Source of the DNA: Patescibacteria group bacterium
GTDB taxonomy: Bacteria > Patescibacteriota > Minisyncoccia > Phycocordibacterales > UBA1006
Direction: 5' to 3'
Assembly: GCA_020428645.1 (NCBI GenBank)
Contig: JAGQMN010000002.1
Span: 36 to 64,035 of the forward strand
DNA length: 64,000 nt
Positions within the stretch are counted from its first letter, which is position 1; each line of letters opens with the position of its first letter. The notes under the pieces are model-generated. The model was not told where the DNA came from and did not search any database. It saw nothing but the letters and a program-made list of their open reading frames with translations. The position numbers were made by a program, and so were the translations under genes. This document shows, in pieces, positions 1-64,000 of the stretch.

Positions 1-1962
<1,962 letters not shown>

Positions 1963-1985
<23 letters not shown>

Positions 1986-3018
1986 CTTCGTGAATTAATA
2001 CTTCTTTGTAATCATCAATACGATCGAGCACCAAACCAGTTCCTACAACAACTGAATACAATGGATCATCAGCTACGTACACGGGAATATCGAGTTCGTG
2101 TTCAAGGAGTTCATCAAGACCACCAATGAGGGCTCCCCCACCAACGAGGTAGATACCCCGTTGCATGACATCGGAAACAATTTCAGGTGGTGTACGTTCG
2201 AGTACCTCTTTGACGCCATCAACGAGTGTTTCAATTGAGTGTGCAATAGCTTCACGAATGTCGTGGTTGTTCACTAAAATCTGACGTGGCAGACCAGTGA
2301 TGATATCACGTCCACGAATTTCTGATTCGAGGCGTTCGTGATCACTGATTGCACCAATTTTAATTTTGATGTCTTCTGCGGTCTTTTCACCAACGAGGAG
2401 TTTAAACTCATCACGGAGGTACGAGATGATATCTTGATTCAATCGGTCACCAGCAATTTTCAGATTCTTTGATTGCACAACACCTGCAAGCGAAATCACC
2501 GCGATATCAGTCGTACCACCACCAATATCAATAACCATTGACCCCAACGGTTCGAGTACGGGTAGCCCAAGACCTACGGCTGCAGCCATTGGTTCCTCGA
2601 TGATGTACACTTCGCGAGCTCCCGCATTGTGAGCTGCATCGTAGACGGCACGATGTTCAACATTCGTAATACCTGATGGTACTCCAACAATAACCCGTGG
2701 ACGAAAAAATTTCTTTGATTTAGATTCTGCTTTTCGGATGAGGTACGAGAGCATTTCTTCGGTAACATCAAAATCAGAAATCACTCCATCAACGAGTGGA
2801 CGCACCACCTCGATGTGCCCTGGGTTTCGACCGAGCATTTCTTTTGCCTCAGCACCAACAGCGACGACACGATTGGTTTTGGTATTCATAGCAACGACTG
2901 ATGGTTCATTGATTAAAACACCTTGCCCTTTCACGTGGACAAGCGTATTTGCCGTTCCTAAATCGATACCAATATCATTTGAAAAACGATTATACAGTTG
3001 TTGCATGAGTGTGTTCAT
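1963..3018 (-). CDS. mreB: rod shape-determining actin-like protein MreB
   Basis: DIGIDLGTANTLVHVKG, DIGGGTTD and YLVGGGA actin-fold motifs. I chose the internal ATG at 3018 (MNTLMQQLYNRF). The 58-codon extension in the track would overlap proS. Confidence 0.92.
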
Positions 3019-3043
3019 AATTTCACTAAGATAGTACGTGTGT

Positions 3044-4297
3044 TTACCCTTCGGTAAAGTACGCGATGAGACGTGCCGGGTCAACAAATTCGACATCTCC
3101 TGTGGCACGTTTGGTGATTTCAACACCACCTTTTTCAGCAGATTTTTCCGATACGACAATGCGGTATGGCATACCCATGAGGTCAGCATCATTCAACTTT
3201 TGACCAGGACCGAGGTCTCGATCATCAAACAGTACCTCAATACCCGCATTCTCTAAATCATGGTACAAGCTCTCGGCTTCGCGAAAAATATTTTCGTTGT
3301 TACCAAAGGTAAGAAGGTGGATCGTAAACGGTGCGATTTCTTCCGGCCATACAATACCCTTGTCATCAGCGAGGTTTTCAACAATGACACCCATTACACG
3401 TGTAATGCCAATACCATATGAACCAAGATACACAGGAATCTGTTTTCCTTCTTCACTGGTTACCAACAAATTCATATCCGCACATTTTTGAGTTCCAAAA
3501 TTAAAAATATTTCCTACTTCGGCAGTTGTTACTTTTTCAAGTTCACCTGCGGTAACCCCTAATTTTTTCAAGGTGTCATCGTTGTACACTTCATCATTAA
3601 TAGCAATTCCTTTTTCACGATTAATGTAAATTTCATCTTCACCGGTATCACAAATCGTTTGAAATTCATGGCTAAATTCAGTAAACGCTCCACCTCCTGC
3701 AAAGGTAATAAACGTATCATTACCGATACCTAAGCGATCGTAGCAGCGCTGGTATGCCTGAATAGTTTTTTGGTAGAAATCTTCATGGTGTTCTGCATCC
3801 AAAGAAAATGAATACATATCTTTCATGATAAATTCTCGTCCACGCATCATTCCCGCTTTTGCACGTAGTTCATTTCTAAATTTATTTTGAAACTGATACA
3901 CGTATGCGGGAAGATCTTTATATGAAGAGAGGTGGCTCTTCATCATTTCAGTAATTGGTTCTTCGTGTGACCAACCAAACCCTACCTCACCACCAGCGTT
4001 CAAAGTTGACTTAAACCATACATCTACAACATCATCATCCCAGCGTTTCGTTGCTGTCCATACATCCTTTGATTGTAGGCTCGACATAATGAATTCTTGA
4101 CCACCAATCGCATTCATTTCTTGGCGTACAATTTCTTTGATATTTTCAACAACCTTACTACCAAGTGGCAACAGATCGTACACACCAGCCATCTCCTTGT
4201 GAATATATCCAGCACGTATCAAAAGCTGTGCATTCTTTGATGTTTCATCACTCGGTGCTTCTTTACGAGTTTTGGTGAACAACTTGGACTGTTTCAT
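3044..4297 (-). CDS. proS: prolyl-tRNA synthetase, short bacterial-type form without the INS editing domain
   Basis: 417 aa with class II motifs (FRNELRAKAGMMRGREFIMKD, GSYGIGITR) and a C-terminal anticodon-binding domain. Its length leaves no room for the INS insertion. Confidence 0.88.
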   Translation of the reverse strand: MKQSKLFTKTRKEAPSDETSKNAQLLIRAGYIHKEMAGVYDLLPLGSKVVENIKEIVRQEMNAIGGQEFIMSSLQSKDVWTATKRWDDDVVDVWFKSTLNAGGEVGFGWSHEEPITEMMKSHLSSYKDLPAYVYQFQNKFRNELRAKAGMMRGREFIMKDMYSFSLDAEHHEDFYQKTIQAYQRCYDRLGIGNDTFITFAGGGAFTEFSHEFQTICDTGEDEIYINREKGIAINDEVYNDDTLKKLGVTAGELEKVTTAEVGNIFNFGTQKCADMNLLVTSEEGKQIPVYLGSYGIGITRVMGVIVENLADDKGIVWPEEIAPFTIHLLTFGNNENIFREAESLYHDLENAGIEVLFDDRDLGPGQKLNDADLMGMPYRIVVSEKSAEKGGVEITKRATGDVEFVDPARLIAYFTEG

Positions 4298-4514
4298 ATT
4301 CTGTATACTACGCGAAAGCCTGTATATTTCAATAGAACTAGGGGTTGTAAAAATAGCTATTATCAGTAATATACTTCCTGTAAAAACTTGTGGAATGAGA
4401 CCATACAGATCCCGTTGCCCGTTGTATTCCCTCGCCTTCGAATGCGAGATGAAACGGTAGCTCCATTATTCGTTATCGCTACTGTGCAAGTTTTACTAAT
4501 TAATTATTTATACA

Positions 4515-5192
4515 ATGTCAAACGTAAACGAAACACTCGTGAACGAACTCTTTGAAGCAGGTTGTTACGTTGGGTACTCAAAAACACGGCGACACCCTTC
4601 AGCACAACAATTTATTTTTGAGTCACGAAAGAAGAAAGATATCATCGACCTTGAAATGACTGCACGCCAGCTTGAGTCTGCACTCACATTTCTTAAGGAT
4701 CTTCAGGGAACTGATAAACAGGTGCTCTTTGTAGGAACAAAACCTGAGGCACGCCGACTCGTGCGCGAAGCAGCTGAACTCATTGATATGCCGTTCGTGA
4801 CTGAACGATGGCTCGGAGGAACACTTACCAACAACGCTGAAATTAAAAAGCGTGTAGAGCGACTTGCGACTCTCAGCGATCAAGCTGCGAAGGGAGAGCT
4901 CGTTGCTGCAAACAAGCGTGAAAAACTCATGCTTGAACGCGAAATTGAACGATTAGAAGTAAAATTTGGTGGTATTAAAACTATGAAGAAAACGCCAGCA
5001 GCACTCTTTATTGTTGATCCACAAAAAGAAGATATCGCGGTGACCGAAGCACGACAGATGAACATTCCAGTAATTGCACTCGCGAACACTGATTGTGATA
5101 TATCAATTCTCACCTATCCGATTGTTGCAAACGATACGAACGTGTCATCAATTGCCTTGATTACCAAGAAAGTAGCGGACGCACTTAAATAA
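4515..5192 (+). CDS. rpsB: 30S ribosomal protein S2
   Basis: 225 aa containing HFGHQTRR-like YVGYSKTRRHP, VLFVGTK and ERWLGGTLTN. Followed by tsf. Confidence 0.95.
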   Translation: MSNVNETLVNELFEAGCYVGYSKTRRHPSAQQFIFESRKKKDIIDLEMTARQLESALTFLKDLQGTDKQVLFVGTKPEARRLVREAAELIDMPFVTERWLGGTLTNNAEIKKRVERLATLSDQAAKGELVAANKREKLMLEREIERLEVKFGGIKTMKKTPAALFIVDPQKEDIAVTEARQMNIPVIALANTDCDISILTYPIVANDTNVSSIALITKKVADALK

Positions 5193-5201
5193 AATATACA
5201 T

Positions 5202-5654
5202 ATGGAAATTTCAGTAGAACAAATCAAAGCACTGCGTGAAGAAACTGGTGTATCAATTGGAAAATGTAAGGAAGCACTCACCGAGGCAAGTGGTGATATG
5301 GAAAAGGCACGAGAACTCTTGCGAGACATCTCAGCAAAAGCAGCAGCAAAAAAAGCAGATCGCGAATTGGGGGCTGGTGTTGTTGCATCGTACATTCACT
5401 CAAACAATACTATTGGCGTACTCATCAAGTTAGCGTGTGAAACCGATTATGTAGCGAAAAACGATGACTTTATGACGTTAGCAAACGATATCGCTATGCA
5501 CATTGCAGCCATGGGAACTGAATCAATTGAGGAACTTCTCGAACAACCATTTGTAAAAAATCCTGATGTTACCATTATGAAGCTCATCGAAGAGGCAACA
5601 TTGAAAATTGGTGAACGTATTGAGGTTGCTGAGTTTGTACGCTACACGGTATAA
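5202..5654 (+). CDS. tsf: elongation factor Ts, minimal 150-aa form
   Basis: N-terminal UBA-like motif (IKALREETGVSIGKCKEALTEASGDMEKA) and core motif (ASYIHSNNTIGVLIKLACETDYVAKN). In the conserved rpsB-tsf arrangement. Confidence 0.9.
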   Translation: MEISVEQIKALREETGVSIGKCKEALTEASGDMEKARELLRDISAKAAAKKADRELGAGVVASYIHSNNTIGVLIKLACETDYVAKNDDFMTLANDIAMHIAAMGTESIEELLEQPFVKNPDVTIMKLIEEATLKIGERIEVAEFVRYTV

Positions 5655-5662
5655 TCAGCACT

Positions 5663-6001
5663 ATGGTCTTTACCTACCTCTTACTCATATCAGTTATTGG
5701 ATTCGCTCTCGTCGTATTCCTCGAACATAAGAAATCAGGAAAAACATTGAGACAAGTAATACGCACCCTCGTACATTTCAATGGAACACGATACGAACAG
5801 TATATGCGTGACGCTCATGCAGTATCAAAGCGTGTTACGAACCGAGCACTCAGAACTGGTAAGAACAAGGTACACCATGTACATTCACACATGAAACAAC
5901 ACGGGAACAGTATGCGATCATTGGTACGAAAAAAATTACATCCTGAAACCGTAGCACAAGAAACGTCTCTGTTCATGAAGAGTATTAGTGATAAAGAGTA
6001 A
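5663..6001 (+). CDS. hypothetical small membrane protein, basic C-terminus
   Basis: 112-aa ORF with one N-terminal hydrophobic helix. No recognisable family. Confidence 0.4.
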   Translation: MVFTYLLLISVIGFALVVFLEHKKSGKTLRQVIRTLVHFNGTRYEQYMRDAHAVSKRVTNRALRTGKNKVHHVHSHMKQHGNSMRSLVRKKLHPETVAQETSLFMKSISDKE

Positions 6002-6011
6002 CGTTTTCTAC

Positions 6012-6080
6012 GCCACCTTAGCTCAGTTGGTAGAGGCGAGGGGTGACTGAATGTCACGCCGAGCAGTTTTGTAAACGTGC
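6012..6080 (+). pseudogene. decayed tRNA-Thr copy (5' acceptor and D arm intact, anticodon loop recognisable, no T arm)
   Basis: 6012-6035 is a perfect 24-nt copy of the first 24 nt of the tRNA at 6146. 6063-6080 keeps GTTTTGTAAAC of the anticodon loop, but the stem no longer pairs. No GTTCGA T-arm follows. Confidence 0.6.
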
Positions 6081-6145
6081 GCGAGCACAACAAAACCGTT
6101 GCCAAACTAACGAGCTAGGGTATGCTGTAGCCGTTAGGCTACAAT

Positions 6146-6221
6146 GCCACCTTAGCTCAGTTGGTAGAGCAACGGTTTTGTAAACCGTCGGTCGTCGGTT
6201 CGAGTCCGACAGGTGGCTCCA
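6146..6221 (+). tRNA. tRNA-Thr (anticodon UGU), CCA encoded
   Basis: Manual cloverleaf. Acceptor GCCACCT/AGGTGGC; D arm GCTCAGTTGGTAGAGC; anticodon stem ACGGT/ACCGT with loop TTTGTAA (TGT at 6179-6181); T arm GTCGGTTCGAGTCCGAC; 3' TCCA. Confidence 0.9.
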
Positions 6222-6232
6222 AAAAAATAACA

Positions 6233-6850
6233 TTAAGTGTTATTTTTTTCTGAAAGAAATGTCTCATCCATAACCTTCACCAAATAACGCCGTTGTTCTT
6301 TCGAGAGAGCAAGGATAAATTTAATGTGCGCCCATGGTCTTTTTTCTAATTGTTCCCTAATTTCTTGTTCACCAAAAAACAACTCCCCCAAATCAGTGAG
6401 TACTACTTCCCCATCTAATATTCCAAAGTTTTTGAGGAAATTAAAGCTTTTATCAATAAATCCCTGTTCATACAAATAATAGGTAAGGCGAGCATAATCA
6501 TCTACGAGTTCCTCAAATTTCTCTTTTGAAAGATTTTCAACATACCGATACACAGGTATCGCTCTTGATTGATAATATGCTCCCGATGATTCAATAACCG
6601 GATGAGCGAGGTATTTTGATAAGTGGATATAGTTTGCAATGACTCGCAATGATGCGAGTTGTCGCTGCTGAACAATTCTTCGCCACCGATGGAGTTTTAA
6701 GGGTTGCAATATAAGCGGAGGAAAATCTTTCAGAATTGTCATGCACACAAAAAAATAACTGGTATGTGGTTTTTTATAGACATAATGCGTACCATATTCA
6801 TACACAGCAACTTGCCATCCATGGCCGATGCGCTTCATACACTTATTCAT
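6233..6850 (-). CDS. hypothetical protein (possibly a small kinase-like fold)
   Basis: 205-aa ORF. Only weak cues such as VLTDLGELF. No confident family. Confidence 0.4.
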   Translation of the reverse strand: MNKCMKRIGHGWQVAVYEYGTHYVYKKPHTSYFFVCMTILKDFPPLILQPLKLHRWRRIVQQRQLASLRVIANYIHLSKYLAHPVIESSGAYYQSRAIPVYRYVENLSKEKFEELVDDYARLTYYLYEQGFIDKSFNFLKNFGILDGEVVLTDLGELFFGEQEIREQLEKRPWAHIKFILALSKEQRRYLVKVMDETFLSEKNNT

Positions 6851-7682
6851 CGAGTGAGAACTCGTTCGTTACTGGATCAAAGACGAGACGTAGTACCATA
6901 TCAGTATCGCTACCACTAATCGTGTAGGTGTATACTTCACTCATTACGTTTGTATTCTCAATATCCTTTGATTGCACACCATCGTACTCAGGAAGTGAGA
7001 GAATGTAGTTACGTCCTTCGTCGATACGATCCTGCAACACCTGTGCTGCGACAATCTCTGGAAGTAATGCCTCAAGATTATCCAAGGTCTGGAATGATTG
7101 GTAGACCTTGTTGTTAATAATCAAAGTTGGGTAGACTGCATCAAAATCATAGAGTCCAGCAAACGTATCAATCACCGAGAAATCAAGGTCAGTATCGAAA
7201 GAATAAATGCGAATTTCTGGGTACCGTTTTTTAAACTCAGTAAGAACGTATCCCTGTTTGATACAATCCTCACACTCAGTTGCATAAAAGTAGAGAATCG
7301 CATCAATGTGGGTACCACACTTATCAGCAATTTCCTGCATGAGGAGGTAATCCTTTACCTGAAGCAGTGAATAATATTTTTTCAACTGCTGTACATCTGG
7401 GTCATCAGCACCTTGGGATTGTGCGAATTCAAGTTTCTGCCCAAATTCACCGAGCTCACGAGAGAGCACGCTTCCTTTTTCAAGCACTTCACACGGTGCG
7501 GTTTTTAACAGGTCAAACTGTGTTTCAGTTGCAATGAGGTCAGCGGTAATACTCTGTTGGAGGTCTTCAATTGATGCAATGCGTCGATTGTTAATGGTAT
7601 TTACGAGGGTAAACACTACAAAAAACACACCCATGGTAATTAAGAGTACAACAAGGTATTTTTGATAATCAGTTCTTTTCAT
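6843..7682 (-). CDS. membrane-anchored thioredoxin-fold protein with a CxxC motif
   Basis: 279 aa with an N-terminal TM helix and a CEDC motif in the context FYATECEDCIKQGYVLTEFKKRYPEIRIYSFD. Confidence 0.5.
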   Translation of the reverse strand: MKRTDYQKYLVVLLITMGVFFVVFTLVNTINNRRIASIEDLQQSITADLIATETQFDLLKTAPCEVLEKGSVLSRELGEFGQKLEFAQSQGADDPDVQQLKKYYSLLQVKDYLLMQEIADKCGTHIDAILYFYATECEDCIKQGYVLTEFKKRYPEIRIYSFDTDLDFSVIDTFAGLYDFDAVYPTLIINNKVYQSFQTLDNLEALLPEIVAAQVLQDRIDEGRNYILSLPEYDGVQSKDIENTNVMSEVYTYTISGSDTDMVLRLVFDPVTNEFSLDE

Positions 7683-7731
7683 ATACCAACTATTCTAACC
7701 AGTCAGTGCAAAAAAACAAATGCTCGGTTCT

Positions 7732-8967
7732 CTAGCGCCATGTTCCTTTTCGCGACACTAGTGCATTGTACGTTGATTGCAACAGCCATAGTGGAGCAAT
7801 GAACGTGTACATGAAAAACATGTAGAAAATATCAATGGTAAACTTGCGTCGATCACCAACCAGTTCACGTCCGATCCAAATCGTCATGATAGATATAAAT
7901 ACTCCAACAACAGCGAGTAACTGTACCTGACTGACACCCACAAAAAACCAATCAACATTCCACGACCACGTTGGATTCCAACCTACAACAGAAACTTTTT
8001 GATACCATTTCCACAACGGAACAAACAACAACCATACAGACAAAGGGAACAAAATTACACTAATGAAAATGCGGAAAATACCTACTGGTAATACGATGAG
8101 TCCGAGGTGCTGATACCTTTTTTTGAAGAGAAGTCCACGATAATCAAACATATTCTTCAAAAATCCATACGTCCAGCGTACACGTTGTTTAATGAGCGGT
8201 TTGGTTGTTTTTGGACCAACAGTGTACACGATTGAATTATCACTGTAGGCAATTTTATACCCGTGCACCTGCATACGCAGTGCAATTTCTGCGTCTTCGG
8301 TATGATGGGCTTCTTGGTACGGTCCTAACGTATCAAAGACGTATTTCCGAAACACCGAGAATGGACCTGGGGTAATGTAGATAGAGTTCAGGTTCGCAAA
8401 GCTCTTTCGCGCAAAAAGACCAATATCGTACTCTGCCTTTTGGGCACGTCGCATAGGTGAATCGGGATCAGCAATAACCATTGATGGGATGGTTGCCATG
8501 ACTTCAGGATCGGCAAAGAACTCCATATAGTTCTTGAGTGCCTGTGGTTCAACCCACGAATCTGCATCGAGCACCCCAACCAACTCAGTGTTCACGTGAT
8601 CAAGGGCGTAATTTAATGCTGCAAACTTTGATCCCTCGTTCTGTTTTTGGTAGAGACGAATGCGCGGATCATTCACAAACTGTTGAATCACCTGCCACGT
8701 GGTATCAGTTGAACCGTCATCAATGATCATGATAATGAGTTTGTCTTTGGGATAATCGAGCGCCAAGAGTGAATTAATCGTTCGGACAACAGTGGATTCC
8801 TCGTTGTAACATGGCACAATGATCGTCGTTGTTAACAGGTCATATTCTTTTGTATCGGTATCTGATGATCCATCGACTTTCTTTTCAAAAAAACTTACGA
8901 GGAGGAAAATTTGAAAGTAGAGGCTGATAAACAGAAACACGTAAAAAACGTACTCCATAGGTATCAC
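7732..8967 (-). CDS. family 2 glycosyltransferase, membrane-integrated processive type
   Basis: IIVPCYNEE, IMIIDDGSTD, VLDADS and QRVRWTYG (the Q-x-x-RW motif), with flanking TM helices as in NodC/IcaA/PgaC-like synthases. Confidence 0.85.
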   Translation of the reverse strand: MIPMEYVFYVFLFISLYFQIFLLVSFFEKKVDGSSDTDTKEYDLLTTTIIVPCYNEESTVVRTINSLLALDYPKDKLIIMIIDDGSTDTTWQVIQQFVNDPRIRLYQKQNEGSKFAALNYALDHVNTELVGVLDADSWVEPQALKNYMEFFADPEVMATIPSMVIADPDSPMRRAQKAEYDIGLFARKSFANLNSIYITPGPFSVFRKYVFDTLGPYQEAHHTEDAEIALRMQVHGYKIAYSDNSIVYTVGPKTTKPLIKQRVRWTYGFLKNMFDYRGLLFKKRYQHLGLIVLPVGIFRIFISVILFPLSVWLLFVPLWKWYQKVSVVGWNPTWSWNVDWFFVGVSQVQLLAVVGVFISIMTIWIGRELVGDRRKFTIDIFYMFFMYTFIAPLWLLQSTYNALVSRKGTWR

Positions 8968-9009
8968 CAGCTTACCTGAGTCGGGTTTTTTTTCAAATCA
9001 TGTGTAGCT

Positions 9010-9699
9010 CTATAGGGTATTCTTTCGCGAGCTCATATATTTCATTACGAGAAGCACCAATGCGAGAACAACCAGAATACCAATCGTCAATGGAATTGAG
9101 TGAATTTTTGCACTGTAGCCTAACAATGTGACGAGTACGTTTACAAAGAAAATAGCAATCATCCACGAACGGATGTACACACGAAACGGTACTCCCGACA
9201 TACCCGCTACGTACCCGGTAAAGTTTGATGTTCCCACAGGTACCAGCCCAAGAAGAAAAATGTGAAATGGTTTCAGATACCCGCCATACTTTTCAACGAT
9301 ACGCCTGACCTTTGGAAACTTTGCCATGAGGTACTGTTTACCAAGTTTTTTTCCAATAAAGAAATTTCCCGTTCCGCCAATAAATTCACCGAGAATGTTT
9401 AAAAAAATAGCTACCAATGGATGGAACAAGTACCCGCCGATGAGTGCAATGGTTGAACTCGTAATGGGACCGAGCACCGCCACCACTACCAGTGCGAGGT
9501 ACACCAACCATGAAAACACACCTGCGCTCTTGATGAATGCCTCAATGCGTGCCTGCGAGAAGAGTGCACTGGTTTGGCGAATTTCAGCACTGAAATGGTA
9601 CAACACAAAAATAATAATTCCAAAAATAACAACATACTTTACGATGACCTGTGTTGATGGAAGGTACGTCGTCGTTTGTTTAGCATGTTTGTTGTTCAT
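9010..9699 (-). CDS. TVP38/TMEM64 (DedA-related) family membrane protein
   Basis: 229-aa multi-pass membrane protein with a family-typical central region (LIGGYLFHPLVAIFLNILGEFIGGTGNFFIGKKLGK). Confidence 0.7.
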   Translation of the reverse strand: MNNKHAKQTTTYLPSTQVIVKYVVIFGIIIFVLYHFSAEIRQTSALFSQARIEAFIKSAGVFSWLVYLALVVVAVLGPITSSTIALIGGYLFHPLVAIFLNILGEFIGGTGNFFIGKKLGKQYLMAKFPKVRRIVEKYGGYLKPFHIFLLGLVPVGTSNFTGYVAGMSGVPFRVYIRSWMIAIFFVNVLVTLLGYSAKIHSIPLTIGILVVLALVLLVMKYMSSRKNTL

Positions 9700-9728
9700 G
9701 AATGGTGTGTCTGAGAGAAAAACATCAA

Positions 9729-10178
9729 CTATTCGTTGATGAGTTTATTCACCTCTTCTTTGGCATCTTGGTGTGCCTTGCCGAGCATTGCTTCACCCTT
9801 ATCAATAGCAGCATCAATTGTGTCGTGTGCTTTGTCAGTCACCTCAGCTACTTTTTTGGCAATTTTCTTTGCATGTTTTTTGACGGCATTAGTGGTCTCA
9901 ACAATATCTTCGTCCATACGCTCTGCTTCGATGTGTTCTTCTTCAGCGAGTCTCTGCGGGAATACTCGTTTTACAATCAATACCGCAACAAAAACATAGA
10001 GGATTCCAAAGAACAGACTGCTAATAAATCCAAGTCCAATAATCCTAAGCAAGTACGCAAACACGTGCATATCGATGCCGAGAACGAGCCCAACTCCGGA
10101 GCTTGCAATATCAATCGCCACGAGTACCTTTACCCAATCAACCCAATTTTTTGTCTGTAATTCTTTCCAGTAATTCAT
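9729..10178 (-). CDS. hypothetical membrane protein
   Basis: 149 aa with two or three TM helices and an acidic/basic helical tail. Confidence 0.4.
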   Translation of the reverse strand: MNYWKELQTKNWVDWVKVLVAIDIASSGVGLVLGIDMHVFAYLLRIIGLGFISSLFFGILYVFVAVLIVKRVFPQRLAEEEHIEAERMDEDIVETTNAVKKHAKKIAKKVAEVTDKAHDTIDAAIDKGEAMLGKAHQDAKEEVNKLINE

Positions 10179-10219
10179 ACCGATATTATACCAAATAAAA
10201 TACCCTTTCGGGTACGTTG

Positions 10220-10591
10220 CTATTTTCCTCCCATGTTGTAGAAGAATTCTTCGTACACGATTTTACCATTAGCTACCTTGTAGACTGCCAATTCTGTCAT
10301 CTCTTCACGGTTACCTGATGGTTTGTGCGTGGTGTCCATGGTGATTGAAACCGAGAAGTAGTCGTCCGCGACAACGGGTTGGGACATGCTCGCGCTGTGT
10401 ACCTCGAAATTCTCGTGCCACCACTCGCCTTTTTTCATCACCTGCGCCATTCCTTCACACCGTGACATGTCATCGTTCCCTTCGTGTTCGACACTAATAA
10501 TATCCTGGCTGTACAGTTCCTCATACGGTTTTTCCATCTCCCCCGCGTTGAACATATCTACTAATTGATTTGCAATTTCTTGTGTGGTCAT
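10220..10591 (-). CDS. SnoaL-like / NTF2-fold protein
   Basis: 123 aa. Size and pattern (N-terminal helix, MDTTHKPSG...YKVANGKIVYEEFFYN) are typical of SnoaL-like domains. Confidence 0.55.
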   Translation of the reverse strand: MTTQEIANQLVDMFNAGEMEKPYEELYSQDIISVEHEGNDDMSRCEGMAQVMKKGEWWHENFEVHSASMSQPVVADDYFSVSITMDTTHKPSGNREEMTELAVYKVANGKIVYEEFFYNMGGK

Positions 10592-10720
10592 AACGGATCC
10601 ATTGTATCACACAGAGAATAATTTCAGGATTAAATTTTATAATTTGGAGGTTTTTAATTAAACATGATATAATATAAATATCCAGTTCATACTTTGTCAA
10701 ATAACTATAATAAAATCAGC

Positions 10721-11794
10721 TTAATAAAAGTAACTGTTATAAAAAACTGGGGGAAGTCTAAACCAAACCTTGTTCTTTAAATTTTTAGTAAAGCGATACT
10801 CATGTGCATGACACATCATCCCTTGGTATGAATGAAGTGATTGAAACACCTTTTCTTCACCAAGTCTACCAGATTGATACGCTTCTATACGAGCATTCAT
10901 ACAACGAATCAAGCGTTTACGTGTTTTTGTTCTTAAGATGCGGTAATGCGGCTTAACAACATAACCCAAGAAATCAATACCCTGATGTAAAGTACGTACG
11001 TTTACCTTGTGTTTATGCAACGAAAGGTGAAGTTTTTCTTGGAGAAACATTTTCACTTGTAAAAGTAATGTATCAAACTCATCTTTTGAATCAGAAAGAA
11101 TGATGAAATCATCGGTGTAACGTAAGTAGTGTTGAACCTTCAATTGATGTTTTATAAACTGGTCAAACTCATTCATATAGATATTGGCAAAAAGTTGGGA
11201 TGTTAAATTTCCAATCGGAATCCCCTGTCTGTGAAAGAGATCAGTTTGCGAAACATAGTAACTTCCGACAATATCTCGCACGAGATCCATAGTGGCAACA
11301 TCACGCACACGTTTTGTCATAATGGATAACAAAATTTGATGATCGACACTATCAAAAAATTTCTTGATATCACATTTGAGAGCAAAACATGGTTTCGTAT
11401 AGTTTTGACTCACTTTTCTCGCTAACTGTGCTAGCACTTCAACACCCTCATGATTCCCCTTCCCGATTTGGCATGAGAAAGAGGTAGCGATAAAAGTAGG
11501 TTCAAATATTGTACTCAACACACGAAACAAGGCATGATGTACAATTCGATCACGAACTGACGCTTTGGAAATGTAGCGTACTTTTGGATCACGTATATAA
11601 AAATTCGTGTACGAACCATGCTGGTAAATCTTCGCCTTTAATTCTCTATGTAATGCAAAGATATTTTCTTCAAGGTGACGTTCAAAAAACGCCACATCGG
11701 GTTTGCCACGTTTTCCTTTACTAAATTTTTCCCAAGAGAGAAAAAGGTTTTCAACCGAAATTATTTGACCATATAACTGCCTGTAAATTTTCAT
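10721..11794 (-). CDS. diversity-generating retroelement reverse transcriptase
   Basis: 357 aa with RT motifs, including the DGR-diagnostic IGNLTSQ ([I/L]GxxxSQ) and the catalytic RYTDDF. Adjacent to Avd and the TR/VR pair. Confidence 0.93.
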   Translation of the reverse strand: MKIYRQLYGQIISVENLFLSWEKFSKGKRGKPDVAFFERHLEENIFALHRELKAKIYQHGSYTNFYIRDPKVRYISKASVRDRIVHHALFRVLSTIFEPTFIATSFSCQIGKGNHEGVEVLAQLARKVSQNYTKPCFALKCDIKKFFDSVDHQILLSIMTKRVRDVATMDLVRDIVGSYYVSQTDLFHRQGIPIGNLTSQLFANIYMNEFDQFIKHQLKVQHYLRYTDDFIILSDSKDEFDTLLLQVKMFLQEKLHLSLHKHKVNVRTLHQGIDFLGYVVKPHYRILRTKTRKRLIRCMNARIEAYQSGRLGEEKVFQSLHSYQGMMCHAHEYRFTKNLKNKVWFRLPPVFYNSYFY

Positions 11795-12140
11795 GAATGA
11801 ATTCGATGTTCCTATACTTCAAAAATCGTATGACCTGTACAAACAACTTCATAGTTATCGAAGGTTGGTACCAAAACAAGATCGATACACACTCTTTGAA
11901 CGAGCTGATAATACCATGCTCGAGGTACTCTCTGGTATTTTTACAGCCAGCAATCAACCAAAAGTACAAAAATTAAAAACACTTGAAGAAGTAAGTAACA
12001 ACTTGAACCTTTTACGACTGTCAGTACGACTGATGAAAGACATAAAAGCGCTTGATAACAAGAAGTACCTCAACCTCCAATCAGACATTGAAGAAGTTGG
12101 GCGCATGCTTGGTGGTTGGATACGATCTTTAAAAGAATAA
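11793..12140 (+). CDS. avd: four-helix-bundle protein (23S rRNA IVS protein family), DGR accessory variability determinant
   Basis: 115 aa with family-typical VPKQDRYTLFERADNTMLEVL and EEVGRMLGGWIRSL. Lies between the RT and the TR but on the opposite strand. Its ATG overlaps the RT ATG (CATG at 11792-11795). Confidence 0.8.
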   Translation: MNEFDVPILQKSYDLYKQLHSYRRLVPKQDRYTLFERADNTMLEVLSGIFTASNQPKVQKLKTLEEVSNNLNLLRLSVRLMKDIKALDNKKYLNLQSDIEEVGRMLGGWIRSLKE

Positions 12141-12163
12141 AAGGGGTTACATATACGTAATAG

Positions 12164-12188
12164 AAAAGCACCATTTTGGTGCTTTTTT
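12164..12188. terminator. bidirectional intrinsic terminator between avd and the TR
   Basis: AAAAGCACC-ATTTT-GGTGCTTTTTT: a GC stem flanked by an A-run and a T-run. Confidence 0.7.
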
Positions 12189-12201
12189 AAATGGGTGGGT
12201 A

Positions 12202-12313
12202 TTTCGGAAGGAAGAACGAGGCGGAGCCATACTTCGCGTTCACATTCGAAACCGAGTTGGTGCCAGCCTTGACCTTGCCATCGTTGAAGTCCAGATACGG
12301 AGCGTGACCGAAG
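12202..12313 (-). repeat. DGR template repeat (TR)
   Basis: 112-nt repeat of 12698-12809 (offset 496). 88 of 89 non-adenine positions (minus-strand sense) are identical. All 23 minus-strand adenines sit in this copy. It contains AAC/AAT codons in the VR frame. Confidence 0.9.
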
Positions 12314-12594
12314 CCAAAAAGTTGTCCTCACCCATCTGTACCACCAGAGTACGAAAATAATCTCTACTGGAAATAGAGTACCCTCATAACCCTTGTATTT
12401 TACCTGAGAGCAGTCACGAACGTGACACCTCTACCAGATGAGGACAAGCAATACCCCTCCAAAAGACAACACGCTCTCGGAAACCGTAGTCGCCGTGATT
12501 CTGGTCGTCATTCTCTTTGAAGAGAGAGTTCGGTGACGATGATCCGTAGACAATCGTTCAGAAACCTAATCTCAAACACATTATAAAAGAAAAA

Positions 12595-12625
12595 GCCGAG
12601 TTGTCCATAATGTGAACAACTCGGC
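12595..12625 (-). terminator. intrinsic terminator of the DGR target gene
   Basis: Minus sense: GCCGAGTTGT-TCACATTATGG-ACAACTCGGC followed by TTTTTCTTTT. Confidence 0.75.
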
Positions 12626-12676
12626 AAAGATTTTCCGCTTCGCGGAAATAAAGGTTCAAGACCTCCACAGTATCAA

Positions 12677-12690
12677 GATTGCAAGCAATC
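12677..12690 (-). promoter_or_regulatory. small hairpin immediately 3' of the VR (candidate DGR target-recognition element)
   Basis: GATTG-CAAG-CAATC (5-bp stem, 4-nt loop), 7 nt beyond the VR end and overlapping the stop codon. Absent at the equivalent TR flank. Confidence 0.45.
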
Positions 12691-13642
12691 AAGATTCCTG
12701 CGGAAGGAAGAACGAGGCGGAGCCATACCCCGCGTACACAGGCGAAACCGAGAGGGTGCCAGCCAAGACCTTGCCATCGACGAAGACCAGAAACGGAGCG
12801 AGATCGAAGGACTCGTCCGATGGGGAATCTTTGAATTCATCCCCCGGGCAGTCAATCCACAGGTCATCGTAGTGTCGAAGACGATCGGCGTGCAGTAACA
12901 CTGCAACCAACGCCTCGAACCAACCCACGCCAAATTCATCAACGCGGAACACCTCACGAGCGCGACGTATCGAACGTCCAGCGTGACGAAGACCAAACTG
13001 CATCCATACGATTTTGATTTCGCCCTCCTGGGATGTTGATACTTCATCAAACATCGAGGTCGAGCGTGCGGATTTCTTCAGCTGGTCAGCTCCGAGCTGA
13101 CCAGCACGAAGGTTTTCAAACTTTCCTTTACGATCTTTGTTCAATAACTCCATGGCACGCTCTACTGCTGCACCGTAAGTGTCAGCGACCAAGTTCCATG
13201 GGACAACGAGCGTCCAACGTCCAGCAACTCCATTCGGTGGGGTTACCTCACCAGATGCGATACGTGCCAGATATTTACGGTCAACGTCCAGCTTTCTCAA
13301 TTCAGGGAAGAGCTTCTTGAGGGTTACTAATTCCTTTTCGAGGTCGGCAATGTTTTCAAACAAGGTGAAATCATCACCCTCTCGGTAACCGGAAAGGTAG
13401 CCGTACGTGGACGTTACCTCTTCAGATTCGTACTTGTTCGAGATCGTCAGGTCGGCAATGATCATCATACTGGCCTCTTCTAATCGGGTTTTAAATTCAG
13501 CCCCGTCGCCGAGGATACCAGTTTGAGTACCGTCTTTGGAGGGGCTTACCTTTCGTATTGCATTCTTCACCGCTTGCGTGGCGAGAATTACAACAGCGTC
13601 TGTTTGTTTAGACGTGATCAACGCTTCTTTTCTTGTTGTCAT
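12689..13642 (-). CDS. DGR target (variable) protein; the C-terminal ~38 aa are encoded by the VR
   Basis: 317-aa ORF whose last codons (FDLAPFLVFVDGKVLAGTLSVSPVYAGYGSASFFLPQES) overlap the VR. I could not see an N-terminal signal peptide or TM helix. Confidence 0.85.
   Translation of the reverse strand: MTTRKEALITSKQTDAVVILATQAVKNAIRKVSPSKDGTQTGILGDGAEFKTRLEEASMMIIADLTISNKYESEEVTSTYGYLSGYREGDDFTLFENIADLEKELVTLKKLFPELRKLDVDRKYLARIASGEVTPPNGVAGRWTLVVPWNLVADTYGAAVERAMELLNKDRKGKFENLRAGQLGADQLKKSARSTSMFDEVSTSQEGEIKIVWMQFGLRHAGRSIRRAREVFRVDEFGVGWFEALVAVLLHADRLRHYDDLWIDCPGDEFKDSPSDESFDLAPFLVFVDGKVLAGTLSVSPVYAGYGSASFFLPQES
12698..12809 (-). repeat. DGR variable repeat (VR) at the 3' end of the target gene
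   Basis: 16 of the 23 TR adenine positions are substituted here with mixed bases. There is one non-adenine mismatch (12804) at the 5' boundary. Confidence 0.9.
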
Positions 13643-13699
13643 CGTTTTACAAATTTAGTGAAAATTTTCCCAGACTTACTGGATGAGCAGCTGTCTCAC

Positions 13700-13754
13700 T
13701 ATGAGACGAGCTCTGTACCGTCAACACTGTTCACTCCACAGAGCTCGTCTCATA
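13700..13754 (-). promoter_or_regulatory. 16-bp perfect inverted repeat in the leader/promoter region of the DGR target gene
   Basis: TATGAGACGAGCTCTG (13700-13715) pairs with CAGAGCTCGTCTCATA (13739-13754) across a 23-nt spacer. About 58 nt upstream of the target ATG and downstream of the rpoD terminator hairpin (~13843-13862). Confidence 0.5.
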
Positions 13755-13863
13755 TCCTTGAACCTATGTATTTAAGAAAGAACCCATTGAGGTCAATATT
13801 ATCATAAATCTATATATATGTCAAATTACAACTCTTAATACAAAAACCCTATTTGGGGTTTTA

Positions 13864-15216
13864 CTAATAATCTTGGAGTTTTTTGATTTTTTCGTTCACT
13901 CTGATTTTCTCATGCACCTTCGCCTCAATCTGACGAATACGTTCACGCGTTACATCAAACTTGCGCCCCACTTCTTCTAAGGTATGTGAGATACCATCAT
14001 TTAATCCATAGCGAAGCTCAATGATCGTACGTTCCTTGTCGGTCAATTCATCGAGGATCTCTTCGAGCTGGTCTTTCAAAATTTGTTTTGATGAATCTCG
14101 ATCAGGAGACGGAATGGTTTCGTCTGCAATAAATTCACCCCGCGTTGACTTCTCTTCCCCGTCTGAACCAATCGGTTCTTCAAGTGACATAGTCGTCTGA
14201 TTGATTTTGCCAATGAGGTGAATCTTGTCGATGTCGAGTTCCATCTCTTCGGCAATTTCCTCTGGGGTTGGTTCGCGACCCATGTCCTGGCTCATGCGCT
14301 TGAACACCTGCTTGTACTTTGAAATGGTTTCAACCATGTGTACTGGAATACGGATGGTTCGTGATTGATCAGCCAATGCACGGGTAATTGACTGGCGAAT
14401 CCACCAGGTCGCGTAGGTTGAAAACTTGTACCCACGTTTCCAGTCAAACTTTTCAACCGCCTTAAAGAGTCCAATGTTCCCTTCTTGGATCAGATCAAGG
14501 AGCGTCAAATCAGGACTGCGTCCTACGTACTTTTTAGCCAGTGATACCACCAAACGGAGGTTAGCCTTCGCCAAGAGATTCTTTGCCTCTTCATCGCCTG
14601 CCTCGATGCGCTTTGCGAGCGACACCTCGTCAGCTGCCTTGATGAGTGGATACTTTCCAATTTCACGGAGGTACATTTGAATTGAGTCCTTGGTTTCTGG
14701 TTGGCGTTTGGTTGAGAAATCCTTTTCGAGGAGCTCTTCATCCGTCATATCAAGGAGTCCTCCACCACCTGCCTGCGTTCCCCCCTCAACGACCTCGACC
14801 TCAGCATCAGCGAGGCGAGCATAGAGTTCGTCGAGGAATAAGATATCATCTTCAATATCTGGGAACACTTTGAGAATCTCAGCGTAGGTCAAAAACCGGC
14901 GCTTCTTACCTTTTTCGATCAGCTCTTGGGCGAGTTTGTCGCGTGCCTCTGCTTCACGTTGTTCTTCGATGTAGGTTTTCTCTTGTGCTGGTTTTTTCTT
15001 CTTTGGAGCTTTTTTCTTTACTGAAGTTTTCGCTTTTGATATTGTTGTTTTTTTCACCGATGGTTTTTTCTTTACAACAGGTTTCTTTTTTGCTGTAGTT
15101 GAAACCTTCTTTGCAGGTGACTTTTTAGCTGGTTTTTTAGTCGCTGAAGAAGACGATTTTTTTGCCGTCGTCTTTTTCAGAGTAGTTTTCTTTGTTGAGG
15201 TTGATTTCTTTGGCAT
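13864..15216 (-). CDS. rpoD: RNA polymerase primary sigma factor with a Lys/Ala/Thr-rich N-terminal extension
   Basis: 450 aa with regions 1.2-4 ([66 protein letters not shown]). Confidence 0.95.
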
Positions 15217-15217
15217 G

Positions 15218-16951
15218 TTAGCTATCTCGTTGGGCGATTAATGTTTCAATGCGTTCTTTGGTGGTTTGGATGTCTTTAGTGATCGATCGTACGGTATCAC
15301 TGTTTCCTTCTGATTCTGCAACACGTGATGTATACAGGAGGTCGTCTACCTGCTTCTTTAATGTTGCAATGAGCGCGTCGAAGATTTTGGTAATGAGGAT
15401 GGTGTGGAGAGTTGTTGGATTGGCATCACCGTAGCGTTCTTCGTAGACGAAGAGGTGCATGTTCGTGAGCGTTTCGTCGAGCTGTTTCAGGTCATCCTCA
15501 ATCGTCGTTCCGTATGTTTCTTCGTAGCGCTGGTGTATCTGGTCACTATCAGGAATGGTATTGAGGTATCCCTTCTCAGCTAGGTACATGTAAGTAAAGA
15601 GGATATCGTCGTGAAGTGATGTTGTACGTTCGCTCGGTTTCGTATGTGCTAGTGATTCAGGACGCGCAGTAATCGTATCATCTTGATCAGGACGAAATCC
15701 TGCAAAATCGGTCCGTATTGCCTCAACACTGACACCGAGAAACAATCCAAGTTTCTGGAGAATACGATCCTGCACCATAGCACTCTTGGTATAGTACACA
15801 AAGGTGAAGAGATCATGGGTCACGAGCGATTTCCTCTGTTCAAAGGTGAGGTTCTGGTGACCAGCAAGCTCAAGGCGATAGTCAATGTAGTCTTTGGCAT
15901 CGGTCACACACACATCCCACTGTGCTTTGCTTTTTGCGATGGTATCAGCAGGATCCATACCATTCGGTAGGGTGATTACCCTGACCTGCATGTTATTACG
16001 GTAGGCGGCAAGGACACTGCGCCGCGTTGCCTTGATACCTGCCTGGTCTGAATCGAGTGCAAGAAGCACGGTGTCAGTAAAGCGTTTAATCATCGCAACG
16101 TGATCGTCAGTTAATCCCGTTCCTGAAATCGCAACCGTATTGAGGTATCCAGCCTGTTGTGCCAAGAGCACATCAAATTGTCCCTCTACGAGAATACAAT
16201 TTCCTGCTTTTGCCATGGCGTTCTTGGCAATATGATACCCATAGAGCACCTTTGATTTATCAAACAGGGGTCCTTCGGGGCTGTTGATGTACTTTGCACT
16301 TTTGACATCAGGATCATCGGTAAAGATGCGTCCTGAAAATCCAATGACGCGACCACGACTATCAAAGAGCGGGAACATGATACGTGACCGAAATCGATCG
16401 TAGTAATCACCACCATCTTTTTTCAATACTAATCCTGCAGCTACAATATCAGCATCAGTGTGTTTACGACTTTTGAGGTAACGGTATGCATCGCGCCAAT
16501 CGTCGATAGCAAACCCAATGCGGAATTGCACGATGGTGTCCTTGGTCAATCCACGTTGTGTGAGGTAGTTAACGACCTCGGTGTTTTTGCGGAGGTGTAC
16601 CTCGTACCATTTCGTAACATCATCTAAAATAGTGTAGTACCGCTTCTCTTGGGTTTGATCTTCGAGGGATATTTTCCCAAGATCAACACCAGCCTTTTCG
16701 GCAAGTATCGCAAGGGCTTCTTTAAAATCAACCCGTTCAATCTCTTCTATAAAGGTGAAGATGTCACCTCCCTTACCACTTGAAAAACAGTAGAAAAAAC
16801 CCTTCTCCGGTGAGACGAAGAACGATGGGGTTTTTTCATTCGTAAAGGGTGATGTTCCCTTGTAGGTTTTGCCTGCTTTTTCAAGCTTTACGTATGAGCC
16901 AACCACATCCAGGATATTAAGTTTATCTTTGATGATGTCGGTGCTCTTCAT
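15218..16951 (-). CDS. dnaG: DNA primase
   Basis: 577 aa with a zinc-ribbon region ([30 protein letters not shown]) and a TOPRIM domain ([19 protein letters not shown]). Confidence 0.93.
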
Positions 16952-16965
16952 AGTAGTGTACGTGG

Positions 16966-19900
16966 TTAGGCAATGGGGATATCTTCAGACAACTCGGCTT
17001 CGAGTTCTTCGAGTTCTTCCTGTCGTTGTCGCGATGGCATGGTATCGAACGGAATGAAATCCGTGCGGAAACCAGTTCCTGCTGGAATCAAGTTTCCAAC
17101 GATAACATTTTCTTTGAGACCACGGAGCTCATCTTTTTCAGCGCTCGCTGCAGCTGAAACGAGAATTCTGGTGGTGTGTTGGAATGATGCAGATGAGAGC
17201 CAACTCTTGGTTGAGAGGGCTACCTCTGAAATTCCACGAACCACAACGGTTCCTTTTGCACGTAGTTTACCTTCAGCTTCAACACGTTCATTTTCCTGAA
17301 CAAGTTCGATGTGTTCAACAACATCACCGGTCGAGAATTTGGTATCTCCTGGGTGAACAATCTTTCGTCGTGAGAACATCAGTCGCGTGATAATCTCAAT
17401 GTGCTTTTTCGCAACAGGTGCAGAGTTGAGTTCGTACACACGTGCAACTTCAGATACCACATAGGCTTGCGCACGGTCAGCTCCTGCGATTTTGAAAAGT
17501 TTATCAATAAGTGCTGAACCATCGGTCAAGAGGTCACCAACGGCAACACGATCACCTGCTTTGACGAGTGGGGTTCGGCGACGGTCAACTTCATACTCAA
17601 CAGTTTTAGTTTTTTTCTTGTTGATGAGGACTTCTGCATCTGAGAGTACTTCGATGATTTTCGTTCCATCTTTGGTAGTAACGCTCGCAACCACACCATC
17701 GGTTTTTGAAATAACTGCTGGTGACTTAATGTTTGAACGCTTTTCAAAGAGCTCTTCAATACGTGGCAGACCAGTGGTTATGTCCTGACCAGTAACTCCT
17801 CCCGCGTGGAAAGTTCGCAGAGTCAACTGGGTTCCCGGCTCCCCGATTGATTGTGATGCAATGGTTCCTACCGCTTCCCCTACCTTTACCAATTCATTAC
17901 GTCCAAGATCAAGTCCGTAACACTTTTGACAGATACCGTGAAGACTTGAACACTTGATAGGTGTTCGAATAGGTACTTCGGTAATACCAGCCGCAACAAT
18001 AGCTTTGGCATCATCACGTTCAAGGAGATCATTTCGTTTGTAGAGAATGTTTCCGTTCGCATCTTTGACCGTTTGCGCAACAACGCGACCAACGAGGTTA
18101 TCTTCGAGTGATTTAATAATACCGTCAAAGTTTTCTTCTCTCGCTATGTTGCAGTCTTTGGTACCACAATCTTCTTCGGTTACCACCACATCCTGCGCAA
18201 CATCGTGTAAGCGACGGGTAAGGTATCCTGCTGACGCAGTCTTGAGTGCCGTATCGGTCAATCCTTTACGTGAACCGTGGGTCGTAATGAAGTATTCAAT
18301 CGGAGTGAGTCCTTCCTTGAATGAATGTAAAATAGGGAAATCAATCGCTCGCCCTGATGCGTTAACAATCACCCCTTTCATTCCTGCCATCTGGAGCATG
18401 TTCGAAGTTGTTCCTCGAGCTCCTGAGGTCACCATATCGTAAATCGATTCTGATGATGAAAGATTTTCACCGATAACTTTTTCAACGTCTACCTTGACGC
18501 TCTCCCAAAGTTCAATGGTTTTTCGGTAACGCTCACCGTCAGAGATGAGTCCTTCATCGTACTGATTTTGAATTTCAAGTGATTGCTTGCGCCCTTCCTC
18601 GATAATGTCTTGTTTTGCCTCTGGCACAAGTGCATCAGAGTACGCAAACGTTGACCCTGAGAACGTAACGTACTTGAATCCAAAGTTCTTGATTTTGTCG
18701 AGTACCGGTGCGGTTTCATCAATACCATACTTTTCAATCAAACGCGCAATGATCTTTGAAATATCTTTCTTCTTGATGTCTTGGTTGAGATACCCAAAGT
18801 CCTTTGGCATGATGCTGTTGAAGAGGAGTCGTCCAACCGTCGTTTCAAATGGCTTACCATCAAATTCATGGTAACGTTCTGAATCGGTCGGCATAACGTA
18901 AATTTTTGCCCGGAAATCAACCTTCTCGAAGTCGTAGGCTGAAATCGCCTCATTTGGTGATGAGAACATCTTTCCTTCACCTTTGGCACCATCAATTGCC
19001 TTGGTCATCCAGTATACACCAAGCACCATATCCTGTGATGGTGATACAATTGGGTTTCCTGATGATGGGGAGAGGAGATTTTTTCCTGATGCCATGAGCT
19101 CCTGTGCTTCGAACTGTGCTTCTTCAGAGAGTGGCACGTGTACTGCCATTTGGTCTCCGTCGAAGTCGGCGTTAAACCCTGCACATGAGAGTGGGTGGAG
19201 TTGAATTGCCTTTCCTTCAATAAGGATTGGCTGGAAGGCACGAATTGAAAGTCGGTGCAACGTTGGTGCACGGTTTAAGAGTACGTACTTCCCTTGGATC
19301 ACTTCTTCGAGGATTTCCCAAATGTCATCGGTTGGCTGTTCGAGGAGTTTTCCTGCACCACGAACGTTGAATGCCATTTCGCGTTCAATCACCTTTGCGA
19401 TGACAAATGGACGAAAGAGTTCAAGCGCCATGTTTTTCGGAAGTCCACATTGGTTCATACCAAGTTTTGGACCAACTACGATCACCGAACGCCCTGAGTA
19501 GTCAACACGCTTTCCGAGGAGGTTTTGCCTAAAGAGTCCCTGTTTTCCTTTCAAACTATCTGAGAGTGATTTGAGGTTTCGTTTTTGTGATGATGACTTT
19601 GCAATCGTTCCTGAGTGCTTGCGAATTGAATTATCAATCAATGAGTCAACGGCTTCTTGGAGAATACGTTTTTCGTTACGTAAAATAACATCAGGAGCCC
19701 CGATTGAGAGGAGTTTCTTGAGTCGGTTGTTTCGGTTAATAACACGACGATAGAGGTCATTCACATCTGAGGTTGCGTAACGTCCACCTTCGAGCGCCAC
19801 CATAGGGCGAAGCGCTGGTGGAATAACAGGAATAACTTCGAGGAACATCCACTCTGGTTTCGTGTCTTGACGGTTCAATGAACGAATAAGTGAAAGTCGT

Positions 19901-20667
19901 TTTTCAACCTTAACGCGCTTGGCAACAGAACGTGTTGCGTGCGTTTCTTTTTCAAGTTCAGCTTCAATAGCAGTGAGGTCAAGTTTCGTAAAAATGTAGT
20001 GAATTGCCTCAGCACCAATACCTGCCTCAAAAATTGAACCAAACTTTAATGAGAAAAGGTTGTACTCGTCTTCCGAAATCACCTTGTGAAGTTCAATGTC
20101 TTGGATTTGCTTTTTGGCAGTATCAAAGAGATCTTTGAGTTTCTCTTTATCTTCTTTTGATTCCAAACTTTTCTGTTTTGCTTTGTACTCGCGCTGGAGT
20201 TCTTGCAGTACCTTCGCCTTAGCTTCTTCATCAACGTCAGTAATGATGTAGCTCGCAAAGTAGATAACTTTTTCTAATTTTGAAACAGGAATATCGAGAA
20301 TGAGTCCCATACGTGATGGAATACCACGAAGAAACCAAATGTGTGCCACCGGTGATGCAAGGTCAATGTGACCCATGCGAGATCGGCGAACAATTGAACG
20401 GGTTACCTCAACGCCACACTTTTCACACACGATGTCCCGGTAGCGAATTCCTTTATATTTACCACAGTAACACTCATAGTCTTTTTCCGGACCAAAAATA
20501 CGTTCATCAAAGAGTCCGTGTCGTTCCGAACGACCGGTTCGGTAGTTAATCGTTTCTGGTTTAGCAACTTCACCGTGTGACCATGAACGAATCGTTTCAG
20601 GTGATGCGAGGCGAATGGAAACAGATTTGTCTTGCTGTAATTGAGTTGTTGTTTCTGATGTTTGCAT
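16966..20667 (-). CDS. rpoC: DNA-directed RNA polymerase subunit beta'
   Basis: 1233 aa with NADFDGDQMAVH, the zinc motif CYCGKYKGIRYRDIVCEKCG, and bridge-helix and trigger-loop regions. Confidence 0.98.
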   Translation of the reverse strand: MQTSETTTQLQQDKSVSIRLASPETIRSWSHGEVAKPETINYRTGRSERHGLFDERIFGPEKDYECYCGKYKGIRYRDIVCEKCGVEVTRSIVRRSRMGHIDLASPVAHIWFLRGIPSRMGLILDIPVSKLEKVIYFASYIITDVDEEAKAKVLQELQREYKAKQKSLESKEDKEKLKDLFDTAKKQIQDIELHKVISEDEYNLFSLKFGSIFEAGIGAEAIHYIFTKLDLTAIEAELEKETHATRSVAKRVKVEKRLSLIRSLNRQDTKPEWMFLEVIPVIPPALRPMVALEGGRYATSDVNDLYRRVINRNNRLKKLLSIGAPDVILRNEKRILQEAVDSLIDNSIRKHSGTIAKSSSQKRNLKSLSDSLKGKQGLFRQNLLGKRVDYSGRSVIVVGPKLGMNQCGLPKNMALELFRPFVIAKVIEREMAFNVRGAGKLLEQPTDDIWEILEEVIQGKYVLLNRAPTLHRLSIRAFQPILIEGKAIQLHPLSCAGFNADFDGDQMAVHVPLSEEAQFEAQELMASGKNLLSPSSGNPIVSPSQDMVLGVYWMTKAIDGAKGEGKMFSSPNEAISAYDFEKVDFRAKIYVMPTDSERYHEFDGKPFETTVGRLLFNSIMPKDFGYLNQDIKKKDISKIIARLIEKYGIDETAPVLDKIKNFGFKYVTFSGSTFAYSDALVPEAKQDIIEEGRKQSLEIQNQYDEGLISDGERYRKTIELWESVKVDVEKVIGENLSSSESIYDMVTSGARGTTSNMLQMAGMKGVIVNASGRAIDFPILHSFKEGLTPIEYFITTHGSRKGLTDTALKTASAGYLTRRLHDVAQDVVVTEEDCGTKDCNIAREENFDGIIKSLEDNLVGRVVAQTVKDANGNILYKRNDLLERDDAKAIVAAGITEVPIRTPIKCSSLHGICQKCYGLDLGRNELVKVGEAVGTIASQSIGEPGTQLTLRTFHAGGVTGQDITTGLPRIEELFEKRSNIKSPAVISKTDGVVASVTTKDGTKIIEVLSDAEVLINKKKTKTVEYEVDRRRTPLVKAGDRVAVGDLLTDGSALIDKLFKIAGADRAQAYVVSEVARVYELNSAPVAKKHIEIITRLMFSRRKIVHPGDTKFSTGDVVEHIELVQENERVEAEGKLRAKGTVVVRGISEVALSTKSWLSSASFQHTTRILVSAAASAEKDELRGLKENVIVGNLIPAGTGFRTDFIPFDTMPSRQRQEELEELEAELSEDIPIA

Positions 20668-20671
20668 AGTT

Positions 20672-23600
20672 CTAGCGTGAATTAGCCTCGTCTCCTGTTA
20701 ATACGGGTTCAGTATCGTGCGAACCATCGAACGGATCAACATCGACGTACTCGGTATTATCGCGAATTGTTTTCAGGTCAACATCAAGCGAGAGTCCACG
20801 AAGGTAGTTGATGAGTACGTTAAACGATGCTGGGGTATTCTGTTGACCAATCTTGTGTCGTTTAATAATTGAATCAAACGCAGCTGATCGTCCCATGACG
20901 TCGTCAGATTTAATCGTGAGCATTTCACGGAGCGTGTGTGCAGCACCGTACCCTTCGAGTGCCCACACCTCCATTTCTCCAAATCGTTGTCCTCCTGATT
21001 GTGCTTTACCTCCGAGCGGTTGTTGGGTAATCAAACTGTATGGTCCAATTGAACGCGCGTGCATTTTGTCGTCGATCATGTGATGGAGTTTCAAGATGTA
21101 CATGTAGCCAACTGCAACTTGCTGATCAAATTTTTCTCCGGTTCGCCCATCGAACAGTGTTACCTTTCCTGAACCTGAGAATCCTGCTGATTCAAGTTCA
21201 GCAGCGATTTCGTCAGCGCTCGCTCCTGCAAACGACGGAACTATTGCCTGATACCCCAAGGTATTCGCAGCAAGTCCGAGGTGCATTTCGAGAATCTGTC
21301 CAAGGTTCATACGTGAAGGAATACCAAGCGGTGTCAAAATAACATCAATCGGTGTTCCGTCTTCCATGTACGGCATGTCTTCCTCTGGAAGAACAATTGA
21401 AATAACTCCTTTATTTCCGTGTCGTCCTGCAAGCTTGTCTCCCACCTTGATGTTACGGAGTTGCGCGACTTCGATGTAAACCTTTTTCAACACGCCTGAT
21501 TCGAGTTTATGTCCGGCATCACGAGAGAATACCTTCACCCCAATAACACGTCCTTTCTTTCCGTAACCGAGGCGAAGTGAAGTGTCTTTGACGTCTCGTG
21601 ATTTCTCTCCAAAGATTGAGCGGAGAAGTTTTTCTTCTGGGGTGAGTTCTGTTTCACCCTTTGGTGTTACCTTGCCAACGAGAATGTCGTTCTCACCAAC
21701 GTACGCACCAACCCGCACAACACCATCTTCATCGAGGTTTGCGAGTTTTGATTCACCAACATTTGGAATATCAGTGGTGGTTTGTTCCTCACCGAGTTTC
21801 GTATCACGAACAACACACTCGTACTCATCAATACGAATTGAGGTAAAAATTGAGTTCTTGACGAGTTTCTCTGACAGAATAATTGCATCCTCAAAGTTCT
21901 GACCATTCCAACACATGAATGCAACGAGTACGTTCTGACCAATCGCGAGCTGTCCTCCTTCGGTTGTTGACGTGTCAGCGAGTACCTGCCCTTTCTTTAC
22001 CTTTTCACCAACGGTAACAATCGTTCGCTGGTGGAAGAATGAGTTTGAGTTCGTTCGAATAAAGTTAATGAGGTTGTAGGTTTCTTTGTTCCCTTTTGCA
22101 TCTTTGACGACAATCTTTTTACCATCAGCTTCAAGAACCGTTCCTGAGCTGCGAGAAACCACCACACGACCTGTGTCGAGTGCAGCTTTTTCTTCCATAC
22201 CAGTACCCACGAGTGGTGCCTGCGGTACCACGAGTGGTACCGCCTGCTTCATCATGTTTGATCCCATGAGCGATCGGTTTGCATCGTCAGCTTCGAGGAA
22301 TGGAATGAGTGATGTCGCTACCGAGAACGCAGCGTTCGTTGCAACATCAATGTAGTCCACCTCATTGCGTGCACAAATTCCTGGTCGCGTCTTAATGCGC
22401 GCTTCCACAATATCGTTTACAAACTTTCCATTTTTATCAACAGCGTTTGATGCATGGGCGATGTTGTATCGCTCTTCATCCATAGCATTGAGGTATTCGA
22501 TTTCGTTAGTCACTTTTCCTTTAACTACCTTTGCGTACGGTGCCTCGATCATACCGAAATGGTTAATGCGCGCATACACACTCATACGAAGGATGAGTCC
22601 GATGTTCTGACCTTCTGGGGTATGGATTGGACACACACGACCGTAGTGAGATGGGTGTACGTCACGCACCTCAAACCCAGCTCGTTCACGAGTGAGTCCA
22701 CCAGGACCGAGCGCTGAGAGCGTACGGAGGTGTGAAATTTCAGAGAGTGCGTTCTCTTGATCCATATACTGTGACAACTGTGAGGTCGCAAAGAACTCTT
22801 TGATGCGAGCCTGGAATGGACGCTGATTAACAAGCGTCATTGCTGCCATAGTATCGTTATCTACGGTCGACATGCGGTCCTTGATGTTACGCTTCATCTG
22901 TGATAGTGCCTGACGAACTTTTTGTTCGAGGAGTTCCCCAACGAACCGAACACGACGTGAACCGAGGTGGTCAATATCGTCTTCTTTGGCGTGTGGATCA
23001 ACGTTCATTTCCGCAATACGCGTCATGATCGTTACGAGATCTTCTACGCTGAGAGTTTGTTCATACGCACCACCTTTCTTTGGTAGTACCTTATCAAAAC
23101 GCTTATTGAAGTGGTAGCGACCAACCTCTGACAAGTCGTACAGGGTTTCACCAAAAATTGCCTCGAAGTATTCAACGAGTGCATCTGGTGACGCCACCTC
23201 ACCGTCACGAATACGTCGGTACACATCGACGTACGCTTCTTGTTTGTTCTTTGATCCATCTTTTGCGAGCGTTTCCTTGATGTACTTGAGTGCAACATCA
23301 TTCCCCTTAAACGCAGCTTCAATTTCTTTGTTGGTTTCGAGACCGAAAATACGCAACAGTGCGGTTGCAGCAAATTTTCTCTTCTTGTCGATGCGAACGT
23401 AAATAGCACCATCTTTGTTTGATTCAAATTCAATCCATGCACCACGAGCTGGAATCACCTTGGCACCAAAGAATGGCCCCTTTGGGTGATCGTCCACGGT
23501 GAAAAAGACACCGTAGCTACGCGCGAGCTGTGGCACAATCACACGTTCAATACCATTTATAATGAACGTACCGTGCGGGGTCATGTATGGGATTTCACTC

Positions 23601-23920
23601 AAGAAAATTTCCTCTTCTTTGGTTTTGTCGAGGGTCTTGTTGTGGAGTGATACTCGTGCCTTGAGGCGTGCTTGGTAGGTTTCTTTGTTCTCACGAGCGT
23701 AGTACTCGTCAAATTCAGGATCTTCGATCTCAAACCCTAGGAATTTCAACTCGAACTTCTTCTCAGAGTAGTCTTCAATAGGTGAAAACTCCATGATGGC
23801 ACCTTGGATGCCTCCGTTAATAAATGCTTCGAATGAGGTGATTTGATTTTCAACCAAATTTGGCACTTCAATCAGCGGGTCTTTATACTTAGAAAAATAT
23901 TTTTTTTCGCGTGTAGTCAT
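20672..23920 (-). CDS. rpoB: DNA-directed RNA polymerase subunit beta
   Basis: 1082 aa with GRHGNKGVIS, SQLSQYMDQENALSEISHLRTLSALGPGGL and FGEMEVWALEGYGAAHTLREMLT. Confidence 0.98.
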   Translation of the reverse strand: MTTREKKYFSKYKDPLIEVPNLVENQITSFEAFINGGIQGAIMEFSPIEDYSEKKFELKFLGFEIEDPEFDEYYARENKETYQARLKARVSLHNKTLDKTKEEEIFLSEIPYMTPHGTFIINGIERVIVPQLARSYGVFFTVDDHPKGPFFGAKVIPARGAWIEFESNKDGAIYVRIDKKRKFAATALLRIFGLETNKEIEAAFKGNDVALKYIKETLAKDGSKNKQEAYVDVYRRIRDGEVASPDALVEYFEAIFGETLYDLSEVGRYHFNKRFDKVLPKKGGAYEQTLSVEDLVTIMTRIAEMNVDPHAKEDDIDHLGSRRVRFVGELLEQKVRQALSQMKRNIKDRMSTVDNDTMAAMTLVNQRPFQARIKEFFATSQLSQYMDQENALSEISHLRTLSALGPGGLTRERAGFEVRDVHPSHYGRVCPIHTPEGQNIGLILRMSVYARINHFGMIEAPYAKVVKGKVTNEIEYLNAMDEERYNIAHASNAVDKNGKFVNDIVEARIKTRPGICARNEVDYIDVATNAAFSVATSLIPFLEADDANRSLMGSNMMKQAVPLVVPQAPLVGTGMEEKAALDTGRVVVSRSSGTVLEADGKKIVVKDAKGNKETYNLINFIRTNSNSFFHQRTIVTVGEKVKKGQVLADTSTTEGGQLAIGQNVLVAFMCWNGQNFEDAIILSEKLVKNSIFTSIRIDEYECVVRDTKLGEEQTTTDIPNVGESKLANLDEDGVVRVGAYVGENDILVGKVTPKGETELTPEEKLLRSIFGEKSRDVKDTSLRLGYGKKGRVIGVKVFSRDAGHKLESGVLKKVYIEVAQLRNIKVGDKLAGRHGNKGVISIVLPEEDMPYMEDGTPIDVILTPLGIPSRMNLGQILEMHLGLAANTLGYQAIVPSFAGASADEIAAELESAGFSGSGKVTLFDGRTGEKFDQQVAVGYMYILKLHHMIDDKMHARSIGPYSLITQQPLGGKAQSGGQRFGEMEVWALEGYGAAHTLREMLTIKSDDVMGRSAAFDSIIKRHKIGQQNTPASFNVLINYLRGLSLDVDLKTIRDNTEYVDVDPFDGSHDTEPVLTGDEANSR

Positions 23921-24557
23921 AACAACAGTAAATAGTGATAATACGTGGATACACCAACAAACAGAAAAGCACCGGGGGCATGCTCGCCTTCGGTGTCTTT
24001 TTTATTGGTTTGTTAGGATGTGTGAATAATGGATCAACATACGTGAACAAACCCAAAACAGCAGAAACTCAATCAGATATTAGGTATCTCGTATACTACG
24101 GATATTTTGTTTTCTGTCAAAGGAAAAGCGACCATTGGATCGCTTTCTATTAAAAGTTAAATTTTTTTTACAAGTCAGTAACAAGGATAGGAGATTTTCA
24201 TCTCGAACACCCCCTTTCTATTTGGGGTTAAACAATTGGAATACACGAGTGTTTTCATAGACCTTGTTTTTTAATTAATAATTGTTGAACTTGAATCGTT
24301 TTAATTATAGCAAATTTTAACCCCACGACAAAACTAGTTTGTGTGAGGTTGGTTAGACGCTGTAAATTTAATTTCTTGTGTGTACACCCTGATGTCTATG
24401 GTTGGGTTTGTTGTAAAACTTAGGCTTAGGTGATTTAACATCTTTTTTTTCAGAGCTTTCTGTACTTGATTGAGATATTACTTTTTCGTTTGCCACGTAT
24501 AAATTAATTTTAAGGTTAAACTTAAATTACTATAACATTAAAATAAAAAAATACAAA

Positions 24558-25205
24558 CTAATGATGGTTACGCCATTCATCAATGAGCTTGTGATTTCCT
24601 GATTGCAATACATCAGGTACGGTGTACTTCTTTCCCTGGTGTTCAACTACAAGTGGTCTCGTATACATTTCATGTGATGAGATGCGTTCTTCTTCGAGAG
24701 ATTGTTTATTGCCGAGTACCCCATCAACCTGCCGACTGATTGAATCAATCATCACCATAGCCGCCAGTTCTCCGCCCGTTAGGACATAGTTTCCAATTGA
24801 TACCTCTTCTGCCTGTTTGTCGATGATTTTTTTTACCCGTGCATCGATACCCTCGTAGCGACCACAGATGAAAATAATATCAGTATATTTTTTTACCGAT
24901 TGTTTTGCGTATGCGGTCGTAAACTCAGTACCACCTGGCGAGAGAATAATCGTTTTGAATTTCTTTTTCTGACTGCGTCCGCGTGCCTTTTTCCAAGCGT
25001 CAATAATTGGCTGAACCGTCATAATCATTCCAGGACCCCCACCGTAGGGAATGTCGTCCACCTTATTATGTTTATTGGTGGTGAAATCTCGTGGATTATA
25101 GAACTTCACACTAATGTTTTTGGATGCAATAGCACGCTTCATCATTGAATCTGCAAGGTAGGATTCAAAGAGGTTTGGGAAAATGGTGATGATATGAAAT
25201 GTCAT
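24558..25205 (-). CDS. trmD: tRNA (guanine37-N1)-methyltransferase
   Basis: 215 aa: FHIITIFPNLFESYL, DDIPYGGGPGMIM, CGRYEGIDARV. Confidence 0.93.
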   Translation of the reverse strand: MTFHIITIFPNLFESYLADSMMKRAIASKNISVKFYNPRDFTTNKHNKVDDIPYGGGPGMIMTVQPIIDAWKKARGRSQKKKFKTIILSPGGTEFTTAYAKQSVKKYTDIIFICGRYEGIDARVKKIIDKQAEEVSIGNYVLTGGELAAMVMIDSISRQVDGVLGNKQSLEEERISSHEMYTRPLVVEHQGKKYTVPDVLQSGNHKLIDEWRNHH

Positions 25206-25293
25206 ACAACATAAGTCTAGTTGCTAAACATCAAAGAATCAAGGTAATAAAAAAAACCAGGTCTCGCGACCTAGTTTTTCAAAAAATGTAAAA

Positions 25294-25905
25294 TTAATAC
25301 CACTCTAATACCTCGGTCGTTTTCGAATAGGTAGGCGACCAAAGTTCAACTGTTTTGATTGCTTCTCCTTTTGGAAAATCTATCGGGTCATTAGGGGTTG
25401 ATTGCCTTTTTGCTATCACACTTTGGGAATATAACTCACCGTCTTTCCACTGACGTTTAATTTGATGCTTTTCATAAGGTCCGACATTCTTTTCTGTAAG
25501 TTCTTCGAAAGCCAGTTTCCCGTTATACCAAGATCGTCGATGATCAAATTCCAAATAAACATTCCATTCCCTTATGGATTTTAAGGAACCATCGGGGTTA
25601 AACTTTTTCTCAATTTGATTACCGTCAGAATCCATCGAATAGGTATACTTGAAACCTCCATCTAAGTAATGTTCCACACTGCTAGATACACCATTAGGTT
25701 TAAAGTATCTAGACCTGGACTTTAGTTGCCCTGTCTCATACCACTTTTCAACCATTACGACATTATGTTCACTATCATAAGTCGCACGGTCTCTTAACAT
25801 TTTATTTTCGTAAAATGTCTGCTCAGTGGTAAAACCTGAACTGCAAGAAGATGACAGTCCAAGGATTGCAATAATCACCAATAAAGATGTCAAAAAAGTT
25901 TTCAT
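25294..25905 (-). CDS. lipoprotein with MORN-variant (YwqK-like) repeats
   Basis: Signal peptide with lipobox (ILGLSSSC). Repeated W/Y-x-x-G-x-L-x motifs (WYETGQLKS, NPDGSLKS, WYNGKLAF, WKDGELYS). Confidence 0.55.
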   Translation of the reverse strand: MKTFLTSLLVIIAILGLSSSCSSGFTTEQTFYENKMLRDRATYDSEHNVVMVEKWYETGQLKSRSRYFKPNGVSSSVEHYLDGGFKYTYSMDSDGNQIEKKFNPDGSLKSIREWNVYLEFDHRRSWYNGKLAFEELTEKNVGPYEKHQIKRQWKDGELYSQSVIAKRQSTPNDPIDFPKGEAIKTVELWSPTYSKTTEVLEWY

Positions 25906-26007
25906 TGTTATTGTTTTAAAAAGTTAATATTTCAGGTAAATTTTAACAAATTATAATAAATAGTCAAATTTCTATTGAAAAAATTTTGTGAGCTGATATC
26001 TTGGGTC

Positions 26008-26641
26008 TGTCTGCATCAGGTGATCGCGCGACCCCCCACAACTTTTAATAGTATATACGTGATATATTTTAACTATGTATTACGTATACGTTCTCAAGAG
26101 TGAAAAAGATAGTAAACATTATATTGGTTACACAAACGACCTCAAGAGAAGGTTTGAAGAACATAATCAAGGTAATAATCTTTCAACAAGAAACAGAATT
26201 CCGTTTGAGTTAATATATTATGAAGCGTATACGCATAAATCACTAGCAATACGTAGAGAAAATAAATTAAAGGAGTTTAAAAATTCTTACACTCAATTAT
26301 TCAAGAGAATATATGAATAGTATTAAAAGTTGTGGGGGGAGTGAGGAAAGTCCGGACACGTACCTTTTATAGGTAAAACGGTAGCAGGTAACGCCTGCCG
26401 GGAGCAATTCTAGGGATGCGAGCAGTGACGCCCAAGCCGAGAGGCGATGGCTCCCCCACCATAGCATGGTGGGGGATGAATCCTCTGGTAACAGAGGGGT
26501 GAAACGGCAAAATTCCTACCTACGTGCAAGGTCGTACCCCCCACAATTCTTTGTGGGGGGAGTGCCGCAAAGAATCGCATGGCGACATGTGGTCAAGATA
26601 AATGATCATCCCAGACAGAATCCGGCTTATCGATGCAAACA
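26008..26641 (+). ncRNA. rnpB: RNase P RNA (bacterial type A) with a 270-nt insertion in P3
   Basis: CR-I GAGGAAAGTCCGGAC at 26343-26357, GGTAACGCCTGCC, GGGGTGAAACGGCA, and CR-V ACAGAATCCGGCTTATC at 26615-26631. P1 pairs 26008-26017 with 26632-26641. P2 pairs 26019-26025 with 26604-26610. P3 is the 19-bp helix 26032-26050 / 26321-26339. Confidence 0.88.
26075..26320 (+). CDS. GIY-YIG nuclease family protein, encoded inside the RNase P RNA P3 loop
   Basis: 81 aa: YYVYVLKSEKDSKHYIGYTNDLKRRFEEHN...R...E. GIY-YIG core with conserved Arg, Glu and Asn. The stop codon abuts the 3' arm of the P3 helix. Confidence 0.85.
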   Translation: MYYVYVLKSEKDSKHYIGYTNDLKRRFEEHNQGNNLSTRNRIPFELIYYEAYTHKSLAIRRENKLKEFKNSYTQLFKRIYE

Positions 26642-26678
26642 GTATGAAAAATCACAGGTATTCCCTGTGATTTTTTAC

Positions 26679-27170
26679 TTACCAATCAAATACACTACCG
26701 AGCGTAACACCGTAGGTATCAGCAAATCCCGCAATCGTTTCTACAACGTACAGCGCCGGCATGGATGGTTGGTACGTCTCTGGGTAATCATTTGGATCTG
26801 CATTCTGTTTCATGAAGACCACCTCTCTATCAGCATTCAACCACAACATATCGATCTGAAAATCCATATCTTTCATCCAAAAACTATAGCGACCTGGTGT
26901 ATCAAACACAAAGAGCATAGCTTGGTTTTCCTGTAGTAATGTATGTCCTGAGAGTCCACGTGCACGTTCGTTTGGCTGATCAGCAATCATTGTTTCAAGC
27001 TCAATACCATTAATTGTTAGTATGCGATCCACGTGGTGTACACCAGTGCTAGGAGGGGTTGTACGTATAGGAGAAATAACTATAAATAGACCAATAGCGA
27101 GTACCACAAGTATTGCACCAATGGTACGAAAGGTTGTTGTATCTATGCGCCTTTGGCGAATGGGTGTCAT
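26679..27170 (-). CDS. DUF192 domain protein with an N-terminal membrane anchor
   Basis: 163 aa: ADQPNERARGLSGH...MLFVF...FWMKDMDFQIDMLWLN, typical of DUF192. Confidence 0.75.
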   Translation of the reverse strand: MTPIRQRRIDTTTFRTIGAILVVLAIGLFIVISPIRTTPPSTGVHHVDRILTINGIELETMIADQPNERARGLSGHTLLQENQAMLFVFDTPGRYSFWMKDMDFQIDMLWLNADREVVFMKQNADPNDYPETYQPSMPALYVVETIAGFADTYGVTLGSVFDW

Positions 27171-27186
27171 GTGCTAAGATTGTACC

Positions 27187-27777
27187 ATGAATTCGGAATC
27201 AAATGCTCCTCAAAAAAAATCATTTGGACGCGAGGTTGTAGAACTCTTTCGCTTTGTCCTGATCGTACTGGCTATTGTCGTACCTATACGTATCTTCGTA
27301 GCACAACCATTTATTGTGAATGGTGAGTCAATGGTGCCTACTCTTGAAAATGGTGATTACCTTATTATTGATGAAATTTCGTACCGAGCACGTGATCCAC
27401 AACGTGGTGAGGTTATTGTGTTTCGAAATCCTACCAACACAACACAATTTCTGATTAAGCGTATTATCGGTCTTCCTGGTGAACAGGTACAGATTAACGG
27501 CTCAGCAATTACTATCATGCAAGCGGATGGAACGGTACTCAACCTTGATGAGTCCTACATTACAACAGATTTCTCAAGTTACGGTACATGGAACCTCAAC
27601 GAAGATGAGTACTTTGCTATGGGAGATAATCGAGGACGTAGTCTCGATTCACGAGCGTGGGGAGCTCTACCACGTGAAAACATTGTAGGAACAACCCTGC
27701 TGCGACTGTTTCCACTTTCGCACTTAGCACTCCAACCTGGTCACGTGAATGCGAGTGAAGTTGAAGTGCTCGAATAA
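27187..27777 (+). CDS. lepB: signal peptidase I
   Basis: 196 aa: NGESMVPTL (catalytic Ser), IKRIIGLPGE (Lys), GDNRGRSLDSR. Confidence 0.92.
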   Translation: MNSESNAPQKKSFGREVVELFRFVLIVLAIVVPIRIFVAQPFIVNGESMVPTLENGDYLIIDEISYRARDPQRGEVIVFRNPTNTTQFLIKRIIGLPGEQVQINGSAITIMQADGTVLNLDESYITTDFSSYGTWNLNEDEYFAMGDNRGRSLDSRAWGALPRENIVGTTLLRLFPLSHLALQPGHVNASEVEVLE

Positions 27778-27783
27778 CGTACT

Positions 27784-29049
27784 ATGTCTGAATCAAACAA
27801 ATCAAACAAAGATATCCTGCAGGCACCTCGCGGAATGCGTGATTTTTATGGTACACCATACCAACAGAAGAGTAATTTTTTTGAGTACGCACGTATGATT
27901 GCATCATCATATGGTTTTACAGGTATCGAAACGCCAATTCTTGAACATACTGAGATTTTTTTGAAAGGAATTGGAGAAGGTACCGACATCATCGATAAAG
28001 AAATGTACAACTTAACGACGCTCGGAGGTGATCGGTTAACGCTCAAACCAGAAGGTACCGCACCGATCATGCGTGCCTACATTGAACACGGTATGGGTGC
28101 ACTACCTCAACCGCAACTGTTTTATTACGAGAGTCCTTTTTTCAGACACGATAAACCACAGAAAGGTCGATATCGACAATTTTACCAATTCGGTCTTGAA
28201 ATTATGGGATCACGCGATCCATTGTATGATGCACTCACCATCGAGGTCGGATATCGAATCATTCAAAAAACTGGAAAAAAAGTGGTAGTGAAGATCAATA
28301 GCCTCGGGACACGTGACATTCGTGCATCGTACACCGAAACACTCGTCGCGTTTTATAGAGAACACCAATCAAAACTTGCCGAGGGTGACCAAGAACGTAT
28401 TGATACAAACCCATTCAGAATTCTTGATTCAAAAGAACCAGAAACCGTTACTGTTAATCAATCAGCACCGACTCTCATTGAAAGTCTAGACAAAGCATCA
28501 CGTGACCACTTTACCTCTGTCACTGATACTTTGGATGGCCTTGATATTCCATACGAAATTAATCCATTCCTTGTTCGTGGTATGGACTATTACGAACACA
28601 CCGTGTTTGAATACGTAACTTACGATAATGAGAATCAGGAATCATTTGCACTTGGCGGTGGTGGTCGCTACGACGGACTTGCAGAACTCATTGGTCACAC
28701 CACCTCAATTCCTTCAGTAGGACTTGGTCTGGGGGCTGATCGTATTATAGAAATCAGCGATGATACATTTACTACGAACCCGGGGGATAGAATACCTATG
28801 ATTGTCACCGAAAATTCATTGTATGTACATGCGTCACAACTACTCCAAAAATGTACGAATAACAAATTGTTTATGTACCCGCTCTTTACCAAGATTGGAA
28901 AGCAAATGAGCCGTATCGAAAAAGAGGGCTATACTCGTGTCTGTATTATCGGAGAAGATGAAGCGACCAACCAACAGGTTACTTACAAAGACCTCACTAC
29001 TGGCGAACAACGAACACTGTCGTATAAAGAACTCAACAACCTCTCGTAG
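27784..29049 (+). CDS. hisS: histidyl-tRNA synthetase
   Basis: 421 aa: PRGMRDF, LKPEGTAPIMRAY, FRHDKPQKGRYRQFYQFG, GGGGRYDGL. Confidence 0.95.
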   Translation: MSESNKSNKDILQAPRGMRDFYGTPYQQKSNFFEYARMIASSYGFTGIETPILEHTEIFLKGIGEGTDIIDKEMYNLTTLGGDRLTLKPEGTAPIMRAYIEHGMGALPQPQLFYYESPFFRHDKPQKGRYRQFYQFGLEIMGSRDPLYDALTIEVGYRIIQKTGKKVVVKINSLGTRDIRASYTETLVAFYREHQSKLAEGDQERIDTNPFRILDSKEPETVTVNQSAPTLIESLDKASRDHFTSVTDTLDGLDIPYEINPFLVRGMDYYEHTVFEYVTYDNENQESFALGGGGRYDGLAELIGHTTSIPSVGLGLGADRIIEISDDTFTTNPGDRIPMIVTENSLYVHASQLLQKCTNNKLFMYPLFTKIGKQMSRIEKEGYTRVCIIGEDEATNQQVTYKDLTTGEQRTLSYKELNNLS

Positions 29050-29092
29050 GTTTTTTGTTTGCAGAAACAGCAGTTTATTCTACACTGACACT

Positions 29093-29638
29093 ATGACAAC
29101 TATAGTCCAAGTAGGAAAAAAAGTGCTCCGCATGAAAGCACAAGAAGTACCAAAAGATGCTATTGCCTCGCCCGAAATACAGGGTGTGATAGCGCGTATG
29201 AACGAAGCGCTCGCCACCCAAAATGATGGGGTTGCTATTGCCGCACCACAAATTGGTGAATCCTATCGTATCTTTACGATTTCACCTGTTGTATTTGAAG
29301 AACCTGGTGATTACCATTTGGTCTACATCAATCCTGAAATAATGGAGGTGTCTAAGAAAACAAAGCTCTTGAATGAAGGGTGCCTCTCGTGTCGTTGGAA
29401 AATTGGCGATGTAGAAAGACACCTAACGGCAACGGTTCGGGCATATGACGAATATGGTAACCAATTTACTGAATCAGCTGACGGACTCCTCGCACATATT
29501 TTCCAACACGAAACCGATCACCTTGATGGTATTCTCTTTATCGACAAAGCAGAAAATCTGCGCGATATGACTGAGGAAGAAATTAATGAGGTACTCCAAG
29601 AAAATGCATCCCCACGGTACGACCAAATTAAAGACTAA
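29093..29638 (+). CDS. def: peptide deformylase
   Basis: 181 aa from the ATG at 29093: GVAIAAPQIG, EGCLS, HETDHLDG. The track ORF starting at 28937 is an upstream extension that overlaps hisS. Confidence 0.93.
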   Translation: MTTIVQVGKKVLRMKAQEVPKDAIASPEIQGVIARMNEALATQNDGVAIAAPQIGESYRIFTISPVVFEEPGDYHLVYINPEIMEVSKKTKLLNEGCLSCRWKIGDVERHLTATVRAYDEYGNQFTESADGLLAHIFQHETDHLDGILFIDKAENLRDMTEEEINEVLQENASPRYDQIKD

Positions 29639-29650
29639 CAGAAAAAAATA

Positions 29651-29679
29651 AAAACCACAGCCAAATGGCTGTGGTTTTT
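29651..29679 (+). terminator. intrinsic terminator after def
   Basis: AAAACCACAGCC-AAAT-GGCTGTGGTTTTT. Confidence 0.8.
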
Positions 29680-29752
29680 ATTGAACATGTCACAAACTAA
29701 ATTATGCTATGTGAACATATTTATACGTCATAACATAGTGGTATGAAATAAT

Positions 29753-29855
29753 TAAGAGAGGTTCTCTGTCATTCAGCGACAGATCGGGCGATGATACTTC
29801 ATCTAAGTATCATCGCCCGAATCCGGGACTGAATAGAATACCTCGTGTATCTATT
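29753..29855 (+). repeat. island end motif, copy 1 (TAAGAGAGGTTCT plus hairpins)
   Basis: TAAGAGAGGTTCTCTGTCATTCAGCGACAGATCGGG-[hairpin 29785-29819]-CCCGAATCC. Same architecture as 31119 and, inverted, 35528. Confidence 0.7.
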
Positions 29856-30019
29856 TTCTTCCTCCCCTCACTTTTACTAGACAGCAAAAGTGAGGGGATA
29901 AAAAAGTCGAATTTTACCTGACTGGATGGTATTCAACAAGACCATAACCTATTTAATTAAGATGCTCATCCCGAAGGATTCCCGAAATGGCTTTGCCATT
30001 TCGGGACCTAAACCTAGGT
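29856..30019 (-). repeat. island junction module J1
   Basis: Read on the minus strand: stop, 18-nt palindrome, hairpin 29980-30006, CCUUCGGG 29968-29979, degenerate AT hairpin, TTTTTTAT, variable hairpin 29864-29897, AGGAAGAA. Confidence 0.6.
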
Positions 30020-30415
30020 TTAGGATTTTTTTAACTTCGCTCCCCAACTATCAGCGAGGTTCTCTAGGGTTGGATCTTTTTTCTCTGATTTTTTAAAAAA
30101 ATCTTTCCCTACGGCAACCTCCTGGTCAGGACAATCTCTCTCGTTTACAAAACGAGAGGCAATCTCTTCTGCCCAGCCTAAGGGTGCAATGAGGAGTTTC
30201 CAACCCTCGCTTCCAGAACCTCCATACGTAGTAGTCTCCGATAAAATTCTAAGATTATTATCAGAATGAACAGAGAAAGCTGGCCATCTTTTTGCTCCGG
30301 ATCCCGGTCTATACTCTTGAACCAGGACAAGTTCTTGATTACAAGAACTTTTTTCATCAATTTCTCTCAAAAAGATTTTATCTTCTGAGGAAATGAAAAC
30401 ATTAGCAGCATACAC
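30020..30415 (-). CDS. hypothetical protein (island gene A)
   Basis: 131-aa ORF with a GTG start (uncertain). No recognisable family. Lies between the intact def and the displaced def 3' fragment. Confidence 0.45.
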   Translation of the reverse strand: MYAANVFISSEDKIFLREIDEKSSCNQELVLVQEYRPGSGAKRWPAFSVHSDNNLRILSETTTYGGSGSEGWKLLIAPLGWAEEIASRFVNERDCPDQEVAVGKDFFKKSEKKDPTLENLADSWGAKLKKS

Positions 30416-30453
30416 ATATCCCTCACTCTTATTGGAGGTTGCGAGATGGTTTT

Positions 30454-30546
30454 GATCACCTCGACGGTGTATTGTTCATCGACAAAGCACGTAAATTACG
30501 CGACATGACTGATGAAGAAATTAATGAGGTTTTACAGAAAAAATAG
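30454..30546 (+). pseudogene. displaced 3' fragment of a peptide deformylase gene
   Basis: Translates to DHLDGVLFIDKARKLRDMTDEEINEVLQKK*, which parallels def residues DHLDGILFIDKAENLRDMTEEEINEVLQEN (29516-29605). By eye about four fifths of nucleotides are identical. No 5' part is present. Confidence 0.85.
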
Positions 30547-30547
30547 T

Positions 30548-30995
30548 ATGGAAAAATTCAACGACAATCAAAAAAAAAGAGAAAGAGCCTGAGTTCGATG
30601 AGTTTCCAAAAGAATTTGGTAGATACTATCATGGTTCACCGCATAACGTAGAGGAATTATTAAGTCCAAAAGAAAGCGGAAATATTAGACCTGGTGAGGA
30701 AGTGAGACGATCTTTTAAGGATGTAGTATTTCTCACTAAGGATATACAACAAGCGGTACAATATGCTGGTCCTGGTGGAGTAGTCTACCATGTAGATGCT
30801 GACGCAGTCCGGTACAAAGACATTGCTGCTACATATCTCAATCCTAAAAAACTAAAATCAGTGAGCGAAAATATTTATGTTGCAAAACCTGAAGATATCG
30901 AAATGGTAGTCAAGTGGGTAAAGCAAGCAAATAGAAGAAAAAATGAACCTGAAAAGTATGTGGATTACTATGTTAAGAAATCACCTGAGCGATAG
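30548..30995 (+). pseudogene. frameshifted small gene (island gene F) with a YHGSP motif; broken or slippage-dependent at an A9 tract
   Basis: The ATG at 30548 opens a 14-codon frame that stops at 30590. The long frame (open from 30528, ending at 30995) has no ATG/GTG/TTG before 30702. Losing one A from the A9 run at 30570-30578 fuses the two into about 149 aa. Confidence 0.6.
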
Positions 30996-31052
30996 TAGAC
31001 CAACGTATTTATTGTGTCGATTTTTACTCAAAGTCATAAACAATTAACGAGG

Positions 31053-31092
31053 ACTCGTCTCCTATCAAACTTTTGTTTAAGTGGAGACGAGT
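31053..31092. terminator. hairpin between gene F and end motif copy 2
   Basis: ACTCGTCTCC-(20 nt)-GGAGACGAGT, a 10-bp stem. No clean T-run, so terminator function is tentative. Confidence 0.4.
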
Positions 31093-31118
31093 ACCAGCTA
31101 TAGTAACTAATACTTCAA

Positions 31119-31232
31119 TAAGAGAGGTTCTCTGTCATTCAATGACAGGTCGGGTGGTAATCATGATATGTAATCATGATTACCACCCGAATTTGTAATT
31201 CAATAATATTCTCACTTATATGCACAGAAACG
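31119..31232 (+). repeat. island end motif, copy 2
   Basis: TAAGAGAGGTTCTCTGTCATTCAATGACAGGTCGGG-[hairpin 31151-31189]-CCCGAATTT. The flanks are identical to copy 1, while the internal hairpin has a different sequence and is still fully paired. Confidence 0.7.
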
Positions 31233-31335
31233 TTCTTCCTCCGACACCACTTCTCTTCTTAACTTATGAAAAGAAGTGGTGTCGGATAAAAAAGGCAATT
31301 TTTTGAAGAAATTGCCAGAAAACTTTATGCACTAA
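31233..31335 (-). repeat. island junction module J2
   Basis: Minus sense: stop, AAAGTTTTCT, hairpin GGCAATTT/AAATTGCC (31294-31316), TTTTTTAT, variable hairpin 31241-31285, AGGAAGAA. Confidence 0.6.
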
Positions 31336-32382
31336 TTAAGAATTTAAAAATTTTTCCATTATAATTTCTGCTTCGTAATCATCATCCAAATTCTTGTCAC
31401 AAAAATCATATCTTTGTGTTGTTTGTAAATTACGATAAAAAAACTTTTCTCTTTCTTCTAAAGACATTTCTTTGAAGAAATTCATTATAGGATTATTTTT
31501 TAATTGCTTATAATGATCCTGCAACTTTTTTTCAAGTTTTTTCATTTCTGATAAAATTTTTTTCATTGTAACAATGTCATATTCTGAGTGTTTTACTGGT
31601 TGTTTTTTTAAACACCTCGTCACACGTTTATTGCCTGATGATTCGCGATATCCATCAGGCATCGAAGAGGGGTCAGAGACAAGAATATCTTCACTTGCTC
31701 TTAATACCCATTTATTACCTTCAAACACAGCAGCACAACCCCAAGAAATTTTGAATAGCTCTTTATTGTGGTATTTTCTAAATTTCTCAAAAACCTTTGG
31801 TTTTTGAGGTACAATTGTTGTATTGTTTAGAAACGCGCTGATGATGACCTCTGTTGGAAAATTAAACTTAAGTAGACTACTTATTTTCCGGGTGGTGAAG
31901 TCAGACGAGCAAAAACTTCTATTCAAAGATTTATATCTTTTGATAATAGCCCTTCTTGTACGAATCACATCTTTATTCGGTTTGAATTGATGGATATGTC
32001 CATATGTTAACTGTAATTCTTCTTTTTTAAGATTATTACAATAAACTTGAAAATCTATTTGTTCTTTTGATAAAGTCTTCCTTAAAGACTCTGATCTAGC
32101 ATATAGAAAATCTATGGCTTCTTTTTTGCTTATTCTTTTCAAATACACAACTGGATGCACTTTGTCTGGATACTTGATTGCTCTTTTCTCCAAATCAATA
32201 CAAGAGCTTTCAGCTCCACTTAAAATTTTATAAGCCTCCTCCACATAAGAGAGATAGTATTCTGCATATTGATAATTTTCAACTCTGTCATCTTCATTAA
32301 ATGAATAATAAGGAGTATGAATTACCTTTACATTAATTTTATTTTCCTTTCTGTGAATAAGGAATGAACTATTTTTTGACAT
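31336..32382 (-). CDS. hypothetical protein (island gene B), very AT-rich
   Basis: 348-aa ORF with no recognisable motifs. Confidence 0.55.
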   Translation of the reverse strand: MSKNSSFLIHRKENKINVKVIHTPYYSFNEDDRVENYQYAEYYLSYVEEAYKILSGAESSCIDLEKRAIKYPDKVHPVVYLKRISKKEAIDFLYARSESLRKTLSKEQIDFQVYCNNLKKEELQLTYGHIHQFKPNKDVIRTRRAIIKRYKSLNRSFCSSDFTTRKISSLLKFNFPTEVIISAFLNNTTIVPQKPKVFEKFRKYHNKELFKISWGCAAVFEGNKWVLRASEDILVSDPSSMPDGYRESSGNKRVTRCLKKQPVKHSEYDIVTMKKILSEMKKLEKKLQDHYKQLKNNPIMNFFKEMSLEEREKFFYRNLQTTQRYDFCDKNLDDDYEAEIIMEKFLNS

Positions 32383-32389
32383 AATTTAT

Positions 32390-32445
32390 ATATTTAAACG
32401 TTAGCCAAAACTTCCATCAGAAAGCCAAAGCTAACGTTTAAATAT
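32390..32445 (-). promoter_or_regulatory. start-proximal leader hairpin of gene B
   Basis: 16-bp perfect stem ATATTTAAACGTTAGC/GCTAACGTTTAAATAT with a 24-nt loop that begins TTTGG on the minus strand. Ends 7 nt before the ATG. Confidence 0.6.
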
Positions 32446-32638
32446 GATCATGAAATATTTTCTACAGGCAGGTTTTGCCGTTGGCAAAACCTGCCTGATA
32501 AAAAAGATAATGTTTTGTTTTTAGGCTCCATTATCAAAAGACCTTTATATAATATTTACTCCACACCACGTGGAAATTTTATTTCCCCGAAGGGTTAGCA
32601 TTCTTGGAAACCAATCCAAGAATGCTATTTTAGAAACA
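32446..32638 (-). repeat. island junction module J3
   Basis: Minus sense: stop, hairpin 32596-32627 (loop TTGGTT), CCCUUCGGGG 32585-32594, GATAATG/CATTATC hairpin, TTTTTTAT, variable hairpin 32465-32497, TAGAAAAT. Confidence 0.6.
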
Positions 32639-33463
32639 CTATGATTGCGTTCCACCAGCAAAACCCCGGTTCGGATTCCCGTAAGTATCCGAAATTCCGA
32701 GATCCGCAGCATTATCTAAAAATGCTTGAACGGTGGCTGCGTCACCGTTTAGCATTACCTTCTGCTCAAATCCTGGACGTGAGTCCACGTGAGCGAGAAA
32801 GCTTTTACCGGTCATGGTGCCGGCCTCTACCATAAATGGTAGAGCTCCATTTTTGCGGAAATCAGGAACCTCCTGATCCCCAACGGTAATGGTTGCCGTT
32901 GGATTTTCCAAAAGCGCTACGCACTTTTGGATTTCCTTTTTCGCTTCGTCTTCGCTTACGCGTTGACGAGCACATAGTTCGGGCAAACGAATTGCCAGAA
33001 CTTCCTCGGGCGTTACCCCAGGGCACTCGCCCTGGTACGCCGCGCCGAGGCAGTGATCAGCTGCAGCAATCACTCGCTGCTTTTGATCCAGTTGCAGACC
33101 AAGCAAGTCTGCAACCTGCCCCAGTGAGCTCCCTGCCTCAAAATCGGCAGGGGTAGCCGCAAACCCGGGGTCTCCAGGTTTGTGGTGGTCAACCACGATT
33201 TTTTCCTGCTTGATAGAATAACTATCAGCAGGGGTACACTCGATCAGAACCATCTGATCAAATGCGTCCACCTCGATTTCTTCTCCATTTTTGGAGATAA
33301 TTGAAGTGAATTTCCCGGCAGTGTCGGGGAAACACCGTTTAGTATTTCCTTCCCTGTCGGGTGCCGCGGCATAACCAACGGCAATATTTTTTTGTGCAAG
33401 CAATGCTTCTATTGCTTGCATTTCGATGTCGTTAGCACCGAGGATAAAAATTTGATTGCTCAT
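32639..33463 (-). CDS. hypothetical protein (island gene C), possible DHH-like phosphoesterase; visibly higher G+C than its neighbours
   Basis: 274 aa. VVDHHKPGDPG resembles DHH motif III, and there are N-terminal ILGANDIEM and C-terminal FAGG motifs. Assignment is weak. Confidence 0.55.
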   Translation of the reverse strand: MSNQIFILGANDIEMQAIEALLAQKNIAVGYAAAPDREGNTKRCFPDTAGKFTSIISKNGEEIEVDAFDQMVLIECTPADSYSIKQEKIVVDHHKPGDPGFAATPADFEAGSSLGQVADLLGLQLDQKQRVIAAADHCLGAAYQGECPGVTPEEVLAIRLPELCARQRVSEDEAKKEIQKCVALLENPTATITVGDQEVPDFRKNGALPFMVEAGTMTGKSFLAHVDSRPGFEQKVMLNGDAATVQAFLDNAADLGISDTYGNPNRGFAGGTQS

Positions 33464-33777
33464 ATTTTTATACTCTGCTGGGACAGAGATTCTATTTATT
33501 CCCAGAATTACTGAATTTTTTGCGGAGAATTACAGTCATGCTCCGTCTCGCTATCTGCCACGCTGGTGTCCCCACCTTTTGCAGAAATGTTATGCGTGGT
33601 ACTTGGCTGCGCCGTTCCTCGCGAGATTTTCTATGAGTTTTCTACCGAGATTGCTTTGCTTTCGCTCGCAATGACACGGTACAAAACTCAATAAAAAAGT
33701 CGATTTTTGAAAAGAATCGACAGAAACTTTTTAACCAATCTGAAACCATAGGCACCATACCTGCGGTTTCAAAAAAA
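33464..33777 (-). repeat. island junction module J4 plus a GC-rich structured leader of gene C
   Basis: Minus sense: stop, hairpin, TGGTTAAAAAGTTTCT, hairpin 33699-33721, TTTTTTATT, long hairpin 33635-33689, ATAGAAAAT, then nested helices CTCGC/GCGAG (33547-51 with 33621-25), CCACGC/GCGTGG (33558-63 with 33594-99) and GGTG-TCCC-CACC (33565-76). Confidence 0.55.
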
Positions 33778-34509
33778 CTAAGATTCCCAAATTAACTCTG
33801 GAATCAAAACTCCAGAGTGACGAATCAGAAAAATAATATCCTCTACCATTTTGAGAGGGTATTTTTTTCTTAACTCCATTTCATAATACTCCAGGGCTGT
33901 TTCCAGCCCATATTCTCTTTCAAGATTTTCAAAAAAATCTGAATTCAGAGTATCCCCCTCACCCTTACCAGAAATAAGGTCTTGGTAAGATACCCCTACT
34001 TCCTTTAATCTCTCTCGAGCCTCAAAGAAAAATAAAATAGTTTTCTTTTCTTCTTCGCTCGTTTTAAGGATCTCAAGATAATCCTCGAGATCCTTTGAAC
34101 GCCCCTCCGCTAAAAGGGCTTTTTCTTTCTTATGTCGTATTGCAAACTCACGACTGCAATACGCTGGATTTTTTTGATCAGCTTCTGGTAGCTGATCATT
34201 TACGAGAATATCAACGACCCTTTGGTCGTCTTTTCCTAATAGAAGTCCCGCGTCGAGGACCTCTGTCCATTTCATAAACCCCGAAGGACTCTCGAGGTGT
34301 TTGGTTGTGGATCCATCCTGAAAGTCCATCGTGGCTATCAGGATCTTTTTTATTTTTTCCATGTCCTTGGTCGAGGACACTATCACGTCAACGTCTCTTA
34401 TCTCCCTCGAGATAAGATTGTGTTTTTTAAGAACCATAGAACCTACGATTCTTAAATTTATTTTTTTTGAAATGTTTTCCAACATCTCAGTAATTTTGAT
34501 ATTTTTCAT
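33778..34509 (-). CDS. Pol-beta superfamily nucleotidyltransferase-domain protein (island gene D)
   Basis: 243 aa. RIVGSMVLKKHNLISREIRDVDVIV fits the hG[GS]-x(9-13)-DhD NTase signature. Helical C-terminal half. Confidence 0.6.
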   Translation of the reverse strand: MKNIKITEMLENISKKINLRIVGSMVLKKHNLISREIRDVDVIVSSTKDMEKIKKILIATMDFQDGSTTKHLESPSGFMKWTEVLDAGLLLGKDDQRVVDILVNDQLPEADQKNPAYCSREFAIRHKKEKALLAEGRSKDLEDYLEILKTSEEEKKTILFFFEARERLKEVGVSYQDLISGKGEGDTLNSDFFENLEREYGLETALEYYEMELRKKYPLKMVEDIIFLIRHSGVLIPELIWES

Positions 34510-34516
34510 GGTTTTA

Positions 34517-34567
34517 ATTTTAAAGTTACCTAAAATCTCTAACAGAGACCAAAGGTAACCTTAAAAT
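34517..34567 (-). promoter_or_regulatory. start-proximal leader hairpin of gene D
   Basis: 14-bp stem (one mismatch) ATTTTAAAGTTACC/GGTAACCTTAAAAT with a 23-nt loop that begins TTTGG on the minus strand. Ends 7 nt before the ATG. Confidence 0.6.
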
Positions 34568-34720
34568 AATACTTATGAAAATATTTCAGGTTTTCTTCCT
34601 TCGGTGGATTTTACTACATAAAACCCACCGAATAAAAAAGTCGATTTTTGAAAAGAATCGACGGAACTTTTTAACCATTCCCCGAAGGGAACCCAAGCCA
34701 GCGACCAAGCTGGCTTGGGT
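34568..34720 (-). repeat. island junction module J5
   Basis: Minus sense: stop, hairpin 34691-34720 (loop TTGGTC), CCCUUCGGGG 34680-34689, TGGTTAAAAAGTTCC, hairpin 34640-34662, TTTTTTATT, variable hairpin 34601-34631, AAGGAAGAA. 34632-34677 is near-identical to 33691-33737. Confidence 0.65.
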
Positions 34721-34957
34721 CTATTGCCAGAATTTCCATGTTTCTATGCTATTTCTAATCTGGCGTATTTCCTCTCTGGTAAGTTCCTCTACCGAGGAAC
34801 TTGTTTGAATGGATTTGATCATGTTAAAGAAGTTTTGAACTTCTTTAACTTCATCGATCAGACGACATTTCGCCTGAAAACTCTACTTCCCTTTCTCTGA
34901 AAGGGATTCCACTAGATGCTGGTTGCATCTTTCTAATTCTTGTTTTAAATTTCCCAT
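34721..34957 (-). pseudogene. small helical ORF (island gene E) interrupted by an in-frame TAG
   Basis: Own translation: MGNLKQELERCNQHLVESLSEKGK*SFQAKCRLIDEVKEVQNFFNMIKSIQTSSSVEELTREEIRQIRNSIETWKFWQ*. The amber codon at 34883-34885 is in frame with the ATG at 34957 and the stop at 34721. Confidence 0.4.
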
Positions 34958-34961
34958 TTTA

Positions 34962-35048
34962 CTTGTTTTGGTGAACTTTGGTTTCTTACTCAGATTCTGA
35001 ATCAAGTCCAGAATGATAAACCAAAAAACCAAAGTTCACCAAAACAAG
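34962..35048 (-). promoter_or_regulatory. start-proximal 23-bp perfect inverted repeat upstream of gene E
   Basis: CTTGTTTTGGTGAACTTTGGTTT (34962-34984) pairs with AAACCAAAGTTCACCAAAACAAG (35026-35048). The 41-nt loop begins TTTGG on the minus strand. Ends 4 nt before the ATG. Confidence 0.6.
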
Positions 35049-35515
35049 ATAAATATGAAAAGCTCTCTTGAAATTTCCAAATCATTTGGGATTCCAAGAG
35101 AGTGTGACGTAGTCAAATGTATGATGTTGTTTGACTACCTCCCACTCTCTTTCAAGAGTTTGTGTCCAGCGGTAGTTCATACTTCTGCTGCGCGTGTTGT
35201 TCGCCCGTCGTCAAAGTATGATCTACGTGGTATGAAATTATTAAGGTACCATCCTTTCTTCACCTCTCTTACATTAGCAACCCGAGATTCTGAAGCTGTC
35301 TGCCCTTAGGTAGGACGATGTCAGAATGACGAGCGACTTGGTAAAGAAATTTCTGGAGACGAAGGTGGTTAGTCTTCCCCGTCCAGCAGATTTCTTTATC
35401 AATCTGTCTTTATCAGATATCCACCAGTGACGAGTTCCGGTCGTGTGGTAGATTCTGAATGGAACGGTTGGTGTGCCCTCAGCGCCGTTTGCACCAACCC
35501 CGTATTGATTTGCAA
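35049..35515 (-). other. ORF-free region rich in paired segments (candidate large ncRNA or element-end structure); strand uncertain
   Basis: No ORF of 60 aa or more that I trust. There are many nested inverted repeats, e.g. CTCTCTTGAAA/TTCCAAGAGAG, GAGAGTG/CACTCTC enclosing GTAGTCAAA/TTTGACTAC, and GGTTGGTG/CACCAACC. Confidence 0.35.
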
Positions 35516-35528
35516 AGAACCTCTCTTA
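35430..35528 (-). repeat. island end motif, inverted copy
   Basis: The reverse complement reads TAAGAGAGGTTCTTTGCAAATCAATACGGGGTTGGTG...CACCAACCGTTCCATTCAGAATCTACC. Its 13-nt terminus matches 29753 and 31119, followed by the same CGGG-hairpin-CCG layout. Confidence 0.6.
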
Positions 35529-35691
35529 GTCTCGTACATATCGTAGCATGTGCTTGACATAGTGTCAATACAGTGTGACCATATTTTACAAACTATGAAT
35601 AATATTATGACATTGTATTAAAAAATATTGATTTTCAATACGATTTAGTCATGTGCTTGTGACATTTTAAATCTTTTGGTACTATACCAGT

Positions 35692-36459
35692 ATGGAAAAT
35701 ACGCAAACCATACAACAGCTAGAGACCTTAGGACTCTCTCGTGAACAATCACTGGTATACCTCTGCCTGCTCGATAACGGGTTTAGCAAGGCTGGTAGCA
35801 TACCGAAAAAGACAGGTTTGAAACGGGGTTTGGTGTATAAAGTTCTCGATCAGCTCATTGAACGCGGGCTTGCCAAAAAACACGGGGAAGATACTGCGGT
35901 TGCACGCTTTGCCCCACTCTCTCCTGAAGGATTAAAATCACTCGTGGAAGAGAAACTTCGAGCTGCTGAAGCACACCAGGAACTCTTTAAGGATCTCTAC
36001 AGCCCACTTAAATCTAAATTCAATCTGTTAACGGGACGGCCAAGTGTACGGTACTACGAGGGTCACGATGAGGTTCGAGAGATGCTTTACGACTGTCTCG
36101 AAACAACAGGCGTCATCTACACCTACGCTGATGCCGACATGGTAGCCGAACACTTTCCTGATTTAAATAAGGAACATATTGCCGAAAGGCATGAACGCGG
36201 TATCGCAAAGAGAATTCTTGTTGCAGACAGCAAACACGGTCGACAGACCAAGAAGGACTCGCTGAAAGACGATCTAACCGACATACGGATTATCGAAAAA
36301 GAATATCTCCCCTTTAGCGCCGTTGCAGAAATATACGACAATAAAGTTGCCTATATTACCTCATCAGATATTGGAATATCTGGGGTATTGATTGAAGATC
36401 GACAAATTGCCACCATGCAAAAATTTATGTTTGAAGCTCTGTGGGAGCAATCACAATAG
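35692..36459 (+). CDS. TrmB-family transcriptional regulator
   Basis: 255 aa with an N-terminal winged helix (LETLGLSREQSLVYLCLLDNGFSKAGSIPKKTGLKRGLVYKVLDQLIERGL) and a TrmB-type C-terminal domain. Confidence 0.75.
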   Translation: MENTQTIQQLETLGLSREQSLVYLCLLDNGFSKAGSIPKKTGLKRGLVYKVLDQLIERGLAKKHGEDTAVARFAPLSPEGLKSLVEEKLRAAEAHQELFKDLYSPLKSKFNLLTGRPSVRYYEGHDEVREMLYDCLETTGVIYTYADADMVAEHFPDLNKEHIAERHERGIAKRILVADSKHGRQTKKDSLKDDLTDIRIIEKEYLPFSAVAEIYDNKVAYITSSDIGISGVLIEDRQIATMQKFMFEALWEQSQ

Positions 36460-36492
36460 CAACAACATTCCCGTTTCTCAAAAAAACAAGCA

Positions 36493-39114
36493 CTATTCTG
36501 CTTGTTTTTCGTCAGGGTTAAGTTCTCGTTTATGCTCTAACACAACATAGTGCTTTCCTGTTGTATTATCAGTAAAGGAATGTGTCATAACGCCATGTTC
36601 CAATTGTGATCTATCAAAATCACGAGGATTATCGAGCACTAGAATATCAATACCTTTGGCGGTACTATATTCACCACTTCTAATTCCTTCTCGGGTAAAA
36701 CTCCGAGATAAGTAGCTGGTGTTTGCTTGATTATCCCAAACCAAATTAAGTGCATGAACACCTTCATACTTTGCAGCGGAAACAGCAACGAATCCCATGT
36801 CCAAGTATCGAGAACAAGCACTACCTGACATGTTTGCTTCAGCGTGTAGTACGTGTTCGTGAGCTTCTTTGGTTAATGCCTGAGCAATCATCGCCTCTCC
36901 TAATGCGTAGCCTTGAGATTCTTTTGCTACGTTTAACGCGCTGGCAAATTTACTTCCGTCTGGATTTGATTCAAAACGAATAAACGCATTAAGTTCATTA
37001 TTGATGCGATAAGTATAAAATTCACTATTGGTTTTGCTTTGAAAAGCTGTAGTAAATTGATTGATGAGTATGTGTCTCGTTTGGGGATCATACTGTTTAT
37101 TGTTTTCAGTATAGATCTCCAACATCTCCATCTGTTCCGGGATAGAGATGTCAGCGATATTTTTATGTTGAAACTCGGAACCCTTAATATCCTCTAACGT
37201 TAAATCAAAACCAAGTTTTCGAGCAAATTTAAAAGTAGAGAGTGTTGCTATAGCATCAGCAGAAATCTTCGATAATTCATTTTCAATAAGATGAACGGTG
37301 TCTAGTGTATCTGTTTCTTTGAGTGCATCGATGCGATTATAAAAAATATTTAATACGCTCACGCCTTTTTGTAGAATATTATCACAAACCCGGTCGATGA
37401 TTTCTGGATCATCTGCAATCTCATGAGAAAATTCTGATGTAATAAATGCCTCTATCCCCTTGGTTGCATCCACCAGTTCTGAATATTTAGTAAAAATAGC
37501 GTTTGCTGATTCTGAGGGAAGCTTTTCTGCAAGATCAAGAATTTTTTGACTCATTTCTGACCCACCAATATCAAGAGAAAGAAAAGCGCGTAAAATATTG
37601 TTACTATTCAAATCTTCATTTTTTAAGATAGTTTCAAGGGTGTTCCATTCATTTTGTTTTGTACCAGCTAGATAGTCGAGAAATTGTACCTGTTCATCAA
37701 GATACATTTCCCTCACATCAACACCAAACTCATGTTTGATTATCCATCTTACTTCAGGTGTATGCATAGATGAGATTAAACCAGCGTCTTTATTTTTAAT
37801 AACCTCGTTATACGGTGCGGGATGCACCGTAATTCTATTCTTCAATTTTTCATGAAGATATTTTTTCATGACAAAATAATCAAGTGATAATAACTCTTTC
37901 TTCTTTTTTTGAAATTGTTGAGCAATTTCTGGACTCTGATTTTTAATGTTCCAATCACAATAATCCAATCGATCACGGAGAAAAAATGAAAAATCAGTCT
38001 CATTGAGTTCATCTACATTTTTTCCTAAACCCTTACTTTCTTGCAAAAACGAGAGGAGGTCTTGATAGGTATGGTCATATACTTCGGCATTAACCCCTTC
38101 GAAAAAAACATTATTATTTTGAGTTCGGTAATCTTGAGAGACAAACAACCCAAAGGAAGATTGTAAACCATTAGAAAGGGAAAAATAATCTTTGGACACC
38201 TGTTGGATCCCTGCTGATCGATAGAAAGGGGAATTTAAATTTTCAACATAGTATCGAGTAGCGTTTTCTAAATGTTCATTATTGTTCGTGGTTATATTAT
38301 CATAATGACTATGTAAAAATTCACTTACCTCTCCGGTTTCCTCTTGTTTTTCTAAATCTTCAATGAGATGTAAATTGTAGTCAGCAAGTAAGTTTAATAA
38401 GGGTAGATTAAACTCTTCTTTGATACAGTGAATTATTTCAATACCTTTTAGATATGCATGGTGTGCACTCTCGTAACCTACACTCTGTGCATCAAGAGTA
38501 ATTCTTGCAATCGTTTTTAAAAAAATAATCTTTTTTTCATCTGAAAGAGATTGTACATAGTGTTTTATAGAATCACTAAGAGAATTTTCATATTCGAAAG
38601 ATATATTATAAACAACTTCTCCTGTGGTATGGTAGACAAGATTGTCCATACATCCAGAATTATTCATCTCCCCTAAAGCCAAAAAATAATTATTAACATC
38701 ATACGAAAGAAGTGGGGCAAGAATATTTGGACTACGCCCAAAAAAGTTTTCCTTAACAAATTGAATAAAATCATCTTTTTTTGATATTTCTATTTCTTGA
38801 GAGTAAAAAATTTCTTCTAGCTTATCTCTTAACAAGAGAACAAACTCATGGGTAAGGTCTGAGACTTCTTTTGTGACCAAATGATCTTCAGGACCACTCC
38901 CAAGTAGCGTTTTCATTTTTCGTTCAATGGGATTGGAAAAATACTTATTATCCCCATCAAGAGATCCAGACAAAAGAGTATCAAAGTAATCTTGGGTAAA
39001 TGTTCTGAATTCAGTTTTAATGTCTTCAAAATTTTCAATATGCTCTTTCACTTCAGGATTGACATTATTAAATTCTTTTTTCGTATTATCTTTTTTATAA
39101 GCCTCAGGATTCAT
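36493..39114 (-). CDS. large hypothetical protein with a probable C-terminal GNAT acetyltransferase domain
   Basis: 873 aa. The last ~170 aa carry a GNAT motif-A-like ESQGYALGEAM in a beta-alpha context. The N-terminal ~650 aa have no recognisable family. Confidence 0.5.
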   Translation of the reverse strand: MNPEAYKKDNTKKEFNNVNPEVKEHIENFEDIKTEFRTFTQDYFDTLLSGSLDGDNKYFSNPIERKMKTLLGSGPEDHLVTKEVSDLTHEFVLLLRDKLEEIFYSQEIEISKKDDFIQFVKENFFGRSPNILAPLLSYDVNNYFLALGEMNNSGCMDNLVYHTTGEVVYNISFEYENSLSDSIKHYVQSLSDEKKIIFLKTIARITLDAQSVGYESAHHAYLKGIEIIHCIKEEFNLPLLNLLADYNLHLIEDLEKQEETGEVSEFLHSHYDNITTNNNEHLENATRYYVENLNSPFYRSAGIQQVSKDYFSLSNGLQSSFGLFVSQDYRTQNNNVFFEGVNAEVYDHTYQDLLSFLQESKGLGKNVDELNETDFSFFLRDRLDYCDWNIKNQSPEIAQQFQKKKKELLSLDYFVMKKYLHEKLKNRITVHPAPYNEVIKNKDAGLISSMHTPEVRWIIKHEFGVDVREMYLDEQVQFLDYLAGTKQNEWNTLETILKNEDLNSNNILRAFLSLDIGGSEMSQKILDLAEKLPSESANAIFTKYSELVDATKGIEAFITSEFSHEIADDPEIIDRVCDNILQKGVSVLNIFYNRIDALKETDTLDTVHLIENELSKISADAIATLSTFKFARKLGFDLTLEDIKGSEFQHKNIADISIPEQMEMLEIYTENNKQYDPQTRHILINQFTTAFQSKTNSEFYTYRINNELNAFIRFESNPDGSKFASALNVAKESQGYALGEAMIAQALTKEAHEHVLHAEANMSGSACSRYLDMGFVAVSAAKYEGVHALNLVWDNQANTSYLSRSFTREGIRSGEYSTAKGIDILVLDNPRDFDRSQLEHGVMTHSFTDNTTGKHYVVLEHKRELNPDEKQAE

Positions 39115-39287
39115 TGCTGCAATGATAGCATAAATTTAAAGCAATATAAATATAAATGTGTCAAAATACGAGATAGGTGGGACAAAAAATAATTAAAAGT
39201 GGTAGTGTCTTAAGCATTAGGTGTTCGAGACAAAAATGAATAAATTAAAAGAAAACTAAAAACACACCAACGTGGTGTGTTTTTAAT

Positions 39288-39650
39288 TTATACAAAAGAC
39301 AGCACAATGAGGAGGAGTCCAATAATTGAGACATTTCCCATAAAGGTGTGCATCTCTTGAATGCGTTGCGCGGGATCAGTAACTTTCCAAAACCGATGCA
39401 TAACGAGGGTTACTAATACAAAGAATATCAGTAACAACACTGTCCCCCACCACGGATTGTACCAAGCAATGTAGGAGAGCCCTCCAAGCATTAAGAGTAT
39501 TCCCGTAACGAGTGTTGCAAGCGTTGGAAGAGGAACACCCTTGCTGCGAGCCATGTTACTCAGCTTGCTCAGTCCTGAAAAATGATTAATGCCAGCAAAG
39601 AGCATGAGTCCTCCAAAGAGTAATCGTCCAATAAGAATAACGATATCCAT
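39288..39650 (-). CDS. DoxX family membrane protein
   Basis: 120 aa with four TM helices and the typical N-terminus IGRLLFGGLMLFAGINHF. Confidence 0.75.
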   Translation of the reverse strand: MDIVILIGRLLFGGLMLFAGINHFSGLSKLSNMARSKGVPLPTLATLVTGILLMLGGLSYIAWYNPWWGTVLLLIFFVLVTLVMHRFWKVTDPAQRIQEMHTFMGNVSIIGLLLIVLSFV

Positions 39651-39659
39651 ACTTACTGA

Positions 39660-39947
39660 TTACATTGATTGGTTATTCATACCACCCCCTTGATTCACCA
39701 TTGGAGCAGTAGCACCTTTGTTACACTTACCGTGACATTTAGTACATACAACAACAGCTGAGATTCCTACCAAAAGGTACACGAGGTTTTCGAGCCATGA
39801 TACGCTTCCCAAAAGAAGGTTTACGACATTCCAATTACCAAGACCAAAGAGTCCACCAATACCAACGAGACCCCAATTGAGCGCACCAATTTTTACCAAC
39901 CAGTGTGCTAATTTTCTTGTTCCAGAACATTTTGAATTACATTTCAT
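39660..39947 (-). CDS. DUF378 domain membrane protein
   Basis: Begins at the internal ATG 39947 (MKCNSK...). IGALNWGLVGIGG...NLV..LVGISA is typical of DUF378. The upstream 25 codons in the track look spurious. Confidence 0.65.
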   Translation of the reverse strand: MKCNSKCSGTRKLAHWLVKIGALNWGLVGIGGLFGLGNWNVVNLLLGSVSWLENLVYLLVGISAVVVCTKCHGKCNKGATAPMVNQGGGMNNQSM

Positions 39948-40039
39948 ATTTTTTATTTCGTAGTAAACGAATAATGGGCATGTGAGAGCACCAGTCCACA
40001 TGTACCTACCAGTATACCACATATGGTATACTCGATGTC

Positions 40040-40873
40040 ATGAATTCACACGTTGATTTTGTATTCTTTGGAACACCTGAATTTTCAGCGATTGTGCTCG
40101 ATGAACTTAAGGTTGCCGGATACATACCCTCTCTCATCATTACTGCACCTGATCGTCCTGTTGGTAGAAAACACATTATGACACCACCTGCTGTAAAAGT
40201 GTGGGCAGACCAACATGAAATTGAGTGTTGGCAACCAGAACATCCACGAAATATTATAGAACAACTACAAGAGCGCGGTTCAAAGCTCTTTATTGTAGCC
40301 TCGTACGGATACATTGTGAATCAACAACTTCTTGATATTCCCGACCACGGTGTGTTAAATGTTCATACGTCATTGTTACCAAAATATCGTGGTGCATCAC
40401 CAATCGAATCTGCTCTCTTGGCAGGTGATACAGAAACAGGTTCAACCATTATGAAAATGACGCTTGGTATGGATGAAGGTCCTATCATCACGCAATCACG
40501 ATTTGATATTGAACCTGATATTGTAAAGCCCGATCTCTTTACTATGCTCGCTCACGATGGAGGCAAACTCCTTGCGGGTATACTCCCTGATTATATGTCA
40601 GGTACATGTACTCCCATCGAGCAAAACCACGATAAAGCAACCTACTGTGGTAAAATTGAAAAATCAGACGGTGATATCACGAATGATGATGATACAACTA
40701 GGTGGCGAAAATACCGTGCCTATTACGGATGGCCAGGTGTATTTTTGTTTGATGGAGATGTTCGATTGAAAATTACTGATGCTGCATATGTCGATGGACA
40801 ATTCATTATTAAAAAAGTTATACGCGCAGGAAAAAATGAAATGAATTACGAGCACTATCTCAATAATAAGTAA
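40040..40873 (+). CDS. fmt: methionyl-tRNA formyltransferase
   Basis: 277 aa: FFGTPEFS, PDRPVGRK, NVHTSLLPKYRGASPIESAL. Confidence 0.9.
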   Translation: MNSHVDFVFFGTPEFSAIVLDELKVAGYIPSLIITAPDRPVGRKHIMTPPAVKVWADQHEIECWQPEHPRNIIEQLQERGSKLFIVASYGYIVNQQLLDIPDHGVLNVHTSLLPKYRGASPIESALLAGDTETGSTIMKMTLGMDEGPIITQSRFDIEPDIVKPDLFTMLAHDGGKLLAGILPDYMSGTCTPIEQNHDKATYCGKIEKSDGDITNDDDTTRWRKYRAYYGWPGVFLFDGDVRLKITDAAYVDGQFIIKKVIRAGKNEMNYEHYLNNK

Positions 40874-40874
40874 T

Positions 40875-41417
40875 ATGACTTCTCTCTTTATCTGGTCACA
40901 AATACTTGCCGGTATAGCCATGTTGATATACATCATTGCTATGCAAATACGAAGTAATAAAATGTTACGAATTTTGATGTTTGTAGGAGGAGTTATCAAT
41001 GGAACACACTTTCTCTTACTGGGTGTTCCTCAAGCAACAATTATCGAGTATGTTACCGGTAGTCGCTGGATTGTCAGTATCTTTACCCACAGAAATAGTA
41101 TTAAATTATTCTTTATCGTATCCATTATGGGTATCGGATTGATACACGCAGACGGATGGGTGAGTGCCCTGCCAGTTATTGGTGGGGTTCTCGGAACGCT
41201 GGCGGCATTTACCCCGAACGACAGAAACATGCGTGTCTACCTCATCATTGCACTCATCCTATGGGTTGTTCACAATATCCTGGTCTTTTCTCCAATTGCT
41301 ATTGCATCTAGTCTATTTTTCTTGATTTCAATGATGATTGGATACGAACGGTTCTACCACCACAACCATGTGCACATCTATCCGTACCAGCCAGTGCATT
41401 TTAATACAAAAAAATAA
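40875..41417 (+). CDS. multi-pass membrane protein (YgjV-like)
   Basis: 180 aa with about five TM helices. Resemblance to the YgjV family is from memory only. Confidence 0.45.
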   Translation: MTSLFIWSQILAGIAMLIYIIAMQIRSNKMLRILMFVGGVINGTHFLLLGVPQATIIEYVTGSRWIVSIFTHRNSIKLFFIVSIMGIGLIHADGWVSALPVIGGVLGTLAAFTPNDRNMRVYLIIALILWVVHNILVFSPIAIASSLFFLISMMIGYERFYHHNHVHIYPYQPVHFNTKK

Positions 41418-41568
41418 AACGCTTTTTGCGTTTTATTTTTCCATTGGTTCCTCAATGTCTTCGGATGTAGGGTTTTCTGTTGATTCAATCATAGCACTGA
41501 GCTCCTCAGCCATTTCCTCTGATGATTTACCAGTATCAGGTAGCGATTCAAATTCAAATTTGTTCATA

Positions 41569-42255
41569 CTATTCTATCGTTATTGAATTAATAATAATTG
41601 GTTCGACAGGTCGATCGTTTGGAAACGTATCAACACCTTCGATTGCTTTTATAACTTCCATACCTGATATCACCCTTCCAAATACCGTGTGTTTGGTGTC
41701 GAGGAAATTGTTATCAGCAGTATTAATGAAGAACTGTGATCCATTCGTGTTTGGTCCAGCGTTCGCCATTGAGATAGTACCGATGACATTGTTATTTTCA
41801 GAATGAATTTCATCTTCAAATTGGTATCCTGGTCCACCAGTTCCCCAACGATCTTCCATATCGTCGTCCTTTGAAAGAGGGTCTCCTCCTTGGATCATAA
41901 ATCCAGCTATGATACGGTGAAATTTTACACCGTTATAAAATCCTTCATTTGCAAGTTTGGTAAAATTAGCAACTGTGTTTGGTGCGAGTGTATCAAAGAG
42001 TTCAATTTCAAATGATCCTTTGTTGGTTGTAAAAAGTGCTTTCATAGTCTGTTGTTCAATGTTAGATGTTTGTATAGTTTCGGTAATGGTTGTTTCAGAT
42101 TCTTGATATTCTTCACCTACCATGAGGCCCATACTATCGCTCTGAACCATCCCGTCAATGATGGGGGTATGGTGTGTCGATTGTTTGTAGGTCATAGCAG
42201 CATAGGTCAGATAACCAAGACCAATCAGTATAATAATTGCAAGTATTGTTTTCAT
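41569..42255 (-). CDS. cyclophilin-type peptidyl-prolyl cis-trans isomerase with an N-terminal membrane anchor
   Basis: 228 aa: FHRIIAGFMIQGGDP, MANAGPNTNGSQFFI, HTVFGRV. Confidence 0.92.
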   Translation of the reverse strand: MKTILAIIILIGLGYLTYAAMTYKQSTHHTPIIDGMVQSDSMGLMVGEEYQESETTITETIQTSNIEQQTMKALFTTNKGSFEIELFDTLAPNTVANFTKLANEGFYNGVKFHRIIAGFMIQGGDPLSKDDDMEDRWGTGGPGYQFEDEIHSENNNVIGTISMANAGPNTNGSQFFINTADNNFLDTKHTVFGRVISGMEVIKAIEGVDTFPNDRPVEPIIINSITIE

Positions 42256-42257
42256 AG

Positions 42258-42608
42258 TTATTTTCTTTTGAGAATGCGTTTAATGTGCGCACCTGCGCGA
42301 CGTGCAAGGTTGCGAGATTTACTACGATGAGACCGAACCACGCGGAACATATCTCCGTACGCTTCATCGAAAGCCTTTCGCACATTTTCACGATACTCTT
42401 CGGTAAAGTATTGATTCTGTGGATCATCAATTTTTATTGAAACATAGTAGAGATCTTGGCCGTGCTGACTTGAACGTGTACGCTCAATATCGATGTACGC
42501 GTGCGTATCCCACGAAAAGAATTTATTTAATCCGTACATACGGTTCGCCATCATGTTCTTTTCATACTGGGTAACCTCAAGATTCTTGGTTTGAAAGTAA
42601 ATATTCAT
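42258..42608 (-). CDS. hpf: ribosome hibernation factor (RaiA/HPF family)
   Basis: 116 aa. An MNIYFQTKNLEVT start and overall beta-alpha-beta pattern, with a basic tail. Confidence 0.7.
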   Translation of the reverse strand: MNIYFQTKNLEVTQYEKNMMANRMYGLNKFFSWDTHAYIDIERTRSSQHGQDLYYVSIKIDDPQNQYFTEEYRENVRKAFDEAYGDMFRVVRSHRSKSRNLARRAGAHIKRILKRK

Positions 42609-42621
42609 AGATATATTTTTA

Positions 42622-43425
42622 TTATGAATGACCGAATAATAACTTCAGTATACCATGAAGGCGTGTGTGTTGAGATGGTAGTTGATCGATTCGGTAGGCA
42701 TCGGTATCATGATACTCAGCAATCTTTGTTCGATATAAACTCTTGAGCGTAGCAGGATAGCCGAGACGACGACCGAGTTCTTCGCCAAGTGTTCTGATGT
42801 ATGAACCCGATGTCACCTCGACACGCACCTGCACCGCCTGACATGCCCCCGCGTGATAGGTATCGAGGAGTTGGATACTGGTAATATGCATGTCTTTCTC
42901 TGGTATGTAGGGTGGTGTGATACCTGCACGTGCGTAGGTATAGAGTGGTTTACCTTGAACTTTAATTGCTGAATATATCGGTACCGAGAGTGTATGGATA
43001 CCTATCATATTCATCACAGTATCCTCAATATCGTTTAGTTTGATATCATCTTTGTAGACTTTTTTCTCTTCAACAACTACTCCCTCAAGATCACCGGTGG
43101 TGGTGGATTTCCCAATCAAAACTTCTGCGAGATAAGTCTTTGGCAGTTTAAGGTAGGTGTTCATTTTTTTGGTTCCTGCATTAATACCTATAATCATGAG
43201 CCCTTTGGCAAGGGGATCAAGCGTCCCTGCGTGACCGATTTTTTTGGTATTGAGAATAGGTCTCAGTTTACGAATCACACCAAACGAACTAATACCAACG
43301 GGTTTATGTACGAGGAGCACATCGTCTTCGATGTAGTGTTGTTGTGGGATAATTGTATTCACAGTAGCACCATAGTAACATGCCCGTGGTTTATTGACAT
43401 ATAAAATTATGTGTAATATAAACAA
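42622..43425 (-). CDS. truB: tRNA pseudouridine(55) synthase
   Basis: LLVHKPVGISSFGVIRKL and GHAGTLDPLAKG (catalytic Asp). The true start may be the GTG at 43362. Confidence 0.9.
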   Translation of the reverse strand: MFILHIILYVNKPRACYYGATVNTIIPQQHYIEDDVLLVHKPVGISSFGVIRKLRPILNTKKIGHAGTLDPLAKGLMIIGINAGTKKMNTYLKLPKTYLAEVLIGKSTTTGDLEGVVVEEKKVYKDDIKLNDIEDTVMNMIGIHTLSVPIYSAIKVQGKPLYTYARAGITPPYIPEKDMHITSIQLLDTYHAGACQAVQVRVEVTSGSYIRTLGEELGRRLGYPATLKSLYRTKIAEYHDTDAYRIDQLPSQHTRLHGILKLLFGHS

Positions 43426-43451
43426 ATTAACACAACAAAAAAATAAATTTC

Positions 43452-43766
43452 ATGGCTACACATATTATTTCCAAAGAAGCAGCTATTGGACTCGTTAAAG
43501 CAGTTTGGTCACACACAATAGGTAAGAAAATTATTCTAAAGAAAGATTTTATTAGTGTTGCTAAATCAAAATACCCGTCAAGAAAAGATCTTGATACCTT
43601 ATATGAAATATTACAACCTTTTGTTGATCGGGTAAAAAAATTAGCAACACTGAAACCAGAAGACTTAGCGACCGAAACACAAAAAAATTCGGTAGTTCAA
43701 AAAAAAGCAGAGCAAAATTTCAAAAAGAGCTTTGGTGACTCTGTACCTTGGTACATAGAACACTAG
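43452..43766 (+). CDS. hypothetical protein
   Basis: 104-aa ORF followed by a terminator. Confidence 0.4.
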   Translation: MATHIISKEAAIGLVKAVWSHTIGKKIILKKDFISVAKSKYPSRKDLDTLYEILQPFVDRVKKLATLKPEDLATETQKNSVVQKKAEQNFKKSFGDSVPWYIEH

Positions 43767-43792
43767 AAAACCTCCCTTTCGGGAGGTTTTTT
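43767..43792. terminator. bidirectional intrinsic terminator
   Basis: AAAACCTCCC-TTTC-GGGAGGTTTTTT. Confidence 0.8.
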
Positions 43793-44408
43793 ACACCTGT
43801 ACGTTTTGATCGTTAATAATTTCCATTTGTTTCATGACCATTTTGGTGTATCCGGGACGGATATGGTCTGGGTTATACGCCTCTAGAATCTGAGTAATAT
43901 CCTTTCCCGCATAGTGCTTGGCAGTGTTCGGATTGTGTCCACCGAGGTTCATAGAAATAACGTTAATTGATTCTTCGTACGAATCAAAATTGATTTTACA
44001 CGATCCCCAACCAAAGGCTGAGTAATCAGCTGTTTTACACGCATGCTTTCCACCTGTTGATTCAATGAATCCAATAGCAGCTACTAAACGCCAATCAATG
44101 TCATAAGTTTCAGCAGCATCAACAAAGTGTTCTGCTTCGTGCTGAAGTGGTAAATCGTATCGTGCATAGTATGCGCGGATCTTAGCAATTTTTTCTTCTC
44201 GATCTTGGCGTAATTTTCGTTCGAGTGAAGCGGTATCGTTAAAGAGTGCTTCAACAATTGGCTGTCCGCCAAGAGGTGCCTCTGCATCAAGTGCAAACAC
44301 CTGTGCAGAAAACCCTATGTAGAACGAATAAACAATAATAATAGTTTTATATACATTCATGAGGAATGCATTGGTCATTACTTTTTTAGGTATGATATGT
44401 TTCGTCAT
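43791..44408 (-). CDS. secreted or membrane-anchored protein, possibly a peptidoglycan hydrolase
   Basis: 205 aa with an N-terminal hydrophobic segment. AAIGFIESTGGKH resembles a lytic-transglycosylase catalytic Glu context. Weak. Confidence 0.35.
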   Translation of the reverse strand: MTKHIIPKKVMTNAFLMNVYKTIIIVYSFYIGFSAQVFALDAEAPLGGQPIVEALFNDTASLERKLRQDREEKIAKIRAYYARYDLPLQHEAEHFVDAAETYDIDWRLVAAIGFIESTGGKHACKTADYSAFGWGSCKINFDSYEESINVISMNLGGHNPNTAKHYAGKDITQILEAYNPDHIRPGYTKMVMKQMEIINDQNVQV

Positions 44409-44563
44409 AAACTGCGGTATGTGCTCCGCAAAACTCCGTAACTAAAAAAGCTCTCCGCGAAGAGAACTTTCAGTACGATACTAGGAATATTGCACATGGT
44501 CAAGGAGTTATCCACAGTTATACAATATAAGATATAATTTGTCAAATTACCTTATAAAATAAG

Positions 44564-45442
44564 CTATTTTTCACCCCAAAATAGCTTCATACGTGCTTTT
44601 GCGGTTATTTTTACCCCCTCTTTTGCCTGTGCAAAGTAGCGGTATGGAGCTAATTGATCAGGATCACTAGCGAGGGCTTCCTCAATACCCTTTCGGTACG
44701 CAACACGTAATTCGGTGCTGATGTGTATTGCCGATACTCCTGCTTCAATTGCAGCTCGAAAATCCTCATCAGACACGCCTGAACCTCCATGGAGCACCTG
44801 TGGCACACCGGTCGCTTCTACGATTTCTTTGATACGCTGTGGATTTAGTTTAGGGTTACCGCTTTTGACCATACCATGAAGATTTCCTACTGATGGCGCA
44901 AGTGCATCAACACCTGAGATTTCAACGAACGCTTTGGCTTCATCTGGTTTCGTCATTGTTTCTTCGGAGACTCCCTCTGGGATTTCATCTTTGATACTCG
45001 ATCCACCACCAATAAATCCAAATTCTGCTTCAACGAGACATGTTGGATTAACCTCGTTCCGATACGCAACAACCTGTTGGGTATTCTTAATGTTTTCTTC
45101 GTGTGAAATCTTGGCCCCATCGTAAATCACCATATCAAACCCGGCATCGATCGCCTCACAGGTTCGTTCGACATTGTACGTATGGTCAGCATTGAGAAAA
45201 ATAGGATAATCATATTCGTTACGTAAACTCGTAATGTAATCAACAATTTGCGTCACACCAAACGCATCTCGCTCACCTTCGGTTGCACCAATGAGAACGG
45301 GAATCTTATATCCGTATTCACCTGACAATTCTTGTGCTGCCGCAAACACCGCCATGAGCATATCAGAGTTTGCGACGTTAAAGTGAGCAATAGCTCGTCC
45401 CTGTTCCCGTGTGTCCTGTAAATATTCCTTTAATGTTTTCAT
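44564..45442 (-). CDS. fba: class II fructose-bisphosphate aldolase
   Basis: 292 aa: FNVANSDM, LNADHT, VLHGGSGVSDEDF, ISTELR. Confidence 0.9.
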   Translation of the reverse strand: MKTLKEYLQDTREQGRAIAHFNVANSDMLMAVFAAAQELSGEYGYKIPVLIGATEGERDAFGVTQIVDYITSLRNEYDYPIFLNADHTYNVERTCEAIDAGFDMVIYDGAKISHEENIKNTQQVVAYRNEVNPTCLVEAEFGFIGGGSSIKDEIPEGVSEETMTKPDEAKAFVEISGVDALAPSVGNLHGMVKSGNPKLNPQRIKEIVEATGVPQVLHGGSGVSDEDFRAAIEAGVSAIHISTELRVAYRKGIEEALASDPDQLAPYRYFAQAKEGVKITAKARMKLFWGEK

Positions 45443-45482
45443 ATGAGCCGATTATAACACATTGATGTGGTATACTTTACGC

Positions 45483-46487
45483 ATGGAAAAAGAGAAACGT
45501 ATAGATTTTTTAGCATTGGGAGACATCGTTATTGATGCCTTTATCAAGTTACAAGATGCACAGGTCGAAAAACATGGTGGTACCGACATGCTCGAAATGA
45601 GATTCGGAGAAAAAATCCCCTACGAGAGTGTAAAGGTAGTAAAGGCTGTTGGAAATGCACCAAATGCGTCCGTGTCAGCAGCACGTCTTGGGCTCCGTTC
45701 TGCACTCATGACACACGTTGGTAACGATGATTTTGGTCAAGAGTGTATTGATACTCTGAAAGAAAACGGTGTTATCACCGACTATGTAACCGTGGAAAAT
45801 GGGAAGGCGACAAATTACCACTATGTACTTTCATTCAAGGCTGAGCGAACTATTCTCATTAAACATGAGGACTACACGTACAATTTAGAGAAACAAGCTG
45901 AAGGATTAGTCCCAACGTGGGTGTACTTCTCTTCAGTGGGCGAGCATTCAATAGACTACCATCATGATATTGCAAAGTGGGTTAAGGGGAACGGAATCAA
46001 AATGGCATTTCAACCTGGAACCTTCCAAATTTCACTCGGTATCGAAATGCTGAAAGACGTGTACGAAGCAACAGAAGTATTCTTCTGTAATGTTGAAGAA
46101 GCGCAGCAAATTTTGAACGAACAATCTCGTGATGTGAAGAAAATGCTTAAAGCAATACACGAACTAGGACCAAAGATTATCTGTATCACTGACGGTCCTG
46201 ATGGTGCGTATGCTTACGACTCGTATCATGACGAGTACTGGTTTCACCCTATCTATCCAGATCCACAACCACCTGTCGAACGTACTGGTGCTGGGGATTC
46301 ATTCTCGTCAACATTCACCGTAGCACTCGGTCACGGAAAGAGTGTTGCCGAAGCACTATCCTGGGGACCAATTAATTCAATGAGTGTGGTTCAATACGTT
46401 GGTGCACAGGAAGGACTCCTCACCCAGACAAAGCTTGAAGAATTCTTGAACAACGCACCAGAGCACTACAAACCTGAGAAAATATAA
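45483..46487 (+). CDS. PfkB-family carbohydrate kinase
   Basis: Starts at MEKEKRIDFLALGDIVIDAF. C-terminal TGAGDSFSSTF motif (the PfkB signature). Confidence 0.85.
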   Translation: MEKEKRIDFLALGDIVIDAFIKLQDAQVEKHGGTDMLEMRFGEKIPYESVKVVKAVGNAPNASVSAARLGLRSALMTHVGNDDFGQECIDTLKENGVITDYVTVENGKATNYHYVLSFKAERTILIKHEDYTYNLEKQAEGLVPTWVYFSSVGEHSIDYHHDIAKWVKGNGIKMAFQPGTFQISLGIEMLKDVYEATEVFFCNVEEAQQILNEQSRDVKKMLKAIHELGPKIICITDGPDGAYAYDSYHDEYWFHPIYPDPQPPVERTGAGDSFSSTFTVALGHGKSVAEALSWGPINSMSVVQYVGAQEGLLTQTKLEEFLNNAPEHYKPEKI

Positions 46488-46510
46488 GCACCTGTACGAG
46501 GTGTTTTTAC

Positions 46511-46909
46511 TTGGTATACTTTAGAAATATGGATATAGAGTCATTCAGAAAAATAGAAAATACTCCAATTACACTCAGTCAAGAAGAAAATGATCAGATT
46601 CAAGAAGGTATGCAAGAGCGCCGTTATAAACTGCGTAAAGATTTGAGTGATGAACAATTAGCATTCTTGAAAAAATTTTATACCATACTTAATAAGTTAA
46701 ATCATGAAGATAAAAAACTTGAGAATAGAGAAAGCGTGGGTATTCCAGATATGCAAAGGCGTGCACTAAAAGAAAACATTGAGGTGTTGGAGGAAGAATT
46801 TGATAACGTATATGCACTGCTCAAAGAAGACCCGGATCTCGTAGCGTATATAGAAAATGACATACAATTAAGAGAATTGGAAGAACCGGAAAATCCCCAG
46901 CTCAATTGA
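46511..46909 (+). CDS. hypothetical acidic protein
   Basis: 132-aa ORF with a TTG start. An ATG at 46529 is a possible alternative. Confidence 0.35.
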   Translation: MVYFRNMDIESFRKIENTPITLSQEENDQIQEGMQERRYKLRKDLSDEQLAFLKKFYTILNKLNHEDKKLENRESVGIPDMQRRALKENIEVLEEEFDNVYALLKEDPDLVAYIENDIQLRELEEPENPQLN

Positions 46910-46947
46910 ACGGGTGATAATAAATGAATCTGATATAATACATACTT

Positions 46948-47295
46948 GTGAATATGGACACTCAATTTAACAAAACTTTTGAACAACCAGTACCGAAAAA
47001 TCCCAAAATAGAAGGTATTGCAGATCGTTTCGATCATTACTTAAACCAATTAGAGGAGGAGGGGCAACACATGGAAGTGAGCAATGTGAACACGATACTC
47101 AACGCTAATCTAGAAATCAAAGAAAATAAACTACTCTTAGCATCATTACCAGAAAATTCTCCTAAAATCCCATGGATTCAAGAAGGTATAGATAAAGCAC
47201 GAAACATCATTGAAACAATGGAAAGTTCAATTTCGCAACAATCCCTTGATTACCTTACACTTCTTTCTGAAGAAAATAACAAAAAGCCTGAATAG
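46948..47295 (+). CDS. hypothetical protein
   Basis: 115-aa ORF followed by the AAAAAGCCTGAATAGGCTTTTT hairpin. Confidence 0.35.
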   Translation: MNMDTQFNKTFEQPVPKNPKIEGIADRFDHYLNQLEEEGQHMEVSNVNTILNANLEIKENKLLLASLPENSPKIPWIQEGIDKARNIIETMESSISQQSLDYLTLLSEENNKKPE

Positions 47296-47303
47296 GCTTT
47301 TTG

Positions 47304-47480
47304 TTATTCACTCAATTCATCATGAAAAATTGTTTCAATAATTTCCTCTTCAGAAGGTTGTATTGTTGACGTTGAATGTTCTTGTGATTGTTGCGCGACC
47401 TCTTCTGTCCACATATAGACAGCAACTCCAGCAATAATGAGAAAAAATATGAGGTACGATATTTTTCGTGCTGTGTTCAT
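47304..47480 (-). CDS. small single-pass membrane protein (58 aa)
   Basis: Own translation: MNTARKISYLIFFLIIAGVAVYMWTEEVAQQ.... Its ATG overlaps the transketolase stop (TAATG). Below the track's size cutoff. Confidence 0.35.
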   Translation of the reverse strand: MNTARKISYLIFFLIIAGVAVYMWTEEVAQQSQEHSTSTIQPSEEEIIETIFHDELSE

Positions 47481-48466
47481 TACGCGAGCTCTTCTTTAAT
47501 GCGGTTCACAATTCCCTCTTTCGTAAATCCAAAGTGTTTGAGAAGTTCATCAGGATCACCTGATTCACCATAACGATCCTGCATGCCAATAAACACCATA
47601 CGTTTTGGTTCATGTTTCGCCAATACCTCGGCAACTGCTGATCCCATACCTCCTGCTACCTGATGTTCTTCGGCGGTAACAATGATATCAACTGTGCGTG
47701 CAAAATCAGCAACAGCACTTTCATTCATTGGTTTAATGGTTGAAAGGTTCATAACTGATACCCCAACACCATCATGTTTCAATGCTTCTGCTGCAAGAAT
47801 AGATTGGTATACCAGGGATCCACAGGCGATAATACCAACCTTTGGATGTTGTCCTTGGTAGACCACCTGTGGTTTTCCAATTTCAAACGGTGTTGCTGTT
47901 GTGGTAAAGACTGGTGTCTTTGCACGAGCGAGCCTGATATACGAAGGTTTTCCATTTTCTGCAATAGCAAGGGTCGCCTTACGTGCTTCTTCACTGTCCG
48001 CCGGCACCACAACCGTCATATTTGGTAGTACACGCATGGTGGCGATATCTTCCAGTGCCTGGTGCGTCGCCCCGTCAGGACCAACAGAAACGCCTGCGTG
48101 AGCACCAACAATTTTTACTGGAACATCATTCAGGGTAATCGTTGAACGGATCTGTTCCCAATTTCGTCCTGGGGAGAAGGCTGCGTAGGACATGATAAAT
48201 GGAATTTTTCCATAGTTTGCAAGTCCTGATCCGACCGCAGCGAGATTTTGTTCAGCAACTCCTAATTCCACATACCTTTCTGGGAATTGTTCCTTGAACC
48301 AGTGAGCACGAGTAGACTCGGCAAGGTCAGCACACAACGCAACCACGTTTTCGTTCGCTTCTCCTGCTTCAACCAGCCCTTTCCCAAATCCATCACGAGT
48401 AGCTGCCTGGTCAAGCTTGTCGGTATCAAAGAGATTACTATTCAAATGTATATTCTGGTTAATCAT
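47480..48466 (-). CDS. transketolase, C-terminal (pyrimidine-binding) subunit
   Basis: 328 aa: RDGFGKGLVE, ERYVELGVAEQNL, FSPGRNWEQIR. Confidence 0.92.
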   Translation of the reverse strand: MINQNIHLNSNLFDTDKLDQAATRDGFGKGLVEAGEANENVVALCADLAESTRAHWFKEQFPERYVELGVAEQNLAAVGSGLANYGKIPFIMSYAAFSPGRNWEQIRSTITLNDVPVKIVGAHAGVSVGPDGATHQALEDIATMRVLPNMTVVVPADSEEARKATLAIAENGKPSYIRLARAKTPVFTTTATPFEIGKPQVVYQGQHPKVGIIACGSLVYQSILAAEALKHDGVGVSVMNLSTIKPMNESAVADFARTVDIIVTAEEHQVAGGMGSAVAEVLAKHEPKRMVFIGMQDRYGESGDPDELLKHFGFTKEGIVNRIKEELA

Positions 48467-48469
48467 AAC

Positions 48470-48856
48470 TTAGTTTGCAAGTGCTTGGTTTGACTCCTCA
48501 GCTCGTTCTTCGAGTGTATGCGTCAGTTTTTCGAGTAATGCTAAATTTGATTCGAGCATCTCAGCACTCTGTTGTTGCTGCAGTAACTCATGTAACTCTT
48601 TTTCAAAGATAGATACATCCGTACTCTCGTGCGCGTTTTCGATATTTGCACGTAGTTCTTGAATAAGAGCATCTTTCACAACCACATCATGTTCATACTG
48701 TTGTCCTTGCTCAACGAGTTTTTCCAATGAAGCTATTCGAGTTTGAATAGCTTCATTACTGACAACCTGAGAAACACTTTCATTAGTAGGTGTTTCATGA
48801 GAACGATCAATAACATTATGTAAGGCTTTTTCTAAAAAATTCATACTACTGTGCAT
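48470..48856 (-). CDS. coiled-coil hypothetical protein wedged between the two transketolase subunit genes
   Basis: 128-aa Gln/Glu/Leu-rich ORF. Overlaps the upstream subunit gene by 11 nt and ends 3 nt before the downstream one. Confidence 0.45.
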   Translation of the reverse strand: MHSSMNFLEKALHNVIDRSHETPTNESVSQVVSNEAIQTRIASLEKLVEQGQQYEHDVVVKDALIQELRANIENAHESTDVSIFEKELHELLQQQQSAEMLESNLALLEKLTHTLEERAEESNQALAN

Positions 48857-49700
48857 GTGACGCTTCGATTTTACCTCGTAAGGTTCGGAGCTCCTTCAGG
48901 AAACGCTGTTCTTCTTCGGCCCCAGGTGGTTTTCCGTGCCATTCAAACTCGTTCTCAATTTCCTTGATTCCCTTTCCTGGAATCGTGTGCGCAATGATAC
49001 ACGTTGGTTTTTCTTGGATTGCGTGTGCTTGGTGTACCGCATCAACAAAGGATTCTATGTTATGTCCATCAACTTCGATCACGTGCCAACCAAACGATTC
49101 CCACTTGCCACGTAAATCACCGAGCGACATCACATTTTCAGTGAACCCGTTAATTTGAATATTGTTTCGATCAACAACCGCAGTCAAATGAGATAGTTTG
49201 TGGTGACCAGCAAACATCGCTGATTCCCAGATGTTTCCGCAGTCGAGCTCCCCATCGCCGGTCAAACAGTAGACGCGATTCTTTTTACCATCCATGCGAA
49301 GGCCGAGCGCCATTCCAGCAGCCTGACCGAGCCCAGTTCCAAGTGGTCCTGAGGTATTTTCTACCCCTGGTAATTTATGTCGTTCAGGGTGCCCCTGTAA
49401 TCGGCTGCCAAATTTTCGCAAGGTTGTTAATTCTTCCAACGGGAAATATCCTGCATGTGCCATAGTTGCATAACGAACGGGAACAATGTGTCCGTTTGAT
49501 AAAATTAATCGGTCACGCTCGTCCCAATCTGGATTCTGTGGATCATGATTGAGGAGTTCAAAGTAAAAAGCCGTAAAGATGTCAGTCATGCCAAGTGGTC
49601 CTGCCGTGTGCCCGCTCCCCGCGTCTTCGAGCATATCAATAATCGACATGCGGATATCGTTTGCCTTGAGCTCTAATTCCTTAATTCGTTCGTCTGTCAT
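48846..49700 (-). CDS. transketolase, N-terminal (thiamine diphosphate-binding) subunit
   Basis: Starts at the internal ATG 49700 (MTDERIKELE...). SGHTAGPLG, LSNGH, GDGELDCGNIWE. Confidence 0.92.
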   Translation of the reverse strand: MTDERIKELELKANDIRMSIIDMLEDAGSGHTAGPLGMTDIFTAFYFELLNHDPQNPDWDERDRLILSNGHIVPVRYATMAHAGYFPLEELTTLRKFGSRLQGHPERHKLPGVENTSGPLGTGLGQAAGMALGLRMDGKKNRVYCLTGDGELDCGNIWESAMFAGHHKLSHLTAVVDRNNIQINGFTENVMSLGDLRGKWESFGWHVIEVDGHNIESFVDAVHQAHAIQEKPTCIIAHTIPGKGIKEIENEFEWHGKPPGAEEEQRFLKELRTLRGKIEASHAQ

Positions 49701-49776
49701 AGGAATAGTATAACAAAATGGGGCTGTATAAGCTAAATTTGTTGAAAAATTCAATTCTTTAGCTAGGATATAGAAT

Positions 49777-50853
49777 ATGAAAAACGTTACTAAAAAACGT
49801 ACCTATGGACTGACCAAAGAACAAGCTATGGCGAAACTTGATGCTGAGAATTTCAACCGTACAACAGTATCTCTCTACAAATACGTAAAAATTAGCGATC
49901 CACAGGGTATGCGGGAACGACTCTTTGAAATATGGGAACGGCTTGGATGTCTTGGTCGCATTTACATTGCACATGAGGGTATCAACGCACAAATGTCAGT
50001 GCCTGAACACAACTGGGATCAATTCGTCAATGAACTGTACGCCATTCCTGAATTCACGAACGTACCCTTGAAAATTGGTATCCACCACGATACTTCGTTC
50101 TATAAATTACAAGTAAAGGTGAAAAAACAGATTGTTGCTGACGGGCTCACGATGGATGACTACGATATTGAAAACGTAGGAAACCATTTGACCGCACGAG
50201 AATTCAACGAGGCAATGACAGACACAAATACCATTGTTGTCGATATGCGAAACCACTACGAATCAGAAATTGGTCATTTTGATGGAGCAATCACTCCAGA
50301 GGTTGATACCTTTCGAGAAGAGTTGCCGAGCGTTGTACAACAGTTACGAGGTAACGAGGATAAAAAGGTACTCCTCTACTGTACGGGTGGTATCCGCTGC
50401 GAAAAAGCATCAGCCTATCTGAAACATCAAGGATTCAAAGATGTAAGCCAACTACACGGGGGAATCATTGACTATAAACATCAAATTGAACGTGAAGGAC
50501 TCGATAATAAGTTTCTCGGATCAAACTACGTATTTGACGAGCGCGGTCGCGAGCAAATTGGATGCCAGGTTATCTCAAACTGTCACCAATGCGGAAATAC
50601 CTGTGACCGACACGTGAACTGCCAAAACCTTGCGTGTAACCTACTCTTTCTCCAGTGTGATACCTGCGAGTCGAGGATGCAGATGACCTGTTCCAAGCAC
50701 TGTAAACGCGTGGTGAACATGTCTGTAGAGAAACGAAAACAGTACTACAAAAAACACGGTGGAAATACCAATCGATTTTCAAAATCACGCCGAGCGCGAG
50801 ACATACGTGGTCAACAATCACCGTGGTACACACTTAAAAAAATCTTCATGTAG
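49777..50853 (+). CDS. trhO: rhodanese-domain tRNA uridine(34) hydroxylase (UPF0176/YceA family)
   Basis: 358 aa: GRIYIAHEGINAQMSVP, rhodanese loop YCTGGIRCEKA, Cys-rich C-terminus. Confidence 0.8.
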   Translation: MKNVTKKRTYGLTKEQAMAKLDAENFNRTTVSLYKYVKISDPQGMRERLFEIWERLGCLGRIYIAHEGINAQMSVPEHNWDQFVNELYAIPEFTNVPLKIGIHHDTSFYKLQVKVKKQIVADGLTMDDYDIENVGNHLTAREFNEAMTDTNTIVVDMRNHYESEIGHFDGAITPEVDTFREELPSVVQQLRGNEDKKVLLYCTGGIRCEKASAYLKHQGFKDVSQLHGGIIDYKHQIEREGLDNKFLGSNYVFDERGREQIGCQVISNCHQCGNTCDRHVNCQNLACNLLFLQCDTCESRMQMTCSKHCKRVVNMSVEKRKQYYKKHGGNTNRFSKSRRARDIRGQQSPWYTLKKIFM

Positions 50854-50877
50854 AAGATTTTTTTAATAAAAAGAACC

Positions 50878-51264
50878 CTAAACTATAGCGTTAGGGTCTT
50901 TAAAGAATAGATACAGTGCATACATCCACCCTATAAGTGGTATGGATACAATAAGGCTATTCCAAAAATGTTTTGTTATCTTCATGAGAAGTGGAAATTT
51001 AATAACAAAAGCACAAGAACCAGTAATACCCATTAACTTTACACTATCCACACCAATACCTACATAGTTACAGATAATGAGATCAATAATAAATACGATG
51101 AGGTTAATACCTATGTACCATTTTTGTTCGATACTTTTTCTATTCCACCAATGTTTCTTCACTTGAAGATAGTGTGTTGGTTCTTTGGTCATCATGGTGA
51201 TATCAGCCACAATGATCAAAACGATGTTATGAACTTTTTTCATTGCGTACTGATTGATTTCCAC
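50878..51264 (-). CDS. hypothetical membrane protein
   Basis: 128 aa with three or four TM helices. Confidence 0.4.
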   Translation of the reverse strand: MEINQYAMKKVHNIVLIIVADITMMTKEPTHYLQVKKHWWNRKSIEQKWYIGINLIVFIIDLIICNYVGIGVDSVKLMGITGSCAFVIKFPLLMKITKHFWNSLIVSIPLIGWMYALYLFFKDPNAIV

Positions 51265-51325
51265 CTTAGCCTACCAATCTACTCAAATTACGCAAGAAAA
51301 AACCTCACAAGATGACAACGAGATA

Positions 51326-52036
51326 CTAAGCAATCTCTGCTACAAGATCATGAATGTTTTCTTCAATAATACCACCACCATACACTCCAGAACCTGAAAC
51401 GAATCGATCAACCCCAGCATCGTATAACTTGCTAATCGTATCGAGTGAAACACCTCCATCTACACTTATAAGTATGTGGGGAAATTGATTCTTGAGTGTC
51501 GCAATGATACCTAAACAGCGCTCTTCAAATGGTTCACCCTGATACCCAATGTGGGCAATACCCATTATTTGAATAAAGTCGAATATACCTTCCTCAATCA
51601 AGGTACACACATCATCAAGATTATCATGTACCGTTACCGCACAACCAATGTTGGTAAAATTCCGGGTAACCGCATCAATAGCACGAATACCATCCCAATC
51701 TTTGACGGATGCATAATGGAACACTATGCGTGCCGCTCCGAGGTGAAGCCAGGTATCGAGGTCTTGTTCAGGACGTTCAATCATGAGATCAATTTCATAG
51801 TCAAGATCATCCCAAAAGGGCAAACTCTCGTCTTCGCTTAACAGGTGAGTCAGTTCTGCTTCACCTCCGCGTACAAATGGCCACGTTGTTTCAGGTACGT
51901 ACTTTCCATCCATGAGATCGAGTTGAACGGTTGTTGCATGGTGTACAACAGGTCCAGCCATAGCTGCAATCTCATCAAGACTTTCAGGCATGATCGCTGG
52001 AATAATATATGGGTTCATGCTATGAGTATACCCCAA
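51326..52036 (-). CDS. rpe: ribulose-phosphate 3-epimerase family protein
   Basis: TIM-barrel pattern: IIPAIM, VQLDLMDG, IDLMI, VDGGV, FVSGS. The start may be the ATG at 52018. Confidence 0.8.
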   Translation of the reverse strand: MGYTHSMNPYIIPAIMPESLDEIAAMAGPVVHHATTVQLDLMDGKYVPETTWPFVRGGEAELTHLLSEDESLPFWDDLDYEIDLMIERPEQDLDTWLHLGAARIVFHYASVKDWDGIRAIDAVTRNFTNIGCAVTVHDNLDDVCTLIEEGIFDFIQIMGIAHIGYQGEPFEERCLGIIATLKNQFPHILISVDGGVSLDTISKLYDAGVDRFVSGSGVYGGGIIEENIHDLVAEIA

Positions 52037-52068
52037 AAATACCTCTTCCTCTATGGTATACTAGCTCT

Positions 52069-52524
52069 ATGGAACACCAACAGGCAGTGCAATTTACTAC
52101 CACCGATCAACACGGCAATACGATTACCCTCGAACAGTATAGAGGTAAAAAAGTAGTACTGTACTTCTATCCAAAAGACATGACGCCTGGGTGTACTACC
52201 GAGGCGCTCGGTTTTCAGGATCTCTATAACACATTCAAGAAACACAATACCGAAATACTGGCAGTATCAAAAGACAATCAAGCGTCACATCAAAAATTTT
52301 GTGACAAACACGGACTTGAATTCCCTCTTCTCGTTGACGAAGATGGAACACTGGTACAAGCGTACGGTGTGTGGAAAGAAAAATCTATGTATGGTAAAAC
52401 ATACATGGGTATTTCACGTGAATCATTTCTGATTGATGAGCATGGTGTCATGGTAAAACACTGGGATAACGTAAAACCTGCTACCCATCCACAAGAAGTC
52501 CTCGACTATATTACGAATATGTAA
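52069..52524 (+). CDS. bcp: thioredoxin-dependent peroxiredoxin (Bcp type)
   Basis: From the internal ATG 52069: LYFYPKDMTPGCTTEA with downstream conservation. The 20 upstream codons in the track overlap rpe. Confidence 0.88.
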   Translation: MEHQQAVQFTTTDQHGNTITLEQYRGKKVVLYFYPKDMTPGCTTEALGFQDLYNTFKKHNTEILAVSKDNQASHQKFCDKHGLEFPLLVDEDGTLVQAYGVWKEKSMYGKTYMGISRESFLIDEHGVMVKHWDNVKPATHPQEVLDYITNM

Positions 52525-52551
52525 AAAACCACCGTCACTGAGGTGGATTTT

Positions 52552-53019
52552 TTATTCATCTTCATCAAAACCAGCAAGTTCAATTTTTTCAATACGACGG
52601 AGATGACGTTCCTCATCAGAAAACGGAATTTCAAGCCAAAATAGTACAGATTCAAGAACTTCTTCGTTCGACAAAAACCGTGAACCAATAGACAACATAT
52701 TCGCATTATTGTCTTCACGTGAGAGTTTAATGATTTCAGGATCAAAGTGATAGTATGCTGTTGCTCGTACATTTGGATACCGGTTAGCTGCCATGGCTTC
52801 ACCTTGTCCTGATCCACCAAATATTACTGCCCGATCCTCAGGATTTTGCGAAATTTCGCTAGCCGCAAGACCAATAAAATCCGGATAATCATCACCTTCT
52901 TCGTACTCAAAAGCACCATAATCGATAATAGTGTAACCGAGTTCTTCAAGTGCTGACTTGATAAATTCTTTCATTTCAAAACCAGCATGGTCAGTTGCCA
53001 GGTGAATCGTAAAATCCAT
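52552..53019 (-). CDS. rpiB: ribose-5-phosphate isomerase B
   Basis: 155 aa: ATDHAGFEMK, GGSGQGEAMAANR. Confidence 0.9.
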   Translation of the reverse strand: MDFTIHLATDHAGFEMKEFIKSALEELGYTIIDYGAFEYEEGDDYPDFIGLAASEISQNPEDRAVIFGGSGQGEAMAANRYPNVRATAYYHFDPEIIKLSREDNNANMLSIGSRFLSNEEVLESVLFWLEIPFSDEERHLRRIEKIELAGFDEDE

Positions 53020-53085
53020 ACACCTGCATTATACCAGCAAGTGTAAAGAAAAAAATAGCCTGACACCGACAAAAAGTACAGTAAT

Positions 53086-53619
53086 CTAGGCTATTTGTTC
53101 GTAACTAATCCTCATTTTTTTGGCAATGAATTCTCGCTCTTTTCTCACAGCATTCAGATAAAAAAGTGTGCTCTTGGTTAACCATCCTGTTTTTCTCATT
53201 TTCTGTAATTCTTCCCAAGAAAACCAAGCCACATTCATATGTTCACGAGAAATCGTAATACTATTGAGCGAAAATGAACTATGAAGAATGACTTGAAAAA
53301 AGTGATGGCTATAATTAGTATACTTATTAGCATCAGTTCTCACTGATTCCAATTTCTTACACTTGCGTACAAACATAAGAATCTTCTTACCAAGTTCCTC
53401 TGCTAATTCTCTTTTCAAAGCGCTTTTATCGCTTCGATCACCTTTATCTCTTTTACCACCAGGTAATTCCCAACGACCAACTTCATTACCGCGTTTCAGT
53501 TTCTGAATCAACAGAATCTCCTCCCTATCGTTGATACATACACCCTTAATGGTTCTTCGATACTCGAGAAAATATCTTCCAAACATACGAGCAATTAGCT
53601 TTTTAATTTTCGTTCCCAT
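53086..53619 (-). CDS. NUDIX hydrolase
   Basis: Nudix box GGKRDKGDRSDKSALKRELAEELG. Confidence 0.8.
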   Translation of the reverse strand: MGTKIKKLIARMFGRYFLEYRRTIKGVCINDREEILLIQKLKRGNEVGRWELPGGKRDKGDRSDKSALKRELAEELGKKILMFVRKCKKLESVRTDANKYTNYSHHFFQVILHSSFSLNSITISREHMNVAWFSWEELQKMRKTGWLTKSTLFYLNAVRKEREFIAKKMRISYEQIA

Positions 53620-53678
53620 AATAACGGTTTTCTTTTATTAAATCATATTTAGATAAAAAGACAATACTTAAGTACTGT

Positions 53679-54086
53679 TCACAATAGCGACAACGTGGCA
53701 TCTTGAATATGTTTAAAACGATCGCCCTCAAGTTTTATACCGCCGTACCAACGTGTTACACATACGATGGTGTTCATCATCTGTTGTTTTTGAAGGATCC
53801 TCAGAATCACCTGCCCTGCCCCGGTTTCACCATCATCATTTTTTGATTCATAAATGACACCATCATGGCTGATGCGTACGGCAAAACTATGGTGGGTTGC
53901 CTTGTCGTGGTTTTTTAAACGTTTTGTACGTTCTAGGAATTTTTTTATATCATCCCTATTCGTGACACGTCCCATACTCACGGAGTATACCGAACGACGA
54001 TCAGTAATAATTTTTTCATGATGAACAAAAGGTACATGTGGTTCACGATATCCACCCATATCCATTTGTTGCGTTGTGGCACTCAT
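53679..54086 (-). CDS. IMPACT/YigZ N-terminal domain (UPF0029) protein
   Basis: 135 aa: ATHHSFAVRI, DDGETGAGQVIL, VTRWYGGIKLG-like. Confidence 0.75.
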   Translation of the reverse strand: MSATTQQMDMGGYREPHVPFVHHEKIITDRRSVYSVSMGRVTNRDDIKKFLERTKRLKNHDKATHHSFAVRISHDGVIYESKNDDGETGAGQVILRILQKQQMMNTIVCVTRWYGGIKLEGDRFKHIQDATLSLL

Positions 54087-54088
54087 AA

Positions 54089-54943
54089 TTATGTTAGGAA
54101 TTTATGTTGCACCTCATTAGTTGGTACCATACAGGTGTTTTGTTTTCCAAACCAACGATATCGATTGCGTGCAATAATATCGTATATCCCATCACGAATA
54201 AACACAGGAAGTATCCAAAAAATATTAACCAGTGACCACAGACCACCCATACTACGTGCAAGAGAAAAAATGGCACTGCTTTTTACTGTGTAAGTTGTGT
54301 AGGTATCAATAACAATCACTGAACGGATACCTAAGATGTTGATGTTGTATTCGGCTTGTATTGCTCTACCAACCTCAGATTGGAGTGGTGCAAAGCGAAA
54401 CGTATCATGTGGATCATTGCGAATCAGGAACCGCACCCACCAATTACAGAGATTACACACACCGTCGAAGAGAACAATTTTTTTATGGTTAGCGAGGTAT
54501 GTGTTTAATGAATGCTCTAAAAATAATTCATCACGAATTTCCATAAGAATGTGCCCCATATTATTTTTTCCTTGACCAGTTATTATATTAACACCCCAAA
54601 ATGTATCACCCCAAGTATTCCCTTCTTGCAAATATTGATTACCTGTATTTATTAGTTGTGTACGCAAAAAATTATTTTGATATTTAATCCTAGTAAGTTC
54701 TTTCATAATATGAATTTTTACATCATTCCAATCTGACCGAAGCGTTAATGTTTGACCATAAGCCTTAGCTTCAGATGGATCATTGTTTTGAGTAAACCAA
54801 TCTCTTTCACTAAGACTAGATGTTTTCTGAGCTTGATACGCATGTTCAACGGTAGGATAGACTCTATCTTCGTACAAAATAGTCACCGGCCAAAAATTTG
54901 ATAACCAACGATATTTCCCCTGAAATTCTCTAATCATAGCCAA
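54089..54943 (-). CDS. fusion protein: NADAR (YbiA-like) domain plus DCC1-like thiol-disulfide oxidoreductase (DUF393)
   Basis: N-terminal YRWLSNFWP...YPTVEHAYQAQK...GDTFWG (NADAR). C-terminal VLFDGVCNLCNWWVRFLIRNDP...FRFAPLQS (DCC family). Confidence 0.7.
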   Translation of the reverse strand: MAMIREFQGKYRWLSNFWPVTILYEDRVYPTVEHAYQAQKTSSLSERDWFTQNNDPSEAKAYGQTLTLRSDWNDVKIHIMKELTRIKYQNNFLRTQLINTGNQYLQEGNTWGDTFWGVNIITGQGKNNMGHILMEIRDELFLEHSLNTYLANHKKIVLFDGVCNLCNWWVRFLIRNDPHDTFRFAPLQSEVGRAIQAEYNINILGIRSVIVIDTYTTYTVKSSAIFSLARSMGGLWSLVNIFWILPVFIRDGIYDIIARNRYRWFGKQNTCMVPTNEVQHKFLT

Positions 54944-54997
54944 AGTATAACAAAGTCACAAGATAAAAAGCAGTCTACTATTCTGTAGAATACTTTT

Positions 54998-55984
54998 TTA
55001 TGATTGAATTTCTGAAGAGAGTCTACGATAGGTATCAACCATTGATTGATCTAGCCTGCCTGCATCAATAGCCTCCTTTACAGCACACTGCGGTTCAGTG
55101 TCATGCTGGCAATCGTTGAATTTACACCCTCTAGCGATATCTTCAATGTCAGCAAATTGTTCTCGTAATACATCCTGATCATCAACGGTTAAACCAAACT
55201 CGCGGGTACCTGGAGTATCAATAACAATAACGCCGTTATCGAGGAGAAAGAGTTTTCGTGCAGTGGTCGTATGCTTCCCTTTACCACTATACGTAGAGAC
55301 CTCGCCTGTTTTCTGCTGTTCTTCAATATCGAGCATGGTATTAATAATTGACGATTTTCCAACTCCCGAAGAACCAATGAATACAACCGTCTCACCAAGG
55401 TTTAAGAGACCTTGCAAATCAGCAAGTCCATGTTCGGTAATAAACGAACTATAGACCACTGGAATATTAGGATTGATAGCTTCCATTTGTTTTTGAAATG
55501 AAGTTATTTCATCAACAAGGTCGAGTTTGTTCAAAACAATAGTCGGTTCAATACCCGCATCGGCAAGCTGAACAAGGTTTCGTTCGAGTCGGCGTACACT
55601 AAAATCTTGGGCGAGTGATTGTACAATAACCGCTCGATCAACGTTTGATGCAATAATTTGTACCTCATCATCGCTGTTCACCTTGCGACGTTCGAGGATG
55701 GTGTTTCTAGGTAGAATTTCTCGAATGATATTTGCATTATAACGTTCACCGAGCTCAACCAATACCCAATCACCTACAACTGGTTTGGTGTAGGGGTTGT
55801 TGTCTTTGAGACGGTTTCCGGTAATTTCACACACAATTTCATCATTCTCAATCGCGACATTGTAGTTGGTTCGATGAACGCCCGTTACTCGACCAGGAAT
55901 GACGGTCGAGGTTTCGGAGTGAAATTTTTGATAAGCATCCTGAAAAAAATCATTCCAACCATATTTTTGTAGGTGAGTGAGCAT
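54998..55984 (-). CDS. rsgA: ribosome small subunit-dependent GTPase A
   Basis: 328 aa: circularly permuted GTPase motifs NKLDLV and GSSGVGKSSIIN, plus the zinc knuckle CKFNDCQHDTEPQCAV. Confidence 0.92.
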   Translation of the reverse strand: MLTHLQKYGWNDFFQDAYQKFHSETSTVIPGRVTGVHRTNYNVAIENDEIVCEITGNRLKDNNPYTKPVVGDWVLVELGERYNANIIREILPRNTILERRKVNSDDEVQIIASNVDRAVIVQSLAQDFSVRRLERNLVQLADAGIEPTIVLNKLDLVDEITSFQKQMEAINPNIPVVYSSFITEHGLADLQGLLNLGETVVFIGSSGVGKSSIINTMLDIEEQQKTGEVSTYSGKGKHTTTARKLFLLDNGVIVIDTPGTREFGLTVDDQDVLREQFADIEDIARGCKFNDCQHDTEPQCAVKEAIDAGRLDQSMVDTYRRLSSEIQS

Positions 55985-56073
55985 AAGTTATTTAAAGTAT
56001 AACTTTAAGCATGTTTATTGACAAAACGTATAAAAATAATATAAAATACATTTAAATTCAAAAACCAAATAAA

Positions 56074-56550
56074 ATGAATAAAGAAATAAATGTACTTATT
56101 CCTTATGATCTTCTGGCAAGAGATCTTGCACAAAAAGTTTTATCATCTGGATTTCACAAGGAGGATTTATTTGACTCTACTATAGTAAAAATTGGTCCAA
56201 TTCTTAAATTAAATGATATCAGTAATGATCATTTAATTGATTCTTTAAATCATTATCTTGATCGGTATGATGATTTCAAAATGCTTACCAAATTTTCAGT
56301 AGGTGATAAATTCGATTATATCGTAATTGATGCATCCTCTGTTGAGAAGTATGGTATTAATAATTTCCCTACAGAAGACGAGGTCAAAAAAATCATGAAA
56401 GAAAACGCTGAAATAATTATCGATACATGTCGTGCATGTTCAAGATGTGATAATTATGTAAAAGCCAGGTATTCTAATCTTAATTTAAAACTCATACATC
56501 AAAAAGAAAAGATTACTAAGTATATTTTGTCTAAAGCGTTAGCAAATTAA
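56074..56550 (+). CDS. hypothetical protein, AT-rich
   Basis: 158-aa ORF with no recognisable family. Confidence 0.4.
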   Translation: MNKEINVLIPYDLLARDLAQKVLSSGFHKEDLFDSTIVKIGPILKLNDISNDHLIDSLNHYLDRYDDFKMLTKFSVGDKFDYIVIDASSVEKYGINNFPTEDEVKKIMKENAEIIIDTCRACSRCDNYVKARYSNLNLKLIHQKEKITKYILSKALAN

Positions 56551-56592
56551 AACAATAAAAGGGTACCTTTAAGGTGCTCTTTAAAATTTTAG

Positions 56593-56696
56593 AAACGAGA
56601 TAAAGTTCGAGGAAGTTCGGCGCGAGTGTGCCGGAGCCGCAGTTTACCTGCGGTGACAAACCGAGCGCCGAGACTGACAAAGAAATTCGCTCGTTT
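56593..56696. repeat. structured repeat unit 1 downstream of gap
   Basis: AAACGAG...CTCGTTT termini pair. Inner helices are TCGGCGC/GCGCCGA and CCGCAG-TTTAC-CTGCGG. The termini are homologous to unit 2. Confidence 0.5.
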
Positions 56697-56716
56697 ATAA
56701 ATTTTAACAAGCTATA

Positions 56717-56818
56717 AAACGAAATGAATATCGAGGAGGCGAGAAAAAAGAGCGCGAGGCGTATTCTACATACGGTGAGCGTTCTTTTTTCGTAGACGAC
56801 AAAGATAGTCGTTCGTTT
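56717..56818. repeat. structured repeat unit 2 downstream of gap
   Basis: AAACGAA...TTCGTTT termini pair, with an inner A/T-run helix around GCGAGAAAAAAGAGCGC / GAGCGTTCTTTTTTCGT. The unit abuts the gap stop codon. Confidence 0.5.
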
Positions 56819-57867
56819 TAGAGTTTGCTCCCCGTTTCAATAACGTGGCGGACGAGCGTATTGGTATACCCCATCTCGTTGTCATACCACGCCATAACCT
56901 TCACGAGGTTCCCATCAACCACGCGGGTCATTGGTAGATCAGCAATCGATGCGTGGGTGTTACCAATAATGTCAGACGATACGATTGGTTCTTCGGTCAC
57001 CATAAAGATACCTTCCCATCGTGGGTCTTTGGCTGCGTCTTTGAGAATTTGGTTTACTTCTTCGACGCTGGTATCACGTTTTGCGAGGAAGGTCACATCG
57101 GCAATTGATCCTGATACGACCGGCACGCGGCAAGCAATACCGTCAAATTTCCCTTCAAGGGCCGGAATCGCCTGGGTCACCGCAACCGCAGCACCCGTCG
57201 ATGATGGAATGATGTTTTGCGCGGCTGCGCGGCCTGCGCGGTAATCCTTGCCTCCCTTGGCAGGACTATCAACAATGGCCTGGGTGGCAGTGTAGGCATG
57301 AGTGGTGTTTAAGAGGGCCTTCTCAATACCAATCGCATCGTTCAAGATTGAAACCACTGGTGCGCTGGCGTTCGTCGTACATGAACCATTTGAGGAAATC
57401 TGACAAGTTCCCACAGTGTCGTTATTGACGCCTAGGAGCGCCGTCCCTGAACTGACCCCTTCGCGTGGTTCGCCCTTTCCAGGTGCTGAAATCACCACGC
57501 GTTTAGCCCCAGCATCGAGGTGTAATGCAGCCTGGTCATATTTCGTAAAGAATCCTGTTGATTCAATGACGACATCAATATCCATCTCACCCCACGGTAG
57601 GTTTTGTGGTTCTCTTTCCTGAAGAATACGTACATCGTTTCCATTTACAAAGAGGTGTGTTCTTCCGTCATCAGAGCTTGATACCTCAAGACCACTCTTT
57701 CCCTGTGCTGTGTCATAGCGTAATAGGTATGCAAGGTTGTTAATGTCTCCTAAATCGTTAATAGCAACAATATCGATGTTTGGATACTGTGCCTGAGCAA
57801 GACGGAAAAATGCACGTCCAATCCGTCCAAAGCCATTAATGGCTACTTTAATCTTTTTCTCTGTCAT
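56818..57867 (-). CDS. gap: glyceraldehyde-3-phosphate dehydrogenase
   Basis: 349 aa: INGFGRIGR, SNGSCTTN (catalytic Cys), WYDNEMGY. Confidence 0.95.
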   Translation of the reverse strand: MTEKKIKVAINGFGRIGRAFFRLAQAQYPNIDIVAINDLGDINNLAYLLRYDTAQGKSGLEVSSSDDGRTHLFVNGNDVRILQEREPQNLPWGEMDIDVVIESTGFFTKYDQAALHLDAGAKRVVISAPGKGEPREGVSSGTALLGVNNDTVGTCQISSNGSCTTNASAPVVSILNDAIGIEKALLNTTHAYTATQAIVDSPAKGGKDYRAGRAAAQNIIPSSTGAAVAVTQAIPALEGKFDGIACRVPVVSGSIADVTFLAKRDTSVEEVNQILKDAAKDPRWEGIFMVTEEPIVSSDIIGNTHASIADLPMTRVVDGNLVKVMAWYDNEMGYTNTLVRHVIETGSKL

Positions 57868-57922
57868 AATGGGTACAGTATACCAGGTTGTGGTGAGAAA
57901 ATAAAAAACTGACCGTTTCAGA

Positions 57923-58528
57923 TCAGTTTTTCAAAGGTTGTGTGTATGTTCCACCTATACTTATGAGTAATCCAACAACAAACTCATTGTTAGATAAGTA
58001 CGTACTGGATAATCTAATGTTGTTCCACCGTTTACCTCCGGTAAACCTCAGTTCAAGTTGAGGTCCAATATGTTCATTATTACTGGAGATACCACCTCGA
58101 ATAAAGTGTCCCATGATGTTAAAAACAATACTGGTACTGACACCATGGCTCGTCAGATTTGTTGAGCCATAGTTAAACCGAGCGATGCCTTCTGTAAAAG
58201 GTACGCGAATTTCACAACGAATTAATTCGTCAAAATTATCTGAGATTGGGTCATATCGTACACCGATACTTGGTACGATAAACGCTCGCTCACCAATAAA
58301 CATGATATAGCCGATAAACACTTCTCCAGTTTCAAAATCTCGAATCCGAAACATGGTCTGAAAATCAAAACCACCAATTGTTTGTCGGTACCGTACGGTG
58401 TGTACATTGTTAGTGTTAGCAAGTATATCAACACGCGATATAATTTTTTCGTGAGCTGGTTTCTCTTGAGAAAAACCAATAAACGAAATACACAACAGCA
58501 ATAGTAGAAAAGTTTTTCTCATAACCAA
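57923..58528 (-). CDS. secreted beta-rich hypothetical protein
   Basis: 201 aa with a signal peptide MRKTFLLLLLCISFIGFSQ and alternating beta-strand-like composition. Confidence 0.35.
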   Translation of the reverse strand: MVMRKTFLLLLLCISFIGFSQEKPAHEKIISRVDILANTNNVHTVRYRQTIGGFDFQTMFRIRDFETGEVFIGYIMFIGERAFIVPSIGVRYDPISDNFDELIRCEIRVPFTEGIARFNYGSTNLTSHGVSTSIVFNIMGHFIRGGISSNNEHIGPQLELRFTGGKRWNNIRLSSTYLSNNEFVVGLLISIGGTYTQPLKN

Positions 58529-58602
58529 AAAATTTTAGAGTTGTATTAGTTTTTTGTATTAAACCATATTTAAGAAAAAATAACATACCCTCGTTGGATA
58601 TG

Positions 58603-59115
58603 TTATTTTTGTGAGTGTATGAGTTTATCTCGTAACTCTTCTAATTCATTTTCTTGTGCTCTCGGTCCACCACCTGAAGAAATCCACCCTTCGTAGGTAT
58701 CAAACCAGAATTCTTTACCTGAGAGGTGCTGTTTCCACTCTCCTCTCTTGAGGTGTTCAGTACCATGCATCGGAAACAGTTTAATATGGGCGTGATCAAT
58801 GCCCGTTCCCTCCATCATGACACCGACGCGACCAACATCATCAAAATAATTTTCTAGTATCCGTGTTACCTTTTTTGAAGCAATAATGAAATCCCGAAGT
58901 ACATCATCTGGCATCTTCATTACGTCACTGCCAAAGTGTTTTTTGGGTATAACACAACTAAATCCTTTAGTATTAGGATCAATCGACAAAAATGCCATAA
59001 AGTGATCATCCTCCCAAAAAATTCCAGGGGTTTTTAATCGCCTAGTCACAATTTCACAGAATGGGCATGCATGTTCTTTTGTTGTTGGTTCGTAGTGTGT
59101 CATATTATTTTTCAA
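58603..59115 (-). CDS. HIT family hydrolase
   Basis: 170 aa: CPFCEI and the histidine triad context GIDHAHIKLFPMHG. Confidence 0.75.
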   Translation of the reverse strand: MKNNMTHYEPTTKEHACPFCEIVTRRLKTPGIFWEDDHFMAFLSIDPNTKGFSCVIPKKHFGSDVMKMPDDVLRDFIIASKKVTRILENYFDDVGRVGVMMEGTGIDHAHIKLFPMHGTEHLKRGEWKQHLSGKEFWFDTYEGWISSGGGPRAQENELEELRDKLIHSQK

Positions 59116-62100
59116 ATAAATTCAATTGCTCCTTGGTTCGAGGTCCACGCAACACCTCCAAAAATTCCAAAAGCTCACGATTTGTCGAATCTTTATATAC
59201 ATCTCCGTCTAAGAGTGTTCCATCGAGTACCCGTTCGGCGAGTTCGTTAATTAACACACGTACCTCGTCCACATCCGATTGATCAATTTCAAATCGTGCT
59301 TGTTCATACTCACCCTTGGTATTTGGTTCAATAAAATCAAACACTGCAGTGTGGAAATTATATTTACCATCGAATGCCTGCTGAAGCAGAAGTTTATAGA
59401 ATGCTGCCTGGCGTTTTGTTTTTGCCTTGCGATCTTTATCCATGTCTGAATACGTTTTTCCTGTTTTGTAATCCCAAACGATAATTTCACCCTTATCGTT
59501 CATGGTAATTTTATCAACGACTCCGGTGAGCTTGATCGTGATTCCGTTATCGAGTTCGAACGGTATTACCGGAATACGTTTTTCAGTGTATGTAGGCACA
59601 ACAAAATCTGTGTGCTGATTATCAAAATAATTACTGAGTACACCCCATGCACGTTCACGATACTCTTCATAGGTGTGGTTTCTCGAGAGTACCAATGCAA
59701 ACGAAGACTCAAGTACATCTTTTCCTTGAATCGCATGCGCATCAATACAGGTGTTAAAGTAGTGTTCCAATGTTTCATGCACTACGTTTCCAAATTCTAA
59801 AAACGGAGAACGAGCTTCAGGGAGGTGGACTAAATTTCTGAAAAAGTATTTAAGTGGTGATTCAACGTAATTATTCAACGCTGATACCGAGAGTGTATTG
59901 CTTAGAAACTGCTCGCGTACATAATCAGGATCAATGAGCGACACGATGTGTTCCTGTGATTGACCAAAGAAATCTGCTACGTTTTCAGTATGTTCTTTCT
60001 CCCAGGATGACATATCAATGTGGGATACTGATTCCATCTCGTTAATATGAAGTGATCGGTTTTTCTCACGACCTTCCTCGTCATACACATAACTACTGAC
60101 AAAACAATTTTTGCGAGTACGGGTAAGTGCCACGTAAAAGAGACGGCGTTCGTCTTCAATATCCCCATCACTAAATTCATCAAACGGCAGGGTAATATCG
60201 CGCGCTACTTTTTTCTTTGCGAGTGCTTTGACAACATAGACAGTGTCGAATTCGAGCCCTTTTGAACCGTGAAAGGTTAGGAGATTCACTCCATCAGAGA
60301 GCGTGTTCGTAATATTCATCGTAATACCATGCTGTTTCATAGTATTGAGATATGTAATCAGATCATCAAGGACAAAACTTTCTCGTCCACTTGTTTCCTT
60401 TTTGATTTCATCAAAAAGTTTTTCAAGTTTGTGAATAGCGAGTACTGATTGCTGTTGTGACAATAGGTAGGTCAAACAACCACTCTCCCGAACAAAATCA
60501 GAGAAAAAACCAAGTGCGTCAGTTGCCTCTGATTGTTGCTTTTGATTTTTGATCATATCCACAAATTCGGCGTACCGAGGTAAGCGTTCCTCGAGAATAC
60601 CCGCCTCCTGTAGTTTCTCAGGGGTTTCGAGAATCGTCATAATCGCACTATGGTAGTCACCACGAGCGTTACGTGATTTTTGAAGGATACGCTCTACATC
60701 AAACACATCAAACCCAAGAAAATCAATAAACAATGTTTTTGCGAGGGCTTCGTTATCAGACGGATCATGAACTGTACGCAAGAGGTAAAACAACTTTTGA
60801 AGGTCGGAATCCTTAAGAATATTTTTCTTCGAGAAATCTTTGTAACGAATACTATAGACATCAAAAATTCTGCGGATGTCTTCAGCATCAGCATTGTTTC
60901 GATAGAGGACGGCAATTTCGTTTGGATTCTCGCCATTTTCTATACGTGATTTAATATCCTGTGCAAGCCACAGTACCTCCATTTTGTGATCATTAAATTC
61001 TCGGTACTCAACGACACCGTTATGATCAAAAAATGCTTTGAGCAGTGCCTCATCACTATGGTGTGGTGATGAGGTAATGACCTCATGTGCGTGCTCAAGA
61101 ACCTCTTGATGTGATCGATAGTTCTCGGTCAGGTTAATAATCACAGGATCAGAGACAAGACCTAACAGTCGGGTGTAGGATTCTTCGCTCGCACCGGCAA
61201 ATCGAAAAATTGCCTGTTTTCTATCACCCACTACAAAGAGATTTGGTTTGCCTTCTGATACCGGATTATCAATCAAGTGTTGGATAATCGTATTCTGTGC
61301 ATCGTTGGTATCCTGGTGTTCATCAACGAGAATATACTGAAACTGTTCTTGGAGTTCGGCTTTCAAAACTGAATCTGGTTTTCCAAGTTCGTGTACAAAA
61401 CGAATAATCACATCATCAAAATCGTATAATCCCTGTGATCGTAATTGTTGTTGGTACTCTTCGTAGATATCTGCGAGTTCAAGGTTTTTATTCTTGCGCT
61501 CTTCGAGTTTGCGTTGTTCACCTGGTTTAATGTCGCCCGCCTTAAATTCCTTGTACACGCGTTTGTAACGAATATCATCACTCGCCATATCTCGTTCAAA
61601 GGTTTCTATTGTGTGTGTCCGGAACTCGTCCGGTGTCATTCCCTCTTCTTTGATTTTTCCAAGAGCAAAGACGATCGAACGTAGAGTACTCTCTCGCCGT
61701 TTAAATACAGAAAAATAGTGTGTACCGTGACTGTCAGCAATGGTTTCAATGAGTTCAATCTGTTCAACGGGTGAAATCAGTCGTGACCCAAACGGAGTAT
61801 CAAAGAGATCCTGGTACCGTTTCATCATATCCTCGGCAAAGGCATGGAAGGTACTGATGTATACACGGTGAGCTGCCTCGGGACCTGTAATGGTCGCAAG
61901 GCGTTCACGCATGTTGTAGGCAGCAGTATTCGTAAAGGTGAGCGCAAGAATATTTTCCGGCTCTACGTCAGTTTGCTTGAGAATGTTGGCGATACGAAGC
62001 GTGAGAATTTGGGTTTTTCCAGTTCCAGGACCTGCCATAACAAAGACTGGTCCATCGATGGTGTCGACAGCCTGTTTCTGTTGCGGATTGAGTCGATCGT

Positions 62101-62122
62101 AGAGTTCCTGGAAGGATTGCAT
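59105..62122 (-). CDS. UvrD/PcrA/AddA-type DNA helicase with a C-terminal PD-(D/E)XK nuclease-like domain
   Basis: 1005 aa: Walker A AGPGTGKT, DEHQDTN, VGDRKQAIFRFAGA, FHGSKGLEFD. C-terminal GVVDKI...VWDYKTGK nuclease motif. Confidence 0.88.
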   Translation of the reverse strand: MQSFQELYDRLNPQQKQAVDTIDGPVFVMAGPGTGKTQILTLRIANILKQTDVEPENILALTFTNTAAYNMRERLATITGPEAAHRVYISTFHAFAEDMMKRYQDLFDTPFGSRLISPVEQIELIETIADSHGTHYFSVFKRRESTLRSIVFALGKIKEEGMTPDEFRTHTIETFERDMASDDIRYKRVYKEFKAGDIKPGEQRKLEERKNKNLELADIYEEYQQQLRSQGLYDFDDVIIRFVHELGKPDSVLKAELQEQFQYILVDEHQDTNDAQNTIIQHLIDNPVSEGKPNLFVVGDRKQAIFRFAGASEESYTRLLGLVSDPVIINLTENYRSHQEVLEHAHEVITSSPHHSDEALLKAFFDHNGVVEYREFNDHKMEVLWLAQDIKSRIENGENPNEIAVLYRNNADAEDIRRIFDVYSIRYKDFSKKNILKDSDLQKLFYLLRTVHDPSDNEALAKTLFIDFLGFDVFDVERILQKSRNARGDYHSAIMTILETPEKLQEAGILEERLPRYAEFVDMIKNQKQQSEATDALGFFSDFVRESGCLTYLLSQQQSVLAIHKLEKLFDEIKKETSGRESFVLDDLITYLNTMKQHGITMNITNTLSDGVNLLTFHGSKGLEFDTVYVVKALAKKKVARDITLPFDEFSDGDIEDERRLFYVALTRTRKNCFVSSYVYDEEGREKNRSLHINEMESVSHIDMSSWEKEHTENVADFFGQSQEHIVSLIDPDYVREQFLSNTLSVSALNNYVESPLKYFFRNLVHLPEARSPFLEFGNVVHETLEHYFNTCIDAHAIQGKDVLESSFALVLSRNHTYEEYRERAWGVLSNYFDNQHTDFVVPTYTEKRIPVIPFELDNGITIKLTGVVDKITMNDKGEIIVWDYKTGKTYSDMDKDRKAKTKRQAAFYKLLLQQAFDGKYNFHTAVFDFIEPNTKGEYEQARFEIDQSDVDEVRVLINELAERVLDGTLLDGDVYKDSTNRELLEFLEVLRGPRTKEQLNLFEK

Positions 62123-62236
62123 AGTAAAATTATACCATTCATTAATATAATAGATAGCTTGTTTTTTTTAAAAAAAAGATTACAATAGTACTGAGTAAGA
62201 CTCGTTACGAAGTACTGACATACTTCTTTTAAATTG

Positions 62237-62381
62237 AAAGCCACATAATACTTACGTTTTTAATCTAAACTACCCTGTTTTTATATAGAGGGGATATTGT
62301 AGACGCACTTTATCAAGTGACTCACCCGAAACAAGCGGAAAAAGACTCTTGTTGTTAAAAACGTAAGTATTATGTGGCTTT
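62237..62381. repeat. 27-bp perfect inverted repeat with a 91-nt spacer
   Basis: AAAGCCACATAATACTTACGTTTTTAA (62237-62263) pairs with TTAAAAACGTAAGTATTATGTGGCTTT (62355-62381). Confidence 0.8.
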
Positions 62382-62394
62382 TTCTTATTATAAC

Positions 62395-62994
62395 ATGAGT
62401 ATTAGAGATAGAAAGTTATATTTTGCAAAATTCGCAAAATTCGCAAAATTAGATACCATGGTTTTAAAATATTCACTAACTTTTAAAACGACAACTATGT
62501 GTAGAGGAGCTCTTCAGATGACCCCAAAAGAGGTGATCGCCGAAAACATTTCTATTGATTCGATTCAATTTCCAGGTCCAACTATCAAAAAAGATTTTAT
62601 AACTCGAGTGTATAAATATCTTAATGACACACTACCAAAAGTAAAAACTGAGGTAGAACGTTTGGAAATTATGAACTACGTTTCTGAAAATATAGATCAC
62701 TTTGATTTACGGAATACAGTAATATCTCAAGCTCAATTAAAAAACGCTCGAAACATAATTCAATCAAAGAGAAATCGTTTTGCCGGAAAAGCGAAACAAA
62801 TTCTTACATTTCCTGAACCCCCAAATGAAAGCCAAGAACATGTTATTGGTGCATTCATTGCTGACATTCAAAAAAATGTAGCGGTAGCAGGAATTGCTGA
62901 TCTTGGTTTGTGCGAACGCGATCACCTACGGCTCAATTTGATTATTCAAAATCATTTGATGCGACAAATCCAGCAACAAAAAATTGCTAGTTAA
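62395..62994 (+). CDS. hypothetical protein (start uncertain)
   Basis: The track start (GTG 62374) lies inside the inverted-repeat arm. ATGs at 62395 or 62458 are more plausible. No recognisable family. Confidence 0.4.
   Translation: MSIRDRKLYFAKFAKFAKLDTMVLKYSLTFKTTTMCRGALQMTPKEVIAENISIDSIQFPGPTIKKDFITRVYKYLNDTLPKVKTEVERLEIMNYVSENIDHFDLRNTVISQAQLKNARNIIQSKRNRFAGKAKQILTFPEPPNESQEHVIGAFIADIQKNVAVAGIADLGLCERDHLRLNLIIQNHLMRQIQQQKIAS
62422..62448 (+). repeat. three tandem 9-mers
   Basis: TTTGCAAAA TTCGCAAAA TTCGCAAAA. Read as FAKFAKFAK in the track ORF. Confidence 0.7.
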
Positions 62995-63012
62995 AAAAAT
63001 ATAAAAACAGAG

Positions 63013-63828
63013 TTACCGCAAGGTAACCCTGTTTTTTGTTTGTTGTACAAACCCTTCTTTCTCCATGTGGTCTATAATTGTTTGATAGCGTTTGGTTGCG
63101 CGACCTAATTGTTTAAACAACACATCTTTTGCAACTGTTTGTTTCTCAAGGAGGAGTGCTAATATCTGCCCACGCAGTTGTCGATCAGAACCTTTGAATG
63201 TTGATTGTTTGGTGTAGTGACGGCTTTTTGTATTTGGATTGTGTCGCACAATTTTTGGAAGTGTTGATCCGTAATCCATCAAAGCTGCATACCATTCACG
63301 TGGATTTTCTATGATGCCTATATCATCTATGACACTCAAAATCTCTGTGTCTGTTACCTCATGAGCATCCTTAAAAAAATAGTGAATAAAAATTCGCCTA
63401 ATATTTGTTTCAATAATTGGAATATATTCATTGTACGCAAAGGCGCACACGGCTCCTGCGGTATAGGGTCCAATACCTGGTAATGTCACCAATTGATCAT
63501 AGGTTTTTGGTAATTTCCCCTTATATTCCTTGGTAATGAGCTGGGCAAGTTTTTGGAGTCGCAGTGCGCGAGAATTGTAGCCGAGCCCCTTCCAAACGCG
63601 GAGTACCTTAGATTGCGGTGCGTCGGCGAGTGCTCGCCACGATGGAAACTGTTTCATCCATGCGTTGAATAATGGGATCACCCGATCGACCTGTGTTTGT
63701 TGAAGCATAATTTCTGAAACAACGACACGGTACGGTGTAATCTGTTTTCTCCACGGTAAATGGTGTCGTCCATGTTCATGATAGTGATTCATAACATTAT
63801 CGTACATTTTTTTGTAGCGTGTCTTCAC
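63013..63828 (-). CDS. HhH-GPD base-excision DNA glycosylase (MutY/Nth family), no Fe-S Cys cluster seen
   Basis: 271 aa: PYRVVVSEIMLQQTQV, GLGYNSRA, LPGIGPYTAGAV. The C-terminus looks like a winged helix, and the Cx6Cx2Cx5C motif was not found. Confidence 0.75.
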   Translation of the reverse strand: MKTRYKKMYDNVMNHYHEHGRHHLPWRKQITPYRVVVSEIMLQQTQVDRVIPLFNAWMKQFPSWRALADAPQSKVLRVWKGLGYNSRALRLQKLAQLITKEYKGKLPKTYDQLVTLPGIGPYTAGAVCAFAYNEYIPIIETNIRRIFIHYFFKDAHEVTDTEILSVIDDIGIIENPREWYAALMDYGSTLPKIVRHNPNTKSRHYTKQSTFKGSDRQLRGQILALLLEKQTVAKDVLFKQLGRATKRYQTIIDHMEKEGFVQQTKNRVTLR

Positions 63829-63951
63829 GAGAAAAGTATACCAACAAAAAAAATTTCTGAAAAAAATAAAAAATACTATTGCAGAAAAAAAATAAGTGAT
63901 ATACTTTTAGTAACTAGTCGAGGTCGAGCTAGCCAATCTTTATCCATAACT

Positions 63952-64000
63952 ATGATCATCCAAACTATGGCGACAAAAAAGAAACCTGCTGCTAAAAAGA
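63952..64000 (+). CDS. start of an unidentified Lys/Ala-rich protein; runs off the window
   Basis: ATG at 63952: MIIQTMATKKKPAAKK.... Only 16 codons are visible. Confidence 0.25.
   Translation, partial: MIIQTMATKKKPAAKK

Follow-up and report, generated by a model that had tools for sequence, protein, structure and literature searches.

In rRNA operons, helices between leader and trailer occur together with boxA antitermination (PMC10250234), and boxA is also located upstream of CRISPR arrays (PMC7665894). Pairing of the 5'- and 3'-UTR of icaR mRNA in S. aureus creates an RNase III substrate (PMC3868564). Pairing of a 5'-UTR with a 3'-UTR within one mRNA is also described for hbs of B. subtilis (PMC5737220).

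A short purine-rich motif, TAAGAGAGGTTCT, brackets an array of gene cassettes in the window (the whole 64-kb stretch of DNA analysed; Table 1). The motif could be an RNA-level cis element of a long operon in a conserved accessory locus, a tentative reading with a probability of about 0.4. Like the rRNA leader with its boxA, the locus combines a strong promoter and a structured leader with a short element, single-stranded and no more than ~20 nt from the start. As in an rRNA operon, a long transcript, poorly translated or containing terminators, would carry at its far end a sequence complementary to the start of the leader. Behind the purine run, GGUUCUUUGCAAA may resemble Gram-positive boxA sequences. 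Unlike an rRNA operon, the cargo here consists of protein-coding cassettes. The most conserved part here is the purine run GAGAGAGG, which lies outside boxA, and UUCUUU is paired, not single-stranded, in the alignment fold. As in icaR, the putative transcript would combine a Shine-Dalgarno-like purine motif on the 5' side with a pyrimidine anti-motif in its 3' region. In contrast to icaR and hbs, 4-6 kb with several genes separate these elements, no start codon follows the purine motif, and the host genome does not use Shine-Dalgarno sequences (a signal in 8/60 genes versus a 14% background, i.e., none).

Table 1. Features of the locus (positions in the window)
Feature	Position	Strand	Remarks
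Whole inserted island	29639..39287		def stop to DoxX stop; missing in related genomes
def (peptide deformylase)	29093..29638	+	Pfam PF01327, E 2.8e-43
Bidirectional intrinsic terminator after def	29647..29682		17-bp perfect inverted repeat between A and T runs
Motif copy 1	29753..29765	+	left-type, inverted relative to leader; within segment 29516-30453 acquired with foreign def 3' end
Copy 1 hairpin	29784..29820		perfect 16 bp, TCGGGCG/CGCCCGA base; z -7.8
Junction hairpin, last of gene A segment	29856..29906	-	CUUUUUUAU-stem-AGGAAGAA; sense -28.9 vs antisense -21.8 kcal/mol
Gene A	30020..30415	-	5'-truncated cassette remnant; no family match
Displaced def 3' fragment	30454..30546	+	DHLDGVLFIDKARKLRDMTDEEINEVLQKK-stop; 78% identical to 29516-29604
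148-aa ORF after displaced def tail	30549..30995	+	no assigned function
Motif copy 2	31119..31131	+	left-type; resident far end of cassette array
Copy 2 hairpin	31150..31190		perfect 18 bp; z -8.6
Junction hairpin after gene B	31233..31294	-	preceded by terminator-like hairpin 31294-31316 and U run
Cassette gene B	31336..32382	-	348 aa; no family match
Junction hairpin C/B	32457..32506	-	conserved junction hairpin
Cassette gene C	32639..33463	-	274 aa, DHH-like hydrolase; PADLOC DHH_CorA, E 8.6e-9
Junction hairpin D/C	33626..33699	-	conserved junction hairpin
50-nt junction repeat, copy 1	33690..33740		terminator-like hairpin GTCGATT..AATCGAC and U run; endpoint of 941-bp cassette D indel
Cassette gene D	33778..34509	-	243 aa; weak nucleotidyltransferase similarity; present/absent in population
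Junction hairpin E/D	34593..34640	-	conserved junction hairpin
50-nt junction repeat, copy 2	34631..34680		direct-repeat partner of 33690 copy
Structured leader RNA	35062..35533	-	starts with copy 3, contains copy 4; core 35195-35533 aligns with four other islands
Motif copy 4	35262..35271	-	TAAGAGAGGT; orientation as copy 3
Motif copy 3	35516..35528	-	right-type; ~+5 to +18 of leader transcript
Conserved promoter	35540..35568	-	TTGACA-17-TGcTACGAT; best promoter match in region; predicted to drive leader and cassettes
TrmB-family regulator	35692..36459	+	Pfam PF01978; divergent from leader; conserved platform
873-aa protein	36493..39114	-	platform; conserved C-terminal half ending in GNAT domain

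In the relatives L051, L053 and L068, def is followed directly by DoxX-DUF378-fmt or by fmt, and the island is absent. Between the near-isogenic L081 and L053, 98% identity stops in def at GAAGAAATTGATGA and restarts at the DoxX 3' end; the 8.97-kb insert of L081 includes the TrmB and GNAT protein genes. From these empty relatives and breakpoints the island is delimited as 29639 to ~39287. The sequence-only reading held that the motif copies delimit the island as its insertion boundaries. They do bracket the cassette array, but they are internal to the inserted island, whose presence/absence breakpoints are in def and at DoxX.

The same plan is realized in four other metagenomic islands (L081/L082, L077/L078, L085 and L086); the locus belongs to some uncultured Paceibacteria-like Patescibacteria, between def and DoxX/fmt. 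In both other islands with an assembled def side (L081 and L085), an inverted pair again surrounds variable cargo, as had been anticipated: a plus-oriented copy just past the def terminator (position 448 and 769, respectively), with the motif-palindrome-long hairpin layout of the window, and a minus-oriented copy beside TrmB. Pfam/profile searches revealed no transposase or recombinase genes in any of the five islands, and no integrase, invertase or transposase is encoded in them or within 10 kb of them.

On the interpretation first put forward, the motif copies would be terminal inverted repeats of a transposon, here taken as non-autonomous and mobilized by a transposase of single-strand (IS200/IS605-like) or other type; it is very improbable. 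The inverted 25-nt pair with subterminal hairpins agrees with it, and such an element type is expected to leave no target-site duplication; IS200/IS605 and REP/RAYT elements likewise have hairpin ends and no target duplication. However, no transposase gene (Y1 or other) is present, and the presence/absence boundaries lie elsewhere. The window has no further copy; a 23-nt degenerate pattern gave no hit among 185,579 species genomes and, in the metagenome collection, none outside this locus. The motif is thus locus-bound, not dispersed. Its chromosomal place, from the def terminator to the TrmB promoter, is fixed even though TrmB is only 52-61% identical, and therefore vertical or locus-bound inheritance is indicated, not transposition. 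The ends of IS200/IS605 elements are not inverted repeats, whereas true inverted repeats are present here. The reading of the copies as transposon ends is largely refuted, and the 31119/35528 pair, which does form an inverted pair around variable cargo, does not represent element termini.

The exact 13-mer is found at all three sites claimed for it (copies 1-3); two extra exact copies would be expected by chance at ~4e-6 in 128 kb of two-strand sequence. A fourth copy, the exact 10-mer TAAGAGAGGT, and a partial motif, GAGGTTCTCT at 30056 (+), had been missed, and the 64-kb window contains no further exact copies. The consensus across islands is TRAGAGAGGT, with TAAG in 4/4 window copies and TGAG in nearly every copy of the other islands. 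Copies 1 and 2 share 86% identity over 43 nt, with 23 identical nt. Their long hairpins are unrelated in sequence, as previously described, stand on a common base (TCGGGYG...CRCCCGA) and are followed by the same module, TTCTTCCTCC-hairpin-GGATAAAAAAG. Copy 3, inverted, matches copy 2 at 21/25 nt. The ~90-nt layout ascribed to every copy holds for copies 1 and 2 and is weaker at copy 3, because the hairpin there has only 8 bp and is no better than shuffles (z -0.14). In both direct copies the last junction hairpin is indeed followed by the motif where a leader hairpin and a gene would otherwise stand. The long hairpins at left copies are perfect palindromes with zero G-U pairs and are therefore strand-uninformative; a DNA-level site or a terminator would be equally suited.

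With its motif, short palindrome and hairpin, the left module looks like the initial ~90 nt of the leader. It could have arisen by an ancient inverted duplication of the leader's beginning and have persisted by chance, without a function. Such an origin is quite improbable: the 10-nt core is invariant except for one R position in 9/9 left and right copies, while the flanking hairpins there have no sequence similarity left, and the 23 identical nt of copies 1 and 2 contrast with adjacent def tails that are only 78% identical.

The last ~120 nt of def (from 29516) form the left recombination zone of the island. Mosaic def 3' ends are represented by L050 and by the fragment at 30454, the C-terminus of which matches the P0007/P0009 lineage; the gene A ORF abuts this def fragment at 30441-30453. 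The suggested tie of the 29753 copy to the def duplication was confirmed: this copy lies in a separate segment that is linked to the duplicated def 3' end. As a left end, copy 1 is additional and foreign; it arrived with the def 3' fragment via recombination in a conserved def motif.

On the opposite side, the variable array is preceded by a fixed platform that comprises a regulator of TrmB type, a large protein with a GNAT domain, a conserved sigma-70 promoter and a structured leader. TrmB homologues in the same context are 52-68% identical. GNAT families were matched in 5/5 members of the 873-aa protein family (best E 6.6e-5), and no PDB sequence match was obtained for this protein. The promoter is conserved in L081, L077, L085 and L086 as TTGACAnnATGTCAAG..TAtagT. 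In these four islands the GAGAGG core of TGAGAGAGGTTCTTT opens the leader 14 nt past the -10 hexamer, and conserved leader blocks and then a second motif copy (~260 nt downstream) follow. In the window, copy 3 begins 11 nt past the hexamer, with 14 nt to the GAGAGG core.

The leader measures 330-470 nt across islands. Its alignment fold contains 57 predicted pairs, 22 of them with compensatory changes; 88.7% of cells are paired (39-50% in slid controls), and 0/500 shuffles gave values as high. The fold z is -5.4, G-U pairs are found on the cassette-sense strand only, and Rfam gave no match. The leader is a conserved, structured, previously uncatalogued RNA, the start of which is marked by the motif. 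Inside this covariation-supported RNA the motif occurs 2-4 times in a single orientation. In the predicted helix 1, GUGAAGAA after copy 4 pairs with UUCUUUGC after copy 3, and copy 4 stands at the 3' side of the helix closing the leader domain.

Such a distribution could also be expected of a DNA or RNA site for a locus protein (TrmB-like or GNAT) or a host factor; array expression would then depend on several sites, located in the leader near the promoter and at the far end. Copy 3 occupies a typical roadblock position relative to the promoter, each leader has 2-4 motif copies, regulator and motif are always linked, and all copies of a genome have the same genome-specific variant. This possibility is nevertheless rather unlikely. 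Sites of the TrmB family are palindromic, while the motif is asymmetric and purine-rich, and better candidate operators are available in the TGTCAC-N-TGACA palindromes that cover both divergent promoters and are conserved in relatives. A far-end operator would be 4-6 kb off, with no obvious target promoter.

The cassettes are unrelated and co-oriented, with a conserved hairpin, CUUUUUUAU-stem-AGGAAGAA, between them. For 10 of its 11 copies from three genomes, the antisense RNA is predicted to fold less stably than the sense RNA, and UUCG tetraloop hairpins are located on the sense strand. Apart from the leader promoter, no cassette-sense extended -10 was detected in island intergenic DNA (the promoter type of this genome is TGnTATAAT, with leaderless starts). 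Gene C is 29% identical to a 306-aa cassette of L081.

This organization recalls integrons: one platform promoter serves co-oriented, promoter-less, highly variable cassettes, each terminated by an imperfect palindrome whose outer boxes are conserved and whose centre varies; cassettes are present or absent in the population, and the cargo looks toxin- or defence-like. Accordingly, the motif copies, perhaps with the junction hairpins, could be DNA sites of integron-like or invertible-segment type for a recombinase encoded elsewhere in the genome. Between the leader-proximal and the def-proximal site, this enzyme would insert or excise cassettes, shuffle them or invert them. Three genomes conserve the inverted pair around such cassettes, with a single strong promoter in front, and the junction hairpins are attC-like in their boxes and centre. 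The presence or absence of cassette D is delimited exactly by two junction repeats, and the C-type cassette with its leader has another array position in L081 than in the window. In addition, four contigs from four samples break <100 nt from copy 1, the left flank of copy 1 is the reverse complement of the leader block beside copy 4 (18/19 nt), and motif copies covary within a genome, which a shared protein or recombinase fits as well as RNA pairing does.

Site-specific recombination is nonetheless unlikely. Neither IntI nor any other recombinase is available in the islands or their 10-kb surroundings. No match to the attC cores RYYYAAC/GTTRRRY is seen in the junction boxes TTTTTTAT/AGGAAGAA, which pair through G-U only, an indication of RNA. 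Copies 3 and 4 are direct repeats in the covariation-supported RNA, which would be deleted by their recombination. A single orientation is found in all five islands and in every contig crossing copies 2 or 3. The sole cassette-level indel seen in the population (L015), that of cassette D, has its endpoints in the 50-nt junction repeat, not in the motif, and within 32 identical nt, so that ordinary homologous recombination can explain it. The motif is not where the island is gained or lost; this happens at def and DoxX. Unlike integrons, the locus also has a 330-470-nt structured leader in the place of attI and a TrmB-like regulator and a GNAT protein as platform genes.

As an RNA-level element, the motif could function as follows. 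The array would be read from the leader promoter as one long transcript, with a putative start at the leader and presumed read-through of the terminator-like junction hairpins. On this full-length transcript the motif would come first, at the 5' end, and its exact complement, AGAACCUCUCUUA, would follow close to the 3' end. Leader and trailer could then pair over 16-25 bp; alternatively, the 3' portion could target the leader in trans. Pairing of this kind would govern how the array is processed, how stable it is or whether it is read through. For the window, the predicted energy of the 5'/3' duplex is -36 kcal/mol if copy 1 provides the 3' strand and -41 kcal/mol if copy 2 does. The duplex is strong in the window only; in L081 (-26.7 kcal/mol) and L085 (-19.5 kcal/mol), within-genome pairs are no better than cross-genome pairs. 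In L081 and L085 a short U run follows the long hairpin in the sense direction; if it acts as a terminator, the motif complement would remain untranscribed there.

Conserved intergenic hairpins along a putative long transcript are also characteristic of the phage T7 early region and other polycistronic transcripts processed by RNase III. The flanking boxes UUUUUUAU/AGGAAGAA, unlike those systems, are specific to this locus, and cleavage here is suggested by analogy. If processed by RNase III as in T7, the intergenic hairpins would leave each mRNA with stable hairpin ends.

The motif found in several copies in the window belongs as a cis element to a conserved and previously undescribed locus, in which a platform (a TrmB-like regulator, a large GNAT protein, a promoter and a leader) is combined with an array of minus-strand cassettes. 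A structured leader RNA, also new, has the right copy of the motif as its 5′ end; the distal end of the array is marked by a left copy in inverted orientation. The 13-mer TAAGAGAGGTTCT is exact in copies 1, 2 and 3, and no further exact copy is present in the 64-kb window. The sequence-only reading had described these three copies correctly, as also holds in other genomes; it missed copy 4, an exact TAAGAGAGGT oriented like copy 3, and a partial motif, GAGGTTCTCT, at 30056 (+). The latter string, in common with copies 1 and 2, belongs to ATCAGCGAGGTTCTCT at 30050–30065 (+) within the 3′ coding end of gene A, which may be a degenerate fifth copy.

Features of the region in window coordinates; junction elements of the related islands L081 and L085 are numbered on their own contigs
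Feature	Position	Strand	Remark
HisRS	27784–29049	+	
def	29093–29638	+	
Motif copy 1 (13-mer)	29753–29765	+	left-type
Gene A	30020–30415	-	truncated ORF
Duplicated def 3′ fragment	30454–30546	+	78% identical to 29516–29604
148-aa ORF	30549–30995	+	
Motif copy 2 (13-mer)	31119–31131	+	left-type
Cassette B	31336–32382	-	no family match
Cassette C	32639–33463	-	DHH-like hydrolase (PADLOC, E 8.6e-9)
Cassette D	33778–34509	-	faint nucleotidyltransferase signal
Motif copy 4	35262–35271	-	
Motif copy 3 (13-mer)	35516–35528	-	right-type
TrmB-family regulator	35692–36459	+	
873-aa protein	36493–39114	-	GNAT domain at C-terminus
DoxX	39288–39650		
Junction elements, window	29856–29906, 31233–31294, 32457–32506, 33626–33699, 34593–34640		
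Junction elements, L081	599, 2291, 3480, 5012		
Junction elements, L085	1685, 2618		

Copies 1 and 2 share 43 nt (86% identity, 23 nt identical) and are directly followed by perfect hairpins of 16 and 18 bp, respectively, which are unrelated in sequence apart from a common base, TCGGGYG/CRCCCGA (fold z-scores -7.8 and -8.6). About 100 nt past both copies lies one common module, TTCTTCCTCC-hairpin-GGATAAAAAAG-hairpin. When inverted, copy 3 agrees with copy 2 in 21 of 25 nt (84% complementary), and its hairpin of only 8 bp folds like shuffled sequence (z -0.14); the end layout proposed earlier for all three copies, with a long hairpin at each, thus stands at copies 1 and 2 and is weaker at copy 3. 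All four window copies read TAAG, and TGAG is found in nearly every copy of the other four islands. This split by genome shows a constraint common to the copies, compatible alike with RNA pairing and with recognition by one protein.

The motif was rejected as coding sequence, since reading frames differ between copies, and as an ordinary ribosome-binding site, since no start codon follows it and Shine-Dalgarno sequences are not used in this genome (8 of 60 genes, against a background of 14%). No consistent -10/-35 promoter precedes the left copies (copies 1 and 2, L081, L085). Directly left of copy 1, GTGGTATGAAATAATTAAG at 29738–29756 (+) recurs at 35227–35245 (+) beside copy 4 with 18 of 19 nt; read on the opposite strand, this outer flank of copy 1 corresponds to a conserved leader block adjoining copy 4. 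The repeat could be a trace left by an earlier rearrangement between copies of the motif, or it could be an antisense promoter, TGGTATGAAAT.

The same locus was recovered from about ten digester metagenomes by exact-protein look-ups. In related Patescibacteria, namely HKST-UBA44 (GCA_020428615.1), a Paceibacteria lineage and the P0007 lineage, HisRS-def is followed directly by DoxX-DUF378-fmt or by fmt; the island of the window therefore extends from 29639 to about 39287, including the TrmB-like regulator and the GNAT protein. The near-isogenic contigs L081, which carries the island, and L053, which lacks it, match at 98.2% until GAAGAAATTGATGA near the def end, and the match restarts at the DoxX 3′ end (91%). 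Within its 8.97 kb, the L081 insert has a new def tail and a motif copy, three cassettes and the structured region, plus TrmB and a 929-aa GNAT protein. These boundaries lie beyond the motif copies, by 170 nt at def and by 3.9 kb at DoxX, so the copies are internal to the island and not, as had been assumed, its borders. No duplication of the DoxX 3′ end mirroring that of def was found, and no tRNA or tmRNA attachment site lies near the island. The HisRS-based search of species genomes yielded only distant relatives without the island.

These breakpoints also bear on the possibility that the motif copies are classical transposon ends (IS200/IS605-like or other), and on the earlier proposal, unsupported here, that the island is mobile and depends on a structure-specific transposase. 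No transposase, integrase or invertase was detected among the island ORFs in Pfam, NCBIfam, PHROGs and PADLOC scans, nor a transposase near the element or among the precomputed Pfam matches of the four related islands. The 873-aa protein was rejected as a recombinase, having only its C-terminal GNAT domain and no PDB relative by sequence. Copies at unrelated sites are absent from the window, the genome contigs and the metagenome contigs: exact matches to one degenerate 23-nt pattern were lacking in the genome contig collection and occurred in metagenome contigs at this locus only. Twenty-one viral matches to a 16-nt pattern were dismissed as single chance matches. With the copies lying off the presence/absence boundaries as well, transposon ends are effectively excluded.

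The def 3′ end is mosaic from the HExxH/DHLDG codons onward (29516–29604, 30454–30546 and contig L050). In L050 (1250–1422), def of the window organism is joined to a tail 100% nucleotide-identical to that of HKST-UBA44, with the crossover located in a 23-mer common to both def sequences. Judged from sequence, this points to the def 3′ end as a recombination zone, with inter-species recombination at a conserved core gene beside the island, and less so to an assembly chimera. The fragment at 30454 encodes a P0007-type def tail. The best reading of the segment 29516–30453 (def tail, terminator, copy 1, one junction module and 5′-truncated gene A) is that it stems from the island of another lineage and would have arrived via one def crossover and one illegitimate join; from this structure and the foreign def tail, the sequence-only reading was right to call copy 1 an extra left end. 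Contig L006 agrees with the window across def and copy 1 and for 87 nt into the gene A 3′ end, then diverges totally (L006 1344–1692, window 30106 onward), reflecting either another cassette variant or a chimera. Contigs of at least four independent assemblies end at 30924–30925 or begin at 30932/30986, within the 148-aa ORF, and no repeat accounting for these breaks at 30925–30986 was found.

TrmB homologues with 52–68% identity occur in matching context in four relatives' versions of the island (L077/L078, L081/L082, L085 and L086). The common arrangement is TrmB on the plus strand followed by the convergent large GNAT protein; divergent from TrmB, a non-coding stretch of 490–840 nt is followed by minus-strand ORFs, almost all without Pfam matches. 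In the large platform protein (window, L077, L081, L085, L086) the N-terminal half is variable and the C-terminal ~400 aa, ending in the GNAT fold, are strongly conserved. The non-coding stretch opens in 5/5 islands with a conserved promoter, TTGACAnnATGTCAAG..TG.TAtagT, which is the top promoter match of the window region; the GAGAGG core of TGAGAGAGGTTCTTT starts 14 nt past the -10 hexamer, and copy 3 is the window version of this promoter-proximal element. Copy 4 is conserved about 260 nt downstream, with one extra copy of the same orientation in L077 and two in L086. Both contigs that extend to def, L081 and L085, bear a plus-oriented copy 110–155 nt past the def stop, right after the terminator, with the motif, a short AT-rich palindrome and a long hairpin arranged as at copies 1 and 2. 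An inverted pair enclosing variable cargo is thus conserved at this locus, bearing out the earlier expectation.

Palindromes of the TGTCAC-N-TGACA type at 35547–35569 and 35650–35672, among them TTGACActaTGTCAA at the leader -35, overlap both divergent promoters and are also conserved in the TrmB upstream regions of L081 and L077. These are likely the operators of the TrmB-like regulator. The motif itself could be proposed as the operator of this protein, which is less likely given these better candidates.

The leader alignment A4 (five leaders, structure from RNAalifold) contains 57 predicted pairs, 22 of them with compensatory changes. Its cells are paired in 88.7%, against 39–50% with partners slid by 1–3 columns, and none of 500 shuffles attains the observed values on any of five measures. 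The G-U pairs are compatible with the cassette-sense strand only. In the outermost helix, UUCUUUGC right after copy 3 pairs with GUGAAGAA right after copy 4, and the purine runs of the two copies flank the closing helix of a ~300-nt domain. The central hairpin (UUGAUAAAGAAAUCU...CUAACCA...AAAUUUCUUUACCAAG) has an almost invariant base and a covarying upper half. A covariation-supported structure is hence found downstream of a conserved promoter, as in structured cis-regulatory leader RNAs. With Rfam 15, the sole window match was a tRNA elsewhere, with nothing relevant in 29000–36500 at E up to 5, and L077, L081, L085 and L086 gave no match. No phage, plasmid or IMG/VR counterpart of the leader was found; two IMG/VR leader-pattern matches were rejected as lying in coding DNA without the motif.

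Many genes carry a TGnTATAAT extended -10 only 5–10 nt ahead of the start codon, which implies mostly leaderless mRNAs. The leader promoter is the only cassette-sense extended -10 in the island intergenic DNA; a weaker extended -10 overlaps copy 4. At each junction the sense strand contains a terminator-like hairpin with a U run and, immediately after it, the junction element CUUUUUUAU-stem-AGGAAGAA, whose variable GC stem bears UUUU/AAAA (11 copies in three genomes). Its flanking boxes pair through G-U only, and the sense RNA fold beats the antisense one in 10 of 11 cases; CCCUUCGGGG tetraloop hairpins likewise lie on the sense strand. The element could mark where the RNA is processed or be an RNA element of another type. 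The seemingly promoter-less cassettes, together with the sense-strand junction hairpins and tetraloops, suggest one long transcript from the leader, which would be read through at the junctions and probably processed there.

Cassette proteins are unrelated between islands, except for one C-like protein of 306 aa in L081, which has only 29% identity to cassette C despite a conserved upstream leader. This GC-rich leader of ~200 nt (33464–33690, minus strand) is conserved in L081 at 3320–3440; it has no match in Rfam and could act as a cis-regulatory RNA, for instance a riboswitch. The only cassette D homologue lies on a 921-bp contig bearing the same junction sequence. 'Gene E' (34715–34947, minus strand) has its ORF interrupted after 25 codons, by a stop or a frameshift, and probably represents a small cassette in decay. 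The leader hairpin of this gene (34950–35060) is also found upstream of the cassette D homologue in contig L040; weak microRNA-type matches there were rejected, reflecting only a long AU-rich hairpin.

Real support remains for the motif copies as recombination sites. Contig L015 (Logan SRR7638748) lacks exactly 941 bp, namely cassette D (33690–34680; L015 1185–1234), with the deletion endpoints within 32 identical nt of the junction repeat. The place of the C-type cassette in the array differs between two genomes, four contigs, each of a different sample, stop less than 100 nt from copy 1, and the leader block by copy 4 recurs, inverted, in the outer flank of copy 1. Against this, no recombinase is linked to the locus, nothing resembles attC, no contig shows an alternative orientation or junction, and two of the copies are direct repeats within a conserved RNA. 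As in invertons, inverted repeats (25 nt, 84% complementary, conserved in L081 and L085) flank a segment; a single orientation was observed in five islands and in every contig crossing copies 2 or 3, and no invertase gene is nearby. Inversion, if it occurred, would join ...GAAATAAT/TAAGAGAGGTTCT or ...CTTCAA/TAAGAGAGGTTCT to TTGCAAATCAATACGGGG.

The locus resembles integrons in its co-oriented, variable cassettes, which look promoter-less and would be read from a promoter of the platform. The array is not accompanied by an IntI tyrosine recombinase, the platform being a TrmB-like regulator and a GNAT protein, and inspection revealed no attC cores (RYYYAAC...GTTRRRY), the junction hairpins being flanked by CTTTTTTAT/AGGAAGAA. 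It is rather improbable that the locus is a new gene-cassette acquisition platform of Patescibacteria following integron-like logic with unrelated parts: TrmB/GNAT, a single promoter and a structured leader, cassettes flanked by CUUUUUUAU-hairpin-AGGAAGAA, and the TRAGAGAGGT pair as terminal recombination or processing sites, served by a recombinase encoded elsewhere or by an RNA-guided step with the leader.

The reading with most support is an RNA bracket or a processing mechanism, although its probability is put at only about 40%. A transcript from the leader would run across the junction hairpins toward the left copies, which would appear as the exact complement AGAACCUCUCUUA near the transcript 3′ end, past the last junction hairpin. 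The predicted 5′/3′ duplex reaches -36 kcal/mol with copy 1 and -41 kcal/mol with copy 2; the values for L081 (-26.7 kcal/mol) and L085 (-19.5 kcal/mol) are no better than those of cross-genome pairs, and co-evolution of left and right copies by duplex energy is convincing for the window only. The string GGUUCUUUGCAAA appears similar to Gram-positive boxA sequences. The proposed bracket has known parallels in rRNA operons, which combine a leader-trailer helix with boxA antitermination (PMC10250234), and in the RNase III-cut duplex of the icaR 5′- and 3′-UTRs (PMC3868564). BoxA is also found upstream of CRISPR arrays, and its consensus differs between phyla (PMC7665894). No rRNA operon is present in the window or in the related loci retrieved.

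Patescibacteria have tiny genomes with few recognised mobile elements or regulatory RNAs. The locus described here is accessory and recurs at a single chromosomal hot spot, from def to fmt, where a fixed platform is associated with fully exchangeable cargo, partly of defence- or toxin-like genes. It contains two uncatalogued RNA elements, the 330–470-nt leader with good covariation support and the junction hairpin (11 in three genomes). If a leader-trailer bracket arises from the motif, or an antitermination or processing factor is recruited by it, one promoter would express horizontally acquired cassettes, which would be an expression route for an organism with leaderless, Shine-Dalgarno-free translation. 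Should the motif instead serve for recombination, this would be a cassette system for which no integrase is known. In both cases, the motif and the leader can be used to search metagenomes for such islands.

Follow-up and report, generated by a model that had tools for sequence, protein, structure and literature searches.

The window analysed here, a stretch of 64,000 nucleotides from a Patescibacteria group bacterium, carries a strain-specific island inserted after def. The island is absent from relatives, in which def is directly followed by DoxX, DUF378 and fmt. The 3' end of def is duplicated, with a displaced copy located inside the island (30454-30542), and a third version is found in L050. 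A TrmB-type regulator is encoded beside the island. The island and the genes that concern us are:

29639 to 39287, no strand assigned: the strain-specific island
31336 to 32382, minus strand: gene B, 348 aa, an orphan
33778 to 34509, minus strand: gene D, 243 aa
34883 to 34957, minus strand: remnant of gene E, an ORF of 24 codons and then ORF pieces in other frames, to about 34721

No homologue of gene B was found among 5.8 billion clustered proteins, nor among 1.84 billion representatives that were read exhaustively. Gene D has one homologue, P0002, with 52% identity and the same start position; gene D contains a G-S...D-V-D-V stretch that may be nucleotidyltransferase-like, and its AF2 model is poor (pLDDT 52) and unfit for a fold search. 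Sequence searches of Pfam, PHROGs, NCBIfam and PDB returned nothing for genes A to D and for a 97-aa ORF, and look-up of the 97-aa protein gave only short contigs (<900 bp). For an 873-aa island protein the searches, run without PDB, gave only a sub-threshold GNAT match in Pfam. None of the island ORFs matched a recombinase family in Pfam, PHROGs or NCBIfam. Gene E had been counted as a gene in an earlier note on this DNA. An ATG does follow its hairpin, but as the ORF breaks up after 24 codons into out-of-frame pieces, it is probably a decayed gene, judging from its reading frames. Assembly errors do not account for the frameshifts, because the independent assemblies covering this part have the identical sequence.

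Inspection of the DNA just upstream of genes B, D and E revealed three strong hairpins, in good agreement with the earlier note. Gene B is preceded by a perfect 16-bp stem with a 24-nt loop (32390-32445) and gene E by a perfect 23-bp stem with a 41-nt loop (34962-35048). The hairpin of gene D (34517-34567) has the 14-bp stem and 23-nt loop ascribed to it, but its stem is not perfect, as it includes one G.T on the coding strand, equivalent to A.C on the opposite one. Between hairpin end and downstream ATG there are 7 nt for B (ATG at 32382), 7 nt for D (34509) and 4 nt for E (34957), and on the minus (coding) strand each loop opens with TTTGG and contains a small hairpin, again as described. 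Their restriction to the island also held up; the 64 kb contain no other strong hairpin of the stem-TTTGG type, and all three are inside the island, in the same orientation and 4–7 nt before an ATG. The earlier note had proposed a genome-wide search for further copies. Our search, with model R1, covered the window and 83 kb of DNA from relatives, and nothing beyond the known copies was found.

As RNA of the coding strand each element is predicted to fold into a single rod, consisting of P0, P1, a UU/UU internal loop and P2. In the predicted folds P0 pairs an upstream UUUCAU with the AUG and its neighbours, and P1 and P2 are 15–27 and 7–8 bp long, respectively. RNA folding gave z-scores far below zero, and 0 of 200 shuffles were equally stable. 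The leader rods of genes B, D and E are called H1, H2 and H3, and a fourth copy, from another metagenome, is called L006. The predicted rods of the window are:

32380 to 32452, minus strand: H1 rod, before gene B; MFE -29.6 kcal/mol, z -7.4, five G.U pairs; P0, CAUGAU (32452-32447) with AUUAUG (32385-32380, start codon inside); P1, 17 bp, 32445-32429 with 32406-32390, then the UU/UU internal loop; P2, 7 bp, 32426-32420 with 32415-32409; apical loop UGAU
34503 to 34581, minus strand: H2 rod, before gene D; MFE -28.7 kcal/mol, z -6.0; P0, UUUUCAU (34581-34575) with AUGAAAA (34509-34503), next to a 7x7 internal loop; P1, 15 bp, 34567-34553 with 34531-34517, one G.U; UU/UU loop; P2, 7 bp; apical loop GUU
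34951 to 35061, minus strand: H3 rod, before the gene E remnant; MFE -52.6 kcal/mol, z -7.7, six G.U pairs; P0, UUUUCAU.UUUA with UAAAAUGGGAA; P1, 27 bp, with the segment TTTGGTTT fully Watson-Crick paired to AAACCAAA; apical part enlarged and containing an 8-bp helix

The loop, which had been described as starting with TTTGG, is mostly paired in the predicted RNA. The TTTGG is made up of the closing U of P1, the UU of the internal loop and two G.U pairs of the 7–8-bp helix, so that a UU/UU internal loop flanked by G.U pairs accounts for the motif.

The stems had been considered unrelated to each other, whereas we find them to be homologous, with differences that are compensated. The 5' arms of H1 (ATTTAAACGTTAGC) and H2 (ATTTTAAGGTTACC) agree at 11 of 14 positions, and each of the three substitutions between them is compensated on the other side. 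Furthermore, TTTTGGTGAACTTTGGTTT is common to H3 and L006. The latter immediately precedes the ATG of the single gene D homologue, in a different sample, and has a stem unlike that of H2. When P1 and P2 of H1, H2 and L006 were tested for covariation, 98.5% of the cells were paired and both sides had changed in 8 of 23 pairs, which none of 500 shuffles reached, and slid controls were 29–62% paired; because the four copies are homologous and come from two lineages, counts across copies are not independent. Compensatory changes of the kind expected of a start-codon-sequestering operator are thus present in both P1 and P2.

The strand on which the rods fold best is the coding strand in all four copies. 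H1, H2, H3 and L006 have 5, 3, 6 and 5 G.U pairs on the coding strand (19 in total) against 1, 1, 0 and 1 on the opposite strand (3 in total), and their MFEs (coding/opposite, kcal/mol) are -29.6/-18.9, -28.7/-23.2, -52.6/-40.7 and -28.7/-14.7. This coding-strand advantage is about 5.5–14 kcal/mol with RNA parameters and about 1.2–3.6 with DNA parameters, G.T wobbles being expected to favour the same strand in the folding of single-stranded DNA too. Model R1 scored the copies with 53–98 bits on the coding strand and 28–37 on the opposite strand (H1, 97.7 versus 29.9; H2, 81.2 versus 37.2; H3, 53.2 bits). Other RNA-type features, namely UUCG tetraloop hairpins and canonical terminators, are found on the same strand. 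Altogether, these data speak for a cis element that acts at the RNA level, on the sense strand. Of the three readings offered in the earlier note, translational operator and processing site are therefore favoured, whereas DNA recombination site fails the attC criteria that were tested (see below).

The rods are part of repeated ORF-plus-scaffold units, of which the island is composed. The other parts of the scaffold are:

34632 to 34662, minus strand: hp1 terminator at the E-D junction, GTCGATTC..ATCGAC followed by TTTTTTAT; copies at 33691-33721 and 31286-31316
34601 to 34631, minus strand: hp2 hairpin, with a stem sequence that varies among copies, followed by AGGAAGAA; position-homologous copies at 32465-32497, 31240-31286 and 29863-29898
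34680 to 34720, minus strand: 3' UTR module of gene E, made up of a hairpin (12 bp, loop UUGGUC) and, after it, a tetraloop hairpin, CCC-UUCG-GGG; equivalents at 32585-32627 (gene C), 33742-33770 (gene D, hairpin only) and 29968-30006 (gene A)
29784 to 29820, minus strand: perfect 16-bp hairpin with a 5-nt loop, at the rod position of a scaffold copy without a following ORF; sister of 18 bp at 31150-31190, both followed by CTGTCNNTGAATGACAG AGAACCTCTCTTA

The sequence CCTTCGGG occurs five times in the 64 kb, four of them on the minus strand within the island. Exact-pattern scans for scaffold motifs gave chance matches only (genome contigs with CAAAAATCGACTTTTTTAT, and viral contigs), a metagenome scan with GAGAGGTTCTCTGTCATTCA returned only the same genome, and the island DNA had no match in phage and plasmid collections. 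In Rfam, only tRNA was found in the window at gathering score, and a relaxed threshold gave generic miRNA-type hairpin matches far under the cut-offs. Four copies are known of the rods, a small RNA motif that is new but of a familiar type and has no Rfam match; for lack of such a match, a self-cleaving ribozyme or riboswitch was dropped. The rods are AT-rich and without a U tract, unlike the G+C-rich stem and U run of an intrinsic terminator, and a terminator scan chose hp1. Two further candidates were discarded. A split RBS, where the hairpin draws AGGAAGAA near the AUG, does not fit because the motif is ~30 nt away from the rod, on its 5' side. A divergent small ORF or sRNA that would begin at the plus-strand ATGAAA beside the rods was rejected because such ORFs are unconserved by inspection and ATGAAA merely complements the anti-AUG strand.

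What a rod could do to its gene depends on how genes are started in this host. The core genes had been described as having AT-rich, unstructured leaders, whereas most appear to have no leader at all, with TGGTATAAT located 6–8 nt before the ATG. A -10 hexamer ends 4–10 nt before the ATG in 25 of 45 core genes (background 18%), and SD-like 4-mers precede only 3 of 45 (background 10%). From their sequences, the core genes of the host look mostly leaderless and without Shine-Dalgarno, in which case there would be no initiation signal to hide other than the start codon. The AUG is predicted to be paired in the MFE folds of all four copies, as a start-codon-sequestering operator with a stable leader fold would have it, and the probability of a paired AUG reaches 0.86 in gene B and 0.95 in gene D, compared to a mean of 0.51 for core genes. 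UUUCAU is conserved in 4 of 4 copies, and the register of P0 moves with the gene, exemplified by CAUGAU/AUUAUG for gene B and UUUUCAU/AUGAAAA for gene D.

These observations lead us to propose that the 5' leaders of island mRNAs carry a small family of homologous cis-acting elements, the hairpins, which act as sense-strand RNA. In this model the predicted rod hides the AUG, and RNase III may open it; we hold this reading, taken as a whole, with moderate confidence. The rod probably locks the AUG and keeps the gene from being translated as long as the hairpin is neither cut nor opened. Transcription would begin upstream of P0, and the resulting full-length leader would be off for translation, with its 5' side protected. 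A double-strand-specific cut, by RNase III or another factor, could then release the AUG, and a short-leader mRNA would remain, usable by leaderless-type ribosomes. RNase III is a candidate because the coaxial helix of P1, UU/UU and P2 is predicted to amount to 24–27 bp equivalents of double strand in H1, H2 and L006, and to ~40 in H3, where an RNase III-type substrate calls for a sense-strand helix of at least about 20 bp. In Staphylococcus aureus, RNase III cuts the long 5' hairpin of cspA mRNA, raising its stability and translation, and the enzyme generates leaderless mRNAs too (PMC3386247). RNase III, RNase J and YchF are retained in CPR bacteria (PMC12641178). The shared RNA-binding regulator suggested in the earlier note is neither demonstrated nor required, and no trans-acting protein or antisense RNA for the rods was identified. 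Some observations count against the proposal. P0 is short and AT-rich, a core-type promoter upstream of P0 was sought and not found, which counts against transcription of the full leader, and the hp1 terminator 60–70 nt upstream of each rod counts against transcripts containing the whole rod. Moreover, the 3' arm of H2 ends in TAAAAT 7 nt before the ATG, which would suit a leaderless promoter, the RNA of which would lack the rod.

Leader hairpins processed by RNase III are known from the early intercistronic R sites of phage T7 and from E. coli adhE. Like these and the S. aureus cspA hairpin (PMC3386247), the rods have a long irregular helix with an internal loop just upstream of the coding region, on the sense strand, and by analogy the loss of the rod should expose the initiation region, and the mRNA left behind should be stable and translatable. 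They differ in that their cleavage is putative, in that the AUG itself would be hidden, in a host apparently without Shine-Dalgarno, and in belonging to a CPR island with orphan genes; there is no sequence similarity to the known sites. Sequestration of a start codon or RBS is known from the replicase operator of MS2 and from 5' structures of type I toxin mRNAs. As in the rods, a stable helix includes the paired start codon at its base and the predicted default is off, whereas the helices of the rods are far longer (30–48 bp in total) and their genes encode 243–348 aa rather than small toxins.

The stem-loops of ompA and SP82 are 5'-terminal stabilisers and, like the rods, are stable hairpins at or near the mRNA 5' end. 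The rods could accordingly be only stabilisers against RNase J decay, with the transcript starting at the P1 base and the pairing of the AUG incidental. In support of this, -10-like hexamers, AATATT in H1 and H2 and CATATT in H3 and L006, are seen by inspection just 5' of P1 and would put starts at or near its base; furthermore, RNase J is among the enzymes retained in CPR bacteria (PMC12641178), and RNase J1 is blocked by 5' hairpins (PMC3386247). However, the established stabilisers are not known to pair with the start codon, and they have room for a ribosome-binding site, whereas only 4–7 nt separate helix and AUG in the rods, and a 5' hairpin so close would still hamper initiation in a host with 5'-terminal AUGs. 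UUUCAU is conserved in all four copies and paired with the AUG in every predicted fold, and the hexamer of H3 and L006 would start the RNA inside P1, in conflict with the covarying lower P1 pairs. We consider this reading unlikely. The RNA may instead never include the inverted repeats, if these are DNA operators or cruciforms over leaderless island promoters. Host promoters lie directly before the ATG, which makes -5 to -60 promoter space, and the TAAAAT of H2, the TrmB-type regulator beside the island and the arm-loop junction GTTAGCTTTGG / GTTACCTTTGG, which resembles a TAnnTTTG box in 2 of 4 copies, are in line with such a role. Against it, a -10 hexamer with suitable spacing is lacking in genes B and E and, by inspection, in the gene D homologue of L006. 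The arms differ among copies, so no single sequence-specific repressor fits, their centres are 37–40 bp apart by our own count, and the conserved G.U pairs and the large RNA-specific strand asymmetry are left unexplained, which makes such operators very improbable. A Bacteroidetes-type TAnnTTTG promoter box was itself dropped, as it fits only those two copies.

Integron attC sites resemble the rods in being hairpins of 50–90 nt between ORFs that end a few nt before the next ORF and conserve pairing over sequence; the attC size range includes the 51–87 nt of our hairpins. If the hairpins were attC-like recombination sites at cassette edges, folding as single-stranded DNA rods and served by a recombinase encoded elsewhere, this would agree with an island made of repeated units and with a hot spot after def, where three different def 3' ends are found. 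In addition, rods of the H3 type stand before gene E in the window and before the gene D homologue in L006, indicating that rods and genes have been reassorted with a breakpoint beside the ATG. However, R and L core boxes are lacking: the core sites RYYYAAC/GTTRRRY are absent from the stem bases ATATTTAAAC/GTTTAAATAT, ATTTTAAGG/CTTTAAAAT and CTTGTTTTGG/CCAAAACAAG, which have no 3' GTTRRRY in common. There is neither an unpaired central spacer nor an extrahelical, bulged base, P1 being perfect or with a single wobble over 14–23 bp and interrupted solely by the symmetric UU/UU near the top. Whereas attC folds from the bottom strand, the sense strand folds better in 4 of 4 copies and the extra pairing is RNA-specific. 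Each unit has its own terminator, unlike integron cassettes, the island ORFs showed no IntI or other recombinase match in the family searches above, and exchange within a rod would leave mismatched arms. We therefore regard attC-like sites as rather improbable. A more particular version, in which the rods are sites of an integron-like Patescibacteria cassette system with an unrecognised recombinase, a folded sense strand and exchange at the rod ends beside def, has in our opinion very little probability; if true, it would explain both the same rod type before different genes in two genomes and the repeated units around orphan genes. Miniature palindromic mobile repeats (REP, MITE or Correia-like), co-transcribed and without evolved function, would also be homologous to one another, end in inverted repeats and lie in AT-rich intergenic DNA, as the hairpins do, and the Correia elements of Neisseria are RNase III substrates as well. 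Such repeats are quite unlikely here, since the three copies in 64 kb are all in the island, in one orientation and 4–7 nt before an ATG, there are none in 83 kb of relatives' DNA, the copies have diverged with compensation and not by decay, and the rods sit in a larger conserved scaffold and not in varied insertion sites.

To our knowledge, almost no cis-regulatory RNAs have been described in this phylum. The rods provide a concrete RNA motif supported by covariation, the reach of which is limited to four copies, all from uncultivated organisms. If they are leader rods that hide the AUG, as we propose, they would represent a way of gating translation without leaders or Shine-Dalgarno, by burying the AUG in a long helix. 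They would further suggest how horizontally acquired, possibly harmful genes stay silent or are processed in a CPR genome.

Three strong stem-loops lie directly before the ATGs of gene B, gene D and the gene E remnant on the coding (minus) strand, as the earlier note had described. We refer to these leader hairpins as H1, H2 and H3, and collectively as rods.

32390-32445, minus strand: H1, 16-bp perfect stem, 24-nt loop (exhaustive hairpin scan)
31336-32382, minus strand: gene B ORF, downstream of H1
34517-34567, minus strand: H2, 14-bp stem, 23-nt loop (scan with wobble pairs permitted)
33778-34509, minus strand: gene D ORF, downstream of H2
34962-35048, minus strand: H3, 23-bp perfect stem, 41-nt loop (exhaustive hairpin scan)
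From 34957, minus strand: gene E remnant, 24-codon ORF downstream of H3

The distance to the downstream ATG is 7 nt for H1 and H2 and 4 nt for H3. The RNA folding z-scores are -7.4, -6.0 and -7.7, respectively, and none of 200 shuffles was equally stable. All three loops begin with TTTGG, as had been noticed, and no other strong hairpin in the 64-kb window has such a loop. The hairpins are real and non-random, although their stem homology and their contrast to the core genes had been mis-described.

On the coding strand each element is predicted to fold into one rod, with helices P0, P1 and P2 from the base (AUG side) to the top. In P0 (6–8 bp), an upstream UUUCAU is paired with the start codon and adjoining nucleotides. 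P1 has 15–17 bp (27 bp in H3) and is separated by a symmetric UU/UU internal loop from P2, which has 7–8 bp, begins with two G.U or G-C pairs and carries an apical loop of 3–5 nt. In this fold, TTTGG spans the top pair of P1, the internal loop and the two opening pairs of P2. H3 is an exception, its TTTGG segment being wholly Watson-Crick paired and its apical part enlarged.

The sole gene D homologue, P0002 (52% identity), is found on a 921-bp contig from a different sample, and its ATG is directly preceded by an element of the same kind, named L006 after its locus. The P1 of L006 is unlike that of H2 and identical to part of the H3 stem. The stems, previously regarded as unrelated, turned out to be homologous: mean column identity is 61% across the four aligned elements (77% without H3), and the 5' arms of H1 and H2 are identical at 11 of 14 positions, all three differences (A-U to U-A, C-G to G.U, G-C to C-G) being compensated in the 3' arm. 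When H1, H2 and L006 are aligned, 98.5% of cells are paired, both sides have changed in 8 of the 23 pairs, and a G34.U51 wobble is present in all three sequences. This covariation was matched by none of 500 shuffles, and slid registers were 29–62% paired. A covariance search, as the earlier note had proposed, with a model (R1) built on these three sequences and leaving H3 out, recovered H3 as the fourth element at 53 bits; neither the remaining window nor 83 kb of sequence from relatives contained another match. The rods have no family match in Rfam.

The rods are one component of a repeated intergenic scaffold. It begins with the upstream gene's stop codon, after which come a unique hairpin (loop UUGGUY), a UUCG mini-hairpin, the terminator hairpin hp1 with UUUUUUAU behind it, a hairpin (hp2) with a stem that differs among copies, AGGAAGAA, UUUCAU, the rod and the next gene's AUG. 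Two extra scaffold copies (29640-30020 and 30996-31338) have no ORF afterwards, and their rod position is filled by a perfect hairpin with a 5-nt loop.

29784-29820: 16-bp hairpin at the rod position of a homologous scaffold copy
31150-31190: 18-bp hairpin, likewise
34680-34689, minus strand: UUCG mini-hairpin (CCC-TTCG-GGG) after the unique 3' hairpin of an island gene
32585-32594, minus strand: UUCG mini-hairpin, likewise
29968-29979, minus strand: UUCG mini-hairpin, likewise
29739-29775, plus strand: promoter/element region, no Rfam match
31119-31141, plus strand: promoter/element region, no Rfam match
35228-35252, plus strand: promoter/element region, no Rfam match

The two rod-position hairpins share the outer TCGGG/CCCGA, have entirely different inner stems and are both followed by CTGTCNNTGAATGACAG AGAACCTCTCTTA. 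The loops of the unique 3' hairpins preceding the mini-hairpins are TTGGTC, TTGGTT and TATGGTG. On the plus strand, a core-type promoter box, TGGTATGAA, occurs at 29739 and 35228, followed by AT(A/T)ATTAAG(A/G) without a start codon, and a conserved element, AAGAGAGGTTCTCTGTCATTCA, at 29754 and 31120. These regions probably give rise to non-coding plus-strand RNAs running antisense to the scaffolds of the island. The TGGTATGAA promoter at 35228 converges with a strong promoter on the minus strand (TTGACA-17-TACGAT, 35568-35540), and the two would give a sense/antisense overlap of ~290 nt in the long non-coding region (35228-35568) that precedes the gene E remnant.

In the predicted folds, the numbers of G.U pairs (coding/opposite strand) are 5/1 for H1, 3/1 for H2, 6/0 for H3 and 5/1 for L006, and folding as RNA favours the coding strand by 10.7, 5.5, 11.9 and 14.0 kcal/mol, respectively. 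With DNA parameters the strand difference shrinks to 1.2–3.6 kcal/mol, and H1 loses P0. R1 scores are 53–98 bits on the coding strand versus 28–37 bits on the opposite one. Furthermore, hp1 with its U run forms canonical terminators, which lie on the rods' strand, as do three tetraloop hairpins of the CCC-UUCG-GGG type within the 3' UTR scaffolds; CCTTCGGG occurs five times in the 64 kb, four of them on the rods' strand within the island. Together this is good evidence, though not proof, that the rods are a sense-strand RNA element.

No Shine-Dalgarno sequence was found upstream of core genes (SD-like 4-mers in 3 of 45 genes versus 10% background). They have an extended -10 box, consensus TGGTATAAT, ending 6–8 nt before the ATG, and a -10-like hexamer ends 4–10 nt before the ATG in 25 of 45 (background 18%). 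Core-gene expression therefore seems to rely on leaderless mRNAs; examples are seen across the whole window (9729-10178, 52552-53019 and 59105-62122, all minus strand). The island genes do stand out from them, although the supposed contrast to AT-rich unstructured leaders is incorrect. One core gene (12689-13642) has a ~170-nt leader with a 17-bp perfect hairpin and 21-nt loop (13700-13754, minus strand) downstream of a promoter, TTGACA...TGATAATAT; this hairpin bears no relation to the TTTGG family, and no Rfam family matches it at gathering score.

Four related genomes have either DoxX, DUF378 and fmt or only fmt directly after def (peptide deformylase). Since def directly adjoins these genes in relatives, 29639-39287 is a strain-specific island of ~9.6 kb. 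The closest def sequences are from Paceibacteria. A displaced def 3' end (30454-30542), 938 bp downstream of the intact def end, is 78% identical over 89 nt to the intact end (29516-29604), and a third version is found in a sister strain (locus L050, 1250-1422), indicating that the site after def is a recombination hot spot. The three ends mark island insertion at the end of def that is site-specific and apparently serial. No recognisable recombinase was found in the island. Genes A–D and a 97-aa ORF have no match in Pfam, PHROG or NCBIfam, and genes B, C and D none in PDB; gene B has no homologues even by exhaustive search, and the gene D cluster is labelled hypothetical protein, Patescibacteria group bacterium. 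Gene C lacks a rod and is preceded by ~230 nt of higher-GC DNA (33464-33690, minus strand) containing TCATTGCGAGCGAAAGCAAAGCAATC, which suggests that gene C and its leader derive from another source than the remaining island. Three independent metagenome contigs with the island (L001, L003, L004) stop at ~30932 and L051 stops at 30925, inside the 97-aa ORF, suggesting heterogeneity among strains or an assembly break caused by a repeat.

A role of the rods purely as 5' stabilisers of mRNA is unlikely, as it leaves the conserved anti-AUG strand unexplained. Integron-like recombination sites would match the cassette-like layout and the finding of an H3-type rod before gene E here versus before the gene D homologue in L006; the rods failed all attC criteria tested, however, and the strand and energy asymmetry speaks against such sites, which makes them very unlikely. 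Fixed position, fixed orientation and compensated divergence within the 64-kb window render a palindromic mobile repeat similarly improbable. We give least credence to the rods being an operator or cruciform in DNA that overlies a leaderless promoter, a reading that does not account for the wobble pairs.

As an mRNA leader, the rod could act as follows. Host ribosomes would initiate on 5'-terminal AUGs without SD, and a 30–48 bp helix pairing the AUG should block initiation. In length, the predicted coaxial stack of P1 and P2 matches an RNase III substrate, and CPR bacteria retain RNase III (PMC12641178). In S. aureus, this enzyme cuts the long 5' hairpin of cspA mRNA, increasing stability and translation, and also produces leaderless mRNAs (PMC3386247). 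On these grounds we propose a leader that is off by default, in which a double-strand-specific cut would open the rod and yield a short-leader mRNA. Weak points are that no core-type promoter was found between hp1 and P0, and that the TAAAAT at the end of the H2 3' arm, 7 nt from the ATG, could serve as a promoter for leaderless expression; a similar hexamer is absent before the P0002 ATG in L006. On this reading, the rods form a new and very small family of structured leaders in mRNAs, of a functional kind that is already known.

Follow-up and report, generated by a model that had tools for sequence, protein, structure and literature searches.

The window analysed here, a stretch of 64,000 nt from the genome of a Patescibacteria group bacterium, contains a gene-free segment on whose minus strand we place a putative structured RNA (Table 1). 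The contig occurs in communities of the anaerobic-digester type, among them JGI 3300010349, 3300009778 and 3300010350 and ENA ERZ795053. The divergently oriented gene of a TrmB-like HTH regulator lies 160 bp from it, and beyond this is the gene of a large protein with a C-terminal GNAT-like domain. At its other end the RNA is directly followed by genes on its own strand, an arrangement that we observed in every locus; these first downstream genes are non-homologous between the loci and lack Pfam families. Core genes make up the wider neighbourhood (rpoBC, dnaG, rpoD, hisS, def, fmt and truB).

The GNAT-domain gene has homologues in the related loci L007, L010, L013, L045 and L047, and stays linked to the RNA and the TrmB-like gene. 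A full-length homology search with the GNAT-domain protein returned nothing, a search with its C-terminal part returned two proteins, and comparisons with NCBIfam, PADLOC and PDB sequences gave no match. AlphaFold modelled the protein with low confidence (pLDDT 64), and Foldseek matched this model to generic GNAT folds only (E > 0.001).

The original prediction had described the segment as free of ORFs, and this was borne out. Neither the longest minus-strand nor the longest plus-strand ORF (Table 1) is preserved in any of 11 homologous loci, where every frame contains 2-19 stops per 470 nt. Six-frame translations of the segment matched no Pfam family, and with this comparison and that of the ORFs we reject a protein gene, intact or decayed.

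When folded as RNA, the minus strand reached -160.5 kcal/mol as compared with -122.6 +/- 5.8 for its shuffled versions (z = -6.55), and the plus strand gave z = -4.88 by the same comparison. None of the shuffled sequences folded as well as the segment; the pairing noticed earlier exceeds chance. We found all of the pairings that had been predicted, within a few bases of the expected positions: CTCTCTTGAAA at 35063-35073, TTCCAAGAGAG at 35092-35102 and TTTCAAGAG at 35150-35158; arms of 22 nt at 35096-35117 and 35130-35151; CATACTT/AAGTATG within the arms 35172-35184 and 35214-35226; the CAGAT/ATCTG/CAGAT triple at about 35387-35418; and GGTTGGTG/CACCAACC at 35467-35474 and 35492-35499. The TAAGAGAGGTTCT sequence occupies 35516-35528 on the minus strand. 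The higher G+C content that had been claimed holds against the immediate flanks (0.42-0.47 inside and 0.36-0.37 outside) but not against the neighbouring TrmB gene, which is equally GC-rich.

A promoter scan identified a sigma-70 type promoter directed into the segment (TTGACA-17-TACGAT with a TG extension), and the homologues align as TGnTATAGT at the -10 element. From these elements, transcription is predicted to start near 35533. The palindrome that contains the -35 hexamer occurs once in the window and is conserved in 12 homologues; it is probably the operator of the divergent TrmB-like regulator. At the 3′ end, a hairpin is followed by a U-tract, and in L010 a strong hairpin with a U6 tract directly follows the core as a terminator. 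The hairpin with 38-nt arms that lies just 3′ of the RNA is kept, with altered sequence, in L007, L013, L014, L015 and L018, and in several species the start of an ORF is only a few bases away from the hairpin 3′ of the RNA. We infer the start, the end and the strand of the RNA from these sequence signals together with the covariation described below.

Next, we collected homologues of the locus. Upstream of each TrmB-like homologue that we examined, over a range of 68% to 39% protein identity, lies a gene-free gap, and for those of 52-68% amino acid identity the gap is always of 490-840 nt and in the same place. The gaps of the closer homologues have 67-80% nucleotide identity over 250-520 nt. 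With nhmmer we obtained 12 distinct sequences (E 1e-40 to 1e-103), and the covariance model independently found L045 (E 4e-9) and L047 (E 3e-8), whose TrmB identity is 39-40%. Overall, the RNA was linked to the TrmB-like gene in 14 of 14 lineages down to 39% identity and was absent at 32%. Exact-pattern DNA scans added only the loci L026, L030 and L033, and scanning GTDB genomes with the TrmB-like protein alone gave no relatives. No similarity to the RNA was seen in IMG/VR contigs or, by blastn, in phage and plasmid records. A full-text search of the literature on structured RNAs of Patescibacteria yielded nothing about this RNA.

Table 1. Features of the RNA locus and its surroundings (positions in the window)
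Feature	Position	Strand	Basis or remarks
Longest plus-strand ORF	35013-35309	+	98 aa
Hairpin with 38-nt arms just 3′ of the RNA	34950..35060	-	3′ arm holds the AUG of the next minus-strand ORF
Predicted RNA gene	35056..35533	-	~478 nt; fold z, homologue identity, nhmmer, no conserved ORF
3′ domain	35050..35163	-	window's subgroup only; terminator-like, bistable
3′ domain segments: X0 CUCUUG, X1 AAGAGAGUG.., X2 ..CACUCUCUUG, X3 CAAGAGAG, U-rich tail	X3 35063-35070; tail 35050-35062	-	
D2 hairpin: conserved internal loop UGAYGAC / GCAGCAGA, inner stem GGGCG..CGCGC	35172..35226	-	
M2, second motif UAAGAGAGGUGAAGAAAG	35254..35271	-	complementary to A5; alignment
P5 closing helix (AAGU...ACUU)	35272..35336	-	assessed by eye, without a formal count
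Central domain: invariant A4 (UGAUAAAGAAAUCU), hairpin Pb/Pc, invariant A5 (AAUUUCUUUACCAA)	35335..35406	-	
S1a GUUCC (35461-35465), long helix P3, 4-bp hairpin S2 (35430-35444)	35412..35465	-	
H1 hairpin, variable in length and sequence	35467..35501	-	alignment
M1, 5′ motif UAAGAGAGGUUCU (UGAGAGAGGUUCUUU in homologues)	35516..35528	-	~10 nt past the predicted start
Longest minus-strand ORF	35399-35560	-	53 aa
-10 hexamer TACGAT, extended -10 TG	35540..35545	-	promoter scan
-35 hexamer TTGACA within palindrome TTGACActaTGTCAA (also written TTGACAnnnTGTCAA)	35554..35568	-	promoter scan
TrmB-like HTH regulator, divergent	35692..36459	+	Pfam PF01978, E 6.7e-10; synteny in all 14 lineages
873-aa protein, C-terminal GNAT-like domain	36493..39114	-	weak Pfam Acetyltransf_10 match

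Covariation backs at least six helices, including the hairpin with the invariant CUAACCA loop and a candidate pseudoknot. The alignment has 12-14 sequences, and as some of these are closely related, the shuffle controls cited below overstate significance. For six full-length sequences, RNAalifold predicted 103 pairs, 20 of them with compensatory changes. The compensatory pairs that had been proposed as a check among homologues occur in the central domain, S2, D2 and X1:X2. In the central domain, 26 pairs are 94.6% paired and nine are changed on both sides, a level reached in 0 of 500 shuffles; the heptaloop CUAACCA of Pb/Pc (35366-35372) is invariant. The D2 hairpin has 17 pairs (81% paired), again with nine changed on both sides and none of 500 shuffles matching it. 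S2 is 100% paired in 12 of 12 sequences with 17 compensatory cells, and S1 is likewise 100% paired, a G:C pair being replaced by A:U in L007 and L030. The duplex energy of P3 averages -11.8 kcal/mol for cognate strands versus -5.2 +/- 2.6 kcal/mol for non-cognate ones, and the X1:X2 hairpin is 89.9% paired with six compensatory pairs. The strand is indicated by the covariance model, which scores 84.6 bits on the minus strand versus 26.6 bits on the plus strand, and G:U pairs are tolerated on the minus strand only.

Several parts of the RNA can pair in more than one way. The loop of S2, YYGGAAC, is complementary to S1a, and the two may form a pseudoknot or an alternative helix. An alternative hairpin, Alt1, is possible in the central domain, and Alt1, A4:A5 and A5:M2 are mutually exclusive; in 10 of 10 homologues the fold of lowest energy is that with A5:M2. 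The X0-X3 segments offer a second set of exclusive pairings, with two states within 1.3 kcal/mol of each other in 6 of 6 species. In the helices of the invariant blocks (A4:A5, A5:M2, X0-X3, and M1 with the 3′ end), compensatory changes are absent, and the pairing is therefore not proven. The terminator strand X3 is paired immediately ahead of the U-tract in both 3′ states, and for this reason we rejected a simple terminator/antiterminator switch in the 3′ domain. Pairing of the CUAACCA loop with the UGGUU next to S1a is not conserved, being missing, for example, in the window itself. By eye, the internal loop of D2 does not fit the consensus of a K-turn or of box C/D. The P5 helix encloses a variable hairpin bearing a GUCAUUCUGA..UCAGAAUC mini-palindrome.

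The RNA also bears three UGAGAGAGGU motifs, and all of the homologues have 2-4 copies each. Besides M1 and M2, the third copy lies in the apical loop of the 3′ domain in most relatives. For M1, no partner within the molecule is consistent across species. The 13-mer shared at the inverted end, as originally described, is real: exact copies are present in the window at 29753(+), 31119(+) and 35528(-). This TAAGAGAGGTTCT sequence is the promoter-proximal 5′ motif of the RNA and also of two small elements, RNA-like themselves, which lie beyond the variable genes and point towards it; this makes it an 'end' of the variable block and not a demonstrated transposon terminus. The motif resembles a Shine-Dalgarno sequence. 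The genes of this genome show none, and many look leaderless, which makes a simple ribosome-binding decoy or sponge doubtful.

Next, we compared the segment with known RNA classes. Rfam 15 (4227 covariance models) matched only a tRNA at 6146-6218 when the whole window was searched at the gathering threshold. At E up to 10, the local 1.4 kb gave only generic miRNA-type hairpin matches to 34950-35060, and the flank 29600-34400 gave nothing relevant. Consistent with the original prediction, the segment matched none of tmRNA, SRP RNA, 6S RNA and group I/II introns; the remaining Rfam families did not match it either, and ARAGORN found no tRNA or tmRNA gene in 34000-36000. The T-box model RF00230 was unmatched at E up to 10, and the downstream genes encode unrelated hypothetical proteins. 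Tandem repeats, as in type III toxin-antitoxin RNAs, are absent, and the variable downstream genes have no matching family.

These results strongly suggest that the minus strand of 35056-35533 encodes a genuine structured RNA, a conclusion that we regard as very probably correct. The large structured non-coding RNA that had been proposed is thus supported by conservation, covariation, a promoter of its own and a terminator-like end. The predicted RNA is a new family of about 480 nt, absent from Rfam and found in one clade of ultra-small Patescibacteria. The supposed link to mobile elements, on the other hand, was not supported: no transposase or integrase is nearby, core genes surround the locus, phage, plasmid and IMG/VR sequences show no resemblance, and the RNA is fixed beside the TrmB-like gene in all of the lineages examined.

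The variable block itself has several notable features. The TAAGAGAGGTTCT 13-mer stands inverted at both sides of it, as is also the case in L010 and L013; a hairpin junction module with conserved flanks is repeated between its genes; the 3′ end of def is duplicated; and in strain L005 a 243-aa gene is missing exactly between two 48-nt direct repeats. The junction modules and the cassette-like deletion recall an integron-like cassette platform, an analogy that we rejected because the neighbourhood has no recombinase. DHH-family phosphoesterase genes lie downstream of the RNA at varying distances in three lineages (274 aa in the window, 306 aa in L010 and 338 aa in L045), and the first downstream gene of L047 resembles, by eye only, a DEDDh exonuclease. 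Together these genes hint at a regulon connected with nucleotides or nanoRNAs. Between the RNA and the DHH gene of the window lie terminators, a small ORF and, for most strains, also the 243-aa gene, and the DHH gene has a conserved upstream element of its own.

With these features in hand, we lean, if only modestly, towards a stand-alone regulatory or RNP RNA under TrmB control that forms a new structured family. That it acts as a discrete molecule and not as a leader is a question on which we are evenly divided, and the main rival reading is that of a leader for the variable downstream genes. A long cis-acting leader of the riboswitch or attenuator type, in which a core of about 350 nt would sense a signal and control read-through or processing into the downstream genes, appears to us a serious but less probable explanation. 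It is favoured by the same-strand genes directly after the RNA in every locus, by the AUG of the next ORF in or just past the 38-nt-arm hairpin (an ORF start near the hairpin fits a leader equally well), by the exclusive pairing chains Alt1 / A4:A5 / A5:M2 and X0-X3, the latter isoenergetic in 6 of 6 species, and by the recurring DHH genes and the possible DEDDh gene. However, the first downstream genes are neither homologous nor assignable to Pfam families, the pairing of X3 before the U-tract in both states leaves no clear antiterminator, and L010 has its strong terminator right after the core; moreover, the DHH gene of the window stands behind the intervening terminators and genes with its own conserved element.

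The segment could also be a DNA-level element, namely the terminal inverted repeat of an island or cassette array or a site at which such an array recombines, and its folding would then be a by-product. The inverted 13-mers, the junction modules, the L005 deletion and the duplicated def end all point that way, but we consider it very unlikely: the window neighbourhood has neither integrase nor transposase, conservation and covariation extend over ~400 nt, far past a terminal repeat, the compensatory changes with G:U pairs and the strand-asymmetric model scores indicate selection on RNA, and the element stays fixed by the TrmB-like gene in L045 and L047, although the wider context differs there. 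Still less credible is a very divergent member of a known family (RNase P RNA, tmRNA, 6S RNA, T-box, group I/II intron, OLE, GOLLD, ROOL, raiA or HEARO). Size and ornate structure are all that recommend it, whereas Rfam 15 gave only the tRNA and the generic hairpins, ARAGORN gave nothing, and linkage to the operator of a regulator and to variable genes would not be expected of a housekeeping RNA. Some homologues have GGAAAGUC in their central hairpin, which by eye recalls the CR-I sequence of RNase P. Hardly any weight is left for a decayed protein-coding gene or for inverted repeats clustered by chance. The minus strand does have a stop-free stretch of 83 codons (35277-35525), and one plus-strand frame crosses the segment with two stops only, both TAG; against this, the homologues have no open frame, no frame matches Pfam, the indels of the alignment are not multiples of three, and substitutions within helices are compensatory. 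No shuffle reached the folding of the segment, which argues against chance.

If the RNA is a stand-alone regulator, it would be made from the sigma-70 promoter when the TrmB-like protein permits, the -35 element lying in the likely operator of this regulator, and transcription would end at the hairpin and U-tract. From 5′ to 3′, such a transcript would present the single-stranded M1, the variable H1 and the long P3, capped by a hairpin able to pair back to its base, followed by the central CUAACCA hairpin, M2, D2 and, in the window's subgroup, the bistable 3′ domain. The GA-rich motifs and the invariant loop may be docking sites for a partner protein or RNA, and the invariant purine and pyrimidine blocks may allow switching between alternative pairings; the variable genes beside the RNA would be its likely targets. 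We hold the docking or sponge part of this mechanism to be doubtful. More speculatively, the RNA could be the sensor and switch of an undescribed three-part module with the TrmB-like regulator and the ~900-aa GNAT-domain protein, gating a hypervariable, conflict-type gene block. It might respond to a nucleotide-derived signal, since nanoRNase-like DHH genes recur downstream and L047 has a possible DEDDh exonuclease gene. If such a module exists, the RNA would represent a new class, that of very large RNAs of a riboswitch-like or RNP type, and not an ordinary small RNA.

RNA genes divergent from a regulator are known from RNAIII/agr of S. aureus, OxyS/OxyR, GcvB/GcvA and SgrS/SgrR. The RNAIII/OxyS-type arrangement is found here: the RNA gene has its own promoter and stands back-to-back with a transcription-factor gene, and the shared intergenic region holds an operator-like palindrome at the -35 element, conserved in 12 loci. 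Like RNAIII (~514 nt), this RNA is large, with many hairpins and a short motif repeated several times. It has no sequence or structure similarity to the RNAs of this group and encodes no peptide, and whereas the repeats of RNAIII are C-rich loops that bind ribosome-binding sites, those described here are GA-rich in a genome without Shine-Dalgarno use.

OLE, GOLLD, ROOL, raiA and HEARO are large, ornate RNAs of bacteria whose functions are unknown or have only lately been glimpsed (PMC12286853, PMC10861870). The RNA described here shares with them a length of hundreds of nucleotides, many covarying helices, invariant loops, a narrow phylogenetic range and a conserved protein-gene neighbourhood, but it has no Rfam match, belongs to a different host phylum (Patescibacteria), adjoins no tRNAs or prophages and is linked to the genes of a TrmB-like regulator and a GNAT-domain protein. 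With CsrB/RsmZ it has in common that one short purine-rich motif is displayed several times, in linkers that are single-stranded and in an apical loop; there, however, the motif is A(N)GGA in hairpin loops, whereas here it is UGAGAGAGGU in only 2-4 copies, and outside the motifs this RNA is much more highly structured and conserved. It resembles riboswitch, T-box and attenuator leaders in its place 5′ of same-strand genes, its mutually exclusive helices and its terminator-like hairpin, and differs from them in that the first genes downstream are not homologous between loci, the terminator stem is present in both states, T-box sequence and Rfam hits are absent, and its 350-480 nt are much larger than most aptamers. 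STAB-SD is a 5′ mRNA stabiliser of B. thuringiensis cryIIIA. A Shine-Dalgarno-like sequence near the 5′ end of the transcript is common to both, and also present in the small elements at 29753 and 31119, but in our RNA the motif recurs internally, no translated gene directly follows, and the host seemingly lacks Shine-Dalgarno initiation.

Bacteria rarely have structured RNAs that are both large and highly conserved, and the earlier classes (RNase P, tmRNA, OLE, ROOL/GOLLD and HEARO) each proved to do something unusual. A large part of bacterial diversity belongs to Patescibacteria, which have tiny genomes and little regulatory machinery; to our knowledge, almost no non-coding RNAs have been characterised in them. 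An RNA of ~480 nt kept beside the same regulator, a GNAT-domain protein and fast-changing genes suggests an important control point. The family can now be tested, with a defined promoter, ends, invariant loops and a covariance model. We also observed that gene callers have put ORFs on this RNA in several assemblies; these ORFs are spurious, and the annotation is corrected here.

The minus strand of the segment between the 243-aa gene (33778-34509, minus) and the divergent TrmB-like regulator gene (35692-36459, plus) very probably carries a genuine structured RNA gene, the big RNA. The contig is part of a metagenome-assembled genome of the Patescibacteria (CPR), and near-identical copies exist in several public assemblies. 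The setting is core chromosome, with rpoB, rpoC, dnaG, rpoD, trmD, lepB, hisS and def on one side and fmt, truB and others on the opposite side. The original prediction had described this segment as ORF-free, and we observed that the longest ORF between the two genes is of 98 aa; all the inverted repeats listed there were found within a few bases of their reported positions. The higher G+C content that it claimed holds against the immediate flanks (0.42-0.47 versus 0.36-0.37) but not against the TrmB-like gene, which is equally GC-rich. Folded as RNA, the minus strand of 35040-35540 gave −160.5 kcal/mol against −122.6 ± 5.8 for dinucleotide shuffles (z = −6.55), an energy that no shuffle matched; the plus strand gave z = −4.88.

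A sigma-70-type promoter faces the segment, with a predicted start near 35533. Its −35 element sits within the palindrome TTGACActaTGTCAA, which is single-copy in the window. The far end has the stem CUCUCUUG...CAAGAGAG (35070-35063), followed by CUUUUCAUAUUUAU. From the promoter start and this stem and U-tract, we infer both ends of an RNA of ∼478 nt, with which the originally predicted boundaries (35049-35530) agree nearly exactly.

Coordinates of the features in the window and at homologous loci of other assemblies (L numbers)
Feature	Position	Strand	Details
Sigma-70-type promoter	35568 to 35540	minus, facing the segment	TTGACA, 17 nt, TACGAT with upstream TG
S1a (GUUCC)	35461-35465	minus	
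Hairpin S2	35430-35444	minus	
Central domain	35335-35404	minus	
Hairpin D2	35172-35226	minus	
3' hairpin X1:X2	35096-35151	minus	
Small RNA-like elements	29753-29915, 31119-31326	plus	start with TAAGAGAGGTTCT / UGAGAGAGGU, as the big RNA does
Equivalent elements	L010 about 449-640, L013 about 770-880	plus	start with TAAGAGAGGTTCT / UGAGAGAGGU
DHH-family phosphoesterase, 274 aa	32639-33463	minus	PADLOC DHH_CorA / C3a116; motif CDHHNPGD
DHH-family homologues	L010 2419-3339, L045 4878-5894		
Non-coding element	33460-33632	minus	
Hairpins with 38-nt arms	34950-35060, 34503-34581		
48-nt direct repeats	33690-33737, 34631-34677		
Junction module	29856-29915, 31233-31326, 32458-32517, 33650-33737, 34591-34677		repeated between variable genes
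Mini-palindrome sites	35285-35330, about 33655-33690; L015 and L026 RNA loci		
Small ORF MGNLKQELER...	34737-34960	minus	
Reverse transcriptase, 357 aa	10721-11794	minus	Pfam RVT_1, E 2e-23

No ORF is shared by 12 homologues (2–19 stops per frame in 470 nt), and six-frame translations of the segment matched no Pfam family. Spurious ORFs of 84–165 aa are called over the big RNA in public assemblies (L007 2-256, L018 88-585, L005 1609-1863). Scanned with Rfam, a check proposed in the original prediction together with a covariation test, the segment matched no known family: Rfam 15 at gathering thresholds found only one tRNA in the whole window, elsewhere, and local searches up to an E value of 10 gave only generic hairpin matches, which fell on a neighbouring hairpin with 38-nt arms. 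ARAGORN found nothing in the segment. The big RNA thus failed all the tests applied here for membership in a catalogued family, and it is a new RNA family. We found no similarity to it in GenBank phages, PLSDB plasmids or IMG/VR, and no description of it in a full-text literature search.

We retrieved the genomic context of TrmB homologues having 52–68% protein identity. All of them have, in the same place and divergent from the TrmB-like gene, a gene-free gap of 490–840 nt, which is 67–80% identical to the window over 250–520 nt; this conservation is at least that of the neighbouring protein gene. Three further lineages, among them a Candidatus Campbellbacteria genome, came from scanning GTDB genomes and JGI metagenomes for exact matches to an alignment-derived motif. 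Two loci with TrmB only 39–40% identical (L045 and L047) also have a gap, of 1.0–1.1 kb, containing the palindromic −35, GA-rich repeats and the central hairpin, and a covariance model built without them recovered both (47.5 and 44.2 bits; E 4e-9 and 3e-8). At a locus with TrmB 32% identical, the big RNA was absent. As the large GNAT-domain protein adjoining TrmB is homologous across all these loci, the conserved set comprises the RNA, the TrmB-like regulator and the GNAT-domain protein.

Next, the homologues were compared for covariation along the RNA (minus) strand, and compensatory changes were observed in several helices. Only 6–12 sequences were available, some of them closely related, so the shuffle controls are optimistic; some pair counts come from a manual structural alignment, in which anchor-defined columns were padded with N to hold the register. 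The central domain has 26 pairs, with 94.6% of cells paired and nine pairs changed on both sides; 0 of 500 shuffles reached any of five measures, and in slid controls the paired fraction dropped to 37–55%. All its compensatory changes lie within two inner tiers, capped by the invariant heptaloop CUAACCA. Hairpin D2 (17 pairs, 81% paired) has nine compensatory pairs (0/500 shuffles), and the 3' hairpin X1:X2, compared in six sequences, has six (89.9% paired). Hairpin S2 forms its four standard pairs in all 12 sequences, and 17 of the cells are compensatory. Complementarity between the S2 loop, YYGGAAC, and GUUCC (S1a) defines helix S1, a candidate pseudoknot or alternative helix; it pairs in 60 of 60 cells, and its sole variable pair changes from G:C to A:U in L007 and L030. 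Helix P3, which surrounds S2, differs in sequence in almost all lineages; its cognate strands have a mean duplex energy of −11.8 kcal/mol, versus −5.2 ± 2.6 for strands from different species. RNAalifold predicted 103 pairs from six full-length sequences, 20 of them with compensatory changes. Several helix pairs vary via G:U, and the covariance model scored 77–94 bits on the RNA strand against 27–45 on the opposite strand.

Conservation is highest in short blocks of purines (M1, A4, M2, X1 and X3) and of pyrimidines (the M1 tail, A5, X0 and X2), which are mutually complementary in several combinations. Their pairing is not provable by covariation because the blocks never vary, and such invariance is what constraints from multiple partners would produce. 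A4 is complementary to A5; alternatively it pairs with an upstream YAGAUUU (helix Alt1; 95% paired, two compensatory pairs, 27/500 shuffles), while A5 pairs with M2. In all 10 homologues folded, the latter arrangement had the minimum energy, with a margin of 1.3–6.7 kcal/mol. In the 3' domain, X0:X1 with X2:X3 and X1:X2 with X0:X3 were within 1.3 kcal/mol in six of six species. As either state has X3 base-paired before the U-tract, a simple terminator/antiterminator is ruled out.

M1 and M2 are copies of a GA-rich motif, UGAGAGAGGU, located ∼10 nt past the predicted start and in the central linker, respectively. A further copy, M3, is in the X1:X2 apical loop of L007, L014, L015 and L018; the window has lost it. 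The two distant loci have three to five copies of the form AGAGGAGAGAG. The motif resembles a Shine-Dalgarno sequence, but none of the 41 long ORFs in the window is preceded by one, so it was rejected as an ordinary ribosome-binding site in this organism. Many of these ORFs have a −10-like (TATAAT-like) box 6–8 nt before the start codon, and together with the lack of Shine-Dalgarno sequences this suggests that mRNAs of this genome are generally leaderless.

The small plus-strand elements that resemble RNAs begin in the same way as the big RNA: after the motif comes a long hairpin, which has a conserved base, UCGGGYG...CRCCCGA, and covarying arms. Next are UUCUUCCUCC, another hairpin and a bidirectional terminator. 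In every case, L010 and L013 included, one such element is located directly after def, opposite the big RNA on the other side of the variable genes. The variable genes between def and the TrmB-like gene are thus bracketed by inward-facing promoters sharing the motif. The original prediction had placed the segment at the inverted end of an island; these flanking promoters are what that description amounts to. No transposase or integrase was found among the genes near the segment. A second copy of the final 89 nt of def lies 938 bp downstream (29516-29604 / 30454-30542, 78% identity), which suggests that an insertion or replacement once took place at the 3' end of def.

The same-strand genes after the big RNA differ between lineages, and no Pfam families were found in them. 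A DHH-family gene recurs there in three lineages (window, L010 and L045), with PADLOC matches at E 1e-8 to 1e-9 (about 1e-9 for the window gene). The first downstream gene of L047 (5436-5969) has no Pfam or PDB match; by eye, it looks like a DEDDh exonuclease (FDAETNG...HNPLYD). The conserved non-coding element directly upstream of the window's DHH-family gene is 75–79% identical to L010 3257-3434, upstream of the DHH homologue, and to stretches of L036 and L033. It has no Rfam match and may be a separate cis-regulatory RNA. The 243-aa gene is missing in L005 (Logan SRR7638748), exactly between the two 48-nt direct repeats that flank it. On the minus strand, the junction module consists of a terminator hairpin with U6, a second hairpin of variable sequence, and GGAGGAAGAAA.

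The analysis shows the big RNA to be a conserved, structured, non-coding element under RNA-level selection on the minus strand, having promoter and terminator-like signals and tied to the TrmB-like and GNAT-domain genes; readings as a DNA element, a known family or a decayed gene are improbable. We lean, by a modest measure, towards a stand-alone regulatory or RNP RNA. The TrmB-like protein would control its promoter, a discrete RNA of ∼480 nt would be released, its repeated motifs and invariant loop might dock a partner, and it could act on the adjacent variable genes. Its layout is like that of regulator-paired regulatory RNAs (RNAIII/agr, OxyS/OxyR), and its size and ornateness like those of OLE, ROOL and raiA-type RNAs. 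A cis-acting leader is a less probable reading. The first downstream ORF of several species has its start codon inside, or immediately behind, the long hairpin trailing the big RNA (34950-35060 in the window). This hairpin and a second one in the window (34503-34581), both with 38-nt arms, are 74% identical to each other; in each, the 3' arm includes the AUG of the following minus-strand ORF, which is thereby sequestered. That the big RNA is the sensor of a previously undescribed RNA-regulator-acetyltransferase module we consider improbable.

The small ORF directly after the big RNA is broken by a single in-frame TAG, past which the frame stays open for 50 more codons and reaches a strong terminator (34691-34720); this ORF could be a pseudogene or a candidate for read-through. 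A mini-palindrome family, with the forms GTCATTCTGA-N-TCAGAATC and GTCATTGCGAGCGAAAGCAAAGCAATC, occurs in loops of the big RNA and in junction hairpins, and has the look of a small repeat of the MITE or REP type. The window also has a reverse transcriptase gene among its core genes.
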